Source: Nemertoderma westbladi (lineage: Eukaryota; Animalia; Xenacoelomorpha). Taken from it: DNA of 64,000 bases. This document shows positions 1 through 64,000 of this stretch, in pieces. The stretch lies in the NCBI GenBank assembly GCA_032718475.1, contig JAUCBJ010002996.1, positions 1 through 64,000 of the forward strand. The letters run 5' to 3'. Numbering within the stretch: the first letter of the stretch is position 1; every line of letters begins with the position of its first letter. The notes beneath the pieces are model-generated. The model made no database searches and was not told where the DNA came from. It saw only the letters and a list, made by a program, of their open reading frames with translations. A program made the position numbers and the translations under genes.

Positions 1-2
1 AA

Positions 3-2357
3 ACTTTCTTGGGCCATCGTGCTATTTAATATCGAGTTATCGGTATATAAATTTCTCGGATTATGGTCAGTTCTATAGGGAATATCATTATCAACAGGTC
101 TATAATTACCCTTAATAGGGTTCACTATAGGAGTTTCTACTTCGCTAGCAGTATAGATGCGTGTAGGCTCCACACCTTCCGCATGAGATACTTCAGACCT
201 AACGGGTTGACACATTGTTACAGAGGGTGGTGGTATACCCTTTTTTAAGTTTACTAATTTATCGCGTTCTAACGCGATACTTTGCTGCACTTCTTGCAAC
301 TCTAACCTACTTTCCCTCACCGTTCCTTTTAAATGTTGGACAGTCCCTTCCAACTCTCGGACCTGTTGGGAAGAGCGTTTCCGATTCTCCCTTATCTCTC
401 CTAGGAGAATATCCATCCCCCGCCGTCTCTCGTCTACCCAATCAACCGCCAAAACGGGATCCGCCAACGTCGTAGCGGGCAGACGAGGGACAACGGGCGA
501 CAAATTTGGAATATTTCGCTCGGGGTCCAGGACCTGAACTGTCTCCTGGGCAGTTCTATGGGGCACAGGTAGCTTAGTGCTATGCAGAGGGAATTTATAG
601 GTAGCTTCAGGGAGCCCAGGTGTGTCTATTACCGAAGGGGTGATTTCAAGAACAGGCCTACTTATTTCAGGCTCATCTACTATAGTAGGGAGTCTTTCTA
701 TTGTAATTATTTGGTTTGTGGGTTCTGTACTCTCTAAGTTGGTATTATTTAGTTGCCTTCTAACAGCTGGAGGCAAATCAGGCAATTTCTGACGGTGGAA
801 TGTTCTTTTACGTCTGCTTAGGCGGGATCGATTTCCTCCGCCTTCAGCGTCGGTGGTATCGCCTTCCTCAGATGATGTATAACCGTGTCGTTTGGGAGTA
901 GATCGATTCATCATCTGCATATTACTGGCTGTTAACTGTTTATTAAAGTTATCTTGCCTCTCTTGAAGATTTTCCAACTCTAGTTGGGTTGTCTCTTCAG
1001 ATGCCCTCCGTTCTGCTTCTGCCACTGCTATCTTTCTTTCCGCTTCTGCCGCTGCCGCTTTCCTTTCCGCTTCTGCCGCTGCCGCTTTCTTTTCTGCCTC
1101 TGCCTCTGCTGCCTTTCTTTCCGCTTCTGCCGCTGCCGCTTTCCCTTCCGCTTCTGCCGCTGCCGCTGCCGCTGCTGCTGTCTTTCTATCTTCTATACGT
1201 TTTTTCCTTACTTGCTCTTCCTTTTCTCTAGCGATGCGGAGTTGTTCATCGAATTTAGCTTGGTTTGCCGCTAACCTATCCACATCAATCGCATCTAACA
1301 CGAGTTTGGCTCCTTCGCTATTAGGGCTAAGTCCCTCTAGCCTTCTCCTCAACTCTTTGTCTCCCACAAAACGCTGATAGTCTGACAGATAGATATCAAT
1401 GGCATCCTTCTTATGCGGTTTCTCTGCCGTCGCTTCACTTTCCACTTGGGAAAAAGTAGTGTCTGTCGATTCTCCTTGTATTGAGCGCTCCTCCAACTGA
1501 ACTTTCCACTGAGCTGCTCCTTGAACCTGGCGTCTCACCCTTTGAAGCCAAGTCTTTACGGCAACTTGCAACGACGTGTCTTGTCTTCTTTTAGAAGCCT
1601 CCTCAAAGGCGGATAAGATTAGCCTAATTCGCAGAACTCTTTCTCTAACTTGATAAAGCAGCTGTTCCTGCTCTGGAGGTCCTTGAGGTTGTTTAAATAG
1701 TTGCCTTTCTACTCGCTCCATAGAGCTGAAGAATCCCTGTGCGTATCCGGCTGCGGACCTCTTCCACACAGCTGGATCGATAGTTTCCTTGGCTACTCCC
1801 ATCCGGTGTATGTCTTCCCAGGCAGCTTCTGATAAATCAAACGGGAGTCCGGGTCCGGGGAAGTTCCATTGCGACTCGACAATAGACTTCAATTCTTCCC
1901 TCGTGTACCCCGCATAACTATCTCTAGTTGATCGTTGACTCCTCGCCCAATCGATCTGGTGTTCTTCCACCGCGATCAATAACCTAGTGAGTACGGCTGC
2001 AGGAAGGATGAGAAGGGGATCCGTATAAACCGCATCCGTCATCTCTGCTCCGCGCTCGGGTGTCAGCTCTACAGTATCCTCACTACTGGAGCTGCTGGGC
2101 CGCTGAGGAATAAATTCTTGACTAGCGGGTTGTTGCTGTTCCGCTGCTTGTTGGTCCCGCTTGACCTGAGCTCGGGTGCCTATGATAGACCTACGATGTT
2201 GGACTAGCCTAGGTTCTGTTATTACTACTGGAGGGGTGACCTTCCTCACAGTGGGAGGTGAACTGAATTTACGACCAGACGGTTGTACGTCTCTATCTGA
2301 GTCGCAGATAGTTACATCTAATATACTGTCTGACAGATTCTGCTTAGTATCAGACAT
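3..2357 (-). CDS. Gag-like polyprotein N-terminal region of element copy 1 (open to window edge)
   Basis: ATG at 2357 (MSDTKQNLSDSILDVTICDSDRD...); downstream part homologous to the 13284-16871 ORF; contains a tandem AAAEAERK coiled-coil repeat at ~1010-1185. Absent from the ORF track, consistent with no stop before the window edge. Confidence 0.7.
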   Translation of the reverse strand, partial: MSDTKQNLSDSILDVTICDSDRDVQPSGRKFSSPPTVRKVTPPVVITEPRLVQHRRSIIGTRAQVKRDQQAAEQQQPASQEFIPQRPSSSSSEDTVELTPERGAEMTDAVYTDPLLILPAAVLTRLLIAVEEHQIDWARSQRSTRDSYAGYTREELKSIVESQWNFPGPGLPFDLSEAAWEDIHRMGVAKETIDPAVWKRSAAGYAQGFFSSMERVERQLFKQPQGPPEQEQLLYQVRERVLRIRLILSAFEEASKRRQDTSLQVAVKTWLQRVRRQVQGAAQWKVQLEERSIQGESTDTTFSQVESEATAEKPHKKDAIDIYLSDYQRFVGDKELRRRLEGLSPNSEGAKLVLDAIDVDRLAANQAKFDEQLRIAREKEEQVRKKRIEDRKTAAAAAAAAEAEGKAAAAEAERKAAEAEAEKKAAAAEAERKAAAAEAERKIAVAEAERRASEETTQLELENLQERQDNFNKQLTASNMQMMNRSTPKRHGYTSSEEGDTTDAEGGGNRSRLSRRKRTFHRQKLPDLPPAVRRQLNNTNLESTEPTNQIITIERLPTIVDEPEISRPVLEITPSVIDTPGLPEATYKFPLHSTKLPVPHRTAQETVQVLDPERNIPNLSPVVPRLPATTLADPVLAVDWVDERRRGMDILLGEIRENRKRSSQQVRELEGTVQHLKGTVRESRLELQEVQQSIALERDKLVNLKKGIPPPSVTMCQPVRSEVSHAEGVEPTRIYTASEVETPIVNPIKGNYRPVDNDIPYRTDHNPRNLYTDNSILNSTMAQES

Positions 2358-3679
2358 GACTATGTATACCGTTGAATGTCTACTGCTGTATTACAGTCTG
2401 AGCAAGTCTAGTAACTCAGTAGTAACTGCTAGCCTAATAATTAATTACCGGTACTGCTACTCAGTGTAGCGTGATATATATATAATATATTAGAATACCG
2501 GTATACTTATAGTATATATAACTATATAAGTATTATCACAGACTAGGTTTATCACAGAATACCGGTATAATTTTAGCACAAATATATAATATATAATAGG
2601 CCTATCTGGAATACCGGTATACAGCTTACAGTTTGTAGGATATATAATTCTGAAATAGAATTAATTACAAGTACTGGTATAATTTCAGCCTAGATTTATA
2701 GAAATAAAGATAATAGGCCTATCGTAAATACCGGTATATCAATTATTTCAAATAATTGAATTTCTATTACTTTAGGGTTACTTTGTTACTTTACTTACGT
2801 TATTACCGTTATTTGAGCAGTAGTCCAACTGATATTGAGACCTAATTGTTGTATGGCAGGCCTACTATTTATAAATCGTTTGAGTTGATTTATAATATAT
2901 ATATACCCGTTTTAATGGGTTTTGTCAATGTTTGAAATAAATGTTATTATTTCTGGGGGGTAATCACTACACAAAGCGGTGCGCTTTCAATGAAGTGTTA
3001 CGTATAGGACACTAAAACAAATAATTCTAATTTACCTAAGTTACTTAATACTACAAATTACTTACAATTTGGGTGAGATTACAATCTCTAAATAAACACA
3101 AAAATTTACAAAAAACACAAAATACGAATTTTTAGGGTAATTTTACAAGAAGTCTACAAACCAGCCTAACAAAGGGTTAGATAACCGGTTATTACAACGG
3201 ACAGGGTACTACGGTATTTGAAATAATAAGTAGTAGTAAATACACTGCGTTGTCTAGATAGGAAAATACCACCGCCTGACGACCTATAGCCGTATCGCTA
3301 TAGGTTCTACGTTATGTATCACGGAGTGTTCCTACCTAGAAGTTAATAGAGCTAATCGAATGTGCCTATCAACCACTTTACAACACAGATATAATGTCTA
3401 CACTAATTACTTCGGAAAGTACTGTACACTAAACCCTAAATTAGGTACGAGTACTTGTATATCAGATAATCAGTAGTTAAATATACTTGAACAGCTAAAA
3501 GAACCACGGCATCTGCTGGAGTGACCGATGCACAAAATCACCAGTCTTTACCTACGCCGAGCAGCCCGTGTAGTACCGGGGTTAATTTAACTATAGCGGT
3601 ATGTATAACAAACACAATTACTGTAGGAACAAACTTGGGGAATGAATGTTGCGGATAATCGCATAAACTCTGAATAATA

Positions 3680-4250
3680 AATATTACGCTACGCGTACAA
3701 ACTACTCAAACAAAATACAGACCGAACACTGACAGACTACTATCAAGCCTAAACGAACTACGGTATATGCAGACTCCGAAATGATTAGGGAGTATGCGCT
3801 CTAACCCAGTAGTGCGACTTATTCTTTAGTTGGGGGTTTACCTTACAGCGTTCGCTGCCCCTACTGCCTAACCGTACTTAATCGGACAGATGATCTACAC
3901 ACGCGGCAATCCGTTCAGACCTAATAACAGCCAGACAACTATCCAGCCTACAAATTATCTAAATAAAATTATACGCTACCCGTACAGACTTACACAAACA
4001 AAGTACAGACCAAACGATGGCAGACTACTCTCAAGCCTAAATAAACTACAGGACATGCAGACTCCGAAATGATTAGGGAGTATGCGCTCTAACCCAGTAG
4101 TGCGACTTATTCTTTAGTTGGGGGTTTACCTTACAGCGTTCGCTGCCCCTACTTCCTAACCGTACTTAATCGGACAGGTGATCTACACACACTGCAATCC
4201 GTTCAGACTTAACAGCAATCAGACAACAGCTCAGCCTACAAATTGTCTGT
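3680..4250. repeat. ~289-bp tandem duplication in retroelement leader
   Basis: CAGACTCCGAAATGATTAGGGAGTATGCGCTCTAACC at ~3770 and ~4059. Confidence 0.85.
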
Positions 4251-4566
4251 ACAATCTGATCAGGTTTACACGCCTTCTGTTCAATACTGGCCTACAAACA
4301 AATAAAACTGACAGAAATAGGCCTAAGTAAAATCCCAATAAAAACCAGGCGTCCCCGATTAATTATTAAGACCTACTGGTATATAATAATCAAAATCGAA
4401 TAATACTGCTGTACCTGTACTGCTGTAGGTACCGGTCCGGGTGGTTAGGTAGTCAGGCCTACTGGGTACCGGTTCTGGCAGTTGGGCCTACTGACCTACA
4501 GATGTACCGGTTGACCGGTACTTTCAACTTTATTGCTTACTGCAATAAAGAAGCTATATCCGTTAT

Positions 4567-5252
4567 TGTTCGCGCTTTCAGACCTTTGGCAGTTTAACCC
4601 GCCAAATTAGGATGTCTTCTAGATAATAAATCGCTTTTAGCCTCTGACAAGTATTTTATTCACTACACTAGTCGAAACCAATCTGTGCGCGATCATTCAC
4701 CCGCTGGATATACCCGGGAGATTGGGTTCGACGGCTTAATCGTATTGCTATGTAAGCCTACTGTATTATTCGACTGATCGTATTATATAATCTCTGACAA
4801 TATTATTCACCTTCGGGAATATTAACAGTTCCTTTAGGACGTGGCGCTCTATCTATATAAACAGAGTTATGACTTAAACTACTCACAACGATATGGCTTA
4901 GTTATAATTCACATATATGGCGCATTCTTTAGGAAATGCTTCGTTATCAGTCTCACTCATACACAATGCTGCACAATACTACACACTAATCTGCCGATCT
5001 TCACTGATTTTAGTCACATATAAAAGGAACACGGACCGAATCATGTAGGGTCTATCAAATAACATTAGATTCACTTCAAACCACTTTAACATAAGTCACA
5101 ATCGTTATATGTAACCTTTCTCTCTTACCTTCGGTATATCAAGAATATTGGGTTTCGGGGTTATTTATCGTTATTCCAAATATAATAATTCATCAACCAT
5201 ATTATGAAGAACTGACAGTAAATAGCAGTATAACAATATAAAAGTATGCACA
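4567..5252 (-). repeat. Partial or short 5' LTR of copy 1
   Basis: Begins TGTTCGCGCTTTCAG like the other LTRs; similarity stops at AAGTATGCAC (5251). Confidence 0.9.
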
Positions 5253-5909
5253 GGTATGTTTGATTAGGTATGTTGAGTTGCATGAGTTTTTAACACTTTG
5301 CAAATACACCGAAGAATTTTATGGACATGGGGCAGATAGGGGGGACTTACGCAATAAAAATCCATCCCTCTCCTCCAGGGGAAATTCGACGCAAAATGTT
5401 TGCTCTGAACTGCCACAGGAAGTTATTCCCCTTTTGGGGAATAATAAGAACTGTTTATCTTTAGATAGGGACCTGTTATATGAAACTGGTTGTTCTGTTG
5501 TCTGGAATATTCAGTAAGAAACGCACAAAAATGAATTTATATTGTCCTCCAAAAAGCGGCTTGAAGACAAATACGTAAAGGGATGATGGGCCAGTATAAC
5601 AGCCGATAATGCGTTAAGAAGATTTTTGATTGTGGGAAATAACTTGAAATGTTTGAAAAACAAACACTTCAATTTTGAGAAAAGCTATATCGCAATTTCG
5701 GTGTTTTAACCTCCTTATCGAGTAGGCCTATCTATGGAAGTAAGGTGACACAAAATCCCACAGGAAAATCGCGTATGGAATTATTGTTACTGTAATTAAT
5801 TATATTTATAATAATTTTGATTATTTATAATTATGATTAGGGATCTTTCCTGCAAATAACTAGCAACTTATAATTATTTTACTATAGTTCCTATTATTTA
5901 TTACAAACT

Positions 5910-6742
5910 AGGACAGCCACAAAGGGTGAAGATCTGGGATTCACACTAAATGAACGCAGAAGTAGTAGATATCCGGCAACTACAGTCACAGACACCGACT
6001 TTGCGGATGACATCGCCCTGCTCTCTAATACGCTAGCAGATGCACAGCTTCTACTAAATAAGGTGGAGAGGGCTGCTAAGGAGGTTGGATTGCATATAAA
6101 TGCTACAAAGACCGAATTCATGACCTTTAATGATGATGGAATCTTGACAACCATTGATAATGGAAGGTCGATGACTTCCAGTACCTTGGATCATGGATAG
6201 AGAGTAGCAAAAAGGACATAGAAGATAGGAAAGCAAAGGCTTGGATAGCTCTATCAAAAATGGATACCATCTGGAAATCAGATCTCTCCAGGCACCTGAA
6301 GACTAAGTTCTTTCGAGACACAGTGGAAGGTGTATTTTTATACGGGGGTGAGACCTGGACACTGACGAAATCACGTGAACACTGAATTGATGGTTGCTAC
6401 ACAAGACTACTAAGGGCAGCTCTAAACATCAGCTGGAGACAACACATGACAAACGCCGAGCTTTATGGTACAATTCCACCTGTATCAACCACCATCCGTG
6501 AACGCAGATTAAGATTCAGTGGGCACTGCTGGCGAAGTAAAGACGAGGTCATACCAGATCTACTTCTCTGGCAACCAACTCATGGAAAGCGTAGTCGTGG
6601 ACGACCGGCCATAACATATATAGATCAACTTGCAAGGGATACTGAACTTGGGAGAAACGAAATTGCGACAACTATGGAGAATCGGGAAGCCTGGAAGGAT
6701 CTCATTTCCACTGTCCGAGTTCGCTCGACCTAGTAGTAGTAG
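5910..6742 (+). mobile_element. 5'-truncated RTE-clade non-LTR retrotransposon (degenerate RT C-terminus)
   Basis: Translates to DTDFADDIALL...GLHINATKTEFM...YLGSWI...LYGGETWTLT...RLRFSGHCWR...RSRGRP with a frameshift and a stop; (TAG)n tail; TSD TATTACAAACT at 5899-5909 and 6743-6753. Confidence 0.92.
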
Positions 6743-8914
6743 TATTACAAACTTAGATATTTACTTAAGTCAAAACTTGCATGCCAAATTTTAATGTTTG
6801 CACTGGATTTTGACATTTACCCCGCATGGGCTTTATATTAAACAATCATTAAGTGAAATGTTATAAAAAAATAGAAAAAGTTAACCAAAAATATATGATT
6901 TTACAAAAAACGGAGGTATTTTATATAAACATTCAACACACCGAATTAAATTAAATTAAATTAAATCATGTGATGCACCTTTCAATTCATATAATCAACA
7001 TTCCCGAGTCAGATAATATAGTTAGTTAGTCTACTACGGGGCGATTCTGGCGAAACTACGAGCCACCAGCGAGTAGTTATAATTTTTATATTTTTATATA
7101 ACTTGTATAATTTGTTCTCTGAGTTGTCTTGCAGTTCTGTTGCTCCCACGAAGCCCCCCCCCCCCCCCCCCCCCCCCCCACTCGTGGTGTATTCAATCCA
7201 CTATTCATACCGAGGTGTGAAGATTATGAATCTATACTGAATGTTAATGACAAACACAAACCAATCAGTATCTACTACACTGCGACTGATTATAGAAATT
7301 GCAATAATTATCACACATCACACAACCTGGAAAACTGGAAAATACATAATCAAACAATGGCCTACTTAATATTCATGCAGCAAACCATGCCTGTATGGAG
7401 AGCTTAGTACCATTTAGTAATAGTAGTAATAATAATATAACTAACAGTTTTGAATACCGTATTACAGTAGGCCTATGCAGTAGGGTGGAGTGAAAAAAAA
7501 AAATTTCTTTATTTTTAAGGGAAGCACTATTTCTTTTTTCAAAATTTTTTTTTCACTCCACCCTACTATGCAAGCAATCCTCAATATAGAAAAAATTTTA
7601 GGAAAATATAACCGAGGAATATGAATAAAGATTGGACAATTTCCTACAAATATATTAATGTAAGTGAAACATAGACAAATCAAACCAGATGGTGTAGCCT
7701 ACTGTACAACTGGAGGTGTAACTCTGCATATGCTTTTTTACAATAGGAGATTTGATTCACGGGAAAGCTAGACACGTCATCGCTTCATTAATAATATATG
7801 CAGAAAAAAATATATTCCAATTGATAATTTTGTTGTTCACGCTTTTCCTTTTAAATTACATATATTATTTAATGCAGATGTTATTGCCAAGAAACGGGAA
7901 CAAAGTTATTCACTTCCGACAGCTCAATTGCAACATGCAAATTAATGGCGCTTCAAGTTGCGAATGTCCGTACGTAGGCAGGAGTGAGCTGCAGTTGTCT
8001 TGGATGGTGCCACCAACCCTATTAGCGGACCAACAGGACGCCAATCAATAAACCTTTGACTAAATGCCATCTAGGGAGCCCGGTTTTAAATCAATTTGCA
8101 TTTTGCAACAATAGTTAGGGATAATTACAGAGACAATAACGTATTGACTCCCACCCCCTAATTTGCAAATATTCCGTTTCCGCAATTTGTTTGAATGACT
8201 ACGTAGGTATATACAGTATAAGCAGGACCACACACATGTCATACTTTTTTGGTTGTATATGTTGAATTACAAAATCAATCATGTAGCCATCAATCACGTT
8301 TCCATCAGTATTTAGATTTAGAAGTGGTTGGTAATTTTCCTTCAAACACTCTAATGCAATAAATATCATAGCCACTAGTCGTTATATCAATCGATGCGCT
8401 GTTGCGTGTCGCATCTGCATATTATTCAAAATAAAAGTTCAAGAAATATATAAAACGAAATAATTTTTTAACAACACCAAAATAAGTAATCGACAATTAT
8501 TTCGATTTTTTTTAATTATATCATCTTGCCGACCCCTTTACCTTTCATGTTTATGCAAAAAATATTTTCCAAAAAACTGAAAAGTGGCGAAATGTTGTGC
8601 TATAAAAAATCAGTTAATTGGGGGCATTTTATAAATAATTCCATTTGAACTCTTTTTTCACAACTTAACCGTTTGCACACGCGTTCGATAACTACATAAC
8701 TGACATCAATCGTTCCGTATATAACTTGTAGGCCACCACTACTGCTATATGGGGAAGAAGCTCATTTCGGCTGATAAATCCATTATTAGGTAAAGCTGGT
8801 CAGATATGTGTGGAGTTTCTAATATAACTCGTTTGATATTGTATAAAGAAAATAAACGACTCTTTATCATCACAGGCAATATATTCTAGAACTTCTGCGG
8901 GTACTTATCCTATT

Positions 8915-10161
8915 TGTTCGCGCTTTCAGACCTTTGGCAGTTTAACCCGCCAAATTAGGATGTCTTCTAGATAATAAATCGCTTTTAGCCTCTGACAAGT
9001 ATTTGATTCACTACACTAGTCGAAACCAATCTGTGCGCGATCATTCACCCGCTGGATATACCCGGGAGATTGGGTTCGACGGCTTAATCGTATTGCTATG
9101 TAAGCCTACTGTATTATTCGACTGATCGTGTTATATAATCTCTGACAATATTATTCACCTTCGGGGAATATTAGCAGTTCCTTTAGGACGTGGCGCTCTA
9201 TCTATATAAACAGAGTTATGACTTAAACTACTCACAACGATATGGCTTAGTTATAATTCACATATATGGCGCATTCTTTAGGAAATGCTTCGTTATCAGT
9301 CTCACTCATACACAATGCTGCACAATACTGCACACTAATCTGCCGATCTTCACTGATTTTAGTCACATATAAAAGGAACACAGACCGACTCATGTAGGGT
9401 CTATCAAATAACATTAGATTCACTTCAAACCACTTTAACATAAGTCGCAATCGTTATATGTAACCTGTCTCTCTTACCTTCGGTATATCAAGAATATTGG
9501 GGTTTCGGGGTTATTTCTCGTTATTCCAATATAATATTTCATCAACCATATAATGAATAACCTACAGTAAATAGCAGTATAACGTTATAAAAGTATGCAC
9601 GACAAGACCAGCCAAGCATTGAGTAAGTTGTTAACCATTGAGTTACCCAGTTGAGTTAGGTTAGTAGGTAAGTATTGAGTTGCACAGATAACGGATATAT
9701 GTCCTTATAATTAAGCCTACTAGTGTTAGGCTAAAAGCAGAACAGCACAAAATATTCCAAAGCCGTTCTTCCTGGCTCAGGACAGAATGATAACACTGCC
9801 CATAATGCATTGCGTGATTTCTCGGAAATTTCTGTACAAGAGCAGTAAAAACGCTCTGATTGGTTGACTGAACTAAGAGACACCGTAGAACAAAGAAAAT
9901 CGACACGTATGAATATCAGCTGTTAACCGTCGTCATAGTAACTACTGTTCAAGAGTATCTAGCCCCTTTTGCGTCACGGAATTGCCATAGAATCATCAAC
10001 TATGCCTTCCACAGTACACATACGGAAGAAATAGCTCTTAGATCCTCTAAAAACACCGATACAGCAATAATACGGCCTCTTACGCCTATTAAACCAACTA
10101 CAGAGTATTTTACGGGAAAAATAAGGAAAAATAACCGGGCAATTCAGCAAAAGCTTTTACA
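8915..10161 (-). repeat. 3' LTR
   Basis: Direct repeat of 19161-20407 with about three substitutions seen by eye. Confidence 0.96.
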
Positions 10162-10172
10162 CCGCTCCCAGA
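10162..10172 (-). other. Polypurine-tract-like plus-strand primer site
   Basis: Minus strand reads TCTGGGAGCGG immediately before the 3' LTR start TGTAAAAG. Confidence 0.6.
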
Positions 10173-10239
10173 AAATGGGATTTTCAGTCTATAAAATATA
10201 AAAATCACAGTTTCTAAAACATAAAGATACTCTAAACAG

Positions 10240-11540
10240 TTAGTTTTCTTTGCGCGGACGGCGTTTACGCAGTTTCCCGAGGCTAGCCAGAGTCCTTTTC
10301 TCTTTGGGGCGAGCCACTTTACTAGGAAGGCTATAACTCCTGGGTAAAGGGTGCAATACAATTGCATTAGAAGGTTTGGGTTTACGGTCGGTGTCTCGTC
10401 CATTTCGATATGCTTCTCCTCGAGCTGATTTTCCTCCGCTTGTCATGGGATACGTTAGTCCAAAACTCTCGCAGAGAATAGGGTTTTCTAAGCTTGATAT
10501 TTGATTCGAGATTTCCCAATCGAACTGAGATAAGGCCAATTCGTTTATCGATTGGACTTACTGTTATAACTTTCGTTTATCTGAACAAACGCAGGTTTCT
10601 TTTTTGATCTTTATAGAATAGCGTTTAACTCGTTTCGTACAACGCTCTCCTTCACCTTGATGAAGGGTTGTATCGCGTTAAACGGGGACGACCATACGGT
10701 TGGATAGTGATATTAGGTGTCCGCGTCACAATCCGGCTAGGTAAGATGGGCGGCTAGCTAGAAATCACTGTCGGAGTGTTACCGATTAATTGTTAGGGTA
10801 GCACTAGATCTTGGAACAGTGAATACAGTCCGTGAGGATCCGCGATACCATCAGAATCGAAAATCTGAGGTCTAATCAAGAACGAGGTGGTCTGACCGAG
10901 TATTCCGGAACTCCGATCAAAGGTTCACTCAAGGACTGTTTGAGCCGAGTGAGCGTAGGTGATACGTCGAATAAGCTTCGTTCGAAACTCCAGTAAATAT
11001 ACCGAGTACAACTGTGTTTAGCACAACGTTTCCGTGGATGTTTATGTCTTTCCGTTTATTAGTTGGGTCTAGGGCATTTATCGTAATAATATCAAAGACG
11101 CACGTCTGGTAGGGGAAACGCGGATGATATTTATTTGTTGTTACAATGCTTCTATCAAGAATTCCAAATATATGTTGGAGTTACCGCGTTTATTTGTTTC
11201 TTTAATGTCTTTCTTTCGAGTCGATTTCGAATAGGATTTTCGCATTCGAATTTCGGTTTATCGTTTCGACTCCGCTGGGTAGGATATGTTCGACATAGTC
11301 CGTATCGTGTAAATCGATAGAATGGCCAATGGTTAAGAAGTCCATATACATACCATTACGATGCGTGTAGCGAGTGGTGAATTTTCCATAGTCCAATTCA
11401 CGCGTAAGTTGCTTCCAGGAAATCGTCGGTTCGATATAACGACCATCATCCTCCGTAGTAGTTGGACTAGTATCACCGCGTATCAAGCTATCAACAAACG
11501 CTTGAAAGTAGAGTATATAGCTCCCTGATACCAAGACCAT
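10240..11540 (-). pseudogene. Degenerate extra ORF region between pol end and 3' LTR (possible env-position gene)
   Basis: Broken reading-frame pieces (11202-11540, 10240-10539) with coding-like composition and Cys-containing stretches, at the env position; no family recognised. Confidence 0.3.
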
Positions 11541-13283
11541 CTTCTATCAACTCCGTCATATCTGCTATATATGAGTTTATTAATATTATAATGAGTTTAT
11601 ATTTAGGCTAGCGAGCGTCGCTGCCTACCCCAATCAGCCCCCGGACAGTGCGAGATCCTCAGCGCCGATGTGTCGTCACCGCTGTACTTTCGCCAATGAC
11701 GTAGCCGCACAACGACAACGACAACCGGCACAAGTCACTCGACTGTCCGTCCCAAAGGCTTAGATACACCTCAGGTTCTTACTGGAGAGTTAGGGTTACT
11801 TTCACAATTGCGACTCGCTACTGTAAACACACCTTAGTAGTAGCATTCGCCTATAAACTCACAAATACCACACACACAATTTGTCACAAATTACACACAC
11901 TCGGGTCACTTGTCCGTTAGTCAGTGCCTTCCAGAATGTCACGTTATTATCATGTATCCTTGGATACTAGCAGTGCGCTATTTATTTCCTATGCTATTCA
12001 ATGGGACAAGCTGTCTATTGTTCTTTTAACTCAATTCTAATTCTAGCGTGGTTGTTGCTATGGTGACATTATGCAAAGCTAGCGGTAGAATTAGGGTAAT
12101 TCCAATGCATACAGATCTGGGATGTTATTTAATAGTAATTCTTTAATGGTCAATGTCCTGTTTTATGCATGGCTTTATGAATTTTATCGGCTATTGACTA
12201 TGTTTGGGAGACTTTTGCACACTCATACGCATAATAAGATAAATCTCCGCTCCCTTGATCTATTAATTAATGGAATTTTGGGAATGTTATAAATTGCGTA
12301 AAAATGGCAATTTATTAAATTCATTAAAAGACATGAATTTAAATTTATTCCCTGAAATTTTATTATTTGATAATTAAATTGACATATTTTGATTCTAGAA
12401 CATGTCTGGGGACACAAGATCCTTAATTCTATGAAAATTGTCTTTTTAAGAATATCGGTAAATGCTACGATATCTTAATTGACTAGAATTGTTGAAGGAT
12501 CTGAATTTTACAGATTTTGATTTATTAGATTTGCAAATATTAAATAATTAATATTTGAGATGGGCACCGATTTATTCCAGAACTTGTCTGGGGACGTTAA
12601 CCACTGATTCTAGAATTTTGTCTTTCAAGTATATCGGTGGGTGCCGCGATATCTTAATCGACTAGAATTACAAATGGTCAAAAGGTTTAACAGATTTATG
12701 TGCGTTTTACGCTACTGTTAGAGGGACATCACGCTACTATATGTATTATTATATACGGTATGAGAGCAATATCGCACGAAGCAATGTCAGTGTGAAGAGG
12801 CAAGTCGTTTCCAAGGTCTACCCAGAGCTTGGTTTAGCTGAGACACGAGGATCTGAACTTTGCATTCCTAATACTCTGCCTACCAATAATACTTGAATAT
12901 AGTAGTGGCTTTATTGTACTTTAATAAGTACGGACATTTCATCTTACTGTAGTCACGTATTTATAATATGATACGGACAGTAAGGAAAGAGAAAAAGAAT
13001 TATTTCTTGCCGTCGCTCTACATATATTATAAGTAATTACGCACGTAATTAACACTAATATATTGCACTAATCTACTAAATAATCGCTAAATAACATTCT
13101 ACTTAAATAAAAATTAAAGAAAACGATTATAATAAAACTACATAGTAATACATACAGAAATATAAAAATAATAAAATAATATAAAATAATAGAGTCACAC
13201 ACCCACTCCATATGTTGTTACGTTATGAAGTCCCTAGATGTTTGAAGGATTAGGGAGGTGGTCGTGGGAAGAGAATCTTGCCT

Positions 13284-16200
13284 TCAACAGTTTCCGGAGA
13301 GTCCACCATTCCCTTCCGGTAAACACAAACGACCGACTGGGTGATTGAGTCGCTGCATCCCGAATACAATTCCAGGTTTCCTCTTCGTCCTGGAATAGTG
13401 ATGATAGAAACATCGCTCTAAGTACACGACGGCCTTACAAAGCCGATTCCAGGAGCTATAGTGGTCCGTCGCTCCCTGCAGGAGAGGTGAGAGTCCCTGC
13501 GAGACGTCTGATGTTCCAGAGCTCCAATCGCTCTCTCTGATCTTCATGAAGGATCCACTCGCGGTGGGGAGGTCCAGATCCACGGCGTCGTCCCTGGCAA
13601 TATGTAATACCGACAGATCTATCCCGGGTTCAAATAACTCCGATCCACCCGTCCGGGTTTTAGGTTTGACTTTCTCCGCTCCCTTGGCTTGTCTAATCTC
13701 AGCCGGAGTAAGATGGGGAGGCCATTCATCCTCCTTACTCAGGAAGTCGGGTTCACCTAGCCGGTCTGGAGTATCTGTCAGTTCTTGAGGAGTTGCTCCT
13801 CTGGAAGCGATGTCGGCTATATTCATCGTCTTGGGGCAATATCTCCATTGATCTACATTGGAGCTAATATCGTCATTATCTGAGGAGTATGGTGTTCCCT
13901 CAGTTGGGTCGTCTCCCTCACTAGTATCATCTTCCCATTCACTCACCTGACAGACGCGATCTTGAAGCAGTCTTTCTCTGAGCGTTCTTCGGGAAGGTCC
14001 AGTAAGGTACCAACCTACTCTAGTTCTTACCGCATAGGTCTGAAGTGGTTGCGGTTGAGCAGGTCGTTTCTCCAATGTCTCCAGCGCCTCATGCGCGTTT
14101 TGACCGATTAATATTTGTACTCCAGGATAATCGGTGTCGAATCTAGGGATGTTAAGTTGTTGGGCATGATCATCTTCGTCCCAATTATAAGGTTCCACTT
14201 GGGTGGTAGCGAAGTTCTTTATTGCCACCATTTTGACTGACCTTATACTGTGTTCTCCTAGTTTATCCTGTGGAGTGGACAACTCACCTATATAATAGTC
14301 GGCAGCCACAGCAGATTTCCAAACCTGCATGATCCCTGACATGTTTAGCTTGGTTCGGAACTTGGGTTGTCCAGCAAAGATGTCTTCGGCTAGTTCTTTA
14401 TCGATGAATGTTCCTGTGCTGCCGGAGTCCAGGAGGGCGTTCACTATATAGCTCTTCTGAGGTCCGTGGACCCGTAACTGGACTACAGGAAATTCTCGGA
14501 TTCCTATATTGGAAGTTGGCGCTTTCCAAGATGGTTGTTGATCAGAAGTAGTTAAGGTAAGGTCGCTGTCTGTGTCTTTCTCATGCATGAGTGCTCGATA
14601 CACTGCGGTGGTGTTTATTAGGTAACAGGATTCGTTTTGGTCGGAGAATTCGTCCGTATAGAATCCTTCCATCTCAGAACTTTGGTCAGTGTCGTTCACA
14701 TCACTGAATTGGACATGTAGTTCGGACTCACTTACCTGACTCGAGCTGTTTCGTTCGAATTCAGTGTGCAACAAGATATGATGTTTTGCGCCGCACTTAG
14801 CACACCTTGCGTCGGAGTAACAGGTTCGCCGTTGGTGTCCTCGTCTGAGGCAATTATAACACAACCGCTTATCCCACATGACTTCACGTCTATCCTCGAG
14901 TGATTTCCTCAGGAATTCATCACACACATTCAAACGGTGGGGCCCGTCGCACAGCACACATTTCGGCTTGATGTTACTTACTTTAACCTTTGCTATGTGG
15001 TGCACACTTGTTCTTTCCTCGGGCTTTCTCACCTGAATTCTTTTAGGAGACGTAGGAGGGGTTTTTTGTACCGGTTCCCTTCTGTCATTGGGTCGAGACT
15101 TGGATTTACTTACCTGATCTTTAGGCATTTTATTGACATAATAAGATCTGTCAGTGTCTTTCCCGCTGTCCTCTCCTTGAGAAGTTTGGCTTTCACCGTC
15201 GTCGGTATAACATACTGGTGTTACCCTTCTCCTAGAAACGGGTTTCTCACTTACCTTACTTTCCGCTTTCTCTCTGGACTGCTTTATGAGCTGTAATTTC
15301 ACCTCGCTATCCAAGAATGACATGAGATCAGCCATGGTAGGGTCTCGTTGTTGTTGTTCCATCATATATAACACCTTCTTGTCCCAGCGTGTACCTACTC
15401 CACCCTTGGGCAAAGTAGATGCTAAGGCTCCTACAACCATAGAATTCTGGTATTCATGAGACTTACCTAACCAATCTAGTTGTCTACAGATCTCCTGAAT
15501 CTCATCGGAAAACTCTATAATCCCGCTGCTAAGAAACTTTCGGGGCGCCATTAATTTCGCATATAAATACCTAGCTATGTTAGTCCTATTACCATACCTG
15601 ATGTTTAGTGTATCCCAAACTTGTCTTAATCCATCTGGATGTCCAATAAATTTTAACGCCATTGACTTGGGAGGTCCTTCCAAACATTCGATGAGGAATC
15701 TAAGTTTCTCTCCATTAGATAGTACAGAGTTCTGTATGTTATCTTTGTAATATTCATTAAAAGGTAACCATTTCATCTCATCTCCATTGAACTTGACGAT
15801 CTCTCCAACCTTTACCGCTTGTCGGGCTTCGGTTCTAGTCATTTGGCGTGTAAAACTTTCTTGAGCCATCGTATTATTGAATAGAGAATTATCGGTATAT
15901 AAGTTTCTCGGATTATTATCAAGTCTAGATGAGATATCATTATCAACAGGTTTATAATTACCCTTAATAGGGTTTACTATAGGAGTTTCTACTTCGCTAG
16001 CAGTATAGATGCATGTAGGCTCCACACCTTGCGCATGGGATACTTCAGACCTAACGGGTTGACACATTGTTACAGGGGGTGGTGGTATACCCTTTTGTGT
16101 GCTCACTAATTTATCGCGTTCTAACGCGATACTTTGCTGCACCTTTTGCAACTCTAACCTACTTTCCCTTACTGTTCCCTTGAGCTGCTGGACAGTCTCT

Positions 16201-16856
16201 TCCATTTCCCGGACCTGCTGAGAGGAGCACAAACAGTGTTCCCTCAGCTGCTCGAGCAGGAGACCCATCTCCCGTCGTCCCTCAGCTACCCACTCAACCG
16301 CCGAAGCGGGAGTCGCCAACGTTGTAGCGGGCGAGCGAGAGACGACGGGCGATAAATTCTTAATATCTCGCTCGGCGTCCAGGATGGGTTCGGACTCGGG
16401 AACAGTCCTACTGGGCACAGGTAGTTTCGTGCTGTGCAAAGGGAATTTAGAGGTAGGTTCTGGGAGTACAGGTGTCTCTATCACCGCAGGGGTGGCTTTG
16501 AGAACAGGCCTAATTATTTCAGACTCATCTACTATAGTAGGGAGTCTTTCTACTGTAATAATTTGGTCTGTGGGTTCTGTACTACCTAAGTCTGTGCTAG
16601 CTAGTCTCACCGCAGGAGGCAAATTAGGTAACTTCGGACAGTGTGGCATTCTTCTACGCCTGCTTGAAAAAGATTTATTACCTCTACTTTCGGGATCTCT
16701 TATATCACCTTCATCGGAGGAGGCAAATAACTGTCTTCCAATTTGTCTCCTCAAGTCTGCTTCTGCCACTGCCTCTGCCGCTTTTCTTTCCGCTTCTGCC
16801 GCTGCTACTTTTCTTTCTTCTATCCTTTCAAGACACTGTCCAAGTCGAAGACTCAT
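13284..16856 (-). CDS. BEL/Pao Gag-protease polyprotein with RT/RNase H/integrase largely deleted
   Basis: Gag core (KFNGDEMKWLPF...LRFLIECLEGPPK), three BEL-type zinc knuckles (CVLCDGPHRLNVC, CYNCLRRGHQRRTC, CAKCGAKHHILLH), aspartic protease ALLDSGST, Pao RNase H tail QWRYCPKTMNIADIASRG, YSSWNRL motif, terminal PVGRLCLPE. First ATG at 16856 (track start 16871 is TTG). Confidence 0.9.
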   Translation of the reverse strand: MSLRLGQCLERIEERKVAAAEAERKAAEAVAEADLRRQIGRQLFASSDEGDIRDPESRGNKSFSSRRRRMPHCPKLPNLPPAVRLASTDLGSTEPTDQIITVERLPTIVDESEIIRPVLKATPAVIETPVLPEPTSKFPLHSTKLPVPSRTVPESEPILDAERDIKNLSPVVSRSPATTLATPASAVEWVAEGRREMGLLLEQLREHCLCSSQQVREMEETVQQLKGTVRESRLELQKVQQSIALERDKLVSTQKGIPPPPVTMCQPVRSEVSHAQGVEPTCIYTASEVETPIVNPIKGNYKPVDNDISSRLDNNPRNLYTDNSLFNNTMAQESFTRQMTRTEARQAVKVGEIVKFNGDEMKWLPFNEYYKDNIQNSVLSNGEKLRFLIECLEGPPKSMALKFIGHPDGLRQVWDTLNIRYGNRTNIARYLYAKLMAPRKFLSSGIIEFSDEIQEICRQLDWLGKSHEYQNSMVVGALASTLPKGGVGTRWDKKVLYMMEQQQRDPTMADLMSFLDSEVKLQLIKQSREKAESKVSEKPVSRRRVTPVCYTDDGESQTSQGEDSGKDTDRSYYVNKMPKDQVSKSKSRPNDRREPVQKTPPTSPKRIQVRKPEERTSVHHIAKVKVSNIKPKCVLCDGPHRLNVCDEFLRKSLEDRREVMWDKRLCYNCLRRGHQRRTCYSDARCAKCGAKHHILLHTEFERNSSSQVSESELHVQFSDVNDTDQSSEMEGFYTDEFSDQNESCYLINTTAVYRALMHEKDTDSDLTLTTSDQQPSWKAPTSNIGIREFPVVQLRVHGPQKSYIVNALLDSGSTGTFIDKELAEDIFAGQPKFRTKLNMSGIMQVWKSAVAADYYIGELSTPQDKLGEHSIRSVKMVAIKNFATTQVEPYNWDEDDHAQQLNIPRFDTDYPGVQILIGQNAHEALETLEKRPAQPQPLQTYAVRTRVGWYLTGPSRRTLRERLLQDRVCQVSEWEDDTSEGDDPTEGTPYSSDNDDISSNVDQWRYCPKTMNIADIASRGATPQELTDTPDRLGEPDFLSKEDEWPPHLTPAEIRQAKGAEKVKPKTRTGGSELFEPGIDLSVLHIARDDAVDLDLPTASGSFMKIRESDWSSGTSDVSQGLSPLLQGATDHYSSWNRLCKAVVYLERCFYHHYSRTKRKPGIVFGMQRLNHPVGRLCLPEGNGGLSGNC

Positions 16857-18239
16857 TCTAACACTTTTCAAAAAACTATCTGACAGTGCCCGTTTTGTGT
16901 CAGGTATGTTTGATTGTACAGTTGAATGCCTACTGCTATATTACAGTTAAAGCAAGTCTAGTAATTCAGTATCACTGTTAGCCTAGTAATTAATTACCGA
17001 TACTGCTACTCAGTGTAGCGTGATATATATATAATATATTAGAATACCGGTATGCTTATAGTATATATATAAGTATTATTACAGACTAGGTTTATCACAG
17101 AATATCGGTATATAATTTTAGCATAAATATATAAATATATAATAGGCCTATCGTGAATACCGGTATACAGCTTACAGTTTATAGTATATATAAGTATAAT
17201 TCTGGACTAGAATTAATTACAAAGTACCGGTATAATTTCAGCCTAAATTTATAGAAATAAAGATAATAGGCTTATCGTAAATACCGGTATATCAATTATT
17301 TTAAATAATTGAATTTCTGAATTTTAGGGTTACTTGGTTACTTTACTTACTTTATTACCGTTATTTGAGCAGTAGTCCAACTGATATTGAAACCTAATGG
17401 TTGTATGACAGGCCTACTATCTATAAATCGTTAGAGTTGATTTATAATATATATATACCCGTTTAATGGGTTTTGTCAGTATTTGAAATAAATGTTATTA
17501 TTTCTGGGAAGGAGTCACTACACAGAAGCTGTGCGCTCTCAGTGAAGTGCTACTTGTTAGACACTAAAACAAATAATTCTAATTTACCTAAGTTACTTAA
17601 TACTACAAATTACGTACAATTCGGGTGAGATTTCAATCTCTAAATAAACACAAAAATTTACAAAAAACACAAATACGAATTTTTAGGGTAATTTTACAAG
17701 AAGTCTACAAACCAGCCTAACAAAGGGTTAGAAATCTGGTTATTACAACGGACAGGGTACTACGGTATTTGAAAATAATAAGTAGTAGTGAATATATTAC
17801 GCTGTCCAGATAGGAAAATACCACCGTCTGACGACCTATAGCCGTATCGCTATAGGTACTACGTTATGTATCACGGAGTGTCCCTACCTAGAAGTTAATT
17901 ACCGCGGTCTACCAGAACCAACGTGCCTATTAACCACTTTACAACACAATACACTGCCTACACACTAATTACTTTCGGAAAGCACTGTACACTAAACCCT
18001 AAATTAGGTACGAGTACTTGTACAACAGATAATCAGTAGTTAAAAATACTTGAACAGCTAAAAGAACCACGGCATCTGCTGGAGTGACCGGTGCACAAAA
18101 TCACCAGTCTTTACCTACGCCAAGCAGCCCGTGTAGTACCGGGGTTAATTTAACTATAGCGGTATATATAACAAGCACAATTACTGTAGGAATAAACTTG
18201 GGGAATGAATGTTGCGAATAATAGCATAAACTCTGAATA

Positions 18240-18810
18240 ATAAATATTACGCTACGCGTACAAACTACTCAAACAAAATGCAGACCAAACACTGACAGAC
18301 TACTATCAAGCCTAAACAAACTACGGTATGTGCAGACTCCGAAACGGTTAGTTAGTATGCGCGCTAACCGAGTAGTACGCCTTATTCTTTAAGAGGGGGT
18401 TTACCTCACAGCACTGGAAGCCCCTACTTACTAACTGGCACTTTATCGGACATGCACTCTACACACAACGCAATCCCTCAGACCTAATAACAGCTAGGCA
18501 ACAATTCAGCCTACAGATTATCAAAATAAGAATATTACGCTACCCGTACAGACTACACAAACAAAGTACAGACCAAACGCTGTCAGCCTACTATCAAGCC
18601 TAAATAAACCACAGTACATGCAGACTCCAAAATGGTTAGTTAGTATGCGCGCTAACCGAGTAGTACGACTTATTCTTTAAGAGGGGGTTTACCTCACAGC
18701 ACTGGAAGCCCCTACTTACTAACTGGCACTTTATTGGACATACACTCTACACACACTACAGTCCTTCAGACTTAACAACAGTCAGACAACAGCTCAGCCT
18801 ACAAATTCTC
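18240..18810. repeat. ~288-bp tandem duplication in retroelement leader
   Basis: GGTTAGTTAGTATGCGCGCTAACCGAGTAGTACG at ~18346 and ~18633. Confidence 0.85.
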
Positions 18811-19149
18811 TATACAATCTGAACAGGCTTACACGCCTTCTGCTCAATATTGGCCTACAAACAAATAAAACTGACAGAAATAAGTAAACCATACAAAGGA
18901 ATAAGGGGTGATCAATCCCTAATCCCTTAGCAGCCTACAATATACAATATATCACAATCGAAATAATACTGCTGTACCTGTACTGCAGTAAGTACCGGTA
19001 CGGGTGATCAGGCAGTCAGGCCTACTGGTTAACGGTCGACCGGTACTTTAGCTTTATTGCCTACCGCAATACAGAAGCAATATCTGCTATTGTTCTTTAC
19101 CAGAACAATATTAAACTGCATTTAGTGCCTACACTGCAATACAGACTAA

Positions 19150-19160
19150 ATATCCGTTAT
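19150..19160 (-). other. PBS position: ATAACGGATAT, complementary to LTR sequence at 19934-19944
   Basis: No TGG-initiated tRNA PBS after the 5' LTR; perfect 11-nt complement inside the LTR. Confidence 0.5.
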
Positions 19161-20407
19161 TGTTCGCGCTTTCAGACCTTTGGCAGTTTAACCCGCCAAA
19201 TTAGGATGTCTTCTAGATAATAAATCGCTTTTAGCCTCTGACAAGTATTTGATTCACTACACTAGTCGAAACCAATCTGTGCGCGATCATTCACCCGCTG
19301 GATATACCCGGGAGATTGGGTTCGACGGCTTAATCGTATTGCTATGTAAGCCTACTGTATTATTCGACTGATCGTGTTATATAATCTCTGACAATATTAT
19401 TCACCTTCGGGGAATATTAGCAGTTCCTTTAGGACGTGGCGCTCTATCTATATAAACAGAGTTATGACTTAAACTACTCACAACGATATGGCTTAGTTAT
19501 AATTCACATATATGGCGCATTCTTTAGGAAATGCTTCGTTATCAGTCTCACTCATACACAATGCTGCACAATACTGCACACTAATCTGCCGATCTTCACT
19601 GATTTTAGTCACATATAAAAGGAACACAGACCGACTCATGTAGGGTCTATCAAATAACATTAGATTCACTTCAAACAACTTTAACATAAGTCGCAATCGT
19701 TATATGTAACCTGTCTCTCTTACCTTCGGTATATCAAGAATATTGGGGTTTCGGGGTTATTTCTCGTTATTCCAATATAATATTTCATCAACCATATAAT
19801 GAATAACCGACAGTAAATAGCAGTATAACGTTATAAAAGTATGCACGACAAGACCAGCCAAGCATTGAGTAAGTTGTTAACCATTGAGTTACCCAGTTGA
19901 GTTAGGTTAGTAGGTAAGTATTGAGTTGCACAGATAACGGATATATGTCCTTATAATTAAGCCTACTAGTGTTAGGCTAAAAGCAGAACAGCACAAAATA
20001 TTCCAAAGCCGTTCTTCCTGGCTCAGGACAGAATGATAACACTGCCCATAATGCATTGCGTGATTTCTCGGAAATTTCTGTACAAGAGCAGTAAAAACGC
20101 TCTGATTGGTTGACTGAACTAAGAGACACCGTAGAACAAAGAAAATCGACACGTATGAATATCAGCTGTTAACCGTCGTCATAGTAACTACTGTTCAAGA
20201 GTATCTAGCCCCTTTTGCGTCACGGAATTGCCATAGAATCATGAACTATGCCTTCCACAGTACACATACGGAAGAAATAGCTCTTAGATCCTCTAAAAAC
20301 ACCGATACAGCAATAATACGGCCTCTTACGCCTATTAAACCAACTACAGAGTATTTTACGGGAAAAATAAGGAAAAATAACCGGGCAATTCAGCAAAAGC
20401 TTTTACA
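19161..20407 (-). repeat. 5' LTR
   Basis: Direct repeat of 8915-10161; followed by TSD CTATT. Confidence 0.96.
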
Positions 20408-20741
20408 CTATTAAAGAGGTGACAAGCCAAAGGATGTGTGGACGCGCTTTAGGCTGTCATCTACTAGCCAGCCGGTTGAGAAAGGTCGGTCGTGTCGCTC
20501 GGCTTATAGCGATCGGACTTGCCTAGGTCGGGAGCCGCAAGACGAATAGCATATAGTCGTGGAATCGTGCCCCAAGTTATTCCTAATTCGCCAGCAATTT
20601 CCTGGAATTTCAGCCTCGGTGACTTAACTGACACTACCGACACCGAGGCTATAAGTTTTATTTCAGAGTTCAATTAATAACCTCGATTAGAATTAATGTG
20701 GTGGCGGAAATTATTAGGTGTTTATATTTTCAAGTATAAAT

Positions 20742-22815
20742 ACATACTTAAATCTATCGTAAATATTTTAATATTTACCTTACTTCATTGTCTCGTACTT
20801 AAATTTACCGTAAATATTTACCTTACTTCATACTTAAATCTCCTCTAATATTTACCTTACTTCATACTTAAATCTACCGTAAATATTTTAATATTTACCT
20901 TACTTCATTGTCTCGTACTTAAATTTACCGTAAATATTTACCTTACTTCATACTTAAATCTACCGTAAATATTTTAATATTTACCTTACTTCATTGTCTC
21001 GTACTTAAATCTACCGTAAATATTTACCTTACTTCATACTTAAATCTACCGTAAATATTTACCTTACTTCATACTTAAATCTACCGTAAATATTTTAATA
21101 TTTACCTTACTTCATTGTCTCGTACTTAAATTTACCGTAAATATTTACCTTACTTCATACTTAAATCTACCGTAAATATTTTAATATTTACCTTACTTCA
21201 TTGTCTCGTACTTAAATTTACCGTAAATATTTACCTTACTTCATACTTAAATCTACCGTAAATATTTTAATATTTACCTTACTTCATTGTCTCGTACTTA
21301 AATTTACCGTAAATATTTACCTTACTTCATACTTAAATCTACCGTAAATATTTTAATATTTGCCTTACTTCATTGTCTCGTACTTAAATCTACCGTAAAT
21401 ATTTACCTTACTTCATACTTAAATCTACCGTAAATATTTACCTTACTTCATACTTAAATCTACCGTAAATATTTACCTTACTTCATACTTAAATCTACCG
21501 TAAATATTTACCTTACTTCATACTTAAATCTACCGTAAATATTTACCTTACTTCATACTTAAATCTACCGTAAATATTTACCTTACTTCATACTTAAATT
21601 TACCGTAAATATTTACCTTACTTCATACTTAAATCTACCGTAAATATTCACATTACTTCATACTTAAATCTACCGTAAATATTTACCTTACTTCATACTT
21701 AAATCTACCGTAAATATTTTAATATTTACCTTACTTCATTGTCTCGTACTTAAATCTACCGCAAATATTTACCTTACTTCATACTTAAATCTACCGTAAA
21801 TATTTACCTTACTTCATACTTAAATTTACCGTAAATATTTACCTTACTTCATACTTAAATCTACCGTAAATATTCACATTACTTCATACTTAAATTTACC
21901 GTAAATATTTACCTTACTTCATACTTAAATCTACCGTAAATATTTTAATATTTACCTTACTTCATTGTCTCGTACTTAAATCTACCGTAAATATTTACCT
22001 TACTTCATACTTAAATCTACCGTAAATATTTACCTTACTTCATACTTAAATTTACCGTAAATATTTACCTTACTTCATACTTAAATTTACCGTAAATATT
22101 TACCTTACTTCATACTTAAATCTACCGTAAATATTTACCTTACTTCATACTTAAATCTACTGTAAATATTTACCTTACTTCATACTTAAATTTACTGTAA
22201 ATATTTACCTTACTTCATACTTAAATCTACCGTAAATATTCACATTACTTCATACTTAAATCTACCGTAAATATTTACCTTACTTCATACTTAAATTTAC
22301 CGTAAATATTTACCTTACTTCATACTTAAATTTACCGTAAATACTGTATTTACCTTACTTCATACTTAAATCTACTGTAAATATTTACCTTACTTCATAC
22401 TTAAATCTACCGTAAATATTCACATTACTTCATACTTAAATCTACCGTAAATATTTACCTTACTTCATACTTAAATCTACCGTAAATATTAACCTTACTT
22501 CATACTTAAATCTACCGTAAATATTTACCTTACTTCATACTTAAATCTACCGTAAATATTAACCTTACTTCATACTTAAATCTACCGTAAATATTTACCT
22601 TACTTCATACTTAAATCTACCGTAAATATTTACCTTACTTCATACTTAAATCTACTGTAAATATTTACCTTACTTCATACTTAAATTTACTGTAAATATT
22701 TACCTTACTTCATACTTAAATCTACCGTAAATATTTACCTTACTTCATACTTAAATCTACCGTAAATATTTACCTTACTTCATACTTAAATCTACCGTAA
22801 ATATTTACCTTACTT
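20742..22815. repeat. 35-bp minisatellite with 51-bp variant units
   Basis: Unit AAATCTACCGTAAATATTTACCTTACTTCATACTT, more than 50 units; the long variant adds two 8-bp segments. Confidence 0.97.
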
Positions 22816-23079
22816 GGTTGTTTATCTACGACGATTGATAGTCGTTATGGCGGTTCTTTTGCTTGTTATAATTTTGTTTTGTTTTGACTGTCAATAACTA
22901 TCTAACTAGGCCTAGGCCGATTATACCGATATACCTATTTTTTAACTTTTCGTGTATTCGTTGATTGACGCTGTACTCTGTAGACTATCTCACATGCAAT
23001 CCCGACACCAATTCACTGCTATCTTGCAAATATTTCTAAATCTAATTGAATTGCCCGGACGGGGGAAGGGTTTATGTTT

Positions 23080-23197
23080 AACACTTCGAATTAGTCAACA
23101 CTTCGAAATAGTCAACACTTCGAAATAGTCAACACTTCGAAATAGTCAACACTTCGAAATAGTCAACACTTCGAAAGAACATGTCAACACTTCGAAA
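23080..23197. repeat. 17-bp tandem repeat
   Basis: (AACACTTCGAAATAGTC) about 6 copies. Confidence 0.9.
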
Positions 23198-24212
23198 AGG
23201 AAAAATTATAATGTAAATAGAATGATAGTATATTTTACATTCCTCTGTTTGTGAGTGTCGTCATTATTGGTTAGGTTAGAGAGCATGACAGTGGATATGA
23301 ACAAAGTTGAGACTATCCATTGGAAAACTATGAATTCTTAGAAATTATTAAAAAATCTACCTACAGGTCTGTAGGTCTGTAGTACGCCGGAAACAGTGCC
23401 GTGGAAAGTCACTGAGCTAATGAAATCAACGCCCAAACATTGGGAATCCCAGTATAATATATCCTGGCATAGTGGCTCATTAAACATATATCTCACTGGT
23501 TTTAATTTGATACTTCACAGATCATTGTGTTAAAGTTTCAGAATAGTAGCTTTATAAATAAAACAAATAGAGTTGGGGTAATGGTCCCATTAATATATTA
23601 AAAAGTAAAGCTTGAGAAATTCTACCAAAACCATGACACTTTTTATAGCAAAGGTTTTATAGGTATAATATGCCGTTTAGTAATGTTGCTATCCTTGATG
23701 AAAACTATTTTTGCAAGGTACTTATTATTAAAGTACTTAGTACTTATTTGCAAGCAGTCAGTCATCCAACGAAAATACTTTATATTTCCTTCGCAACATT
23801 TTCACAATTTCAGTTGTTTTTAGCAGCTGTTTCTTTTGAAAGGGTTTGCGGAAAAATATCAATTTTCGGGCCATTTTTGGAGATTAATAAAATGTGCCTT
23901 AGGGCCACCAGAGGCGTAATCCGGCACTGAACCAAGCAGGACCATGAAGATATATTATTCTTCAGAGCACTCATTAAAAAATTATAAATTGTCTATAAAG
24001 GCGACTGGCAACTTGGGATCTCGGGCCATAAAAACGTGTACAATCACTGTCTGATACATCAAGTCCTACACGAACTTACAGTGACTGCGTCTCTTTCAAC
24101 CAATTCGTCCGAGTCCCGATTGTTTTCTCAAAGGCACCCAACAGCTAAAAGAGCTGCCAGGATTAGAGATGTTAACAGAAATAGAGACGACCTTTAACAT
24201 TGTAGAGTTACA

Positions 24213-24352
24213 GTTTGTTCAGAAGTGGAAAAAATAAGAAAGCGCGTCACCGGGGGTTGAATCCCCGGTATTCCGGTAGGCCGAAACGTACGTATAGCGC
24301 TGGTTCAACCCTCGGTGACGCGCTTTCTCATTTTTTGCACTTCTGAACAAAC
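24213..24352. mobile_element. Hairpin MITE-like element
   Basis: ~50-bp imperfect inverted repeats GTTTGTTCAGAAGTG...AAAGCGCGTCACCG / CGGTGACGCGCTTT...CACTTCTGAACAAAC. Confidence 0.75.
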
Positions 24353-25517
24353 CCATAATATTACACCTTTAATTACAGTTAAAACAGCTCATCTCCAATT
24401 TCTAGAGTTACAGTAAACGATTTACTCTTCACGAAGGAAAATACAAACTTCTCTGTGATTGAATTTAACTACGTAAATAAACACTACCTATACAGTACTG
24501 TATATATTTATACAAAATAATACATGTGCATTAATGTATGTGTACACGTGGCAACTTTTTTGTTCGACAACCTGAGTTTTTCACCAAGTTGCTAAGTAAG
24601 TTACCACGTACCGGCCTTTAGTAACGGGTATTACATCATAGTGGATGCAAAGTAGCGCTATGTTAATAAAAGGAACAGGTTTAATATGAATAATATAATT
24701 GGTGTTTATGAAAAAAAATAAACGAGACTGGATAGGACAACACGTACTTTCCTACTATAAAATGTGCCAGCCGTCACACAATCCACGGATGGTGACTTCG
24801 GCGTACCGGTACAAGAAAGTGGAATCAATATATATGAATAAATATAGTTGAAATACCTACTTCATGTAGTCATGCTGTAGACTTCACAATGTAGGGCAAG
24901 GCAATATATGAAGAGAAGTGATCGGTGACAAAACAACGGAGGCAACCTACAGGATCCTCTCTCTTGGCTGTTACCTATAAGGGAGAGCTTTGCATAGGCA
25001 CTAATGTATAAATGCTTGGGACACAACAATCAGAAGCGAAATTTCAACAGCCTTTAGTCGGATTCGAACCCACGCCGCCAAACACTAATTTGAAAGCAGC
25101 TCGGCCAGGGGCGGATCCAGGAATTTAATTTCTATGGTGTGCACAATTTGTGAAGTTTATCTTTTGGTCTAAGGGCGATGCCCCAGCGGTTTCTGGGGGG
25201 CAGAACCCGCCCTCCTGTAGCCCTGGTGGGGGTAACTGGGACGAATTTTTATTTAGATTTTAATATAAAAAAATTTCATGCAAAAATAATAAAATGTTTC
25301 AATCGATTATCTGACATTTTCCATTGATTATTGATAATTTTCGATAACTAAAAATATATTTTTTTAATTTTAAAATATTTATTTTACTCATTGAACATTT
25401 AAAGGATTGGCAGTTATTAATTCTAGGAGATGAAATAATAATAATTTCTTTAAGTCATGGTCCTATATATTAAATATATATTAAATAATAATTAGTAACT
25501 AATTACTACAACTAATA

Positions 25518-25695
25518 AGCAGCTTGATCTAGTGGTTACATTCCTGGGCTTCAATTCAGGAAGCCCTTGTTCGATCCCTAGATGGGGGCTGCACTATTTG
25601 GGCACTCTGCTTTAAATGCTGCATGCAGCGTAGCCCAACCCGAGCTTTCATCCTTGGATGGTCGGTAAATGGGAACCAAGGCAACTTGGGAAATA
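25518..25695 (+). mobile_element. tRNA-derived SINE (head plus conserved central domain)
   Basis: A-box-like TCTAGTGGTTA, B-box GTTCGATCCC, then CCAACCCGAGCTTTCATCCTTGGATGGTCGGTAAATGGGAACCA, resembling the CAGCCTTCCATCC...GGTCGGTAAATGAGTACC domain of widespread animal SINEs. Confidence 0.65.
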
Positions 25696-25696
25696 T

Positions 25697-26857
25697 AGTG
25701 GAAGGGTTTACTGTGAAAGATCACACATGGTGGTGAACAGGCATTCCTGTAGGAACCAGAGTGGAAGGGTTTACTGTGGGAGATCACCCGTAGTGGTGAA
25801 CAGACATTCCTTTAAGTAACAGAGAGGAAGGGTTTACTGTGGAAGATCACTCATGGTGGTGAACAGGCATTTCTTTAGGAAACAGAGTGGAATGGTTTAC
25901 TGTGGAAGATCACCCATGGTGGTGAACAGGCATTCCTTTAGGAAACAGAGTGGAAGGGTTTACTGTGGAAGATCACCCATGGTGGTGAACAGGTATTCCT
26001 TTAGAAAACAGAGTGGAATGGTTTAATGTGGAAGATCACCCATGGTGGTGAACAGGCATTCCTTTATGAAACAGAGTGGAAGGGTTTACTGTGGAAGATC
26101 ACCCATGGTGGTGAACAGGTATTCCTTTAGAAAACAGAGTGGAATGGTTTAATGTGGAAGATCACCCATGGTGGTGAACAGGTATTCCTTTAGAAAACAG
26201 AGTGGAATGGTTTAATGTGGAAGATCACCCATGGCGGTGAACAGGCATTCCTTTATGAAACAGAGTGGGAGGGTTTACTGTGGAAGATCACCCATGGTGA
26301 TGAACAGGCATTCATTTAGGAAACAGAGTGGAAGGGTTTACTGTGGAAGATCACCCATGGTGGTGAACAGGTATTCCTTTAGAAAACAGAGTGGAATGGT
26401 TTAATGTGGAAGATCACCCATGGTGGTGAACAGGCATTTCTTTAGGAAACAGAGTGGAATGGTTTACTGTGGAAGATCACCCATGGTGGTGAACAGGCAT
26501 TCCTTTAGGAAACAGAGTGGAAGGGTTTACTGTGGAAGATCACCCATGGTGGTGAACAGGTATTCCTTTAGAAAACAGAGTGGAATGGTTTAATGTGGAA
26601 GATCACCCATGGTGGTGAACAGGCATTCCTTTATGAAACAGAGTGGAAGGGTTTACTGTGGAAGATCACCCATGGTGGTGAACAGGCATTCCTGTAGGAA
26701 CCAGAGTGGAAGGGTTTAATGTGGAAGATCACCCATGGTGGTGAACAGGCATCCTTTAGGAAACCGAGTCGAAGGGTTTAATGTGGAAGATCGCCCATGG
26801 TGTTGAACGGGCATTCCTTTAGAAACGGAGTGGAAGGGTTTACTGCGGAAGATCACA
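25697..26857. repeat. 63-bp minisatellite (~18 copies)
   Basis: Unit AGAGTGGAAGGGTTTACTGTGGAAGATCACCCATGGTGGTGAACAGGCATTCCTTTAGGAAAC; a single dispersed monomer at ~31170-31222. Confidence 0.97.
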
Positions 26858-28537
26858 CTTTCATCTCCGATAATTATTAATAATTGCCTATTTGTGATAA
26901 CAACAACCGTAAATTAACCTAGTCTAACGACATTATTCTAGCGACATTATACAATACATTTTGAATAATAAATTGGAATGGATAGTGGGGTTCATTTAAA
27001 TCCGTCTAGACATAGACGGATAAATGAAGACAATAGTTTTAAGGAATTAAATAATAAAATACAAATTAAATATTTAATTTGAAGGATCATTACCTACTAC
27101 AGTACCTAATATACAGTAGACACGACACGCCAAGCTGCTGCAAAGCCACAAAATTTAGTGGGCCAGTTATTTCTCTTAGATAGAATCACTCAAACAATAG
27201 GTTTAACGCGTCGGTGAAAGTACTTGTTGGCCCTAACAAAATTTATGTCCTCTTTCAGATGAGGGAATATAAAAAATGTAACAGCTCTGCAGTAGTCCTC
27301 GAGATACGAAAAGTTCCCGGCACCCACGCCACATCAGCACCCGTCGGATTTGAAAAATCACTCAGAATGCACCACCCTTCAAAGACCCCGGTATAACCAT
27401 ACTATGCCTTTTCTGTTTGTTGAATTCCATTATTAAGAATCGAAAATGCTCTAGGAAAGATAAAATTAAAGGATTTAAATTCGTCAACTTAAAAAAATGA
27501 ATTATTGAGACGCTTCTATTCTATTTATTTTTAACTATTTGAATAATGTGAGTAGGCCCTAGGCCTACAGTGCAGTCATACAAGGTGACCTAGATGGTGA
27601 CCTGTTTAGTTATTATTTATATTTTAGAGTTTCTTACTACAGACTATGTAGTATGTAGTATTGCATTTACTGCATTTCTTAAGAATATTACGTATCTGAA
27701 ACTTATGACCACTGTTTCAAACTTTCAATAGCTTTCCAGATCGCTTCATAAACTGTGTCCCATCCAGCCGAGAATAAATCCATTTCCAGAGATGAAATCC
27801 CTAAGATGGACTTTATTTCGGATGACACTATCGCAGGAGACCAATGGCGATGCTGAGTTTGGATGTAGCCCAGACTGAGAATAAAATTCACTCAAGAAAG
27901 TTTAGAATTAATGTTGATGATACAGCACTATTAATTATGGTAAATAAATGGTTTCGAAACAGCAATCATACACCAACACCTTTCTGATTTGCTCTTTGGT
28001 GCGCAAGATCCATTTTACTATTATGATGAATATGTCAGGCAAGGCCATAAAGTGCTATAATCGATTTAATGTTGGCATGGCTCACTAATGAAGAGTTTCT
28101 GTCAATTATAAATGAGTATAGTTATAGTTCATACTAAATTAAAACGATGATTGTGTGGCCTGGCCTTAATATTCTTCATATTAGAGGCGCAGTAGTACTG
28201 GAAATCAATGGAATATGGAAATAAATTTTCGAAAAGATTAATGGATTATAACTGAATGCTGCTAAACTAATCCTGGGTGCTTTGTGATGCAACCATAGGG
28301 TAAAACGTAGTTGGTTATACAATATAAGGGGCAGGTGCACTTTATATACTTAATGTATTAACCATAATTCTCCCATAATTACTATCTGAAGCTCTAATAC
28401 CACTCGTTTAGTTTACTGTAAGCAATTATCTTCGAGTTGAAATAATTTTACAATAAAATATCAAATTATTTAGTTTAAATTTAACCAAAATAATTATTTA
28501 ATAAATTTACCTTTCATCAAATTTATTATTAATTGGT

Positions 28538-28640
28538 GTTATGAGCGTCAGACTTCCAACCCAGGAGGTCACCAGTTCGATCCCACGTGGATGTCAGTGC
28601 CGACTTTGCAAAACCTGCGCCCAACAAAATGTTATAACAA
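28538..28640 (+). mobile_element. tRNA-derived SINE fragment (same family as 33302)
   Basis: GAGCGTCAGACTTCCAACC...CCAGTTCGATCCCAC...GCCCAACAAAA shared with 33320-33415. Confidence 0.7.
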
Positions 28641-30548
28641 ATTTTTAACCTACAATTCTGGAATAAAGATTTGACTTTTTCCTTACAAATAGAAGTGAAA
28701 TAAAGACAAGTTACTTTCCTAAAATGAAGCCTTTTTAATTCCAAATGAGACAAGAGGGGGGGGGGGGGGGGGGGGGGTAGGGGGTGGGACTAGACCCAAA
28801 TCCCATCTCTCAAAAAAGTGGCCAAAGTAGGGTTAAAAAATAGTGCTACAACTTGAAAACTTCCAAATATTTTTAAAACCCTTTTCATTATTAGGAAGAC
28901 AATAGATTTTTAGGAAAAGACGTAAAATTTCCGATTCCCAACTGCGTTCGTTTCAGAGTTACTGTATAACAAATAAACCACGGGGGTCATATTGACCTCC
29001 CACCCGCCCCCCCCCCCCCCCCCCCGGGTTTCATAGGGTTAATTCTTACCAATATCCATAGCGATGAAAGTGGTAACGTTTACAAGTACTACTGTACCTG
29101 TAAGAGTTGTGAGAATAAATCTGTGGTGGCTCCGGTGCTAGATATGGTTTACATCGTGAAAAAACGGTGTGGAAAGGCAAAATCGTGCGGAATAAAATAC
29201 ACAGTATTATTTCGCAACTTTTAAAATTTAACTCTGTAGAGGCCTACTCATTTGCCGCTAGTTGAGGCCAGTTTTACAAAATGACAACGAGTACGAATAA
29301 TATTGAAGGATAATTGATACCTAAGTGATTATTGAAATGGTTTAATGTTTCGCTTAGCGTTAAGATCGTTAGCTTTTTAATGTGAATTTAGAACACATCA
29401 TTTCGGAAAACTTCAAAGTTTTTTTTAATGATAACTATATGCCACTCCCACTATGTTATACTGTCAGTAGATGCTGCTTTTAGATAGTGTGTTAGGGTAG
29501 GGTCTTACGGTAAATAACGCGGTACAGACATTCACAATCAAACTCAAAATAGCAGTATTCGAGATTTGGGTTTGGAGATTTGGGGTACTTGAAGACGCGA
29601 TGTTAGGTACAGTACCAATGTACCGTCCAATGTCCGTTTATAAATAATATATTTTTATTTCATTTTTTATTTACTTAATAAAGTAAGATTTTTTGACCTA
29701 TTAAAGTGAAACTAATTTTTACCCATGTAACTTTTTATTAAAGTTGATAATATGGTCGTTCACTGTTTATTTATTTACGCCTTAAATTTCGAAGTACGGA
29801 GGCGACAACCAACAATAAGTGTTTAATAAATACAACGGAGGGGCGGGGCAATCACATAGAATATAGTTGCATTATTATTATAATTCTTTAATTGTTATTG
29901 TATAATATTATTCGGGTTGAAACTACTTAACCTTTTAATATAATATAACGGTGCCAAGTTATTAGCTTTCTCATATCGCCACCTGTCATCCATTATTGTA
30001 CTTCAGTTCAAGTATAATTAATTTAAATTTAAATTTGTCTGAATAGAGAGGCCAGAAAAGTAGATAAAAAGTGAGTTAAACGTAACTTGGCGCAAAATGA
30101 ATGCAAACACCAACTATATGCTTAGTGGGTTTAAAAAATTAATTTAATGTTATTTGAAACTTTAACTTTAACTTTTACTCTAAGAGACCAGATTGCAGTT
30201 ATTTAACCAAAACAATAAACAAAACTTACTTTACTTTAACTTAATTTCTTATTCGACCATATTCGCAGTTGAGATCAATTTTTCACTTGCAGTCACTGGG
30301 CGCCACTATATAATATAACCATTTAGTCTTTATTTCAAATAAGAATTACAAGGATTTACACGTGACCACTATTAAACTAACTTTAAACAAAAACAATTGA
30401 TTAATATAATTACACCTTTCTTTCTAATTATTGGCTTAGTATGTGGTGACTATTTATTTAAGAATGGTAATATATAGTTTATCTTTGAAACATACCACAA
30501 TCTAATGTAATATAGGCATATATAAGAGGGAGCTCAACATCAACTTAC

Positions 30549-30712
30549 ATACTTACCTGGCACAGGGGTTAACCACGATCAAGAATGCGGTTCCCCCAGG
30601 GTGAGGCCCTTGCATTGCACTCCGCTTGGGTTGACCCCTGCGATTTTCTCAAATCGAGGAAACTCGGGTGCTAAATTTGTGTTAGCTGGAGCTTGCGTTC
30701 GCGCAGGCTCCT
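30549..30712 (+). ncRNA. U1: U1 snRNA, canonical
   Basis: 5' ATACTTACCTGG, loop I GATCAAGAAT, U1A loop ATTGCAC, stem III, Sm site AATTTGTG, stem IV with TTCG loop; 164 nt. Confidence 0.97.
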
Positions 30713-33301
30713 TACAATAAATAAACAAGAAATAACGAACCTGTGTGATTTTCTCTGTACTCTCTTTCTTGTCGTGTCGTACTTTATTGTGGTATAAAAC
30801 CCGCAGCGAACATATTTTGTGGCCATGTATTGCCACAGGGACTACGTAACATTGCAAGGTGAAGTGTTATTAGAGTTTAATTTCATTCTATTTTATAGTG
30901 CTTGTTTAAGTGTTTATCTGAACTTCCTTTTCCGTCTGCTGTATAATTTTATGGTATTTCCGTTGTAAAGTCAGGAAGTAATGTTGTAAAGTCTGGAAGT
31001 AATGTTGTAAAGTCTGGAAGTAATGTATCTAAATAAGTGAAACTACCTACTAACTAACTACACTACACAATATAACGATTTAACTTTTACCTATAATGTA
31101 TAGGCCTAATAATTAATAATATTCGTCATGTTCTAGTTTATTCCAGAATAATCTTTGGTTGTCTTTGTTAGAGTGGAAGGGTTTACTGTGGAAGATCACA
31201 CATGGTGAACAGGTATTCCTTGGCTTAATCTGCTTTGGTTGTAGTCAGGCAATGGAAAATTTCTGATGCTTTTTTCTAACAATTTATTTTTATTTCAATT
31301 ATATTTAGTGTTTGTGAAATTGTAATAATTGTTCTCCAGGAAAGTTATCATACGTAGTATCCCTATTATTTACTCCAGCATACCTGCATGCCTATTAGAA
31401 TGATGAGGATTTTTTAGCTGATATATGCTGTGATTTGTTGTACCTAACCACCCCCCCCCCCCCCCCCCCCCCCCCATTCCCCATTCTTCGATTTTAACAA
31501 TTAATAATGTTAAACATTCGAGTTATTCACATTTAGATCTACAGTAAGTAATGCATTTTCATTTGGCAATCGGGTATATAAAGTTCATTGATACATTGTC
31601 GCAGTTACATTCAGCTACTTGGCAACGGCACCCATCTTTGATACATTGTTTCAAGTATAATATAGAAAAATTAGCCCTGGGATATATATAATTAGCATTA
31701 GTCTTTTTGTATGATTTACCGGTATGCTTTTAATGTCCAATATAGCTTATTAAATAGGCAACATTGTGAAAGGTCGTCATGACATTATAATTCAATATTC
31801 ACTCTTCAACAATTTGTCATTAGATATTAATTAAAGTTCCCCGACTCCTTTCCCAAACTCACTACTGTATTTAGCAGTTTTAATTTTTTTAATTTTTAAC
31901 CTAAAACATCGTATTTTTTAATCGATTAATTATAATTTAAATCTTGCAAGTTTTTCCAAAATTACTGGCTATTTTATTGCTTGGCAGTAATATTTTTTGT
32001 TTCTAAAATAAATCTTAATGAAAATAATTAAATGTAATAATTCATATATATGTATATATATATAATATGAATAAATATATTAATTAAATTTTGTAACTAT
32101 TGTACTAACTGGTATTTACTACTACCAAGCAAGGTTAGCTTGAGCTTTTTAACATCTTGGAATTTATTTTTGTAGCCCCTTGACAAAACTACTATGAAAG
32201 AGGCCATCAATGTTCTTTCCTCAAAATCCACGCAAATAATGCCTGACGACTAGCAATAATAATAATGTTACCTGTTCTATTCACTTTCGTTTATTGTTTT
32301 ACTTAGAATAAAGTGCCACTGTAACCTACTCCTTTAACTTGATTAATAATTTAACATTTAGACGAGATAATAATTCGTCGAGCTCGAGATGGAATTTGCG
32401 TTAATTAAGTCTTGTCTCCAAAAGTTTAACATAAACGTTGGCTGTTTGCACAATTAGGTCACCAAAATTGCTTTTGGTTGGGAGCTGCAGGCCTATGTAC
32501 AGGTTCAATAACGTCTGCCTTGGGATTTACAGAAGCGTCATCCCTGCCTTATAGTTAACAACCAAGAGAGATGAGCCTTAGGGTTAATAACTCCGGTGTT
32601 CCACAGCTTTAGAGCAGAAGTTTTAGGTGGTAGTTGTAGGAAAGAGGGACCCTAAAACAGAATGCAATTATTGTTGTTATGGTGATTTATCTCAGTTAGC
32701 TCACTCAGTCAAGCGCCAGGGTTTAGATGTGAAAGTAGGATCTTCGATCCCAGATGAGGTCTTTTTAGTTAATCTTAAGTTTCGATTTAAAGTTTAGGCA
32801 GTTTTATTTATCTATACTGTAAACCCAAGCTTTTATAATATTTATAAATATTTTGAGCGAAATATAAATTATAGATGCATTCCATATATTATTTGGTAGA
32901 AGAAGAAATTCCTTTTTTCTGACAATTCCAAAAAGTTGTTCCAGCTGGTGGAAATTTAAGACATTTTTTGGTTTTCTTCATATATTGGCTCAAAATAACT
33001 TCGTTAATGCAATGGTAACAGAACATACAGAACATACAGAACATACCAACAGGTATTTTTTACATGCGTGGCTTAAATTGTGTAATGGAATTACTTGGCA
33101 AGAAGGGAAGTAGAAAGAGTGGGATTACATTGTGTATGTGGTCATTTCTGTACCAAAGAATCTTATATACGCATACGGCTATCAAGTAAGGTAGGGTTGA
33201 GCACAGTGGCACCAGATTATGGTATTGACAGATATAGGAGGCCATGAGGAGGTAAATTGAGGACCTACATCAGGTAGTATTTCCAGGTCTACCCTTTACC
33301 T

Positions 33302-33420
33302 GAGCCGCTAGCTGAATGGTTAGAGCGTCAGACTTCCAACCCGGACGTCACCAGTTCGATCCCACCTGGGCGTCATTGCCGACTTCCAAAACTGTGCCCA
33401 ACAAAAGGTTATAACAGAAC
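33302..33420 (+). mobile_element. tRNA(Gly-TCC-like)-derived SINE
   Basis: A box TAGCTGAATGGTTAGAGC, TTCCAA loop, B box GTTCGATCCC; acceptor stem not paired; non-tRNA tail shared with the 28538 copy. Confidence 0.7.
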
Positions 33421-33813
33421 CTTATGGTAAATAACCTTGTGGTAAATAGTCGAAGGTTACACATATGTCAATTATATAAACAATAGAACTGTAGATAATG
33501 TGTCTGTCATCTTATATCAAACATAGAGGATAAATAAATTCATTAAATATATATTAATTATATACTGCCATTTACTTTATTATATACTCTACGGACAATA
33601 GGATTACATCTATACGCTATACATAATAAGTCAAGCATATGATAGAGTATGGATAAGAAATCGAATTACAAGATTATTACGATAACTAATAATGGAGTCG
33701 AACGGATTTCTTAGAGCCAATACACGTCGATCAAAGTGAAGTGTGAAATTCGCTAGCAGATTCCCGTAATACATTTGGTGCCAAAAGCGCCCGTGATACG
33801 TACTAATTAATAA

Positions 33814-35730
33814 ATGAATTCCTCGTCTAGCCCACCCACAACTCTGCCCCGATTGGCTAAGTCCAGCAGGAGGGCGAGTTCACTAAAGTATAATACAGCC
33901 CAGAGAGTGACGACGGGTCCAAATCTGCGTAAATTATTAGCTGGTCGCAGATATTCCCAGAGTCTAACTATTCCGGTAGTTATATCCAAATCAGAAAGCG
34001 ATTTACGGAATACATCGAACAGTTCTTCATCAACCACGATCGCCGTACCTGATGATTCGGAATCTCTCGATGGGATCAACAGTCAGCCCCTCCCGCTCAA
34101 CCAGGACTTCAGACACAGACGAGGAAACTCTGTAAGCAATCCGCTACGCAGTGCCCGAGCAGACCTCGTTAGAGGCAGCACAGAGTTTTTCCAAGTCCGC
34201 ACAGAACTTCAGTCATCGAGTTTACAACTGCCGAATCCAGCGAGACAAACGAAGCCACGCAACATATCTCCAGAACAGAAAGAAAAACCTGTCGAAACAA
34301 CTGCAGAAGTGGTACAGGATAATTCGGTTCAACTGCCGATAGAAAGGCAAGGAATATACAAAGATAAATACGTCGAAGAACAAATAGAATTGTTGAGACG
34401 GAAATATTCTCACACTAGTGGTCCCAGGTTGTTCCAGGAAAGGACAATAATTGGATGTGTGTCTAATGAACCATATTCAACTCGGGGTTTTATTAATCAA
34501 GAAGAGTTACAAACACCGAAACCAAAAGTGGAACACCGTAAAGTAAAACCTACCAAGGAAAATATTCACAAGGTTAAAAGATCGCCGTCTAATCCCGAGC
34601 ATATTACTAATCCGTCTAAAGTTTTCTTACCTCACAGACTCGCAAATGACACTAAACCCGTACAATCAAAATTAAAAGACTCAGAGGTTCAACCAGAAGT
34701 TATTATTACCTTGGTGGACTCCTCAAATTGTGACGGAAAAATGAGAAAAGGTTCTGCCATAGAAGATTCTAATTTAAATATTCCGAGGTACAAACCCACT
34801 GAATCCACGGGTGCTACATCAAGCACGACAGACACATTGTCGCCGAATAGTCAAAGGAAGATCGTGCGATTCGATGTAGAGCCGAGAAAATCACAACCGC
34901 CAGGTGGTAAAGGTACGAGTCTACCTCCTTTACGGTTGGGGGGAGAACGACCGGCTAGCGACAACGATGTCCCTCTAGATATCTCAGCGAATTTGCGATT
35001 AGAAGGAATAAAAGAGCTTCAGCAGTTACTAAACGAAGCAAAGGATTTGGCGAGAGACACAGAAAGTGATCTGCGTGAGTTTCGCAGTAAAAAGACATCA
35101 AAACAAGTTGAGAAACGCAATTATTCGAAGATTAATAGAGGAAAGACTGTAAATATAACTTTAAATAAAAATATAAAACATAATGTAACTGAGAGCAAGT
35201 CTACAAAATATTATCCCGAACTAAATCATACCGTGGGCAATAGTGAAGGACGCGAATGCAATACTGAGTTGCGCGAAAACAATCCAAAACTAAGCGAATC
35301 TACTGGGAATAAAGTCATAGAAAACACCAAAGGAATGGCAGACGACGCAGAACACAAAATCCTTGACGTGGCTGAGTCGCCCAGCAGTCCAATAAACGAT
35401 CAACTCGAAACTTCAACGATTTCATTGAAAAATGATATTAATCCTCCAATAATCGCAAATCACATAAAGCAAATATCAGTGCGGGAAAAAGTCTACCACT
35501 TTAGGCGCGATAGTGGTGAAGGGTATAGCGCGATGCCGCCCTCGGATGGCACAGCTGTGCCGGATATGGGCCACCACCATATCGCATTATTGGCAAATTT
35601 TAACTTACAACCAGATGTGGATGAGGACAACTGCCTCACTGATGTGCAAATGGAACGAATTACTGAGTGGCTAGCTGGCGTAGATAAAGCTGAAGACGGG
35701 ATACCCGCATGTGTCGTAGAACCAAAGTAA
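33814..35730 (+). CDS. Uncharacterised 638-aa, largely low-complexity/disordered protein
   Basis: Long ATG-initiated ORF in AT-rich DNA with higher GC; S/P/K/N-rich; short coiled coil (LEGIKELQQLLNEAKDLARDTE) and C-terminal MERITEWLAGV motif. Confidence 0.75.
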   Translation: MNSSSSPPTTLPRLAKSSRRASSLKYNTAQRVTTGPNLRKLLAGRRYSQSLTIPVVISKSESDLRNTSNSSSSTTIAVPDDSESLDGINSQPLPLNQDFRHRRGNSVSNPLRSARADLVRGSTEFFQVRTELQSSSLQLPNPARQTKPRNISPEQKEKPVETTAEVVQDNSVQLPIERQGIYKDKYVEEQIELLRRKYSHTSGPRLFQERTIIGCVSNEPYSTRGFINQEELQTPKPKVEHRKVKPTKENIHKVKRSPSNPEHITNPSKVFLPHRLANDTKPVQSKLKDSEVQPEVIITLVDSSNCDGKMRKGSAIEDSNLNIPRYKPTESTGATSSTTDTLSPNSQRKIVRFDVEPRKSQPPGGKGTSLPPLRLGGERPASDNDVPLDISANLRLEGIKELQQLLNEAKDLARDTESDLREFRSKKTSKQVEKRNYSKINRGKTVNITLNKNIKHNVTESKSTKYYPELNHTVGNSEGRECNTELRENNPKLSESTGNKVIENTKGMADDAEHKILDVAESPSSPINDQLETSTISLKNDINPPIIANHIKQISVREKVYHFRRDSGEGYSAMPPSDGTAVPDMGHHHIALLANFNLQPDVDEDNCLTDVQMERITEWLAGVDKAEDGIPACVVEPK

Positions 35731-35801
35731 ATTTTTATTAAATTAATTAATTAATTGTATTGTATGTACAGTATAAAGTTGATGAAGCATGAAGAGTTAT
35801 A

Positions 35802-36281
35802 CAGTATGTATTTTTAACTAAATTTTATGCATTATGAAAACTAATAGTTTCTTATCCTAAATTAATAAATGCTAATTTGTTATATCCTAAATTAATAAAT
35901 GCTAATATGTCATATCCTAAATTAATAAATGCTAATATGTCATATCCTAAATTATTAAATGCTAATTTGTCATATCCTAAATTAATAAATGCTATTTGTT
36001 ATAACCTAAATTAATACATACTAATATGTCATATCCTAAATTAATAAATGCTACTATTTTATTATATAGTTATTGTAACCTCCCCCTCCCCTAACACTAA
36101 CACAAAAAATAGGGGAGGGGGAGGTTATTAATTTAGGATATGACAAATTAGCATTTAATAATTTAGGATATGACATATTAGCATTTATTAATTTAGGATA
36201 TAACAAATTAGCATTTATTAATTTAGGATAAGAAACTATTAGTTTTCATAATGCATAAAATTTAGTTAAAAATACATACTG
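35802..36281. mobile_element. Foldback/MITE with long TIRs containing 30-bp subrepeats, TA TSD
   Basis: TA|CAGTATGTATTTTTAAC...GTTAAAAATACATACTG|TA; internal ATCCTAAATTAATAAATGCTAATATGTCAT repeats in both orientations; central CCTCCCCCTCCCCT/AGGGGAGGGGGAGG hairpin. Confidence 0.8.
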
Positions 36282-38733
36282 TATAATTAATTAATTTACA
36301 TTAACTTTATATTATTTTATCACCATGACCCGGGATCTAGTGTCTTTATTCAGGTACCTGCTCCCCCCTCAATTTTTTCTTCAAATCTTAAGGAGATTTC
36401 ATGGAATTTGAATCAGAGATTGTTTCACCTCCCTCCTCCTTAGTGGATGAGTCAGAATTTTTATATTTACTTTCATTCTTTAGCTACAAGCGTGTAAAAA
36501 AAGTGTCTCCGTCGAAATTGTACCAGTTCTACCATAGTTTTTCTCCAATCTAAAAATGAATCGTTGACCCCCAATGGAAATCTGGCCAGGATTTCAAATT
36601 TATAAAATTTGAATTAAGTTGGGAAATGTGCAAACCTTTTCTACGTCGATGCTCTTTCCATATATGTAATAAAATTTCAGAAATTCCACCAAAATATAAA
36701 AAGTAAAATCAATGCAATCCTATGGGTTACTTTTTTACCGTAGCCGGGAAAAAAAAGTGAAACTTTTTTTCCCGGTTTTGGGGTATATTCGAGCGAAAAA
36801 GTAACAATTTAATAATAAAATACTTTTTACCCTCTTTTTTTAGTACGTGGATATTCATTCATAAAAAAGTGTTCTAGAACATGGTGGATAATATTAAATA
36901 GAATAAGTGGCCTGTATCGTAAGCTAATACATGCAACATTCGATTGCAAATAAGCTATTTCCCAACCAAATTCATATATTTTTATATATTTGGATTCCTT
37001 GTATTGCCAGCTTTCTATTGGTACCAACTACATCACTGCAATCAAGTTGAAGAATAAATGCATTACACAACTGGTGAAATATCGGTTGTACCTAAAAAAA
37101 TTTTTTAAACAAAAATACAAATTCCGGCGCATGGTAGTACTGAATTCTGAACTTTATTCCGAGGGCATGCATGGTGTATTGTGGTGAAAGGCAAAGTATG
37201 GTTTGTTGGCGAGAAATTAATTAATTGTCTAGAAACATTTGAATTAGGGAAACCACACAGCTCCTAATCGAGTGGCGTGGAATATTTTTTGTTTAAAATG
37301 CAGATGAATTACGATTTTTGAACGATTTTTGTTTTAAACTGAACGCGGGAAGCAAATTAAAAATCTTCTTCGTTGACTTTTAATAATAATAAACACAATA
37401 AAGTGCTTGCTGGGTATTGAACATTGAAGTTACTGATGTAAATGATGTAATTATTTTCGATGCATTCAATGTAGCATTATTTACTTCACTCATATACTGT
37501 ATTTCAAACGTGTTCTATTTCATGCTAATTATGAAATTACAGAAACAAATATGAGCAGATTTTTCCTGCTCAATTTTACTGTCTTATCGCAGACTTGCAG
37601 CTCCCAACCAACATACTAGCAGGGATCGTACGGTAGTTACTTTTTGCTGTAGCGGTAGCGGTAGGTCTATGGCTTTCCGGTAGCGGTATATACCGCGGTA
37701 GCAAACATTGTAGCTGGTATTAATGAAGTTAGAGGCTCACTTTTCTGACGATTTTTTAAAAGTGTGGGGTTTATTTATAGTACTGTAAATTGATTTCTTG
37801 AATTAATAAATATTCATTTATTTTGTTTTATGTTCACAGAAAAAACTTACGAACCAATTTTTCATATATGATATGTAACTGAACTGCTGTAATCATGGCT
37901 GAACGTTTTATCTTTCATATTTCAGTATATGGGTGGATTTTGAAGTATAAATAAAGGATAAAATATGATATGAATGTAATTTTAAGAAAATGCGATATGA
38001 TAGGAAAAAGTTTTGTATTTTTTTCGAATCATATTTATATCTAATACTGCATACAGTACTGCATACTAGCTATACGTCTTGTACTGTACATACCGGTATT
38101 ATATATTATGTGGTAGACGCAATGTAATAGCAGTAATGTATGTACTGTACTGTAGTAATGTTAAATGTTAGAAGCAGCTTTATTTTGTGATGTTAAATAT
38201 TCTAAAGCCAATAGCGGTGGATTTTCAAAACTAACTTCCCGCGCGTAATGCCATGATTGTATTCGACTGTCTCTATCCAAATAATTTTCGCGCACCAACC
38301 AACCATATTAGGCCAAACTAAATCTCATTGTACAGCAATAGTAATAATCAATAGGATTATATTATTTAATTTATAATTATAATACTTAAAATTATTATCT
38401 ACAATATGAATATTATTCTCAAAATGGACAATGATTATCAAATATTTGAATTATTATACAAATATGTGTTTATTTCGTTTAAAATGTGGAATTAATTTCG
38501 CTCTACAATTCGAGCAGTGCAACATTGTCTCAAACTTTGAGTCAATGGCGCAATATGTCAGAATCTTGAATATTTCAAAATTTGAAGAGCCACGCCCTAA
38601 TTTTTGTGCTCCAAAAATGACGTACCTCTACGCTTACATACTTGTATTGAGCAGTAGAGTACTCCGTATCAATCTGAATTAATAAAAAAACGGCGGGCCT
38701 AGCTACTGTATGTAAATAATTGTTTAACGTGTA

Positions 38734-38929
38734 AGGCCGCGTTCATACTACCGAGTCAAAGTCAAAAGACAAAATGTAAATCACAAAACATTAATTTGAT
38801 TTTTTCTAGAATCCCCTTATGTATTATATTAGGCCTATATAATGTATTATTATTTATTATTGCTAGCTAGCTATATTTACTGTATTTTATTTTGACTTTG
38901 ACTTTGACTCGGTAGTGTGAACGCGGCCT
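38734..38929. mobile_element. MITE
   Basis: TIR AGGCCGCGTTCATACTACCGAGTCAAAGTCAAA / TTTGACTTTGACTCGGTAGTGTGAACGCGGCCT flanked by TA. Confidence 0.85.
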
Positions 38930-39265
38930 TAGACTGTATTAATTCCATACGTCCTATAGAAGACATTTTAGAGAAAATGCGCTAAGAAAATATGGCAACA
39001 GTGTTTAGTAAAACTGAACGGACACAGACTGCGACTCAGTATGCTTCAGTCGACGATGGATCGAAGATTTATCACATGCACGCAGGAGATAACTACAATA
39101 AACATTAATTAGATATAAAAATGTATAATTAATACCTGTGTACCTGTTAATAAATTGCACTTATATTCGAAATAGTACATGATTAAAATGTTTAAAAGAG
39201 TATCCATAAAATCCTTTCTTCACATACCGAACGCTAATAAGTTGACATAATATAACAAAATTACA

Positions 39266-39406
39266 TACATCATTGTGCGCAAAGGTCACTTTTCAGCGTT
39301 AAAGACCCTTGTTTATTTATGTAAATTTCCCTCGCTGCGCTCGCTCGGTACATAAATAAACTCGGGTCATAACGCTGCAAAGTGTTACTTTGCACACAAT
39401 GATGTA
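39266..39406. mobile_element. Hairpin MITE-like element
   Basis: TACATCATTGTGCGCAAAG... / ...CTTTGCACACAATGATGTA ~60-bp arms around CTCGCTGCGCTCGCTCGG. Confidence 0.75.
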
Positions 39407-39640
39407 AATAGTTAAATTAACATAGAAATCCGACACATTTAGCCAATTGAAACGTTAACGAAAGCAAGGAGGCCAATTTGCAATTCAAGTGAGATCCATT
39501 GCATCTTAGTATCATATTAACGAAATATTAGGTTCTAGAAGAAAAAAAGCTGGTATTTTTATGTATTTTAATTGTCATGTAGAAACTAATAGTACATTAC
39601 TGTAGGCCTAGATTAAATATATAAAAGAAGCCAACATATA

Positions 39641-40451
39641 ATGACGACATTCTACGTAGTTAATACTCCGTTGTATTTGTGGGGTAGTTCGTCCCACAAG
39701 AAGCGGGTCCCGACGCCCTTTGGCCACTGGGCACTCATAGCCCATTTTAAAGAAGAAAATGTAGTTTATCGAGCCGAAATAGATGGCCAACCGGGGAAAA
39801 AAATGAGTATGGAGTTTGTGCACGCACATCCGCTACCAAATACGGTCGACCTACAGTAGATTGAATCGCTACAATAGAAAAATGTGTGAGTGAAGAAAAT
39901 GTTCTAGAAAATTTTAGATATGGACAAACGAAAAACGTGGATATGTTAGTAGGACATGCATTTTTTAAATTTCGTATCCAAAACATTCTAGAATCTTTTC
40001 TACTTAAAAGGTGGCAAGTAGAACAGTGGTATATTTATAAAGTGTAGGTAGGTGTGCAGTGCAAACTCCATACTAAATAACCACCGAACCAATGTTGATT
40101 GTAATGGGGGTAGGCGAGGATTGTATACCGAAAGAGGCAATAGAGATTGTTACTAAAGATGTCACTCTGGAACAATTAAAGGATGCCATAAGGGAGAACG
40201 AGTTGAATGGGAAAATGTATCACCCCATTCAAAAAAATTGTCAAATATGGGTCAAAAACGTGGCGAAACGTTTAGGGTTTCTAAAAAAGCTGGAAAGCAC
40301 TGGATTTAAAACCACCGATGAAGCCGCAACAGGAGTTTGTCATCTTATTGGTGCTGCAGGAGTGGTTTCAGCTGCAGCAGTAGGTGGAGCCTTACTGCTT
40401 TACAGACTCGGGGAAAAACGCGGTATCATTCGAAATCGTAAACCCGATTGA
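39641..40451 (+). pseudogene. Disrupted LRAT/PPPDE-like (permuted NlpC/P60) gene with C-terminal hydrophobic segment
   Basis: FGHWALIAHF in the first ORF and YHPIQKNCQIWV in the last resemble the His...NC catalytic motifs; the intervening sequence carries stops/frameshifts; C-terminal LIGAAGVVSAAAVGGALLLY. Confidence 0.5.
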
Positions 40452-41127
40452 TATATGGAGATTCGGTAATGAATACTGAAACGCAGACCATCCCTATTGG
40501 ATTGTTAAATAAATACAGAACGATAATGCAGAGTAACAGAATTATAAAGTACAGTTATACTGTAGGTCTTCATAAATACGTAAGCTGTACGACTGTAAAC
40601 GCTCTCCTGCAACCAAGGACGACAAGGGGAAAAAATAAAACTGTGAACATTGTGCTTTTTTATTATTTTGGTTGGATTAGCTTCCCCTAATTCTGGCTAT
40701 TAACTGATTTCTTTCACTAAATCTATACTTACTGTAACATTAAATAACGTTAATAATAATTATATGATGTCGGAATAATGTTTACACTCACGATGCAAGT
40801 ACTATAGACCTACTTACATCCCTCTCACGATTGTGTAAACGATGGGCCTAAACCAGACAACCGACAACCGTTAGAAACATTAAGGGAAAGGAGCAGGTTC
40901 CAGCGGGAAATTATTTAAACTAAATCAATAAAGAACGCATGTCCAAGTCCAGTTTCATTATTTCATGTTTACTCCGCTATCTACAGGAGAAAATCTATGC
41001 AAATACTGTAGCAGCTGATTACTCCCAAAAATACAACTGTAACCTGTTATATTAACTTTAGTTTACGTTTTGGTTAGAATAACGTGCCACTGTAATCTTC
41101 TCTCTTAATTGATAATTTAACATATCA

Positions 41128-41158
<31 letters not shown>

Positions 41159-41939
41159 CCCCTCTTGTCTGACAATAAAACTGTACTGGTCGACAATGTA
41201 TAAATGGCTTCGGACTTCCAAGAACCGCCACCCAAGGGCGCAACCTACTGTACTGTAGCACAAATTTAATATTCCCCTATAAGACCTCATACATTAATTA
41301 GTCTACACGGTGGGGACGGGGAGATCTCTTATAGTTTTTGACTCTCTGCTAGACGTTATGCTGGGAGTGAGTGTGGGAGAATGTTTGTCTCCTATTTTAT
41401 TTGCTATATTCTAGAACTAACGAGAGGAGGTTTCTCTGAATCCTTGCATGGCCAGCTTTCTAACTGTAGGCCTACCTATAAATCACTATAAGATTGAAGA
41501 ATAACTGCGGAGTAATACGTGTAATATCGACAGAGACACCTTTTTCAAACGCTTGTCGCTAAAGAATTAAAGCAAAAATACAAATTCTGGCTCACCCAGG
41601 AAGGAGGTGAATCTATCTCTGTTTCAAATTTCATGCAATTCATTAAGATTTGTAGAAAAAATTGGGGAGGGGGGGGGGGGGGGGGGGTGGGGGTTGTACA
41701 GGTACCAGAATAACGGCACTACAGTATATTCCAGGACATGGTGTATTGGTGGTAGACTGAGACTCTGATTCCATAACTCTAATGACCACTGCATATGCAT
41801 TACGCCCGTTTAAAGTCCGTTGCTAGGGACATTATCAATACTGCTAATATTGAAGGTCGTTTTCACTTGTTGGTTGCTATGGTATTTTCAAAAAACGAAA
41901 TTTACCATTAAATTCTTCGTACCCAAAATAATAATCTTT

Positions 41940-42150
41940 CGTAACTCGCCATATCTACGATATGAGCTGTTTCTATCGCTATGGCAATTTTCTAAGTTGC
42001 TATGAAAAATCCCTCTAAAAAACCAGCGCAACCATTTCGTGAAGTCTATTTAATCTTTTTTTAATGTCCCATATCTATTACTAAACAACAATGTGGGGTA
42101 GCTCAGTCATATAAAAAATTCCCACGGGGTAGGTTGGAGCCTGTATTATA
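41940..42150. repeat. Dispersed repeat shared with 56828-57020
   Basis: CCTCTAAAAAACCAGCG...ATGTGGGGTAGCTCA...TGGAGCCTGTATTA at both sites. Confidence 0.7.
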
Positions 42151-42714
42151 AGGTAACTGATACAAAAAAAATAATATAATTCCACTGCAGGGAAATGTAA
42201 TAATTTCCACTAATGTTAGCCAAGAATTTTCACATAAATAAAATTTGGATTGCTGATTGAATTTAGGTGTAATTAATTAATTTGTTTAAGTTTAAAAATC
42301 GCAATATTTTATCCTATGGATGGGAATTTGTTGGGAATAAGGGTTTTTGGGGTCGACAAATCTGATGCGCTGTTGTTACATACCCCCGTTTTGTAGTTGT
42401 AAAAAAAACTTCCAATTTTGAACCAGCCAAAATGGTAGTGAAAATGAGAAAATGATGACACAAATTTCCGTTGCTCCGGAAACTAAATTGGTAACTACTG
42501 TATGTGTAGAAGTGCATACTTCAGTCAATCGATAGTCATTGGGCTACAGTTTGTCTACGCCAAGTTTGGAGAAAACCCCTCCAATTAGTTGCTTTGCTGC
42601 TATTTAAATCCATGTTGCTAAGGAAAGAAACAGGAAATTGAAAGTGATTCGCATAATAATATTTTTGTAGAATTTTTTGGGTATTAACAAGGTAATATAG
42701 AATATAAAAAAATG

Positions 42715-43395
42715 GCGAGAGTTCCGTATAGCACTACATTTTTAAAACATATATATCATTGTTACTTTGGCAACGTTGAAGAGTTCTAGAAAAAAATCAT
42801 ATACTATTCTAGAACATAAATAAAATAAAGAATATAATGTTCTAGAACATATAGCTAGTTTTTTTAATTTTAAAATAGCTAGTAAATTAAATAACATTAT
42901 TTTTAAATATATTTCTGAATACAATTAAATTAATATTGATTATAGAGTTTTTGTATACCGGTCTAACTAATTTGTTTACATGTCCATTGGGTATTGGCTT
43001 TTGTTGGCCTTTAAAATCTCATGGAGGATGGAATCCGTTTAAATTTTCCTTTTCTTATCTGTCGCCTCCACATGTATTCAGTCAGTTTTTCGGAGAATTA
43101 ATCTTCATAATTAATGCACTCCTCACACAAAGCTCTGGCGTCGTATATTTAATTACAGTAATTTGATTTTTGTGTATTTCGCGGCCCAAACATTTTTTTA
43201 TACGTTTTTTAATTACTAGCAATTTTAAATTTGAAAAATAATTTACTATATGTTCTAGAAAATTTTATTTTATTTTTTATTTTATTTATGTTCTAGAATA
43301 GTGTATAATATTTAAGTTGTGTTCTAGAACTATTCAATGTTGCCATGTTAACAATGATTTATATTATAAAAATGTAGTGCTAAACAGAACTGTTA
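42715..43395. mobile_element. Degenerate foldback element
   Basis: TAGCACTACATTTT...CATTGTTAC...GGCAAC...GTTCTAGAA inverted against GTTCTAGAAC...GTTGCC...AACAATG...AAAATGTAGTGCTA. Confidence 0.6.
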
Positions 43396-44282
43396 CCAAA
43401 ATTTATAAAAAAAAGTTGAAAAAACAAGCTAGTATAAAAAATAAAAATGTGTTCTAGAATCAAAAAAATTATTTTAGAACAAAAATATTTATCAAAATTG
43501 ATAGCTAGCACATCTTCTATAATATTTATAATAAATAGCAAAAATTAGCTCGTATAAAAAATCTGGCCAATGGGTACCCAAGGTGTATACCAATGCCCAT
43601 ATGTGCACATAAATGCGCCTTCTTTTTTTACTGGGAAAAGAGTTGCAATCATAGGAGTCACTTTTTTTCCCCATAGGGAAAAAAGATGCTAATTTTACCA
43701 CAAATACTCAAGATGGCGTTCTACATCTTATGTTAAAATCCCTAGACTTGTATGTCAGTCCGTTCAGGAGATATGAAAAACCAGAACAACCCTCACAACA
43801 TAAAAGTTGAAAACCGTTAGAGGTAAAACAACACACACAGACTAGAGTTAATGTTAAATTTCAGTATGTGTTGTTTTGCCTCTTTGGAAAATAACGAAAA
43901 AAAACAGTTTTTTTCATCAACAAAATTCATTTTGAATGTTAGCCACTATTATAAAATGTATCATTGCTTTTTCCCAGATCTGTGTCGAAAAAATCAGGAG
44001 ACGGGATCCATATAGAGGGAAATGAGAAGGTTTTTTGCATTTTTCTCGAAACCACATTTTCTGGTGAGTGTTGTTCTGGCTCTTTGGTCACGGTATATTC
44101 GAGCGAAAAAGTAAAAATTTAAGAATGAAATAATTATTGATACATCAACATAAATTATCGCATTCCACTTAATCGTTATATCTTAATTCTGTTAATGATG
44201 ATAATATTAAATCCATAGTTTTCTACGGTGTCTCTTAATGTTTAGTTCACCGGGATATTATTACTATTGGATACAATGACCG

Positions 44283-44678
44283 TTAGTAAACGGATTTTGT
44301 AGGTGCGCCATTGCTTATGGGAGAATCATTACTGCTGTCTAAACCTGTGGAATTACTGGGAACAACTTGTTCCATCACTATTCTGTTACTTCCCTCGCCC
44401 CCGTGGTAAGTCTCATTGGGTGGATTACTTAAAACAACTCCAACAACTACACCTATAAATACGACCAACCCCATGAATGCTTTGAGAGCGCGGCATAACT
44501 TTTTGCTGTCGATTTTCCTACTAGTAACGGTTGTTTCTCCTGTCATTGAATTAATGCTCAGCTTCCTCATGGATGTGAACTGTTTTCTCGTATTACTTTC
44601 CAGTGAGTCAGTTGGGCCTTCCATTATTTTTGAACATGTAGAATAATAGTTAGACTTCGTTGACTCAATATCGGCCAT
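44283..44678 (-). CDS. Small single-pass membrane protein, 131 aa, unknown family
   Basis: ATG in GCTATGG context; basic stretch followed by AFMGLVVFIGVVVGVVL (type II-like) and N-glycosylation sequons (NET, NST, NDS). Confidence 0.55.
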   Translation of the reverse strand: MADIESTKSNYYSTCSKIMEGPTDSLESNTRKQFTSMRKLSINSMTGETTVTSRKIDSKKLCRALKAFMGLVVFIGVVVGVVLSNPPNETYHGGEGSNRIVMEQVVPSNSTGLDSSNDSPISNGAPTKSVY

Positions 44679-47328
44679 AGCTATTATGATATTAGTAGGT
44701 ATGTGAAATATTTTTATTTAAAAGTTCAAAATTGGCTATTGAGTTTACAGTAGCTAGTGTTGTAGCATTGTGATAGAATAAAACAATACAGTGTAACTAA
44801 GAAACAGGATTACTACCTTTATGACCACAAATTTAAAACTCGATACATTTCAGTGGCACAACATTTAAAAATTAATGAATTATGTAGCAAATTATTTTAA
44901 TAATTAGGCTGACAGATTTGTTAATAAACAAAACGAAATATAGATTAGATATTCTAGATGAATATGTACCGATAATTTTAACCGGTGTGAGCCGCTTGCA
45001 GAATTTGTGTTGTTGTTGTCATTTTCTATTTGTTTTAAATTCATTCGCATTTATTGGTCTTGGCGTTGATGTATCAAAATGATCAACCTTTTGACCAAAG
45101 CTAAATATTAAACTCAGCCAAAAAAAAACAGTAAAAATAATTATATCTCAATTTCTCCAGCATATTTTCTTTCTCAAAACAAACACATTTTGTTGTGCCT
45201 TCGTATGTAATAAAATATAATTTTCCAGAAAACATATTTAATTTAGCGGAAAACGTCCATCCCCAAACCCAGATTAATATAATTTAGATGTTTACAGCTC
45301 ATTAATTAATTGCTATAATTTATTCTATAAATATTATGATTCTAAACAAATAAACAACGAACTATAACGACCAAACTGGGAATGGCAATAATCGAGCGCT
45401 CCTTGTGGGGTACGGACAAAGTTTGTTTAAAACTCAAATTACCCACCAACATAAGTTACAAAACTCGGAATTCATAGACTACTGGATCAATTAAACGACA
45501 ATTTTGGTTGTGGAAATACGATGGTCTTAAACACTTAAAATAAAAGAGATATGCAACTGGTATGGTATGGCTACTGAGACACAATTACCATCAAAACACC
45601 ATAAAAAGTATTTCTAGCAACTAACATAGAATAAATCATATTATATATACCGAACCGACTAGATTTACTCGTATAATAATAATTTATCTAACACAATGTA
45701 ATGTAGCACAATAATCGTATATCCCCAGAACTACAACAAGCCTCTCAAATTAAGTTTAATATTCAATACTCAGGTTGAAAACATTCAATGGAATTAATTG
45801 ATATTTACTGCATCCAAATTGATATAATATTGAGACAGCGGGGAAAACTTGACGCAAATCCCATCTCGGAAAAGTAATATCTCGCCTCGGCGAATCAACA
45901 ATTTTGCATGTTAATTGTATCCAAAATTGTTAATTCTTGATTATTTTAATTATCCATTAAGAGAAAGGAACACGTTACGGGTTACAGTGGTACGTTATTA
46001 TAATCAAAACAATAAACGGAAGTAATTAGAACACGTGAGTTATATTATTGCGAGTAATCGTCTGTTATTTGCATCAAGATTCCCCCACTAAATTCTAATC
46101 TAGAAATTCTAAACTACCCTGTTCAATTAATTGAACTCCAATTATAATTAAACTTGTACACTAGTAGCTAAATGATACAAAACAATGTTTAAACAAACGA
46201 AAATAATATAGGCGTTACTGGGAACATCGAGCAAAAAGCATGAATGAATATAGCAATCGTATGAAATGTTTCTTTCTAACTTATTAATAAGTTTTCGTGA
46301 ATTTGGTCGGAGTTACCAGATCGTAAATATAATTAAGTCTGATATCGATAACTCAAACTATCTTTAGGCGACATGTGGGGATAATTTCGGAATCTATGAG
46401 GAACTTGTTATAACAATATCAAACAAAAACTATATCGCATATCAAACCCGATGTCAATAGCTTCATTTACAATGGACATTTTATCTTCCTTCATAAAAAA
46501 TAACACAGAATTTAAATATAAATAATCCTGAGACAAAAAAAAAAGGAGAGATTTTATATTTTTTAAGAGGTTAATAGAATATACTAAATGATTCCATTAA
46601 TTTTACCCATATTGTTAGCTACTATTGCATTCGATACTATTATAGTCCATAGGGGACGTTCCCTTTGTGTTTCACACGTTGAAAGGGTTGGAGGTATTCG
46701 CGTGACACTTTCTGTGCGGTTGGGGGTTTAGGCGCTAAGAGGATATCTACATCTCTCCACAAAGGTGAGGGGGGGGGGGGGGGGGGGGGTCTGTTGGTCT
46801 GTTGGGTCGCCCGACAGTAACAAACAATAATAGTAACAATTAATATTAATAAATAGTAATAATCACAATGTCCGTCCCGGCTAATTTAAGTCGCTATCTT
46901 ATTGTATAAAATACGGAACATAAATACATTCAGGTAAATCCAATCTACAAACCACAAATATCTAGAAATTAAATAAGAGTGATTAATTTCAGGTCCATTT
47001 AATGTGTCACTATAAATTCTATTTATAAAGCTGGCCAAGTAAACTAGTTAACAAAAAACGTACAATCGGCATCATCATGCAATAAAGAACATATGAAACC
47101 CTCTAAGCCCCAACCCACAGAGATCAAACTGGGTCGAATTCCAGTGCTATGAGTGGAGAAGCTGATAGAGTAGACATGTTACTATGTATTATGTAACAAG
47201 GGGTGTAGCTCGGAAGCTACTAAATTAATATTATTATATCTCGTAATATATCAACAATCCGATCGGATTAAAAGCGAAAAGAAACCAAACCGAGATATAA
47301 TAAAACGGGGTCGCCTAGAAACAACCAA

Positions 47329-48630
47329 TCAACAGCGGGTCTCGTACAAACCCGACTTACCGATGTATCGAACCCATTTGATGACGTCGTGATCGGAATA
47401 ATTGAGTTTCGATTCGAACACCTTGAGGTAGCGAACCTTGAGCCCACTGGGGGCGAACGGCACCTCGAAACTCATCGATATCGGTGGCCGCGCCCACTTC
47501 TTCTTATCCGCGGACGCGAGCAACTCGATCTCCGCCGATATCTGGCTCTCCTTCATCCCGCCCATCCGCTTTATCTTCCAGAGAATCGCGTTCTCCGACG
47601 CTTTGTACTTGGCTTTCCCTTTCATACAGATGACCTGAACGCCGCTGGTGTTTAACGGCGTCGGGATTCGAACCTCGATCTTCTGGGCCAACAACGACGG
47701 TTTGAAGTTGCTCTTGAGCACGACTTTAACCTCCATCTTCGATCGTCCGACCTCCCGGACTAACGGAATGACCCGGAATGGTAGACTGATATCCTTGGTG
47801 GTTCGGTACCGCATTAACTCGTACTCCCCATCCGGCGGAATGAAACTAATAGATCGCTCTGTCTCGAACTTAGATAACTTCACGCACTGATGGAAAGTGC
47901 AATCGTCTATGGCGATGGACGTTTTATTCTGTCGGAAGGCGTCATCGGATGACGATTTCCCCTGTTTATCCAACGTTATCTTGTCGTTCAAACCGAATTT
48001 ACATTCCGGCATTCCAGACAGATACGACTTCATCATGACCTTACCGGAGACGTGAGCGCTAAGCACCTGACCCTGCGGCGACATGAGCAGATTAACCGAT
48101 TCTAGGACGTCGAGGAACAACTCATTCCGTCGGTATTTGATTCCATCTCGTCTCCAACCGATCTGCCCGGTAACTTGCTTCGTTATCTCAGCGTGCTCCT
48201 CTTTAGTGACTGATTTAATCCCTTGTTGCGTTATGTAGGTTTTTAACGTGCCGGTATCTGTATGCTGAGGGTAGCCGTAGTCGAGAATCTCGTCTAAAAG
48301 TTCGTAAATTAAAACGAAATTATTTTTTACATTGTCCTCGTTAATTTTACCGAAATACGAGGACATTACCGAGCAAACCTTAAGGATAAACTCGAACACG
48401 AGGGTAGAGTTGACGTTCTGTTTGGTAACGGCGGCGAGCCAGATGTTCCCGCGACGGATGTGGAAGAAGGAGGTTCTCGCGATGTTGGTTACCGGACTGC
48501 GAACCTGCTGACGGGCATGGATGACGTTGACCCGGAACGCGTCCACTGCGTTGCGACCGATGTCATCCCGATAAATACGGGAGATCAGAACCTCACCTTT
48601 GTGGTTGTATATAAACAGTCCGCCTATCAT
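47329..48630 (-). CDS. AP2M1: AP-2 complex subunit mu (clathrin adaptor mu2)
   Basis: [47 protein letters not shown]..., [24 protein letters not shown], ends [17 protein letters not shown]; full-length 433 aa in one exon. Confidence 0.98.
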
Positions 48631-48646
48631 TCTGTTATTCTGTGTC

Positions 48647-49221
48647 CTATATCAGTAAAGTATATCTTTACCTATATGACAGTGTGCAGCAGTATGATCC
48701 TGATATCAGGATATAGCTGTATATAGGCCTACTGCTGTACTGGCTGACTGGTATTGTCAGATTGTGTTGTGATATTGCAGTATTGATATATTGAAATAGA
48801 AAAAACCAATGATTAACGAAACGACAAACTGACAAATTCTTCCGGCTGTACGTTCCGGGAATGATAGTAAATGTTGAAATGGTAATAACTGTAGATCTGT
48901 TCCCGTCAGCCCGTTGGCAGTTGGTTGCCAGGTTGCGTTTAGGCGTTGGTCCCTGTTCAGTAGTGTAGTAGCAGTAAGTAGCCTTTTACACTCAACAGTC
49001 AGACAGTTGTAGCTATGGTACCGGTACCCACTAACAGCTGAACAGTACAGCAGTACTGCACTATGCCTGTATGCGATGCGTGCTTGTGCTAGCAGGCTAG
49101 ACCTATGCCAGTATGCCTGTACAGCTGTATGACAGTACATGCAGTTATGATGTTGGGTAGTCCTATGCAGCTATGCCAGTATGCTCCTGTCCTGTAATCC
49201 TTGGATGTAGGTAACACTTAC
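48647..49221 (-). other. Possible 5' UTR intron of AP2M1
   Basis: Minus-strand GTAAGT at 49221 downstream of a GC-richer segment; TACTGATATAG acceptor 16 nt before the ATG. Confidence 0.3.
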
Positions 49222-49737
49222 ACTCAACACTAGCGGTCACCCGGTAACTACAGCCGCCTGACTCCACAATAGCAAAAGGTGGTGAGATTTGCCTCTGCTG
49301 TGGGAGTGGGTTAAAATTCCGAAATAAGACTGCAAGTTGGTAATAAATAATAATAAATTAATGGACTATTTTGAGTCTATTTACCATCTAATTTAGTTAC
49401 ACTACATCGCCACGACATACCTAATAAATGAAGCTGACAATAGGAAACTATATCGGTACCAGTAGCCGATAGGCACTGGCCCCAATAAATTGTTGTATTG
49501 ACTTTTTCACAGATTTATATACAAATGTTACTTAATAAAACTTTAATACTTTAAAGTTACCACCAACATATTAAAAAACAATTTCTGATGATTAATATAT
49601 TTTCTGGTTTTCATCATGTACTATAAATTATATTAAGGTGTTATTTCAAATAAAGCCATTAGACATATAAATTATTCCAGCTTGTCTTTTTCAGAGATTC
49701 TTCCTCTCCATATTAATTCCGTCATACTACATTCAGC

Positions 49738-49900
49738 ATACTAACCTGGCACAGGGGTTAACCTCGCTCATGAATGTGGTTCCCCCAGGGTAAGATCCTC
49801 GCATTGCACAACGCCTGGATTGACCTCTGCGATTTTCTCAAATCGAGGAAACTCGGGTGCTAAATTTATGCTAGTGGGGCTTGCGTTCGCGCAGGCTCCT
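49738..49900 (+). ncRNA. U1: U1 snRNA variant (5' AUACUAACCUG), copy A
   Basis: Full-length U1 architecture; U6A in the 5' splice-site arm, loop I GCTCATGAAT, stem II GATCC/GGATT, Sm site AATTTATG. Confidence 0.93.
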
Positions 49901-50764
49901 TCATATAATTACATATTATTTAATTGTTTATTGCGGTTTAATTAATTAATAATTGTTATTCTAATTGTCATATTCTTAATAAGATACACAAAATAACAAA
50001 ATTTAAATAATAATTTTAAAAAATATATATAAATATAAAGCTAAAATATGACTATAGTCTATCCCGTGTTGTTGCTTTTGGTAGATTCAGCTCTTCTGTA
50101 ACCTGGGTTTTAGTGAAAACCTGGTATTCTACACATCCGGGTTAATTGTAAAGTGAAAGATAACAGCTGGAAGTCTGCTATAACCCCTTTTATTTACTTT
50201 TAATGCTCCTCTCTCTTTAATGCTGCTTTTATTATACCATGTCGGGGTAAAAAATACATGGATTGTAAATTGTTTTTTTTATGAAAAAAACACCCTTTAC
50301 TCCCAGTTATCATATTGATGATTGTTCATTGTTGTTATTACTTATTATAAAGAAGGTTAATTAGTAAGGTAATAAAATGTTTTTATAATATGTGTTATTG
50401 TTGAAAGTTAATTTTTTATATTCATCTGTATACAGAGCAGCTGTGAGGAACCGATCTGGCGGTGGCAGTACACTTACCAGTAAATAACAGCAACAGGTTT
50501 GTAGGGCCTTCGCGCAGGACTTAGCAAGCAATATTATCATACGGCACGCCACCTATCATCGGTGTCTAGTCATCCCTTAGCGCGAGACTGGAGACGCAAA
50601 GTATCATTGTTGGACGAGTATTATTATCCAAAATTATCGCCTGCACCGAACGCAAACGCAGTAAAAGTAAGTAACAAGTAGAAGCGAAGCAACTTACGCA
50701 ACTTCAAATAAGGAATTAATTACAGAGCAAAAGGGAAGTAAATACTATTAAGCATAATGAAGGA

Positions 50765-50933
50765 AGGAGCCTGCGCGGACGCATTAATTAGCCCCACTAA
50801 CATAAATTTAGCACCCGAGTTCCCTCGATTTGAGGAAATCGCAGAGGTCAATCCAGGCGTTGTGCAATGCGAGGATCTTACCCTGGGGGAACCACATTCA
50901 TGAGCGAGGTTAACCCCTGTGCCAGGTTAGTAT
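50765..50933 (-). ncRNA. U1: U1 snRNA variant (5' AUACUAACCUG), copy B
   Basis: Same diagnostic changes as copy A; stem III substitutions keep pairing; small insertion in stem IV. Confidence 0.9.
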
Positions 50934-51674
50934 GAACGGCATGGTAAGACGTGATTTAAAAGATTTAAATATTGAAGAATATTGGTGTACCGCAAATTAT
51001 AATAGCTTATTAAAGGAATGTTTATAAAAGTAATATATTAATTGTTACGTTATATTATAAAACTGGTTTATTATATTTATCATCTTGTAAAGATAGTAAA
51101 TTACATATAAGCATAAGTATTCTATTATAAAATATTATAATTGTGTTGGTGAAGTTTAGGCCAACATTCTTGAGGCCCCATAATTTTTCGGTTGAAATAT
51201 CGTATACGTTTAGAACAGCATAGGTAGCCAAGGTGATCTCGAATGAAGCGATATTTAAAACACCACTCTCATGATAGCTTTTTGACATAGTTAATCTATA
51301 ATACCACATCATTCATTATCCATGCGACAAACGTTATCTTTGAAGCGCTGTCACCACATTTTCACAACAGCGCTTTAACCTAAAACCAAAATACTCTGAT
51401 TGAACAGCATCGCGCTCTCACAGCGCTATCACTCCGAAGTGTGTATCGTTGCGTGGCAATAAAAAGGCGCTAAGTCGAGCTTTTGAAAAAATGAGTTATT
51501 TATACCACCAGATAGCTGATGAAATTTGTCATCGATGGGTACTATTTGTTATTGTGATTTGTAGGCCTATATCCTTTTCAATATTCATAGCCTGTATAAT
51601 AAATTTAATTTGATTACATTTTATCATTTTGAATAGGAATTCCAATAACTGAGTTAGATCCTTTTAAACAGAAC

Positions 51675-53717
51675 CCTTTTAGCAGCTGCAGAAACAGTTC
51701 CTGTATACCCTCGAAACAGGAAAAGGGCCCCCTGGACTGACAACAAAATCCAGAAGTGCCGAAATGACCTTCATAAGGCGCAGAAAGAGACCCGACTCAA
51801 ACAGACTACAGCGGCCAAGAATGCAGTTAAGGCTGCATCTAGGTCCCTGAACAGGCAGTACTCTGCTAATCTACATGAGCTAATAAACCAACAGGTTGAT
51901 GCCATCAATGATGCTGACGACAGCAGGCAATCATCCCAGGCATGGAAATCGATCAATCTGCTTACTGGGCGGAAAAGCCAACCAACCACCAAGGTTAAGG
52001 CTGAATCACCAGCCGATCGCCTCAATGGTTGGAAAGCCCACTTTGAAAAGCTCCTCAATAAGGACAGGGTATTGCCTGATAACTTTATAGAAGTAAAAGT
52101 GTCTGAGTCTGTACTCCCAGATATTCCCATTGGCGATATCTCCTTTGCAGAAGTGAAGGCTGCTGCAAAGAGCATTAAGACCAATCGTGCCAGTGGAGTA
52201 GATGGTGTTCCCCCTGAGGTCTTTAAAATACCTGAGTGTTTAAAGCTCATCTATCCCATCATAGTAGACATGTACCGAACAACAAGAGTCCCACAAGAAA
52301 TGAAAACAAATAAGTTGGTGCCAGTTCCCAAGAAGGGCAACCTAACACTCTATGGTTCTTTTCGGGGAATCTCATTGATCTCGATTGCTGCAAAGCTATA
52401 CAATAGGATTCTATTAAATCGCATCAGGGATCCCATTGAGAGACTGCTCCGTGGAAATCAGAATGGGTTCCGTAAAGGTCGTGGGACCATGGAGCCCATT
52501 TTGGCACTTAGAAGGATAATTGAAGAGTTATCAAAAAAGAAAGACAGGCATCTGGCTGTTATCTTTGTTGACTTCTTCAAGGCCTTTGATTCAGTCTCTC
52601 GCTCACGTATGTTCAGCATACTTTTATTATATGGGATTCCTGATGAAATTATTGCAGCAATCAGATCAGTATACGATGGTTCGACAACATTTGTGTCTAC
52701 TGTTGACGGTGACACAGAACCATTTGAAGTGTTATGCGGCGTCCTCCAAGGAGACACACTTGCACCATTCTTGTTCATTATTGTGGTTGACTATGTTCTA
52801 CGCATGTCCTTAGATCATTATAATGATGATGGGGTGATGATAACTCCACCTACTGGCTCCAGAAGTCGAGGAAATCCTGCCAAGTACCTAACTGATCTAG
52901 ACTTTGCTGATGACTTAGGAGTACTCTCAGAATCATTAGAGGGAGCCCAACGGCTCCTCAGCTCATTAGAACATGCTGCTTCTAGTGTTGGTCTTTTTAT
53001 TAACTCCAGAAGGACCAAAATTCTGACAGTTAACTTTGAAAGTCCTCAGCAAGTCTCTGATCGGATGAGCATAAGCTCAAAGGATGGTATGCTTGAGCAT
53101 GTGGACAACTTCTGTTACCTGGGATCATGGATCCGGAAGTCAGGTGAGGACCTTCGAATACGTAAGGGAAAGGCATGGGCAGCCTTGAATAGGCTTCCAG
53201 GATTTGGAAGTCACCGAGAATTAATCGGAAACTTATTTAGAGCAGCAGTAGTTCCAGTACTCCTCTACGGGAGTCCATGCTGGGCTCTAACTGCTGAGGA
53301 CACCAAATCTCTGGATGGCACATTCACAAGAATGCTACGCCGGGTTCATTGTGTCAAGTACAATGCACACATCTCCAACCAGACACTATATAACATTGGA
53401 GGTGTCTCATTGGTTCCCCCAAGCTTGACACTAGAACAAAATCGCCTCCGCTTTGCAGGACATTGCTTTCGCCGGAGGACCAGCCAGTGCATAATCTTGT
53501 ACTTTGGCAGCCTCATGGAGTGAATAAGCATGGTGGACAGCCCATGACTTTCTTGAGACGCATCTTAAAGGACACTGGCCTTAAAGATGCGGATGATCTA
53601 GCAAATGTCATGGGTGATAGGGAGTTGTGGCGGTGCAATTTTGTTGACAAGCCGGCACAGCATTCTTAAAAATGCAGCAGCAATGCAGCATGCCGATCCT
53701 AGTAGTAGTAGTAGTAG
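51675..53717 (+). mobile_element. 5'-truncated RTE-clade LINE with near-intact RT
   Basis: RT motifs PVPKKG, RGISLISIAAKLYNRILLNRI, QNGFRKGR, FVDFFKAFDSV, GVLQGDTLAPFLF, DLDFADDL; (TAG)n tail; TSD TTTAAACAGAAC at 51663-51674 and 53718-53729. Confidence 0.95.
51676..53669 (+). pseudogene. RTE reverse transcriptase ORF (truncated, frameshifted near 53470)
   Basis: Frame is open upstream of 52072 to the insertion edge; the C-terminus EDQPVHNLVLWQP...DRELWR lies in a different frame (53463-53669). Confidence 0.85.
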
Positions 53718-53729
53718 TTTAAACAGAAC

Positions 53730-55460
53730 GGAACCATTTTCTAATAGATAAAATATGATCCTGCTGGCTGCATATCAAGCCTTTTCAATCTAGGAAGTTG
53801 GCCTAACAGCTCATTGAAATTACAATCCAGCAGTTTGGTACACTATTTGACAGTATGTGAACACGATGCCTATCTTAACTCAGGCACAATAATTAACAAG
53901 AATTGGTTATAAGCGCTGAAAGAACCAATGCCACATGTAATTTAGCACTTGTGCAAAAAAATGCGACGCGCAATCGCACCTGCGCAACTGTTGTCTCACG
54001 CATTAAAAAATCTGGCACAATTGTCATGAAACAATTCGCATAATTCACAGGCACTTCCATGTTCTTAACAGGCACAATTAGTATGCCAGGCCTGTGTGCC
54101 GCATAAATTATATCGGTAGCAAAAATCAATAAATGGAATAACCCAGTCATCATAAGCACTAACACAAGAAATATTAATTATACCAACCAACTCTCACAAA
54201 CTTATTGCAAACAAACTTATTAAACCTGTTAATGTAAGCATGCAAGGAATTTGGTTGTAGTGTTGCTGATGAGACCCAGTAAGGTCGAAACGCGTACGTG
54301 GTTTGGAGAGATATGAGATATTAATTTCAAGAAAAATTACGCGATTCCTAAATTTGTACACTACCCGGTTAAATAGTACGCATGTGATGGGATTAGTTTG
54401 AGAATGAGTTTGAGAATTTCAACTCTTAAATTTTTTTAATTAAACCAATTATTCGTATTTTCGAAAAAGCGTCAAGTCTCCCTCAATGGGGGGAGACTTG
54501 ACACCTAGGGTGGGAGACTTAAACCCCCATTCCCATTTTTGTAAATTCGTACAAAAATCCATTAGAGGTGAAATAATTACATGTTCAACATGTCTATTTT
54601 ATAGTAGAGCAGATAAAAAATAAAAAATGCGATTATTAATTTGTCAAATTATTATCCAAAATTTTATACCAATTTAAGAGGTCGTTCTAATGGTTCTCCT
54701 AACCGAGGACGAAATAATTAATAGTTCATTGAAACCGCAATAAAATTTAACGCGGTAAGACACTTTTTCATAATAAATAAAACCACAGTCTTATAGAGGT
54801 GTCGTCGCGACAGAGGAATAATTGCGGCTAATCTCTCAAAAAAATAGCCGTAAACGCGACATAAGCCGTGGGCTTACGGATAACTGAGTTACATAGATCC
54901 TTTTAAACGGAACCATTTAAAGGGGGCTAACTCAAAATAATGTTACAAATTCTGAGTTAGCTCCTTTACGTTCAAACGGAACCATTTTCTAATACACTGA
55001 AGCTGATTCTGCTGGCTGGAAGCTTTTTCAATCTAGGAAGTAGGCCTAAGTTCATTGAAATTACAATCCAGCCATTTAGTACACTATGCTACAACAGTAC
55101 ACTACAGTATGTGAACCGGGCTTAACTTAACTCAGGCACAATAATTAACAAGAATTGATTATAAGCGCTGAAAGAAACCAATGCCACATATAATTTATCA
55201 CTTGTGCAACACGAATGCGACGCGCACCTGCGCAACTGTTGCCTCACGCATTAAAAAATCTGGCACAATTCTCATGAAACAATTCGCATAATTCATAGGC
55301 ACTTCCATGTTCTTAACAGGCACAATTAGTATGCCAGGCCTGTGTGCCGCATAAATTATATCGGTTCCCCAAATCAATAAATGGAATAACCCAGACATCA
55401 TAAGCACTAACACAAGAAATATTAATTATACCCACCAACTCTCACAAACTTATTGCAAAT
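53730..55460. repeat. Local ~480-bp duplication (53730-54211 and 54978-55460)
   Basis: Near-identical segments; the LINE is inserted into the left copy (51645-51670 matches 54879-54909). Confidence 0.85.
54261..54300 (+). ncRNA. Minimal hammerhead ribozyme-like motif
   Basis: CTGATGA-GACC-CAGTAA-GGTC-GAAA-CGCGTA: both core boxes, 4-bp stem II and palindromic ACGCGT stem III; stem I weak. Confidence 0.55.
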
Positions 55461-55697
55461 ACAATGATCAACCTTCAAACACAGTTATTATTAACACTGT
55501 GATTAACAGTTGAGATTGTGGGGAGAGAAAATCACACTCGTGAACGATATTCATACTACTGCACTGTAGAGATCCAACAAAATGTTATTTGCGAATGTGT
55601 AATTAGCGATAACAAGTTATATGTATTACTTATTTATTATATAAAGTAATATGCAAAAGGCTCAGCTCACCCCACCCCTACTTTTGTTTATATTGTA

Positions 55698-55861
55698 AGG
55701 AGCCTGCGCGAACGCAAGCTCCAGCTAACACAAATTTAGCACCCGAGTTTCCTCGATTTGAGAAAATCGCAGGGGTCAACCCAAGCGGAGTGCAATGCAA
55801 GGGCCTCATCCTGGGGGAACCGCATTCTTGATCGTGGTTAACCCCTGTGCCAGGTAAGTAT
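55698..55861 (-). ncRNA. U1: U1 snRNA, canonical
   Basis: Matches 30549-30712 except one substitution seen; related upstream and downstream flank motifs. Confidence 0.97.
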
Positions 55862-56308
55862 GCAAGTTGATGTTAACTACCTCTTATATACAGGTTTACT
55901 ATATTACATTGTCGTAAGGTGGTAACAAAATTATTTAATATGACTAAAGAATAAGTATTAGATTATATTTAAACTGGACTATTGTCAAGATAGGAGTAAT
56001 TATATTTATCATTATCAAATATTTGTGTTAAAAATTAGTATATGTGCAGCGCTATTAAAATGCCTATAGTTGCTTTAGTACATATTCGGATATATATTAA
56101 TATTATGTTGGCCGGAAATTTAGTTGGATTTAAGGGCTCTTGCAAGGACCTGTAGACTGGTAGACGCAGTAGGGTGAACCCTACTGCGTGGCGATAACTA
56201 TGTTCCCTGAAGTTAAGCGCGCAGCAAGTTTCATGTAACACCACCTTGGCATCAGTGTTATAAATTAATTTACATAAACCTTGATACTGACAAAGTGGCT
56301 ATGGCAAC

Positions 56309-56618
56309 GCAATAATTTTTATTGTCCGTTTAAATCACTCATGATGTCCTTTTTTTTACTTTTTATGTCCTCCAGAAATTTACCATTAGTTAAGTGATCG
56401 TTTATTGTTTTGGTTAGGAAAACCCGCCTCTGTAACTGCTCCTTTCTCTCAATTGGTAATGTTATCGTTTATTGTTTTGGTTAGAAAAGACCATCTATGT
56501 AACCTGCTCCTTTCCTTCATTTGGTAAAGTGATTGTTTATTGTTTTGGTTAGAAAATCCCGCCTCTGTAACCTGCTCCTTTCCCTGATTTGGTAACAACA
56601 TCGATTATTGTTTTGGTT
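56309..56618. mobile_element. Truncated copy of the 59357-62645 element (left TIR plus 67/68-bp repeats)
   Basis: GCAATAATTTTTATTGTCCGTTTAAATC then about 3.5 units of TGTTTTGGTTAGAAAATCCCGCCTCTGTAACCTGCTCCTTTC. Confidence 0.8.
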
Positions 56619-56757
56619 AAAGGACACTGGCCTTGAAGATGCGGATGATCTAGCAAATGTCATGGGTGATAGGGAGTTGTGGCGGCGCAATTTTGTCGAT
56701 AAGCCGGCATAGCATTCTTAAAAATGCAGCTGCAATGCAGCATGCCGATCCTAGTAG
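56617..56757 (+). mobile_element. 3' end fragment of the same RTE family as 51675-53717
   Basis: AAGGACACTGGCCTT...GCATGCCGATCCTAGTAG matches 53569-53705. Confidence 0.9.
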
Positions 56758-57110
56758 ATGGTATTTTCAAAAAACGAAATATGCCTTTAAATTCTTTGAA
56801 TCCAAAATAATAATCTTCCATAAATTGTAACTCGTCATATCTACTATAAGAGCTGTTGCTATGGGGATTTCCTCCGTTGCTATGTTTAAGATCCTCTAAA
56901 AAACCAGCGGAACCGTTTGGTGAAAATTTTTTATAATTTCTCATATCTTTACTAAATATATATGTGGGGTAGCTCAATCATATATAAAATACGGGGTCAT
57001 AGACTGGAGCCTGTATTAAATGAAAGAACGAGTTAAGTAAACAGTTATATATAGTTAACGAGTTAAAACTCAATTTATCGATAGGTGTAGCTGATTCAGT
57101 TAGATTTAAT

Positions 57111-59156
57111 TTAAAGTAAACTGTTACTACGAGTTTCGTACAGAAATAACCCTTTTCTTTCTCCCTTTTTATACACAGTAGCGATCCCACCGAACCCGTT
57201 TACTGGCACGGCACCCAATCGGGATACTTTAGTTCCGTTTGGAACGTATTCATAAACCCCCAGATAACGATTCCCTTCTTTTTCTAGAGGAACTAATAAA
57301 TGCCCTGATCGATTCTGCAGTAGTTCCACCGCCCCAATAGGGATGGATTTACCGCAATCAAGAACGGATCTCCTTCTATTCAATACGAGAGTAACGTTGG
57401 GTCCGGTGCCGGTAACCTTATAGCCACATAGGGATAACTTATGTTTGTTAGGTTGGAATAATCCGACGGTTAAATCGACCATTAAACTATAGCTACCGAT
57501 GGTAGTGGAAAGGAGTTTCGCAGGTACTTCGATACGGGATATCCATTCCTTAGAACAATCGCGCCGGTCCAGTTTAATCACGCAGTTGTTTGACGTTAGC
57601 AGATAATCACCATGGATACCGACCATTGGGCCTATTGGTTGACCGCGGTATCTCTCTTTACCAAGACACAAATGTTTGACATCACCTCCGTCTGGGTTTA
57701 TTACAAATACACATTCTTCCGTTGCGGCGATCCAGGTTTCCTTGTAGTAATTATCTAGAAACTTAATCTGTTTCTTTTCGGCGTTGCAGTCGGTTTCTAG
57801 AATAATAGGTTCACCACGTAGAGATAAAGAATCGTCAGCGTTGAATTCGTAAATATAAATCCTGTTAGTTAGGGAATCGGTTATCCCCAGGTTCCCATAG
57901 CAACCACCAATGGGACCGACTTTACCGATTCCCATTCTACGACAGTCGATCCGACATGTTTCCTTTAGCGGCGGATCTCTTAATAAAATATCTTCGTATT
58001 GGCGGAGGTTAAAACGTTTCTCAACCTCCAGTTCTTCTAATGGAACCGCCATCTTCTCTCCTCCATCGCCGCTATCTATAATATCAATGCGGCCGGTAAT
58101 CCCTTCCAGGTCCTTCTGTAACTCAACCGGAACGAAACGAATTTCCGGTACCTCTACAACTTTGATCTCAGAAATCCGCTGCTCGATTTCTTTGTATTTC
58201 TTTAGAATCTTCTTGGCTTCCGCTATTTCTTTGATCAACTCGGAATTCTTTATCTTCTTATAATATTCGTTTTCTTTAGGAATTTCGATATTAGCGAGAA
58301 TTTCCTGCGCTGCTGATATATTTCCCGCCGTTTCGGTATTTAAATCCCGCACCTGCTTCATCATTGTATCTTCGGCTGCTTTTAATTCGTTGTATAAATA
58401 TTGGAAGTGTTTGCGGATGTCGTCGGTGGAAACTTTAGTGACGTCATCTAAATCCCCCAGAATTCCCTCCAACACTGATAGTTTAGTCTCCAATCGTGTT
58501 CTCAACTTTCCCGGACCTTCTATTAAGTTTCGTCTGATTGAATTACAGACTTCGTTCGTATACCAGACCTCGTGATCTTTAGAATCACCGTCAACGGAAT
58601 GACATTGGCGACAAACAGTACATTCGCATTTCTCGCAATAATGGCGCTTGTTTAGACCGTGGATTAGGCACAGTTCGGGATCCGGTTCTTTAGATCCACC
58701 AACAGCTCCTTGTTTATCGAGATCTACGTCAGTAGACCAGCATCCCGTCGGTTCTCCAGCTGCTCCCGAATTAGGTGGATTGGCGACACAGACACAGACG
58801 TGGTAAAGTTTGCACTTTCTGCACAATTCGGTCTCGCAACGTTCGCAGGGATTCGTTCCTTTGTTTTTTCCGCACTCGTCGCATGTTTTTTCTTTTCGAA
58901 TCATATCAATCATAGAGGTGACGACATGACTTACTGTCGGCAAAGAATCCAGTTTCTCTACCTCGGTGGGATTCCGACAACGAGGACATTCCAACGAAAA
59001 TCCATCACCGTGTTGTTTAGAAACTTTTACGATACATTTGTAACAGAAACAGTGGGAGCAGTTGATTAAAACTCGGGGCTGATGTAAAAGTCGTAGACAT
59101 ACGGAACATTCGAACTCTCGCTCTACTTGCTCCCGGTCCATTGACGCATTGTGCAT
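57111..59156 (-). CDS. TRIM (RING, two B-box-like, coiled coil) E3 ligase with divergent beta-rich C-terminal domain
   Basis: RING CSVC...CSHCFCYKC...CPRC; B-box-like CDEC...CERC...CRKC and CLIH...YCEKC...CRQC...H; coiled coil; beta-strand-rich C-terminus (NHL-like by inference); single coding exon. Confidence 0.9.
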   Translation of the reverse strand: MHNASMDREQVEREFECSVCLRLLHQPRVLINCSHCFCYKCIVKVSKQHGDGFSLECPRCRNPTEVEKLDSLPTVSHVVTSMIDMIRKEKTCDECGKNKGTNPCERCETELCRKCKLYHVCVCVANPPNSGAAGEPTGCWSTDVDLDKQGAVGGSKEPDPELCLIHGLNKRHYCEKCECTVCRQCHSVDGDSKDHEVWYTNEVCNSIRRNLIEGPGKLRTRLETKLSVLEGILGDLDDVTKVSTDDIRKHFQYLYNELKAAEDTMMKQVRDLNTETAGNISAAQEILANIEIPKENEYYKKIKNSELIKEIAEAKKILKKYKEIEQRISEIKVVEVPEIRFVPVELQKDLEGITGRIDIIDSGDGGEKMAVPLEELEVEKRFNLRQYEDILLRDPPLKETCRIDCRRMGIGKVGPIGGCYGNLGITDSLTNRIYIYEFNADDSLSLRGEPIILETDCNAEKKQIKFLDNYYKETWIAATEECVFVINPDGGDVKHLCLGKERYRGQPIGPMVGIHGDYLLTSNNCVIKLDRRDCSKEWISRIEVPAKLLSTTIGSYSLMVDLTVGLFQPNKHKLSLCGYKVTGTGPNVTLVLNRRRSVLDCGKSIPIGAVELLQNRSGHLLVPLEKEGNRYLGVYEYVPNGTKVSRLGAVPVNGFGGIATVYKKGERKGLFLYETRSNSLL

Positions 59157-59495
59157 TGTATGATTGTAGTCCAGTAGTCTGGCCTGGCTGTTTCTGTGTT
59201 TGGTACCAGTAGTTATGTAGTAAGTTGTGGTTTAGTTCAGTACTCAGGTAGGCTACTGCAGTACTGCAGTAGCCTACTCTAATACTGTAATATGCTAATG
59301 CAGTAATCCTCTAGTCCTGTGCGTTCAGCTGTAGTCATTCATAAGCTTAAAAAAACGCAATAATTTTTATTGTCCGTTTAAATCCTTTTTTTGTCTTTTA
59401 TTTTTTATTTTTTATGTCCTCCAAAAATCTAATGTTAGGTTCCATGCTACCGGTTTCTCTACTGCTGTTCTCTCAGGCTATCAGTACCGGTATTA

Positions 59496-61316
59496 CCCAG
59501 TAAAAAATCCCCATGCGTAACGCATTCGTGCCACATGCAGCATTCGTAAAAGGTGCGTGCAATGTTATTTAAGATTCGTGAAGCCTTCGTCAATGGTTCG
59601 TCAGTCAGAATAAATTAACGAATGCGTATAGTATTCGTATCGCATGTGAGATTTCACTTGTAAATATATTCGTGGCTCATCATTCGTGGCACATGCGATA
59701 CGAATGCTTCCACTACACACAAAAAATAATTCGTGGTTCATTCGTTCGTGGCACATGCGATACGAATGCTTAGCCACGCCACGCTTAAAATTATTCGTGG
59801 TCCATTCGTGACGCATGCGATGCGCGTGCGAAGCATTCTCCATTAGAGTAGGCCTACCGTACATACTGTAATACTGGCCAATCACAATTCGGCAAATAAT
59901 CGAACATAGTGTTATTAGTTAGTAGCTCTCCCCCTTTGTTACCAGTCAGCCAGTCCCATGTACTTTTACTATATATTTAATAGGTTGCCCAGTAATTCTT
60001 AACTCCCGTTTATTATTTTGGTTCCCCATTATGATGGTATGTAAACCTGTTCCCTTTACCAACATGCTTGATATACTGTAATAATGTAAAGGTAATGTAC
60101 TGTAGGCTAGGTGAGATAAATAATGACAACATAAGACTAATGTATTAACTTAAGGAACTACAGTATGTAGGCAGCATACTTATAGTATGTAGGCACCCCC
60201 CCCCCCCCCGTAGTTTTAGCCCCTGTACAGTAGTACTAATTTCCCAAAGTTATTACAGTAGTTTCATGTTGTCATTATTTATCTCACCTGGCCTACAGTA
60301 CAGTACCAATACATATTATAAAGCATGTGGCATTTTTATTAAATTGTATGTGTGTATGGTGATATTTTCACACCGTTTCATAGGCTTCCAGGTTGAATTT
60401 GTTTAATTCGCTATAAAACGCCATTTAATTAGTCTACTGATATACTGTAGCAGTTATTACCGGTAACTGCTACAGTAGGCCCTACACTTATTAATGGTAA
60501 AGAAATCTTACAGACAAAATACATCAAAGGCATACATTTTATGAGATACATCAACATAATTTCAATGTTTTTTTTTTACTATATTCTAGAATATTAATTC
60601 GCTTTTTTTCGATAATAAGTAATAAAATATATATAAAATAATAATAAAAATATATATAATAATAAAATGATATAAAATAATAATAAAATAATATAATATA
60701 ATAATAAAATAATAAACCATCAATAATAATTAATAAGATTAATTAAATTAATTAAAAGCTTGAAATTAATATTCTAGATAATAAAATCATCAGAACTATA
60801 ACGATTTACGTCTGAAATTGCGTGCTCTTGAATTATATCTGAACATTTTTTTGGGGAAATTGAAAATGGCTTTCATATTCGATTCGGAATATCAAGTATA
60901 TTTAAAAAAAATAAAATAAATGGACACGTTTTAACAGTAATCGTTGTAAACTGTTAAAACTATGTAAACTGTAGGGAAATAATAAAAAAAATAAAAATCC
61001 TGCGGTAAACATTCGTATAACATTCGTAAAACATTCGTAACGCATTCGTATAGCGTGGGAAACATTCGTATATAACATGCGGGACGCATTCGTATAGTGT
61101 GCGGGAAACATTCGTATAAGATTAGGGACGCATTCGTAGAATGTGCGGGATTCGAATAAGGTTCGTATTACATTCGATATGCGAATAAAGGATGCGTATT
61201 TGGTTCGGTTTTCGCATTCGTATCGCATGGTTCATCTATGTAACATTTCAGAATGCGTTACGAATGCGTTAAATATGCGCCATCCCATGCGTTACGAATG
61301 CGAATTTTTTACTGGG
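59496..61316. mobile_element. Nested TIR element with CATTCG subterminal repeats, TA TSD
   Basis: TA|CCCAGTAAAAAAT...ATTTTTTACTGGG|TA; many (G/A)CATTCGT / CGAATGC motifs near both ends. Confidence 0.8.
60097..60301. mobile_element. Hairpin MITE nested in 59496-61316
   Basis: GTACTGTAGGCTAGGTGAGATAAATAATGACAACAT / ATGTTGTCATTATTTATCTCACCTGGCCTACAGTAC. Confidence 0.7.
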
Positions 61317-61487
61317 TAGTATATATACAGTCAGACAGTAGCACTATTTTGCTGTATTGTATGTACAGATGTAGGTATAAAGCAGGTATTTCTGCATTTT
61401 AGTACCGGTACCGGCACCGGTACTGCTGTAGGCCTACTGTGTAGCCTACCATTTAAATACGGTACTGGTAGGCCTAACGGCTGACCG

Positions 61488-62255
61488 GTTGTTTTGGTTA
61501 GAAAATCCCGCCTCTGTAACCTGCTCCTTTCCCCCGCCTCTGTAACCTGCCCCTTTCCCTCAATTAGTTAAATGATCGTTTATTGTTTTGGTTAGAAAAT
61601 ACCGCCTCTGTAACCTGCTCCTTTCCCTCAATTAGTTAAGTGATCGTTTATTGTTTTGGTTAGGGAATCCCGCCTCTGTAACCTGCTCCTTTCTCTCAAT
61701 TGTTAATGTTATCATTTATTGTTTTGGTTAGAAAATCCCGTCTCTGTAACCTGCTCCTTTCCCTGATTTGGTAAAGTGACTGTTTATTGTTTTGGTTAGA
61801 AAATCCCGCCTCTGTAACCTGCTCCTTTCCCTCAATTAGTTAAGTGATCGTTTATTGTTTTGGTTAGGAAATCCCGCCTCTGTAACCTGCTCCTTTCTCT
61901 CAATTGGTAATGTTATCGTTTATTGTTTTGGTTAGAAAATCCCGTCTCTGTAACCTGCTCCTTTCCCTGATTTGGTAAAGTCACTGTTTATTGTTTTGGT
62001 TAGAAAATCCCGCCTCTGTAACCTGCTCCTTTCTCTCAATTGGTAATGTTATCGTTTATTGTTTTGGTTAGAAAATCGCGTCTCTGTAACCTTCTCCTTT
62101 CCCTCAATTAGTTAAATGATCGTTTATTGTTTTGGTTAGAAAGTCCCGCCTCTGTAACCTGCTCCTTTCCCCGATTTGGTAAAGTGACTGTTTATTGTTT
62201 TGGTTAGAAAATCCGGCCTTAACCTGCTCCTTTCCATCAATTGGTAATTGTTTTT
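61488..62255. repeat. 67/68-bp minisatellite with three recurring unit variants
   Basis: TGTTTTGGTTAGAAAATCCCGCCTCTGTAACCTGCTCCTTTC core, about 11 units. Confidence 0.95.
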
Positions 62256-63672
62256 GGCTATAAAATGAGTGTTTTGCTACGTCATGTGGTAATCGATTAT
62301 CTACAACAACCACAAACTATTAAATGTAGAGTCTTTTACCACAGGCGCATATGGAATTCTATCTCATAGTCTATAAATCATGGAATGTTTTGGCACAGGC
62401 ATAGTGAAACCAACTGTCCGACAGACCAGAAATCAACAAATTTTGAATGTTTTGGCATAGGCATGTTGAAATCAACTGTCTGACAGTCCAGAAATCAGCA
62501 GTCTGACAGTTTGAAGAAATACATACATAAAAAGTCATTAAAAGGACAACAAAAGTCATTAAAAGGACAACAAAAGTCATTATGCACAATTCGTAAAAAA
62601 AGGAGGACAAAAAAAGTCAAATAAAAGGACATAAAAAATCACTGCCTTAAAAAAACATCAGAGGCCGGTTTTTGCTTAACGGCGTCTTGACACCGTCTCT
62701 AGTAATAAGAATTGTTGGCTGATTGATTGATTGATTGACTGGCTGGCTGGCTGGCTAATTAAATCTATAGCCAAAACTACTCTAACGACTTTGATGAAAT
62801 TTTCACAGCGGCTAGATACCGCGATTCTAAGGTCCTGGTATGTTCCGCTATTTCGTCCATGAGCCGTGGGCTCGAAAAATAGACATAAACGAAAAAACGC
62901 CATTGGCGCAATGGTAAAATAACACCAATAACAGCTGGTGTCGTGATGAAAAATGGCTTACGTAATGGATTTCTACACAAGGCTTAGTATAAATCGATGA
63001 GGTTGCCAAGATTATTGTACTTCGTACACCCATACTGTTTGTTTAGGCCCTACCATCCACTCACCACTCTCTGGCAAAGCAAACATTAACTGGTTGGTTT
63101 AGTTTGAAATCTAGTATCGCCTCAGCTGAATAACTCTTCCCAATGCATTCTAGGGGAGTATCCAAGTTTCTCCCTCTGCTAATGTAAGCTGAATGACTGT
63201 TAAGTACACAGTGAGTTGGCTACATTAATGCCAACATTATTGCAAAATGTTTTATTGGTGGATTACTCTCTGTCAGTCTCCCCTTCAGAACATTATATGG
63301 GGAATTTACTTTAGTTTACTCTACTGTGCCATTCAGCTGAATGGATTTGAGCGATTGCCAAGTTACAGAGTTGTATCATTCTCTGACCATAGGCAAAGAC
63401 ATCAAATCTTTATAAAAAGATACTTTTTCTGTTTTTTTTTCTGACCAAAAATTAAAAAAAAAAATTTTCGTAGCCAGTACTGCCAATCGATTCGCCATCA
63501 AAAATAAAGCAAAAAATTTTTTTTGCAAAATTTTAAATTACTGTAAATTTTTGGCGACTGGGGGGGGGGGGGGGGTCAATTTTTTTCGATCCAATATAAC
63601 TTCGGAACGCATTGTCCAAATTCGATGGGGTTTTTATTTTTCAACTTAATTCGAAGTCCTCTTTTAGCCTAT

Positions 63673-64000
63673 CCATGTTTCGAAACCCCAAACAGCGCCG
63701 TTCAAAAATTAATTTTTTCTAGTTCTAGAATTTTACAAATTTCAAAAAAGTTGCAGTATTTTATTAACGCCTTTACGAAGTGTTTAGTATCAGTATCTTT
63801 AGTATGAAGTCTTGGCATTATTGGTGACGCGAAACTAGGCTAGTGGGATTCAGGATATTGCGTTTAATATAAAAATCGAAAACGCTATCGAATTCCGTAA
63901 AGGCGTTAAAAAAATACTACAACTTTTTTGAAATTTGTAAAATTCAAGAACTAGAAAAAATTAATTTTTGAACGGCGCTGTTTGGGGTTTCGAAACATGG
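63673..64000. repeat. Long inverted repeat (foldback), probably extends past window edge
   Basis: CCATGTTTCGAAACCCCAAACAGCGCCGTTCAAAAATTAATTTTTTCTAG ~105-bp arm and its reverse complement ending at 64000. Confidence 0.85.

Follow-up and report, generated by a model that had tools for sequence, protein, structure and literature searches.

One of two related elements on the minus strand of the 64-kb window (the whole stretch of DNA analysed here), copy 2, belongs to a BEL/Pao retrotransposon family that probably primes minus-strand DNA synthesis with RNA from nucleotides 464–474 of its own LTR, and not with a tRNA. That the family self-primes in some form we regard as quite likely. The first-pass annotation had proposed Tf1-style self-priming; self-complementary, tRNA-independent priming is supported by a control with 12 distantly related loci, whereas the strict form, in which the first 11 nt of the mRNA are the primer, is unsupported. 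The features discussed below are collected in Table 1.

The LTR limits of copy 2 were set by self-comparison of the sequence, and since the LTR end is fixed by direct repeats together with the target site duplication (TSD), the boundary is independent of the PBS match. Copy 2 is a young, non-autonomous, RT-less BEL/Pao retrotransposon copy, with the BEL/Pao traits of a DUF1759 gag, three knuckles, a protease, TG..CA LTRs, a TSD and a polypurine tract (PPT). Its ORF matches Pfam PF03564 (DUF1759, E=2e-13), which is also present in the best protein hits, and alignment with relatives reveals three Cys/His knuckles and the protease motif LLDSG. The reading frame then runs straight from the protease into the C-terminal end of RNase H, with RT absent; of the pol order RT-RNase H-integrase only this RNase H C-terminal motif remains, and the BEL/Pao assignment rests on gag-protease. 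No integrase remains were detected in the element by tblastn with 51 relatives, and there is no close protein relative among the best 150 of 11974 hits, where identities are 24–38%. We note that about 3 kb at the place expected for the integrase (10162–13284) lack detectable pol similarity, despite the near-identical LTRs and the intact TSD, and that the 2.2-kb leader of both copies contains a 288-bp tandem duplication (18243–18817 and 3680–4254).

The window also contains a single-ORF eukaryotic adaptor-complex mu subunit gene (47329–48651, minus strand) and a 706-aa RING-finger ORF (57111–59231, minus strand), both with no apparent introns, a 621-aa RVT_1 ORF (51658–53523, plus strand) and a 638-aa ORF without Pfam match (33814–35730, plus strand). 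Minisatellite arrays lie at 20743–22815 (35/86 bp), 25689–26856 (63 bp) and 61533–62247 (68 bp), the first beginning approximately 330 bp from the 5′ end of the element.

Table 1. Positions of element features in the window.
Feature	Positions	Strand	Remarks
Copy-2 5′ LTR, TGT...ACA	19161..20407	-	1247 bp; 99.76% identical to 3′ LTR
Copy-2 3′ LTR	8915..10161	-	1247 bp; 3 differences from 5′ LTR
Target site duplication AATAG	upstream 20408..20412, downstream 8914-8910	-	
Short polypurine tract (PPT) GGGAGCGG	10162..10169	-	adjoins 3′ LTR
1218-aa ORF	13284..16940	-	DUF1759 gag, three Zn knuckles, aspartic protease, then RNase H C-terminal end
PBS ATAACGGATAT	19150..19160	-	directly after LTR end ...GCGAACA at 19161; without spacer to LTR, without TGG
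Candidate self-primer ATATCCGTTAT (the 11-mer), LTR nt 464-474	19934..19944; second copy 9688-9698	-	duplex with PBS -12.0 kcal/mol
Family-conserved 50-nt island	19933..19982	-	AGCCTA-N7-TAGGCT inverted repeat, TATAAG, 11-mer
TATA-like TATAAG, LTR nt 453	19950..19955	-	first T 11 nt upstream of 11-mer
Initiator-like TCATTC, LTR nt 372-377	20031..20036	-	candidate upstream start site; sequence motif
CCAAT box, LTR nt 299-303	20105..20109	-	hint of promoter upstream of 11-mer
Inner arm, LTR segment	19271..19289	-	predicted to pair with U5 end just 5′ of PBS
Outer pretzel-like arm, LTR segment	19330..19354	-	predicted to pair with leader just 3′ of PBS (19149-19125)
Degenerate second copy of LTR end and PBS	19080..19095	-	about 65 nt into copy-2 leader; read from sequence
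Copy-1 LTR, 5′-truncated	4567..5251	-	97% identical to copy-2 LTR; without 11-mer
Copy-1 PBS	4555..4566	-	12-nt complement of copy-2 LTR

The absence of a TGG tRNA-type PBS after the 5′ LTR, noted in the first-pass annotation, is borne out, the first TGG being at leader nt 59. Full-length tRNAs end in CCA, and with no TGG before that position a full-length tRNA cannot be the primer. The 18-nt PBS for a tRNA 3′ end that ICTV gives as a BEL/Pao trait is absent from copy 2, with no TGG within 58 nt. ARAGORN found no tRNA genes in the 64-kb window, and there were no Rfam matches at E up to 1 over 16900–20500. The PBS has its exact complement inside the LTR, as the annotation had stated, at LTR nt 464–474 of both LTR copies, and the 3′ end of this 11-mer faces the LTR terminus with the polarity right for priming. 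Anchored matches of at least 11 nt to the copy-2 LTR occur at 59 of 27114 background positions (0.2%) and at none of 2171 leader positions, and one of 200 shuffled PBSs matches the LTR as well, so that the chance of such a match between the PBS and its own LTR is about 0.2–0.5%. The margin is smaller when judged by duplex energy with G-U pairs allowed, 9 of 300 shuffles equalling the 11-mer match.

A comparative control comes from distant BEL/Pao relatives. A profile from 26 relatives gave 95 loci, the best 79 of 569 metagenome loci and 16 from a genome collection, and the control count was made on the 12 whose LTR 3′ end is fixed by a direct repeat, the other 83 being left out; in L047 the LTR end was placed at the ACA 7 nt inside the repeat, and the LTRs of L032 are only 74% alike. 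In all nine loci with a non-TGG PBS, which are marine elements (L009, L012, L016, L021, L031, L032, L047, L077 and L080), the PBS matches the element's own LTR over 10–15 nt (0–1 of 200 shuffles each), whereas the three TGG PBSs match theirs over 4–6 nt and none is a self-match. Only 6 of 156 cross comparisons reach 10 nt, all among the sister families L016, L021 and L031, so the nine loci amount to about seven independent letter sets; the PBS of copy 2 has a score of 11 with its own LTR and of no more than 7 with any of the 12 others. Within this set primer and PBS change together across distant families, the PBS letters differing freely among the nine and each following its own LTR. We consider that self-matches in nine of nine non-TGG loci and in none of three TGG loci, with few cross-matches, make self-priming likely.

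In five of the nine loci (L009, L016, L021, L031 and L077) a GT-AG intron within the LTR has to be spliced out for the match to form at all or to reach its best form, which argues that the pairing takes place at the RNA level. Intron-spanning PBS complements were also found in L008, L013, L014, L030, L036, L042 and L082 (11–15 nt overall), so that many marine BEL/Pao elements would obtain their primer by splicing. For copy 2 itself a splice-made primer was rejected (7 nt at best with a loose filter, none with a strict one), as was a bulged junction at the donor at LTR nt 927 (−5.5 versus −12.5 kcal/mol). The primer lies upstream of an AATAAA-type poly(A) signal in all seven loci having one, and 64 nt (L047) or about 133 nt (L021) after a TATA box; being between TATA box and poly(A) signal, it is inside the transcript in these relatives and not at its 5′ end.

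A further tier comprised 13 loci for which the LTR end was chosen by scanning, among them L047, already counted above. Six more of these have an own-LTR match of 11–15 nt (L008, L013, L014, L030, L042 and L071), those of L036 and L037 fit by eye, and L007, L017 and L055 have none. The repeat of L085 was not used, since it belongs to a different element in opposite orientation. In L082 a first 12-nt match beside the TATA box proved to be a decoy, and a better LTR end gives an 11-nt spliced match; an LTR-internal match of 12–13 nt beside a TATA box can thus be a decoy, which counts against our reading of copy 2. This 12–13 nt complement of L082 joins TATA-overlapping sequence with exon 1 in a 1.6-kb LTR (L082:1861-1872 and 2045-2056), is not a PBS, and is a possible regulatory pairing. 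We also observed a BEL/Pao element with an ATCAG TSD, 95% identical LTRs and a TGG-type PBS (L091:9080-15059) inside a 1.44-Mb record titled Wolbachia chromosome; host DNA may have entered the assembly, the host genome may harbour a Wolbachia copy, or the insertion may be real. Fifteen bacterial MAG contigs (L080-L090 and L092-L095) carry animal-type BEL/Pao elements, most simply explained as host contamination of the bins.

The family is very abundant in contigs of public runs, with 11879 contigs aligned from one run. The 50-nt island that contains the 11-mer is common to many contigs and its conservation stops within approximately 3 nt of the 11-mer 3′ end, where several contig joints or loose ends also fall (19931–19935) and the next 35–120 nt are replaced; we have counted this pattern in favour of self-priming. 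An exact 23-nt pattern from the island has no hits in metagenome contigs, and no relatives of the element were found in viral contigs. A second exact 11-nt complement joins the upstream part of the island (19974–19984) with U5 (19227–19237), and the island shares a 10-nt direct repeat with the outer arm (19347–19356).

Three contigs (two in X3 and one in X6) carry PBS variants that keep the first five letters and differ at positions 6 and 8, one of them also differing further on. All three would mispair with the copy-2 11-mer, and they stand against the self-priming model until matched by LTR changes. All keep ATAAC, the complement of which presumably resembles a GTT anticodon loop, as would suit a host RNA (a tRNA half or other small RNA) acting as primer, with the LTR match a coincidence or a decoy. 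Half-tRNA priming does exist in Ty1/copia lineages (PMC6317226). Against such a primer are the lack of TGG within 58 nt of leader, the low chance of the self-match, and the PBS letters of the nine relatives, which vary freely and each track their own LTR; we therefore hold it to be very improbable.

Where transcription starts bears on how a self-primer could be delivered. The TATA-like box that the annotation had placed close upstream of the 11-mer is indeed there as TATAAG; single-base indels occur at this site in other family copies, some of which have an extra base giving TATAAA. TATAAG can act as a working TATA box, and a TATA box lies about 30 nt before the start, so that TATAAG at LTR nt 453 would predict a start at about nt 481–483, some 7–9 nt after the 11-mer. 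The CCAAT box and the initiator-like TCATTC would instead fit transcription beginning some 90 nt before the primer; among the variants listed (40 of 203 rows, two runs), those near CCAAT are at 20104 and 20110, on either side of the box. Promoter motifs thus point either upstream of the 11-mer or just after it, and none places the start at 19944. With the relatives carrying the primer inside the transcript and TATAAG predicting a later start, a primer formed by the 5′-terminal 11 nt of the mRNA is not supported. From the motifs at LTR nt 299 and 372 we infer a genomic RNA that would begin before the 11-mer, the primer then being internal to the 5′ R region. Both start sites, upstream and downstream of the primer, may be used; for Tf2, one priming-competent and one priming-incompetent start site are described (PMC5341516).

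Were TATAAG the real promoter, with a start at about nt 481–483, the 11-mer would be in U3 and present only near the 3′ end of the RNA, from where it would pair with the PBS of the same or a co-packaged RNA and be cut to prime. The spacing of TATAAG, its position inside the conserved island and its TATAAA form in some copies fit this arrangement, as do copy 1, whose start seems to lie about 3 nt beyond the 11-mer, and a good candidate donor, AAG|GTAAGA, roughly 200 nt further downstream, like exon 1 of L082. However, the cut would remove the 3′ R needed for strand transfer, and in relatives the primer follows a TATA box (L021, L047) and precedes the poly(A) signal. We know of no precedent for priming delivered from a 3′ U3, and we judge it unlikely here; if true, it would be a topology not described for any LTR element, in a BEL/Pao branch without tRNA priming and with a primer that is often splice-built.

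Predicted RNA structure gives a mixed picture. The outer arm of copy 2 has an energy of −24.7 kcal/mol, reached by none of 173 and none of 200 nulls; the inner arm (−20.0 kcal/mol) is not significant alone, 24 of 200 shuffles reaching it. Opening the PBS is predicted to cost 3.6 (copy 2) or 1.6 (copy 1) kcal/mol, versus −12 to −13 kcal/mol gained by the primer duplex. Tf1 forms a pretzel with duplexes flanking its PBS (10.1101/2022.12.06.519325), and the copy-2 arms in this geometry, together with the cheap opening of the PBS, were counted for self-priming. The leader arm of copy 1 is not significant (27/200) and a significant leader arm is present in none of 14 relatives, so the pretzel is not general. 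In nested folding the helix between 11-mer and PBS has a probability of 0–0.39, and of 0 in all five folds that include 100 nt of leader; this helix would be a pseudoknot, which the folding program cannot form. The low helix probability, the absence of a spacer after the LTR, unlike in the nine relatives, and the lack of a general pretzel were counted against self-priming.

The low helix probability also speaks for a pairing that has another job, such as an RNA switch for packaging, dimerisation or PBS masking, or that is due to chance, with priming by another route. Equally stable G-U-containing partners exist elsewhere in the element (−12.6 kcal/mol at 12942), further 10–11 nt complements and repeats exist within the LTR, and the L082 decoy points the same way. 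Yet the match sits, with the right polarity, exactly where minus-strand priming must start, and among the control loci self-matches occur only where a tRNA-type PBS is missing (nine of nine versus none of three); we consider another role for the pairing, or chance, unlikely.

The LTR of copy 1 stops before the 11-mer, as had been noted; a 10-nt match extends the likely LTR homology to about 5282, approximately 3 nt past the would-be 11-mer end (59/5000 shuffles), and a search for a hidden 5′ part of this LTR found none. The annotation had also pointed out that copy 1 keeps the PBS although the adjacent leader has diverged. The PBS is retained at the same site with its 12-nt match; as an argument for self-priming this is weak, because the PBS adjoins an LTR 97% identical between the copies and because a duplication in the copy-2 leader accounts for most of the divergence that follows it.

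A mechanism consistent with priming from an internal LTR segment can be proposed. Duplexes on both sides would hold the PBS open and the internal 11-mer would pair with it; a cut after LTR nt 474, made by RNase H by analogy with Tf1, would then free a 3′-OH, with the enzyme supplied in trans by an intact family member. RT would copy U5 and R back to the cut and then jump to the 3′ LTR copy. The Tf1 self-priming mechanism, with its cut by RNase H, is described in PMC7175516.

To our knowledge BEL/Pao is the least studied of the LTR superfamilies. The annotation had regarded self-priming as known in Ty3/gypsy and not in BEL/Pao. In PMC6317226 and PMC4600332 the Tf1/sushi elements are described as self-priming, and the same is predicted of Tcn1 and the copia element TAR; the TAR and Houba predictions mean that self-priming is not confined to Ty3/gypsy, so this half of the statement is too narrow. 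For BEL/Pao the statement stands in that no report was found in titles and abstract openings, although subscription papers, Repbase Reports or supplements may hold such a remark. A term look-up in the open portions of PMC3118150, PMC554778 and PMC6238403 gave no mention of a PBS, and the corresponding portions of PMC3601003, PMC8220671 and PMC6934838 do not report BEL/Pao self-priming. The feature itself is real, and it would represent a variation on a known mechanism in a superfamily for which self-priming seems not to have been described.

The reference description of BEL/Pao assumes priming by tRNA-Arg or tRNA-Gly (PMC8742986). If a broad BEL/Pao branch self-primes, each of the three LTR-retrotransposon superfamilies has either evolved or retained self-priming, a point relevant to whether tRNA priming is the ancestral state. 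With an internal primer, splice-made in relatives, replication would depend on which start site is used and on splicing, and tRNA fragments could not control it; annotation that depends on a PBS misses self-priming elements.

Among known systems, the window element is like Tf1 and Tf2 of Schizosaccharomyces pombe, Tj1, Tosmo and the Tf1/sushi group of Ty3/gypsy chromoviruses in lacking a tRNA PBS and in the 11-nt complement within its own LTR; duplexes flanking the PBS are predicted here too, of which the leader arm of copy 2 reaches significance. In Tf1, however, the primer is mRNA nt 1–11, whereas the primer of copy 2 probably lies inside the transcript and may even belong to U3; the Tf1/sushi elements belong to another superfamily, and the window element has no visible chromodomain integrase, a BEL/Pao-type protein, and a primer-to-PBS distance of 773 nt. 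With TAR, Houba and Osr-1 (plant Ty1/copia) and with Tcn1 it shares a self-priming prediction made from sequence alone, TAR being outside the Tf1 lineage (PMC6317226), but those are plant copia or gypsy elements and this is an animal BEL/Pao element. It resembles the Belpaoviridae (genus Semotivirus, ICTV) in its DUF1759 gag, triple Zn knuckle, protease, TG..CA LTRs, 5-bp TSD and PPT, and differs in having no 18-nt PBS for tRNA-Arg or tRNA-Gly, which ICTV describes for that family (PMC8742986). The marine BEL/Pao loci (L009 and others) share with it a non-TGG, own-LTR PBS, a G-rich PPT ending near GCGG/GCCGG and, in most rows shown, QWR at the RNase H end, although this PPT and QWR resemblance is only a hint; they differ in the 2–4 nt spacer after the LTR present in all nine self-matching loci, in their shorter LTRs, in a primer that is often splice-made, and in proteins at most 25% identical to that of the window element over aligned columns. 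In a gag-protease tree, which joins it firmly to neither, the window element forms a long branch lying between the self-matching loci and the elements with a TGG PBS. Copy 2 stands for an additional, very divergent lineage with an unusually short distance between promoter and primer.

Follow-up and report, generated by a model that had tools for sequence, protein, structure and literature searches.

Two U1 snRNA genes with a changed 5' splice-site recognition arm lie about a kilobase apart in the genome of Nemertoderma westbladi, and raise the question of what such variants are for. An earlier note on this DNA proposed a maintained second U1 snRNP class that serves introns with U at position +3, or redirected telescripting. 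Having analysed the whole 64-kb stretch (hereafter the window) together with contigs of public sequencing runs, we arrive at another answer: the first 52 nt of the variants probably serve as a spliced leader exon heading another RNA, whether joined to it in cis or in trans.

Four U1 genes and their neighbours

U1 genes were called in the 64-kb window with the Rfam RF00003 covariance model (gathering score 69.5 bits). Four were found, all full length and above the gathering score:

49738 to 49901, + strand: var1, variant U1 gene 1, full length (RF00003 117.3 bits, model positions 1–166)
50765 to 50933, − strand: var2, variant U1 gene 2, full length, with a 6-nt insertion in stem-loop 4 (RF00003 100.9 bits, model positions 1–166; alignment)
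30549 to 30713, + strand: can1, canonical U1 gene for comparison, with a latent donor GTGAGG at nt 53 (RF00003 138.5 bits)
55697 to 55861, − strand: can2, canonical U1 gene for comparison, with A53 and no donor (RF00003 134.0 bits)

The Infernal search with RF00003 that the earlier note had suggested, run here on the window, thus places both variants above 69.5 bits, and model and alignment agree with its description of two full-length, near-identical, tail-to-tail U1 variants with A at nt 6. Both begin ATACTAACCTGG, whereas can1 and can2 begin ATACTTACCTGG; the A at nt 6 (A6) lies at 49743 in var1 and at 50928 in var2, and the two genes are convergent. They are 97.6% identical to each other over aligned letters, and 89.6% (var1) and 88.4% (var2) identical to can1. 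The change at nt 6 is real, but it is one of 15 substitutions relative to canonical U1 that both variants have in nt 1–133 (five in nt 1–52, nine in nt 53–92 and one in nt 93–133). The variants do not differ from each other in their first 98 nt, whereas five events separate their final 67 nt (Fisher P 0.01); in the alignment, stem-loop 4 of var2 has a changed tetraloop besides its insertion.

Other features of the window are as follows:

47329 to 48630, − strand: AP2M1 (AP-2 complex subunit mu), one uninterrupted 433-aa frame (best identity 87%)
About 50070 to 50250: high-copy repeat between var1 and var2 (summed contig depth 6,000–16,000 in DNA runs)
51658 to 53523, + strand: retroelement remains with a frame for a LINE-type reverse transcriptase, close upstream of var2
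57111 to 59231, − strand: 706-aa uninterrupted frame that has a RING finger at its N terminus and looks TRIM-like by eye
33814 to 35730, + strand: 638-aa uninterrupted frame without a Pfam match
13284 to 16940, − strand, with 2325 to 5251 and 16875 to 19846: retroelement remains, a DUF1759 gag-like frame and related sequence at the window start
20743 to 22815, 25686 to 26856 and 61489 to 62248: tandem repeat arrays

AP2M1 lies 2.1 kb downstream of var2 on the same strand. At a best identity of 87%, its protein has no close relative in the collection searched, and a tree built from 71 of 121 AP2M1 proteins, none of them identified as a non-bilaterian outgroup, sets the animal apart from the protostomes sampled and within none of the classes sampled.

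A6 in two DNA runs and the number of variant loci

Six public sequencing runs (X1–X6) matched the window, none of them recorded as RNA and two (X5 and X6) with a share of 0.00. We compared the contigs of X1–X4 with the window around 46800 to 51500, and those of X1, X2 and X4 at var2. X1 is a possible source of the window itself; X2 comes from a different study. Contigs of both X1 and X2 span A6 at var2 with 0 differing letters, and an X1 contig does so at var1. The X2 contig over var1 has two differing letters, both upstream of the gene, and X3 has 13, of which 12 are placed upstream. A6 is therefore no assembly error: the contigs of X1 and X2 carry it, where the earlier note had allowed that sequencing might fail to bear it out.

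Upstream flanks like that of var2 are more numerous in the runs than the window holds, a count that concerns flanks only, nt 6 lying outside the tabulated part. Roughly measured, and with depth not being copy number, the depth of the variant path is 2.6 times (X1) and 3.3 times (X2) that of AP2M1. Because of these extra flanks and depths, a variant locus may exist outside the window; as a rough figure, they suggest about three variant loci, one of them perhaps beyond its ends. In X4, 21 of 30 bins have depth, compared with all 30 in each of X1–X3, and neither of the two X4 records compared at var2 is a full-length variant contig; neither observation proves absence.

Fold and protein-binding sites of the variants

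Of the 46 model pairs, each variant has 39 that are standard; can1 and can2 have 40 and 39. Three opposing pairs of positions (27/40, 59/82 and 63/78) are changed on both sides, more than expected by chance (P 0.005 under a uniform null, 0.011 with regional counts kept; the changes are unpolarised), and 59/82 is the only true compensatory pair among them. A formal pair count over the four rows, two variant and two canonical, does not beat shuffles. Unconstrained minimum-free-energy folds are unreliable here, since canonical U1 itself missed the cloverleaf.

The Sm site occupies nt 126–133 of the variants:

49863 to 49870, + strand: Sm site of var1, AATTTATG, with one change, at a position outside the Sm ring in human U1
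50801 to 50808, − strand: Sm site of var2 (alignment)

Passages on the human U1 structure (PMC4383343; numbering offset by one) give the sites of the U1-70K, U1A and Sm contacts. The U1A heptamer AUUGCAC is intact, and changes in its loop affect only the last bases, described there as poorly ordered. In the U1-70K loop, judged by sequence alone, the equivalents of human G28, U30, C31 and A32, which make direct contacts, are kept, and the equivalent of A29, which closes the loop, is C in the variants. Stem-loop 3 is also kept. The variants thus have the length, the RF00003 score, the U1A heptamer and the Sm site of a U1 RNA, and not an arm complementary to AG|GUAAGU.

An upstream element ahead of each U1 gene

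A 13-nt element, TGATWAATATAWT, occurs four times in the 64 kb, once ahead of each U1 gene at −151 to −149:

49589 to 49601, + strand: putative promoter element of var1, at −149 (TGATWAATATAWT match)
51070 to 51082, − strand: putative promoter element of var2, at −149 (TGATWAATATAWT match)
30398 to 30410: upstream element of can1 (TGATWAATATAWT match)
55999 to 56011: upstream element of can2 (TGATWAATATAWT match)

Against these four matches, 0.12 are expected by chance, an optimistic figure given that the pattern was derived from these four genes. In a null for the four-way motif, the score observed was matched in 2 of 300 draws, presumably since the pool contained the real upstream stretches. 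Over the upstream 200 nt, the alignment of var1 with var2 gave z = 2.0 and that of can1 with the variants z = 0.1–0.3. The flanks had been called largely unrelated; they are indeed mostly unalignable, but have this one position-fixed element in common. Because the element is kept while the rest of the flanks is largely unalignable, both variant promoters appear to be maintained.

An internal splice donor after nt 52

Past nt 52, both variants read AGG|GTAAGA:

49790 to 49795, + strand: internal donor GTAAGA of var1, nt 53–58 (best of 7 GT sites)
50876 to 50881, − strand: internal donor GTAAGA of var2, nt 53–58 (best of 8 GT sites; consensus at intron +1 to +5)
49738 to 49789, + strand: candidate 52-nt leader exon, var1 copy (identical to var2 nt 1–52)
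50882 to 50933, − strand: candidate 52-nt leader exon, var2 copy (exact match to an X4 contig, 0 differing letters)

The letters at +3 and +6 of this donor are variant-specific. At the same place can1 has GTGAGG, and can2 has lost the GT: its nt 53 (55809) is A, so that it is without the latent donor that can1 has at nt 53 (30601). In X1 the deep canonical contig is of the A53 type, and canonical copies may be losing a donor that the variants strengthened.

The leader contains a variant-specific ATG at nt 33 (49770 to 49772 on the + strand; 50899 to 50901 on the − strand), besides a shared ATG at nt 37.

A contig that joins the leader to other sequence

One contig of X4 (record 18; 1758 nt, depth 384.9) matches 50882 to 50933 of the window at its positions 1696–1747 with 0 differing letters, and has all five variant-specific letters of nt 1–52; a canonical-type contig of the same run (record 17) has 18 differing letters. 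Past nt 52, record 18 continues for 1695 nt in other sequence. The next contig letter differs from the genomic G53, so the position of the join is unambiguous; it sits exactly at the best donor of the RNA, one position of about 164. By eye, the nt-33 frame continues across the join without a stop in the 30 letters visible there; chance could well give an open stretch of about 10 codons. The nt-37 frame ends directly past the join.

At the other end, 11 non-genomic letters, CCCCATGTACT (+ strand), abut nt 1 of the variant, and we take them to be the end of a template-switch oligo. They contain four G, and the genomic base preceding nt 1 is C. Template-switch oligos end in three G, and one additional, cap-templated G marks m7G-capped RNA (passages of PMC6885630). 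X4 is registered as 'DNA?', with no library on record, and was studied through its contigs rather than raw reads. We infer that it is cDNA from three features: an end that looks like adapter, a join placed at a donor, and AP2M1 contigs with depths of 597–708.

In both DNA runs (X1 and X2), a 176-nt variant contig with 0 differing letters crosses nt 52 unbroken. No loose contig end occurs at 50882 among the contigs listed for X1 and X2, a set from which some records were filtered and which does not include the X4 sample's own DNA. The 30 target letters past the join had no match at three mismatches in the 64-kb window (the best had 11 mismatches in 30), so that the 14 kb downstream of var1 and the 50 kb downstream of var2 yielded no cis acceptor. 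For X1–X4, the joints listed in 46800 to 51500 include none that leads from the donor to AP2M1 or to another place in that region. X4 contigs cover AP2M1 up to 48764, with length differences of 38 nt and 22 nt among runs; the X4 AP2M1 contig starts with five unaligned 5' letters and no leader. Among the two X4 records compared at var2, the leader has a single continuation. The simplest reading of this one contig from one run is that the join was likely made by splicing at the variant's own donor.

The canonical-type record 17, placed on 50797 to 50936, is a 699-nt contig in which a long flank lies to either side of U1, the upstream one unlike that of either variant; it is either genomic carry-over or a U1 gene within a longer transcript.

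The view that the variants are maintained gains from three sides: the promoter-like element is kept, there are structure-coupled changes, and the X4 contig points to transcription of at least one variant from nt 1.

A probable leader exon, in cis or in trans

The reading that we prefer, still tentatively, is that the first 52 nt of the variants serve as a capped first exon spliced in cis to an unrelated RNA of about 1.7 kb. Pol II would start at the U1 promoter of a variant gene, and transcription would read through the snRNA 3' end into a downstream target. The GTAAGA donor would be recognised by the canonical U1 snRNP, and the spliceosome would remove nt 53 onward together with the intron. 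The leader would come from an additional variant copy beyond the ends of the window, or from var1 if the intron is longer than 14 kb. A6 would remove the RNA from ordinary donor recognition rather than retarget it.

The one continuation in X4 and the AP2M1 contig of the same run without a leader fit a single target. In contig building, an unbroken path from leader to target argues against many abundant targets. The extra var2-like flanks and the depths of 2.6 and 3.3 times that of AP2M1 fit a variant copy beyond the window. Against splicing in cis, the evidence comes from a single contig of a single run, and the locus that would supply the leader has yet to be seen. The would-be intron shows no decay: its fold and its Sm and U1A sites are retained, none of which a purely cis exon needs. 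Both copies in the window, old as their flanks are, also have the same leader to the letter, although neither shows a target nearby.

These last points lead to a second reading, possible but on the whole unlikely: a nascent, U1-derived spliced leader (SL) RNA that forms a free Sm snRNP and whose capped 52-nt exon is trans-spliced to an unpaired acceptor in one or a few mRNAs. The order of 5' exon, GU donor, stem-loops and Sm site is the layout of an SL RNA; the would-be intron retains fold and Sm site; and both loci retain the upstream element and agree in every letter of nt 1–98, yet the window holds no match to the acceptor side. The making of an SL RNA from a U1 fragment by an added donor and a few changes is mentioned second-hand in a passage of PMC6053224. 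On the other hand, the leader-to-target path is unbroken and AP2M1 lacks the leader, which speaks against many abundant targets, and the identical 5' parts could come from gene conversion. An m7G cap would account for the extra G, which is weak evidence for an mRNA transcribed directly (PMC6885630, in passages on m7G caps, with trimethyl caps outside them). Were trans-splicing the case, which we regard as conceivable rather than likely, a U1 paralogue 90% identical to U1 would have given up ordinary U1 donor recognition, acquired a strong donor at nt 52 and kept its Sm body. We put splicing in cis slightly above splicing in trans because only one target was seen.

Other explanations

On paper, the complementarity of the variant arm does shift as first proposed: its computed pairing is −14.0 kcal/mol with a +3U donor and −9.9 with a +3A donor. 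This is the starting point of the proposal that the variants form a second U1 snRNP class for +3U (GUUAGU) donors, or redirect telescripting, the leader being a by-product. It also draws on the retained fold, U1A heptamer, Sm site and stem-loop 3, and on planarian stem-cell-enriched U1 variants with a changed recognition motif, described in passages of PMC6312358. The 64-kb window, however, has no excess of GTTAGT (34 seen against 36.7 expected, in a crude hexamer count without intron annotation), the A29 equivalent of the U1-70K loop is changed, and two changes strengthen an internal donor that an snRNP has no need of. Few of the tested human variant U1 RNAs supported splicing, according to passages of PMC10870369. 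We consider this proposal improbable. To the RNA's own donor, the variant arm pairs with −5.0 kcal/mol, as against −8.9 for the canonical arm, and we infer that A6 means loss of the canonical role and not retargeting. A double role of the variant, as snRNP and as source of the leader, could nevertheless hold.

Behind its Sm site, var2 has a GTTAGT (50796 to 50801, − strand) that is the exact complement of arm nt 3–8; var1 matches at five of six letters. A constrained fold of var2 forms a helix between arm and GTTAGT, so that self-locking of the var2 arm is possible, though six pairs could arise by chance.

The join itself might lie in the genome or be an artefact: the X4 individual could carry a U1-headed retroelement or insertion of its own, reverse transcriptase could have switched templates, or the contig could be mis-joined. 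U1-headed SINEs and template-switch chimeras exist (passages of PMC4494074), and the DNA comparison covers X1 and X2, not the X4 sample or X3, with some records filtered. A metagenome scan with the first 20 nt of the variant gave one match, an unrelated truncated U1 piece in the contig L001 (59 to 107, − strand), which has about nt 1–49 of U1, also with A6, and then runs into other DNA; it looks like a truncated retrocopy. But the X4 join falls at an exact GT donor, the contigs of X1 and X2 pass nt 52 unbroken, the depth of 385 is on the order of that of the AP2M1 contigs (597–708), the head is the rarer variant and not canonical U1, and an RNA that begins precisely at nt 1 would need a U1 promoter. 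A join of this kind therefore seems quite improbable to us.

That the variants are a decaying pseudogene pair with no function, their transcript being noise, is very improbable: the insertion and changed stem-loop 4 tetraloop of var2 and the 15 substitutions relative to canonical U1 would suit decay, but the bodies are 97.6% identical though the flanks are unalignable, the upstream element is kept and changes are coupled to structure.

Comparison with known systems

U1 variants with changed arms are already known in planarian and human (PMC6312358, PMC10870369 and PMC5786027, in part). Like the present genes, they are multicopy and transcribed, with a changed 5' arm and changed protein-binding loops (passages of these papers and of PMC3561869); unlike them, they are treated as variant snRNPs, and none is described in those passages as an exon donor.

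In SINEU elements and U1-headed retrocopies, a 5' piece of U1 also stands ahead of unrelated sequence, but there the joins are genomic and multicopy (passages of PMC4494074), whereas here the DNA of X1 and X2 is unbroken and the join lies at a splice donor. No genomic fusion of the U1 5' part to another body was found in X1 and X2, which represent DNA other than that of the X4 individual.

The chimeric sn-mRNAs of C. elegans arise by read-through from an snRNA promoter, as is proposed here, and have the 5' end of the snRNA on an RNA; in contrast, they retain the full snRNA along with the intergenic region, and appear on loss of Integrator (passages of PMC6390993), whereas here nt 53 onward is gone. 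If splicing in cis is the true course, a U1 gene would have turned into a promoter and first exon, and snRNA genes would be feeding new transcripts.

SL RNAs resemble the variants in design, with a short capped 5' exon, a GU donor, a downstream Sm site and the exon heading another RNA (passages of PMC6053224, PMC4824033, PMC5709842 and PMC9911081). The variants have the 5' exon, the GU donor and the Sm site, and in a single X4 contig the exon stands on another RNA at a join that the DNA contigs of X1 and X2 do not have. They differ in that the present RNA has 90% identity with U1 of the same genome and still scores above the Rfam threshold for U1, and in that one target was seen: where an SL heads many mRNAs, the two X4 records have one continuation, although rare targets could have been pruned. 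The acoel leader given in passages of PMC9911081 is of a different sequence. No natural U1-derived leader exon was found in the literature covered, little of it from subscription journals. It is an open question if SL trans-splicing has a single origin or several, and what its source was (PMC5709842, in part), and SL RNAs have been proposed to arise from a U snRNA that gains a donor (passages of PMC6053224, PMC4824033 and PMC5709842). The locus would be a living example of this proposed first step, and the parent U1 stands beside it; if splicing in trans is the true course, it would be a direct natural intermediate for the repeated origin of SL RNAs from U snRNAs.
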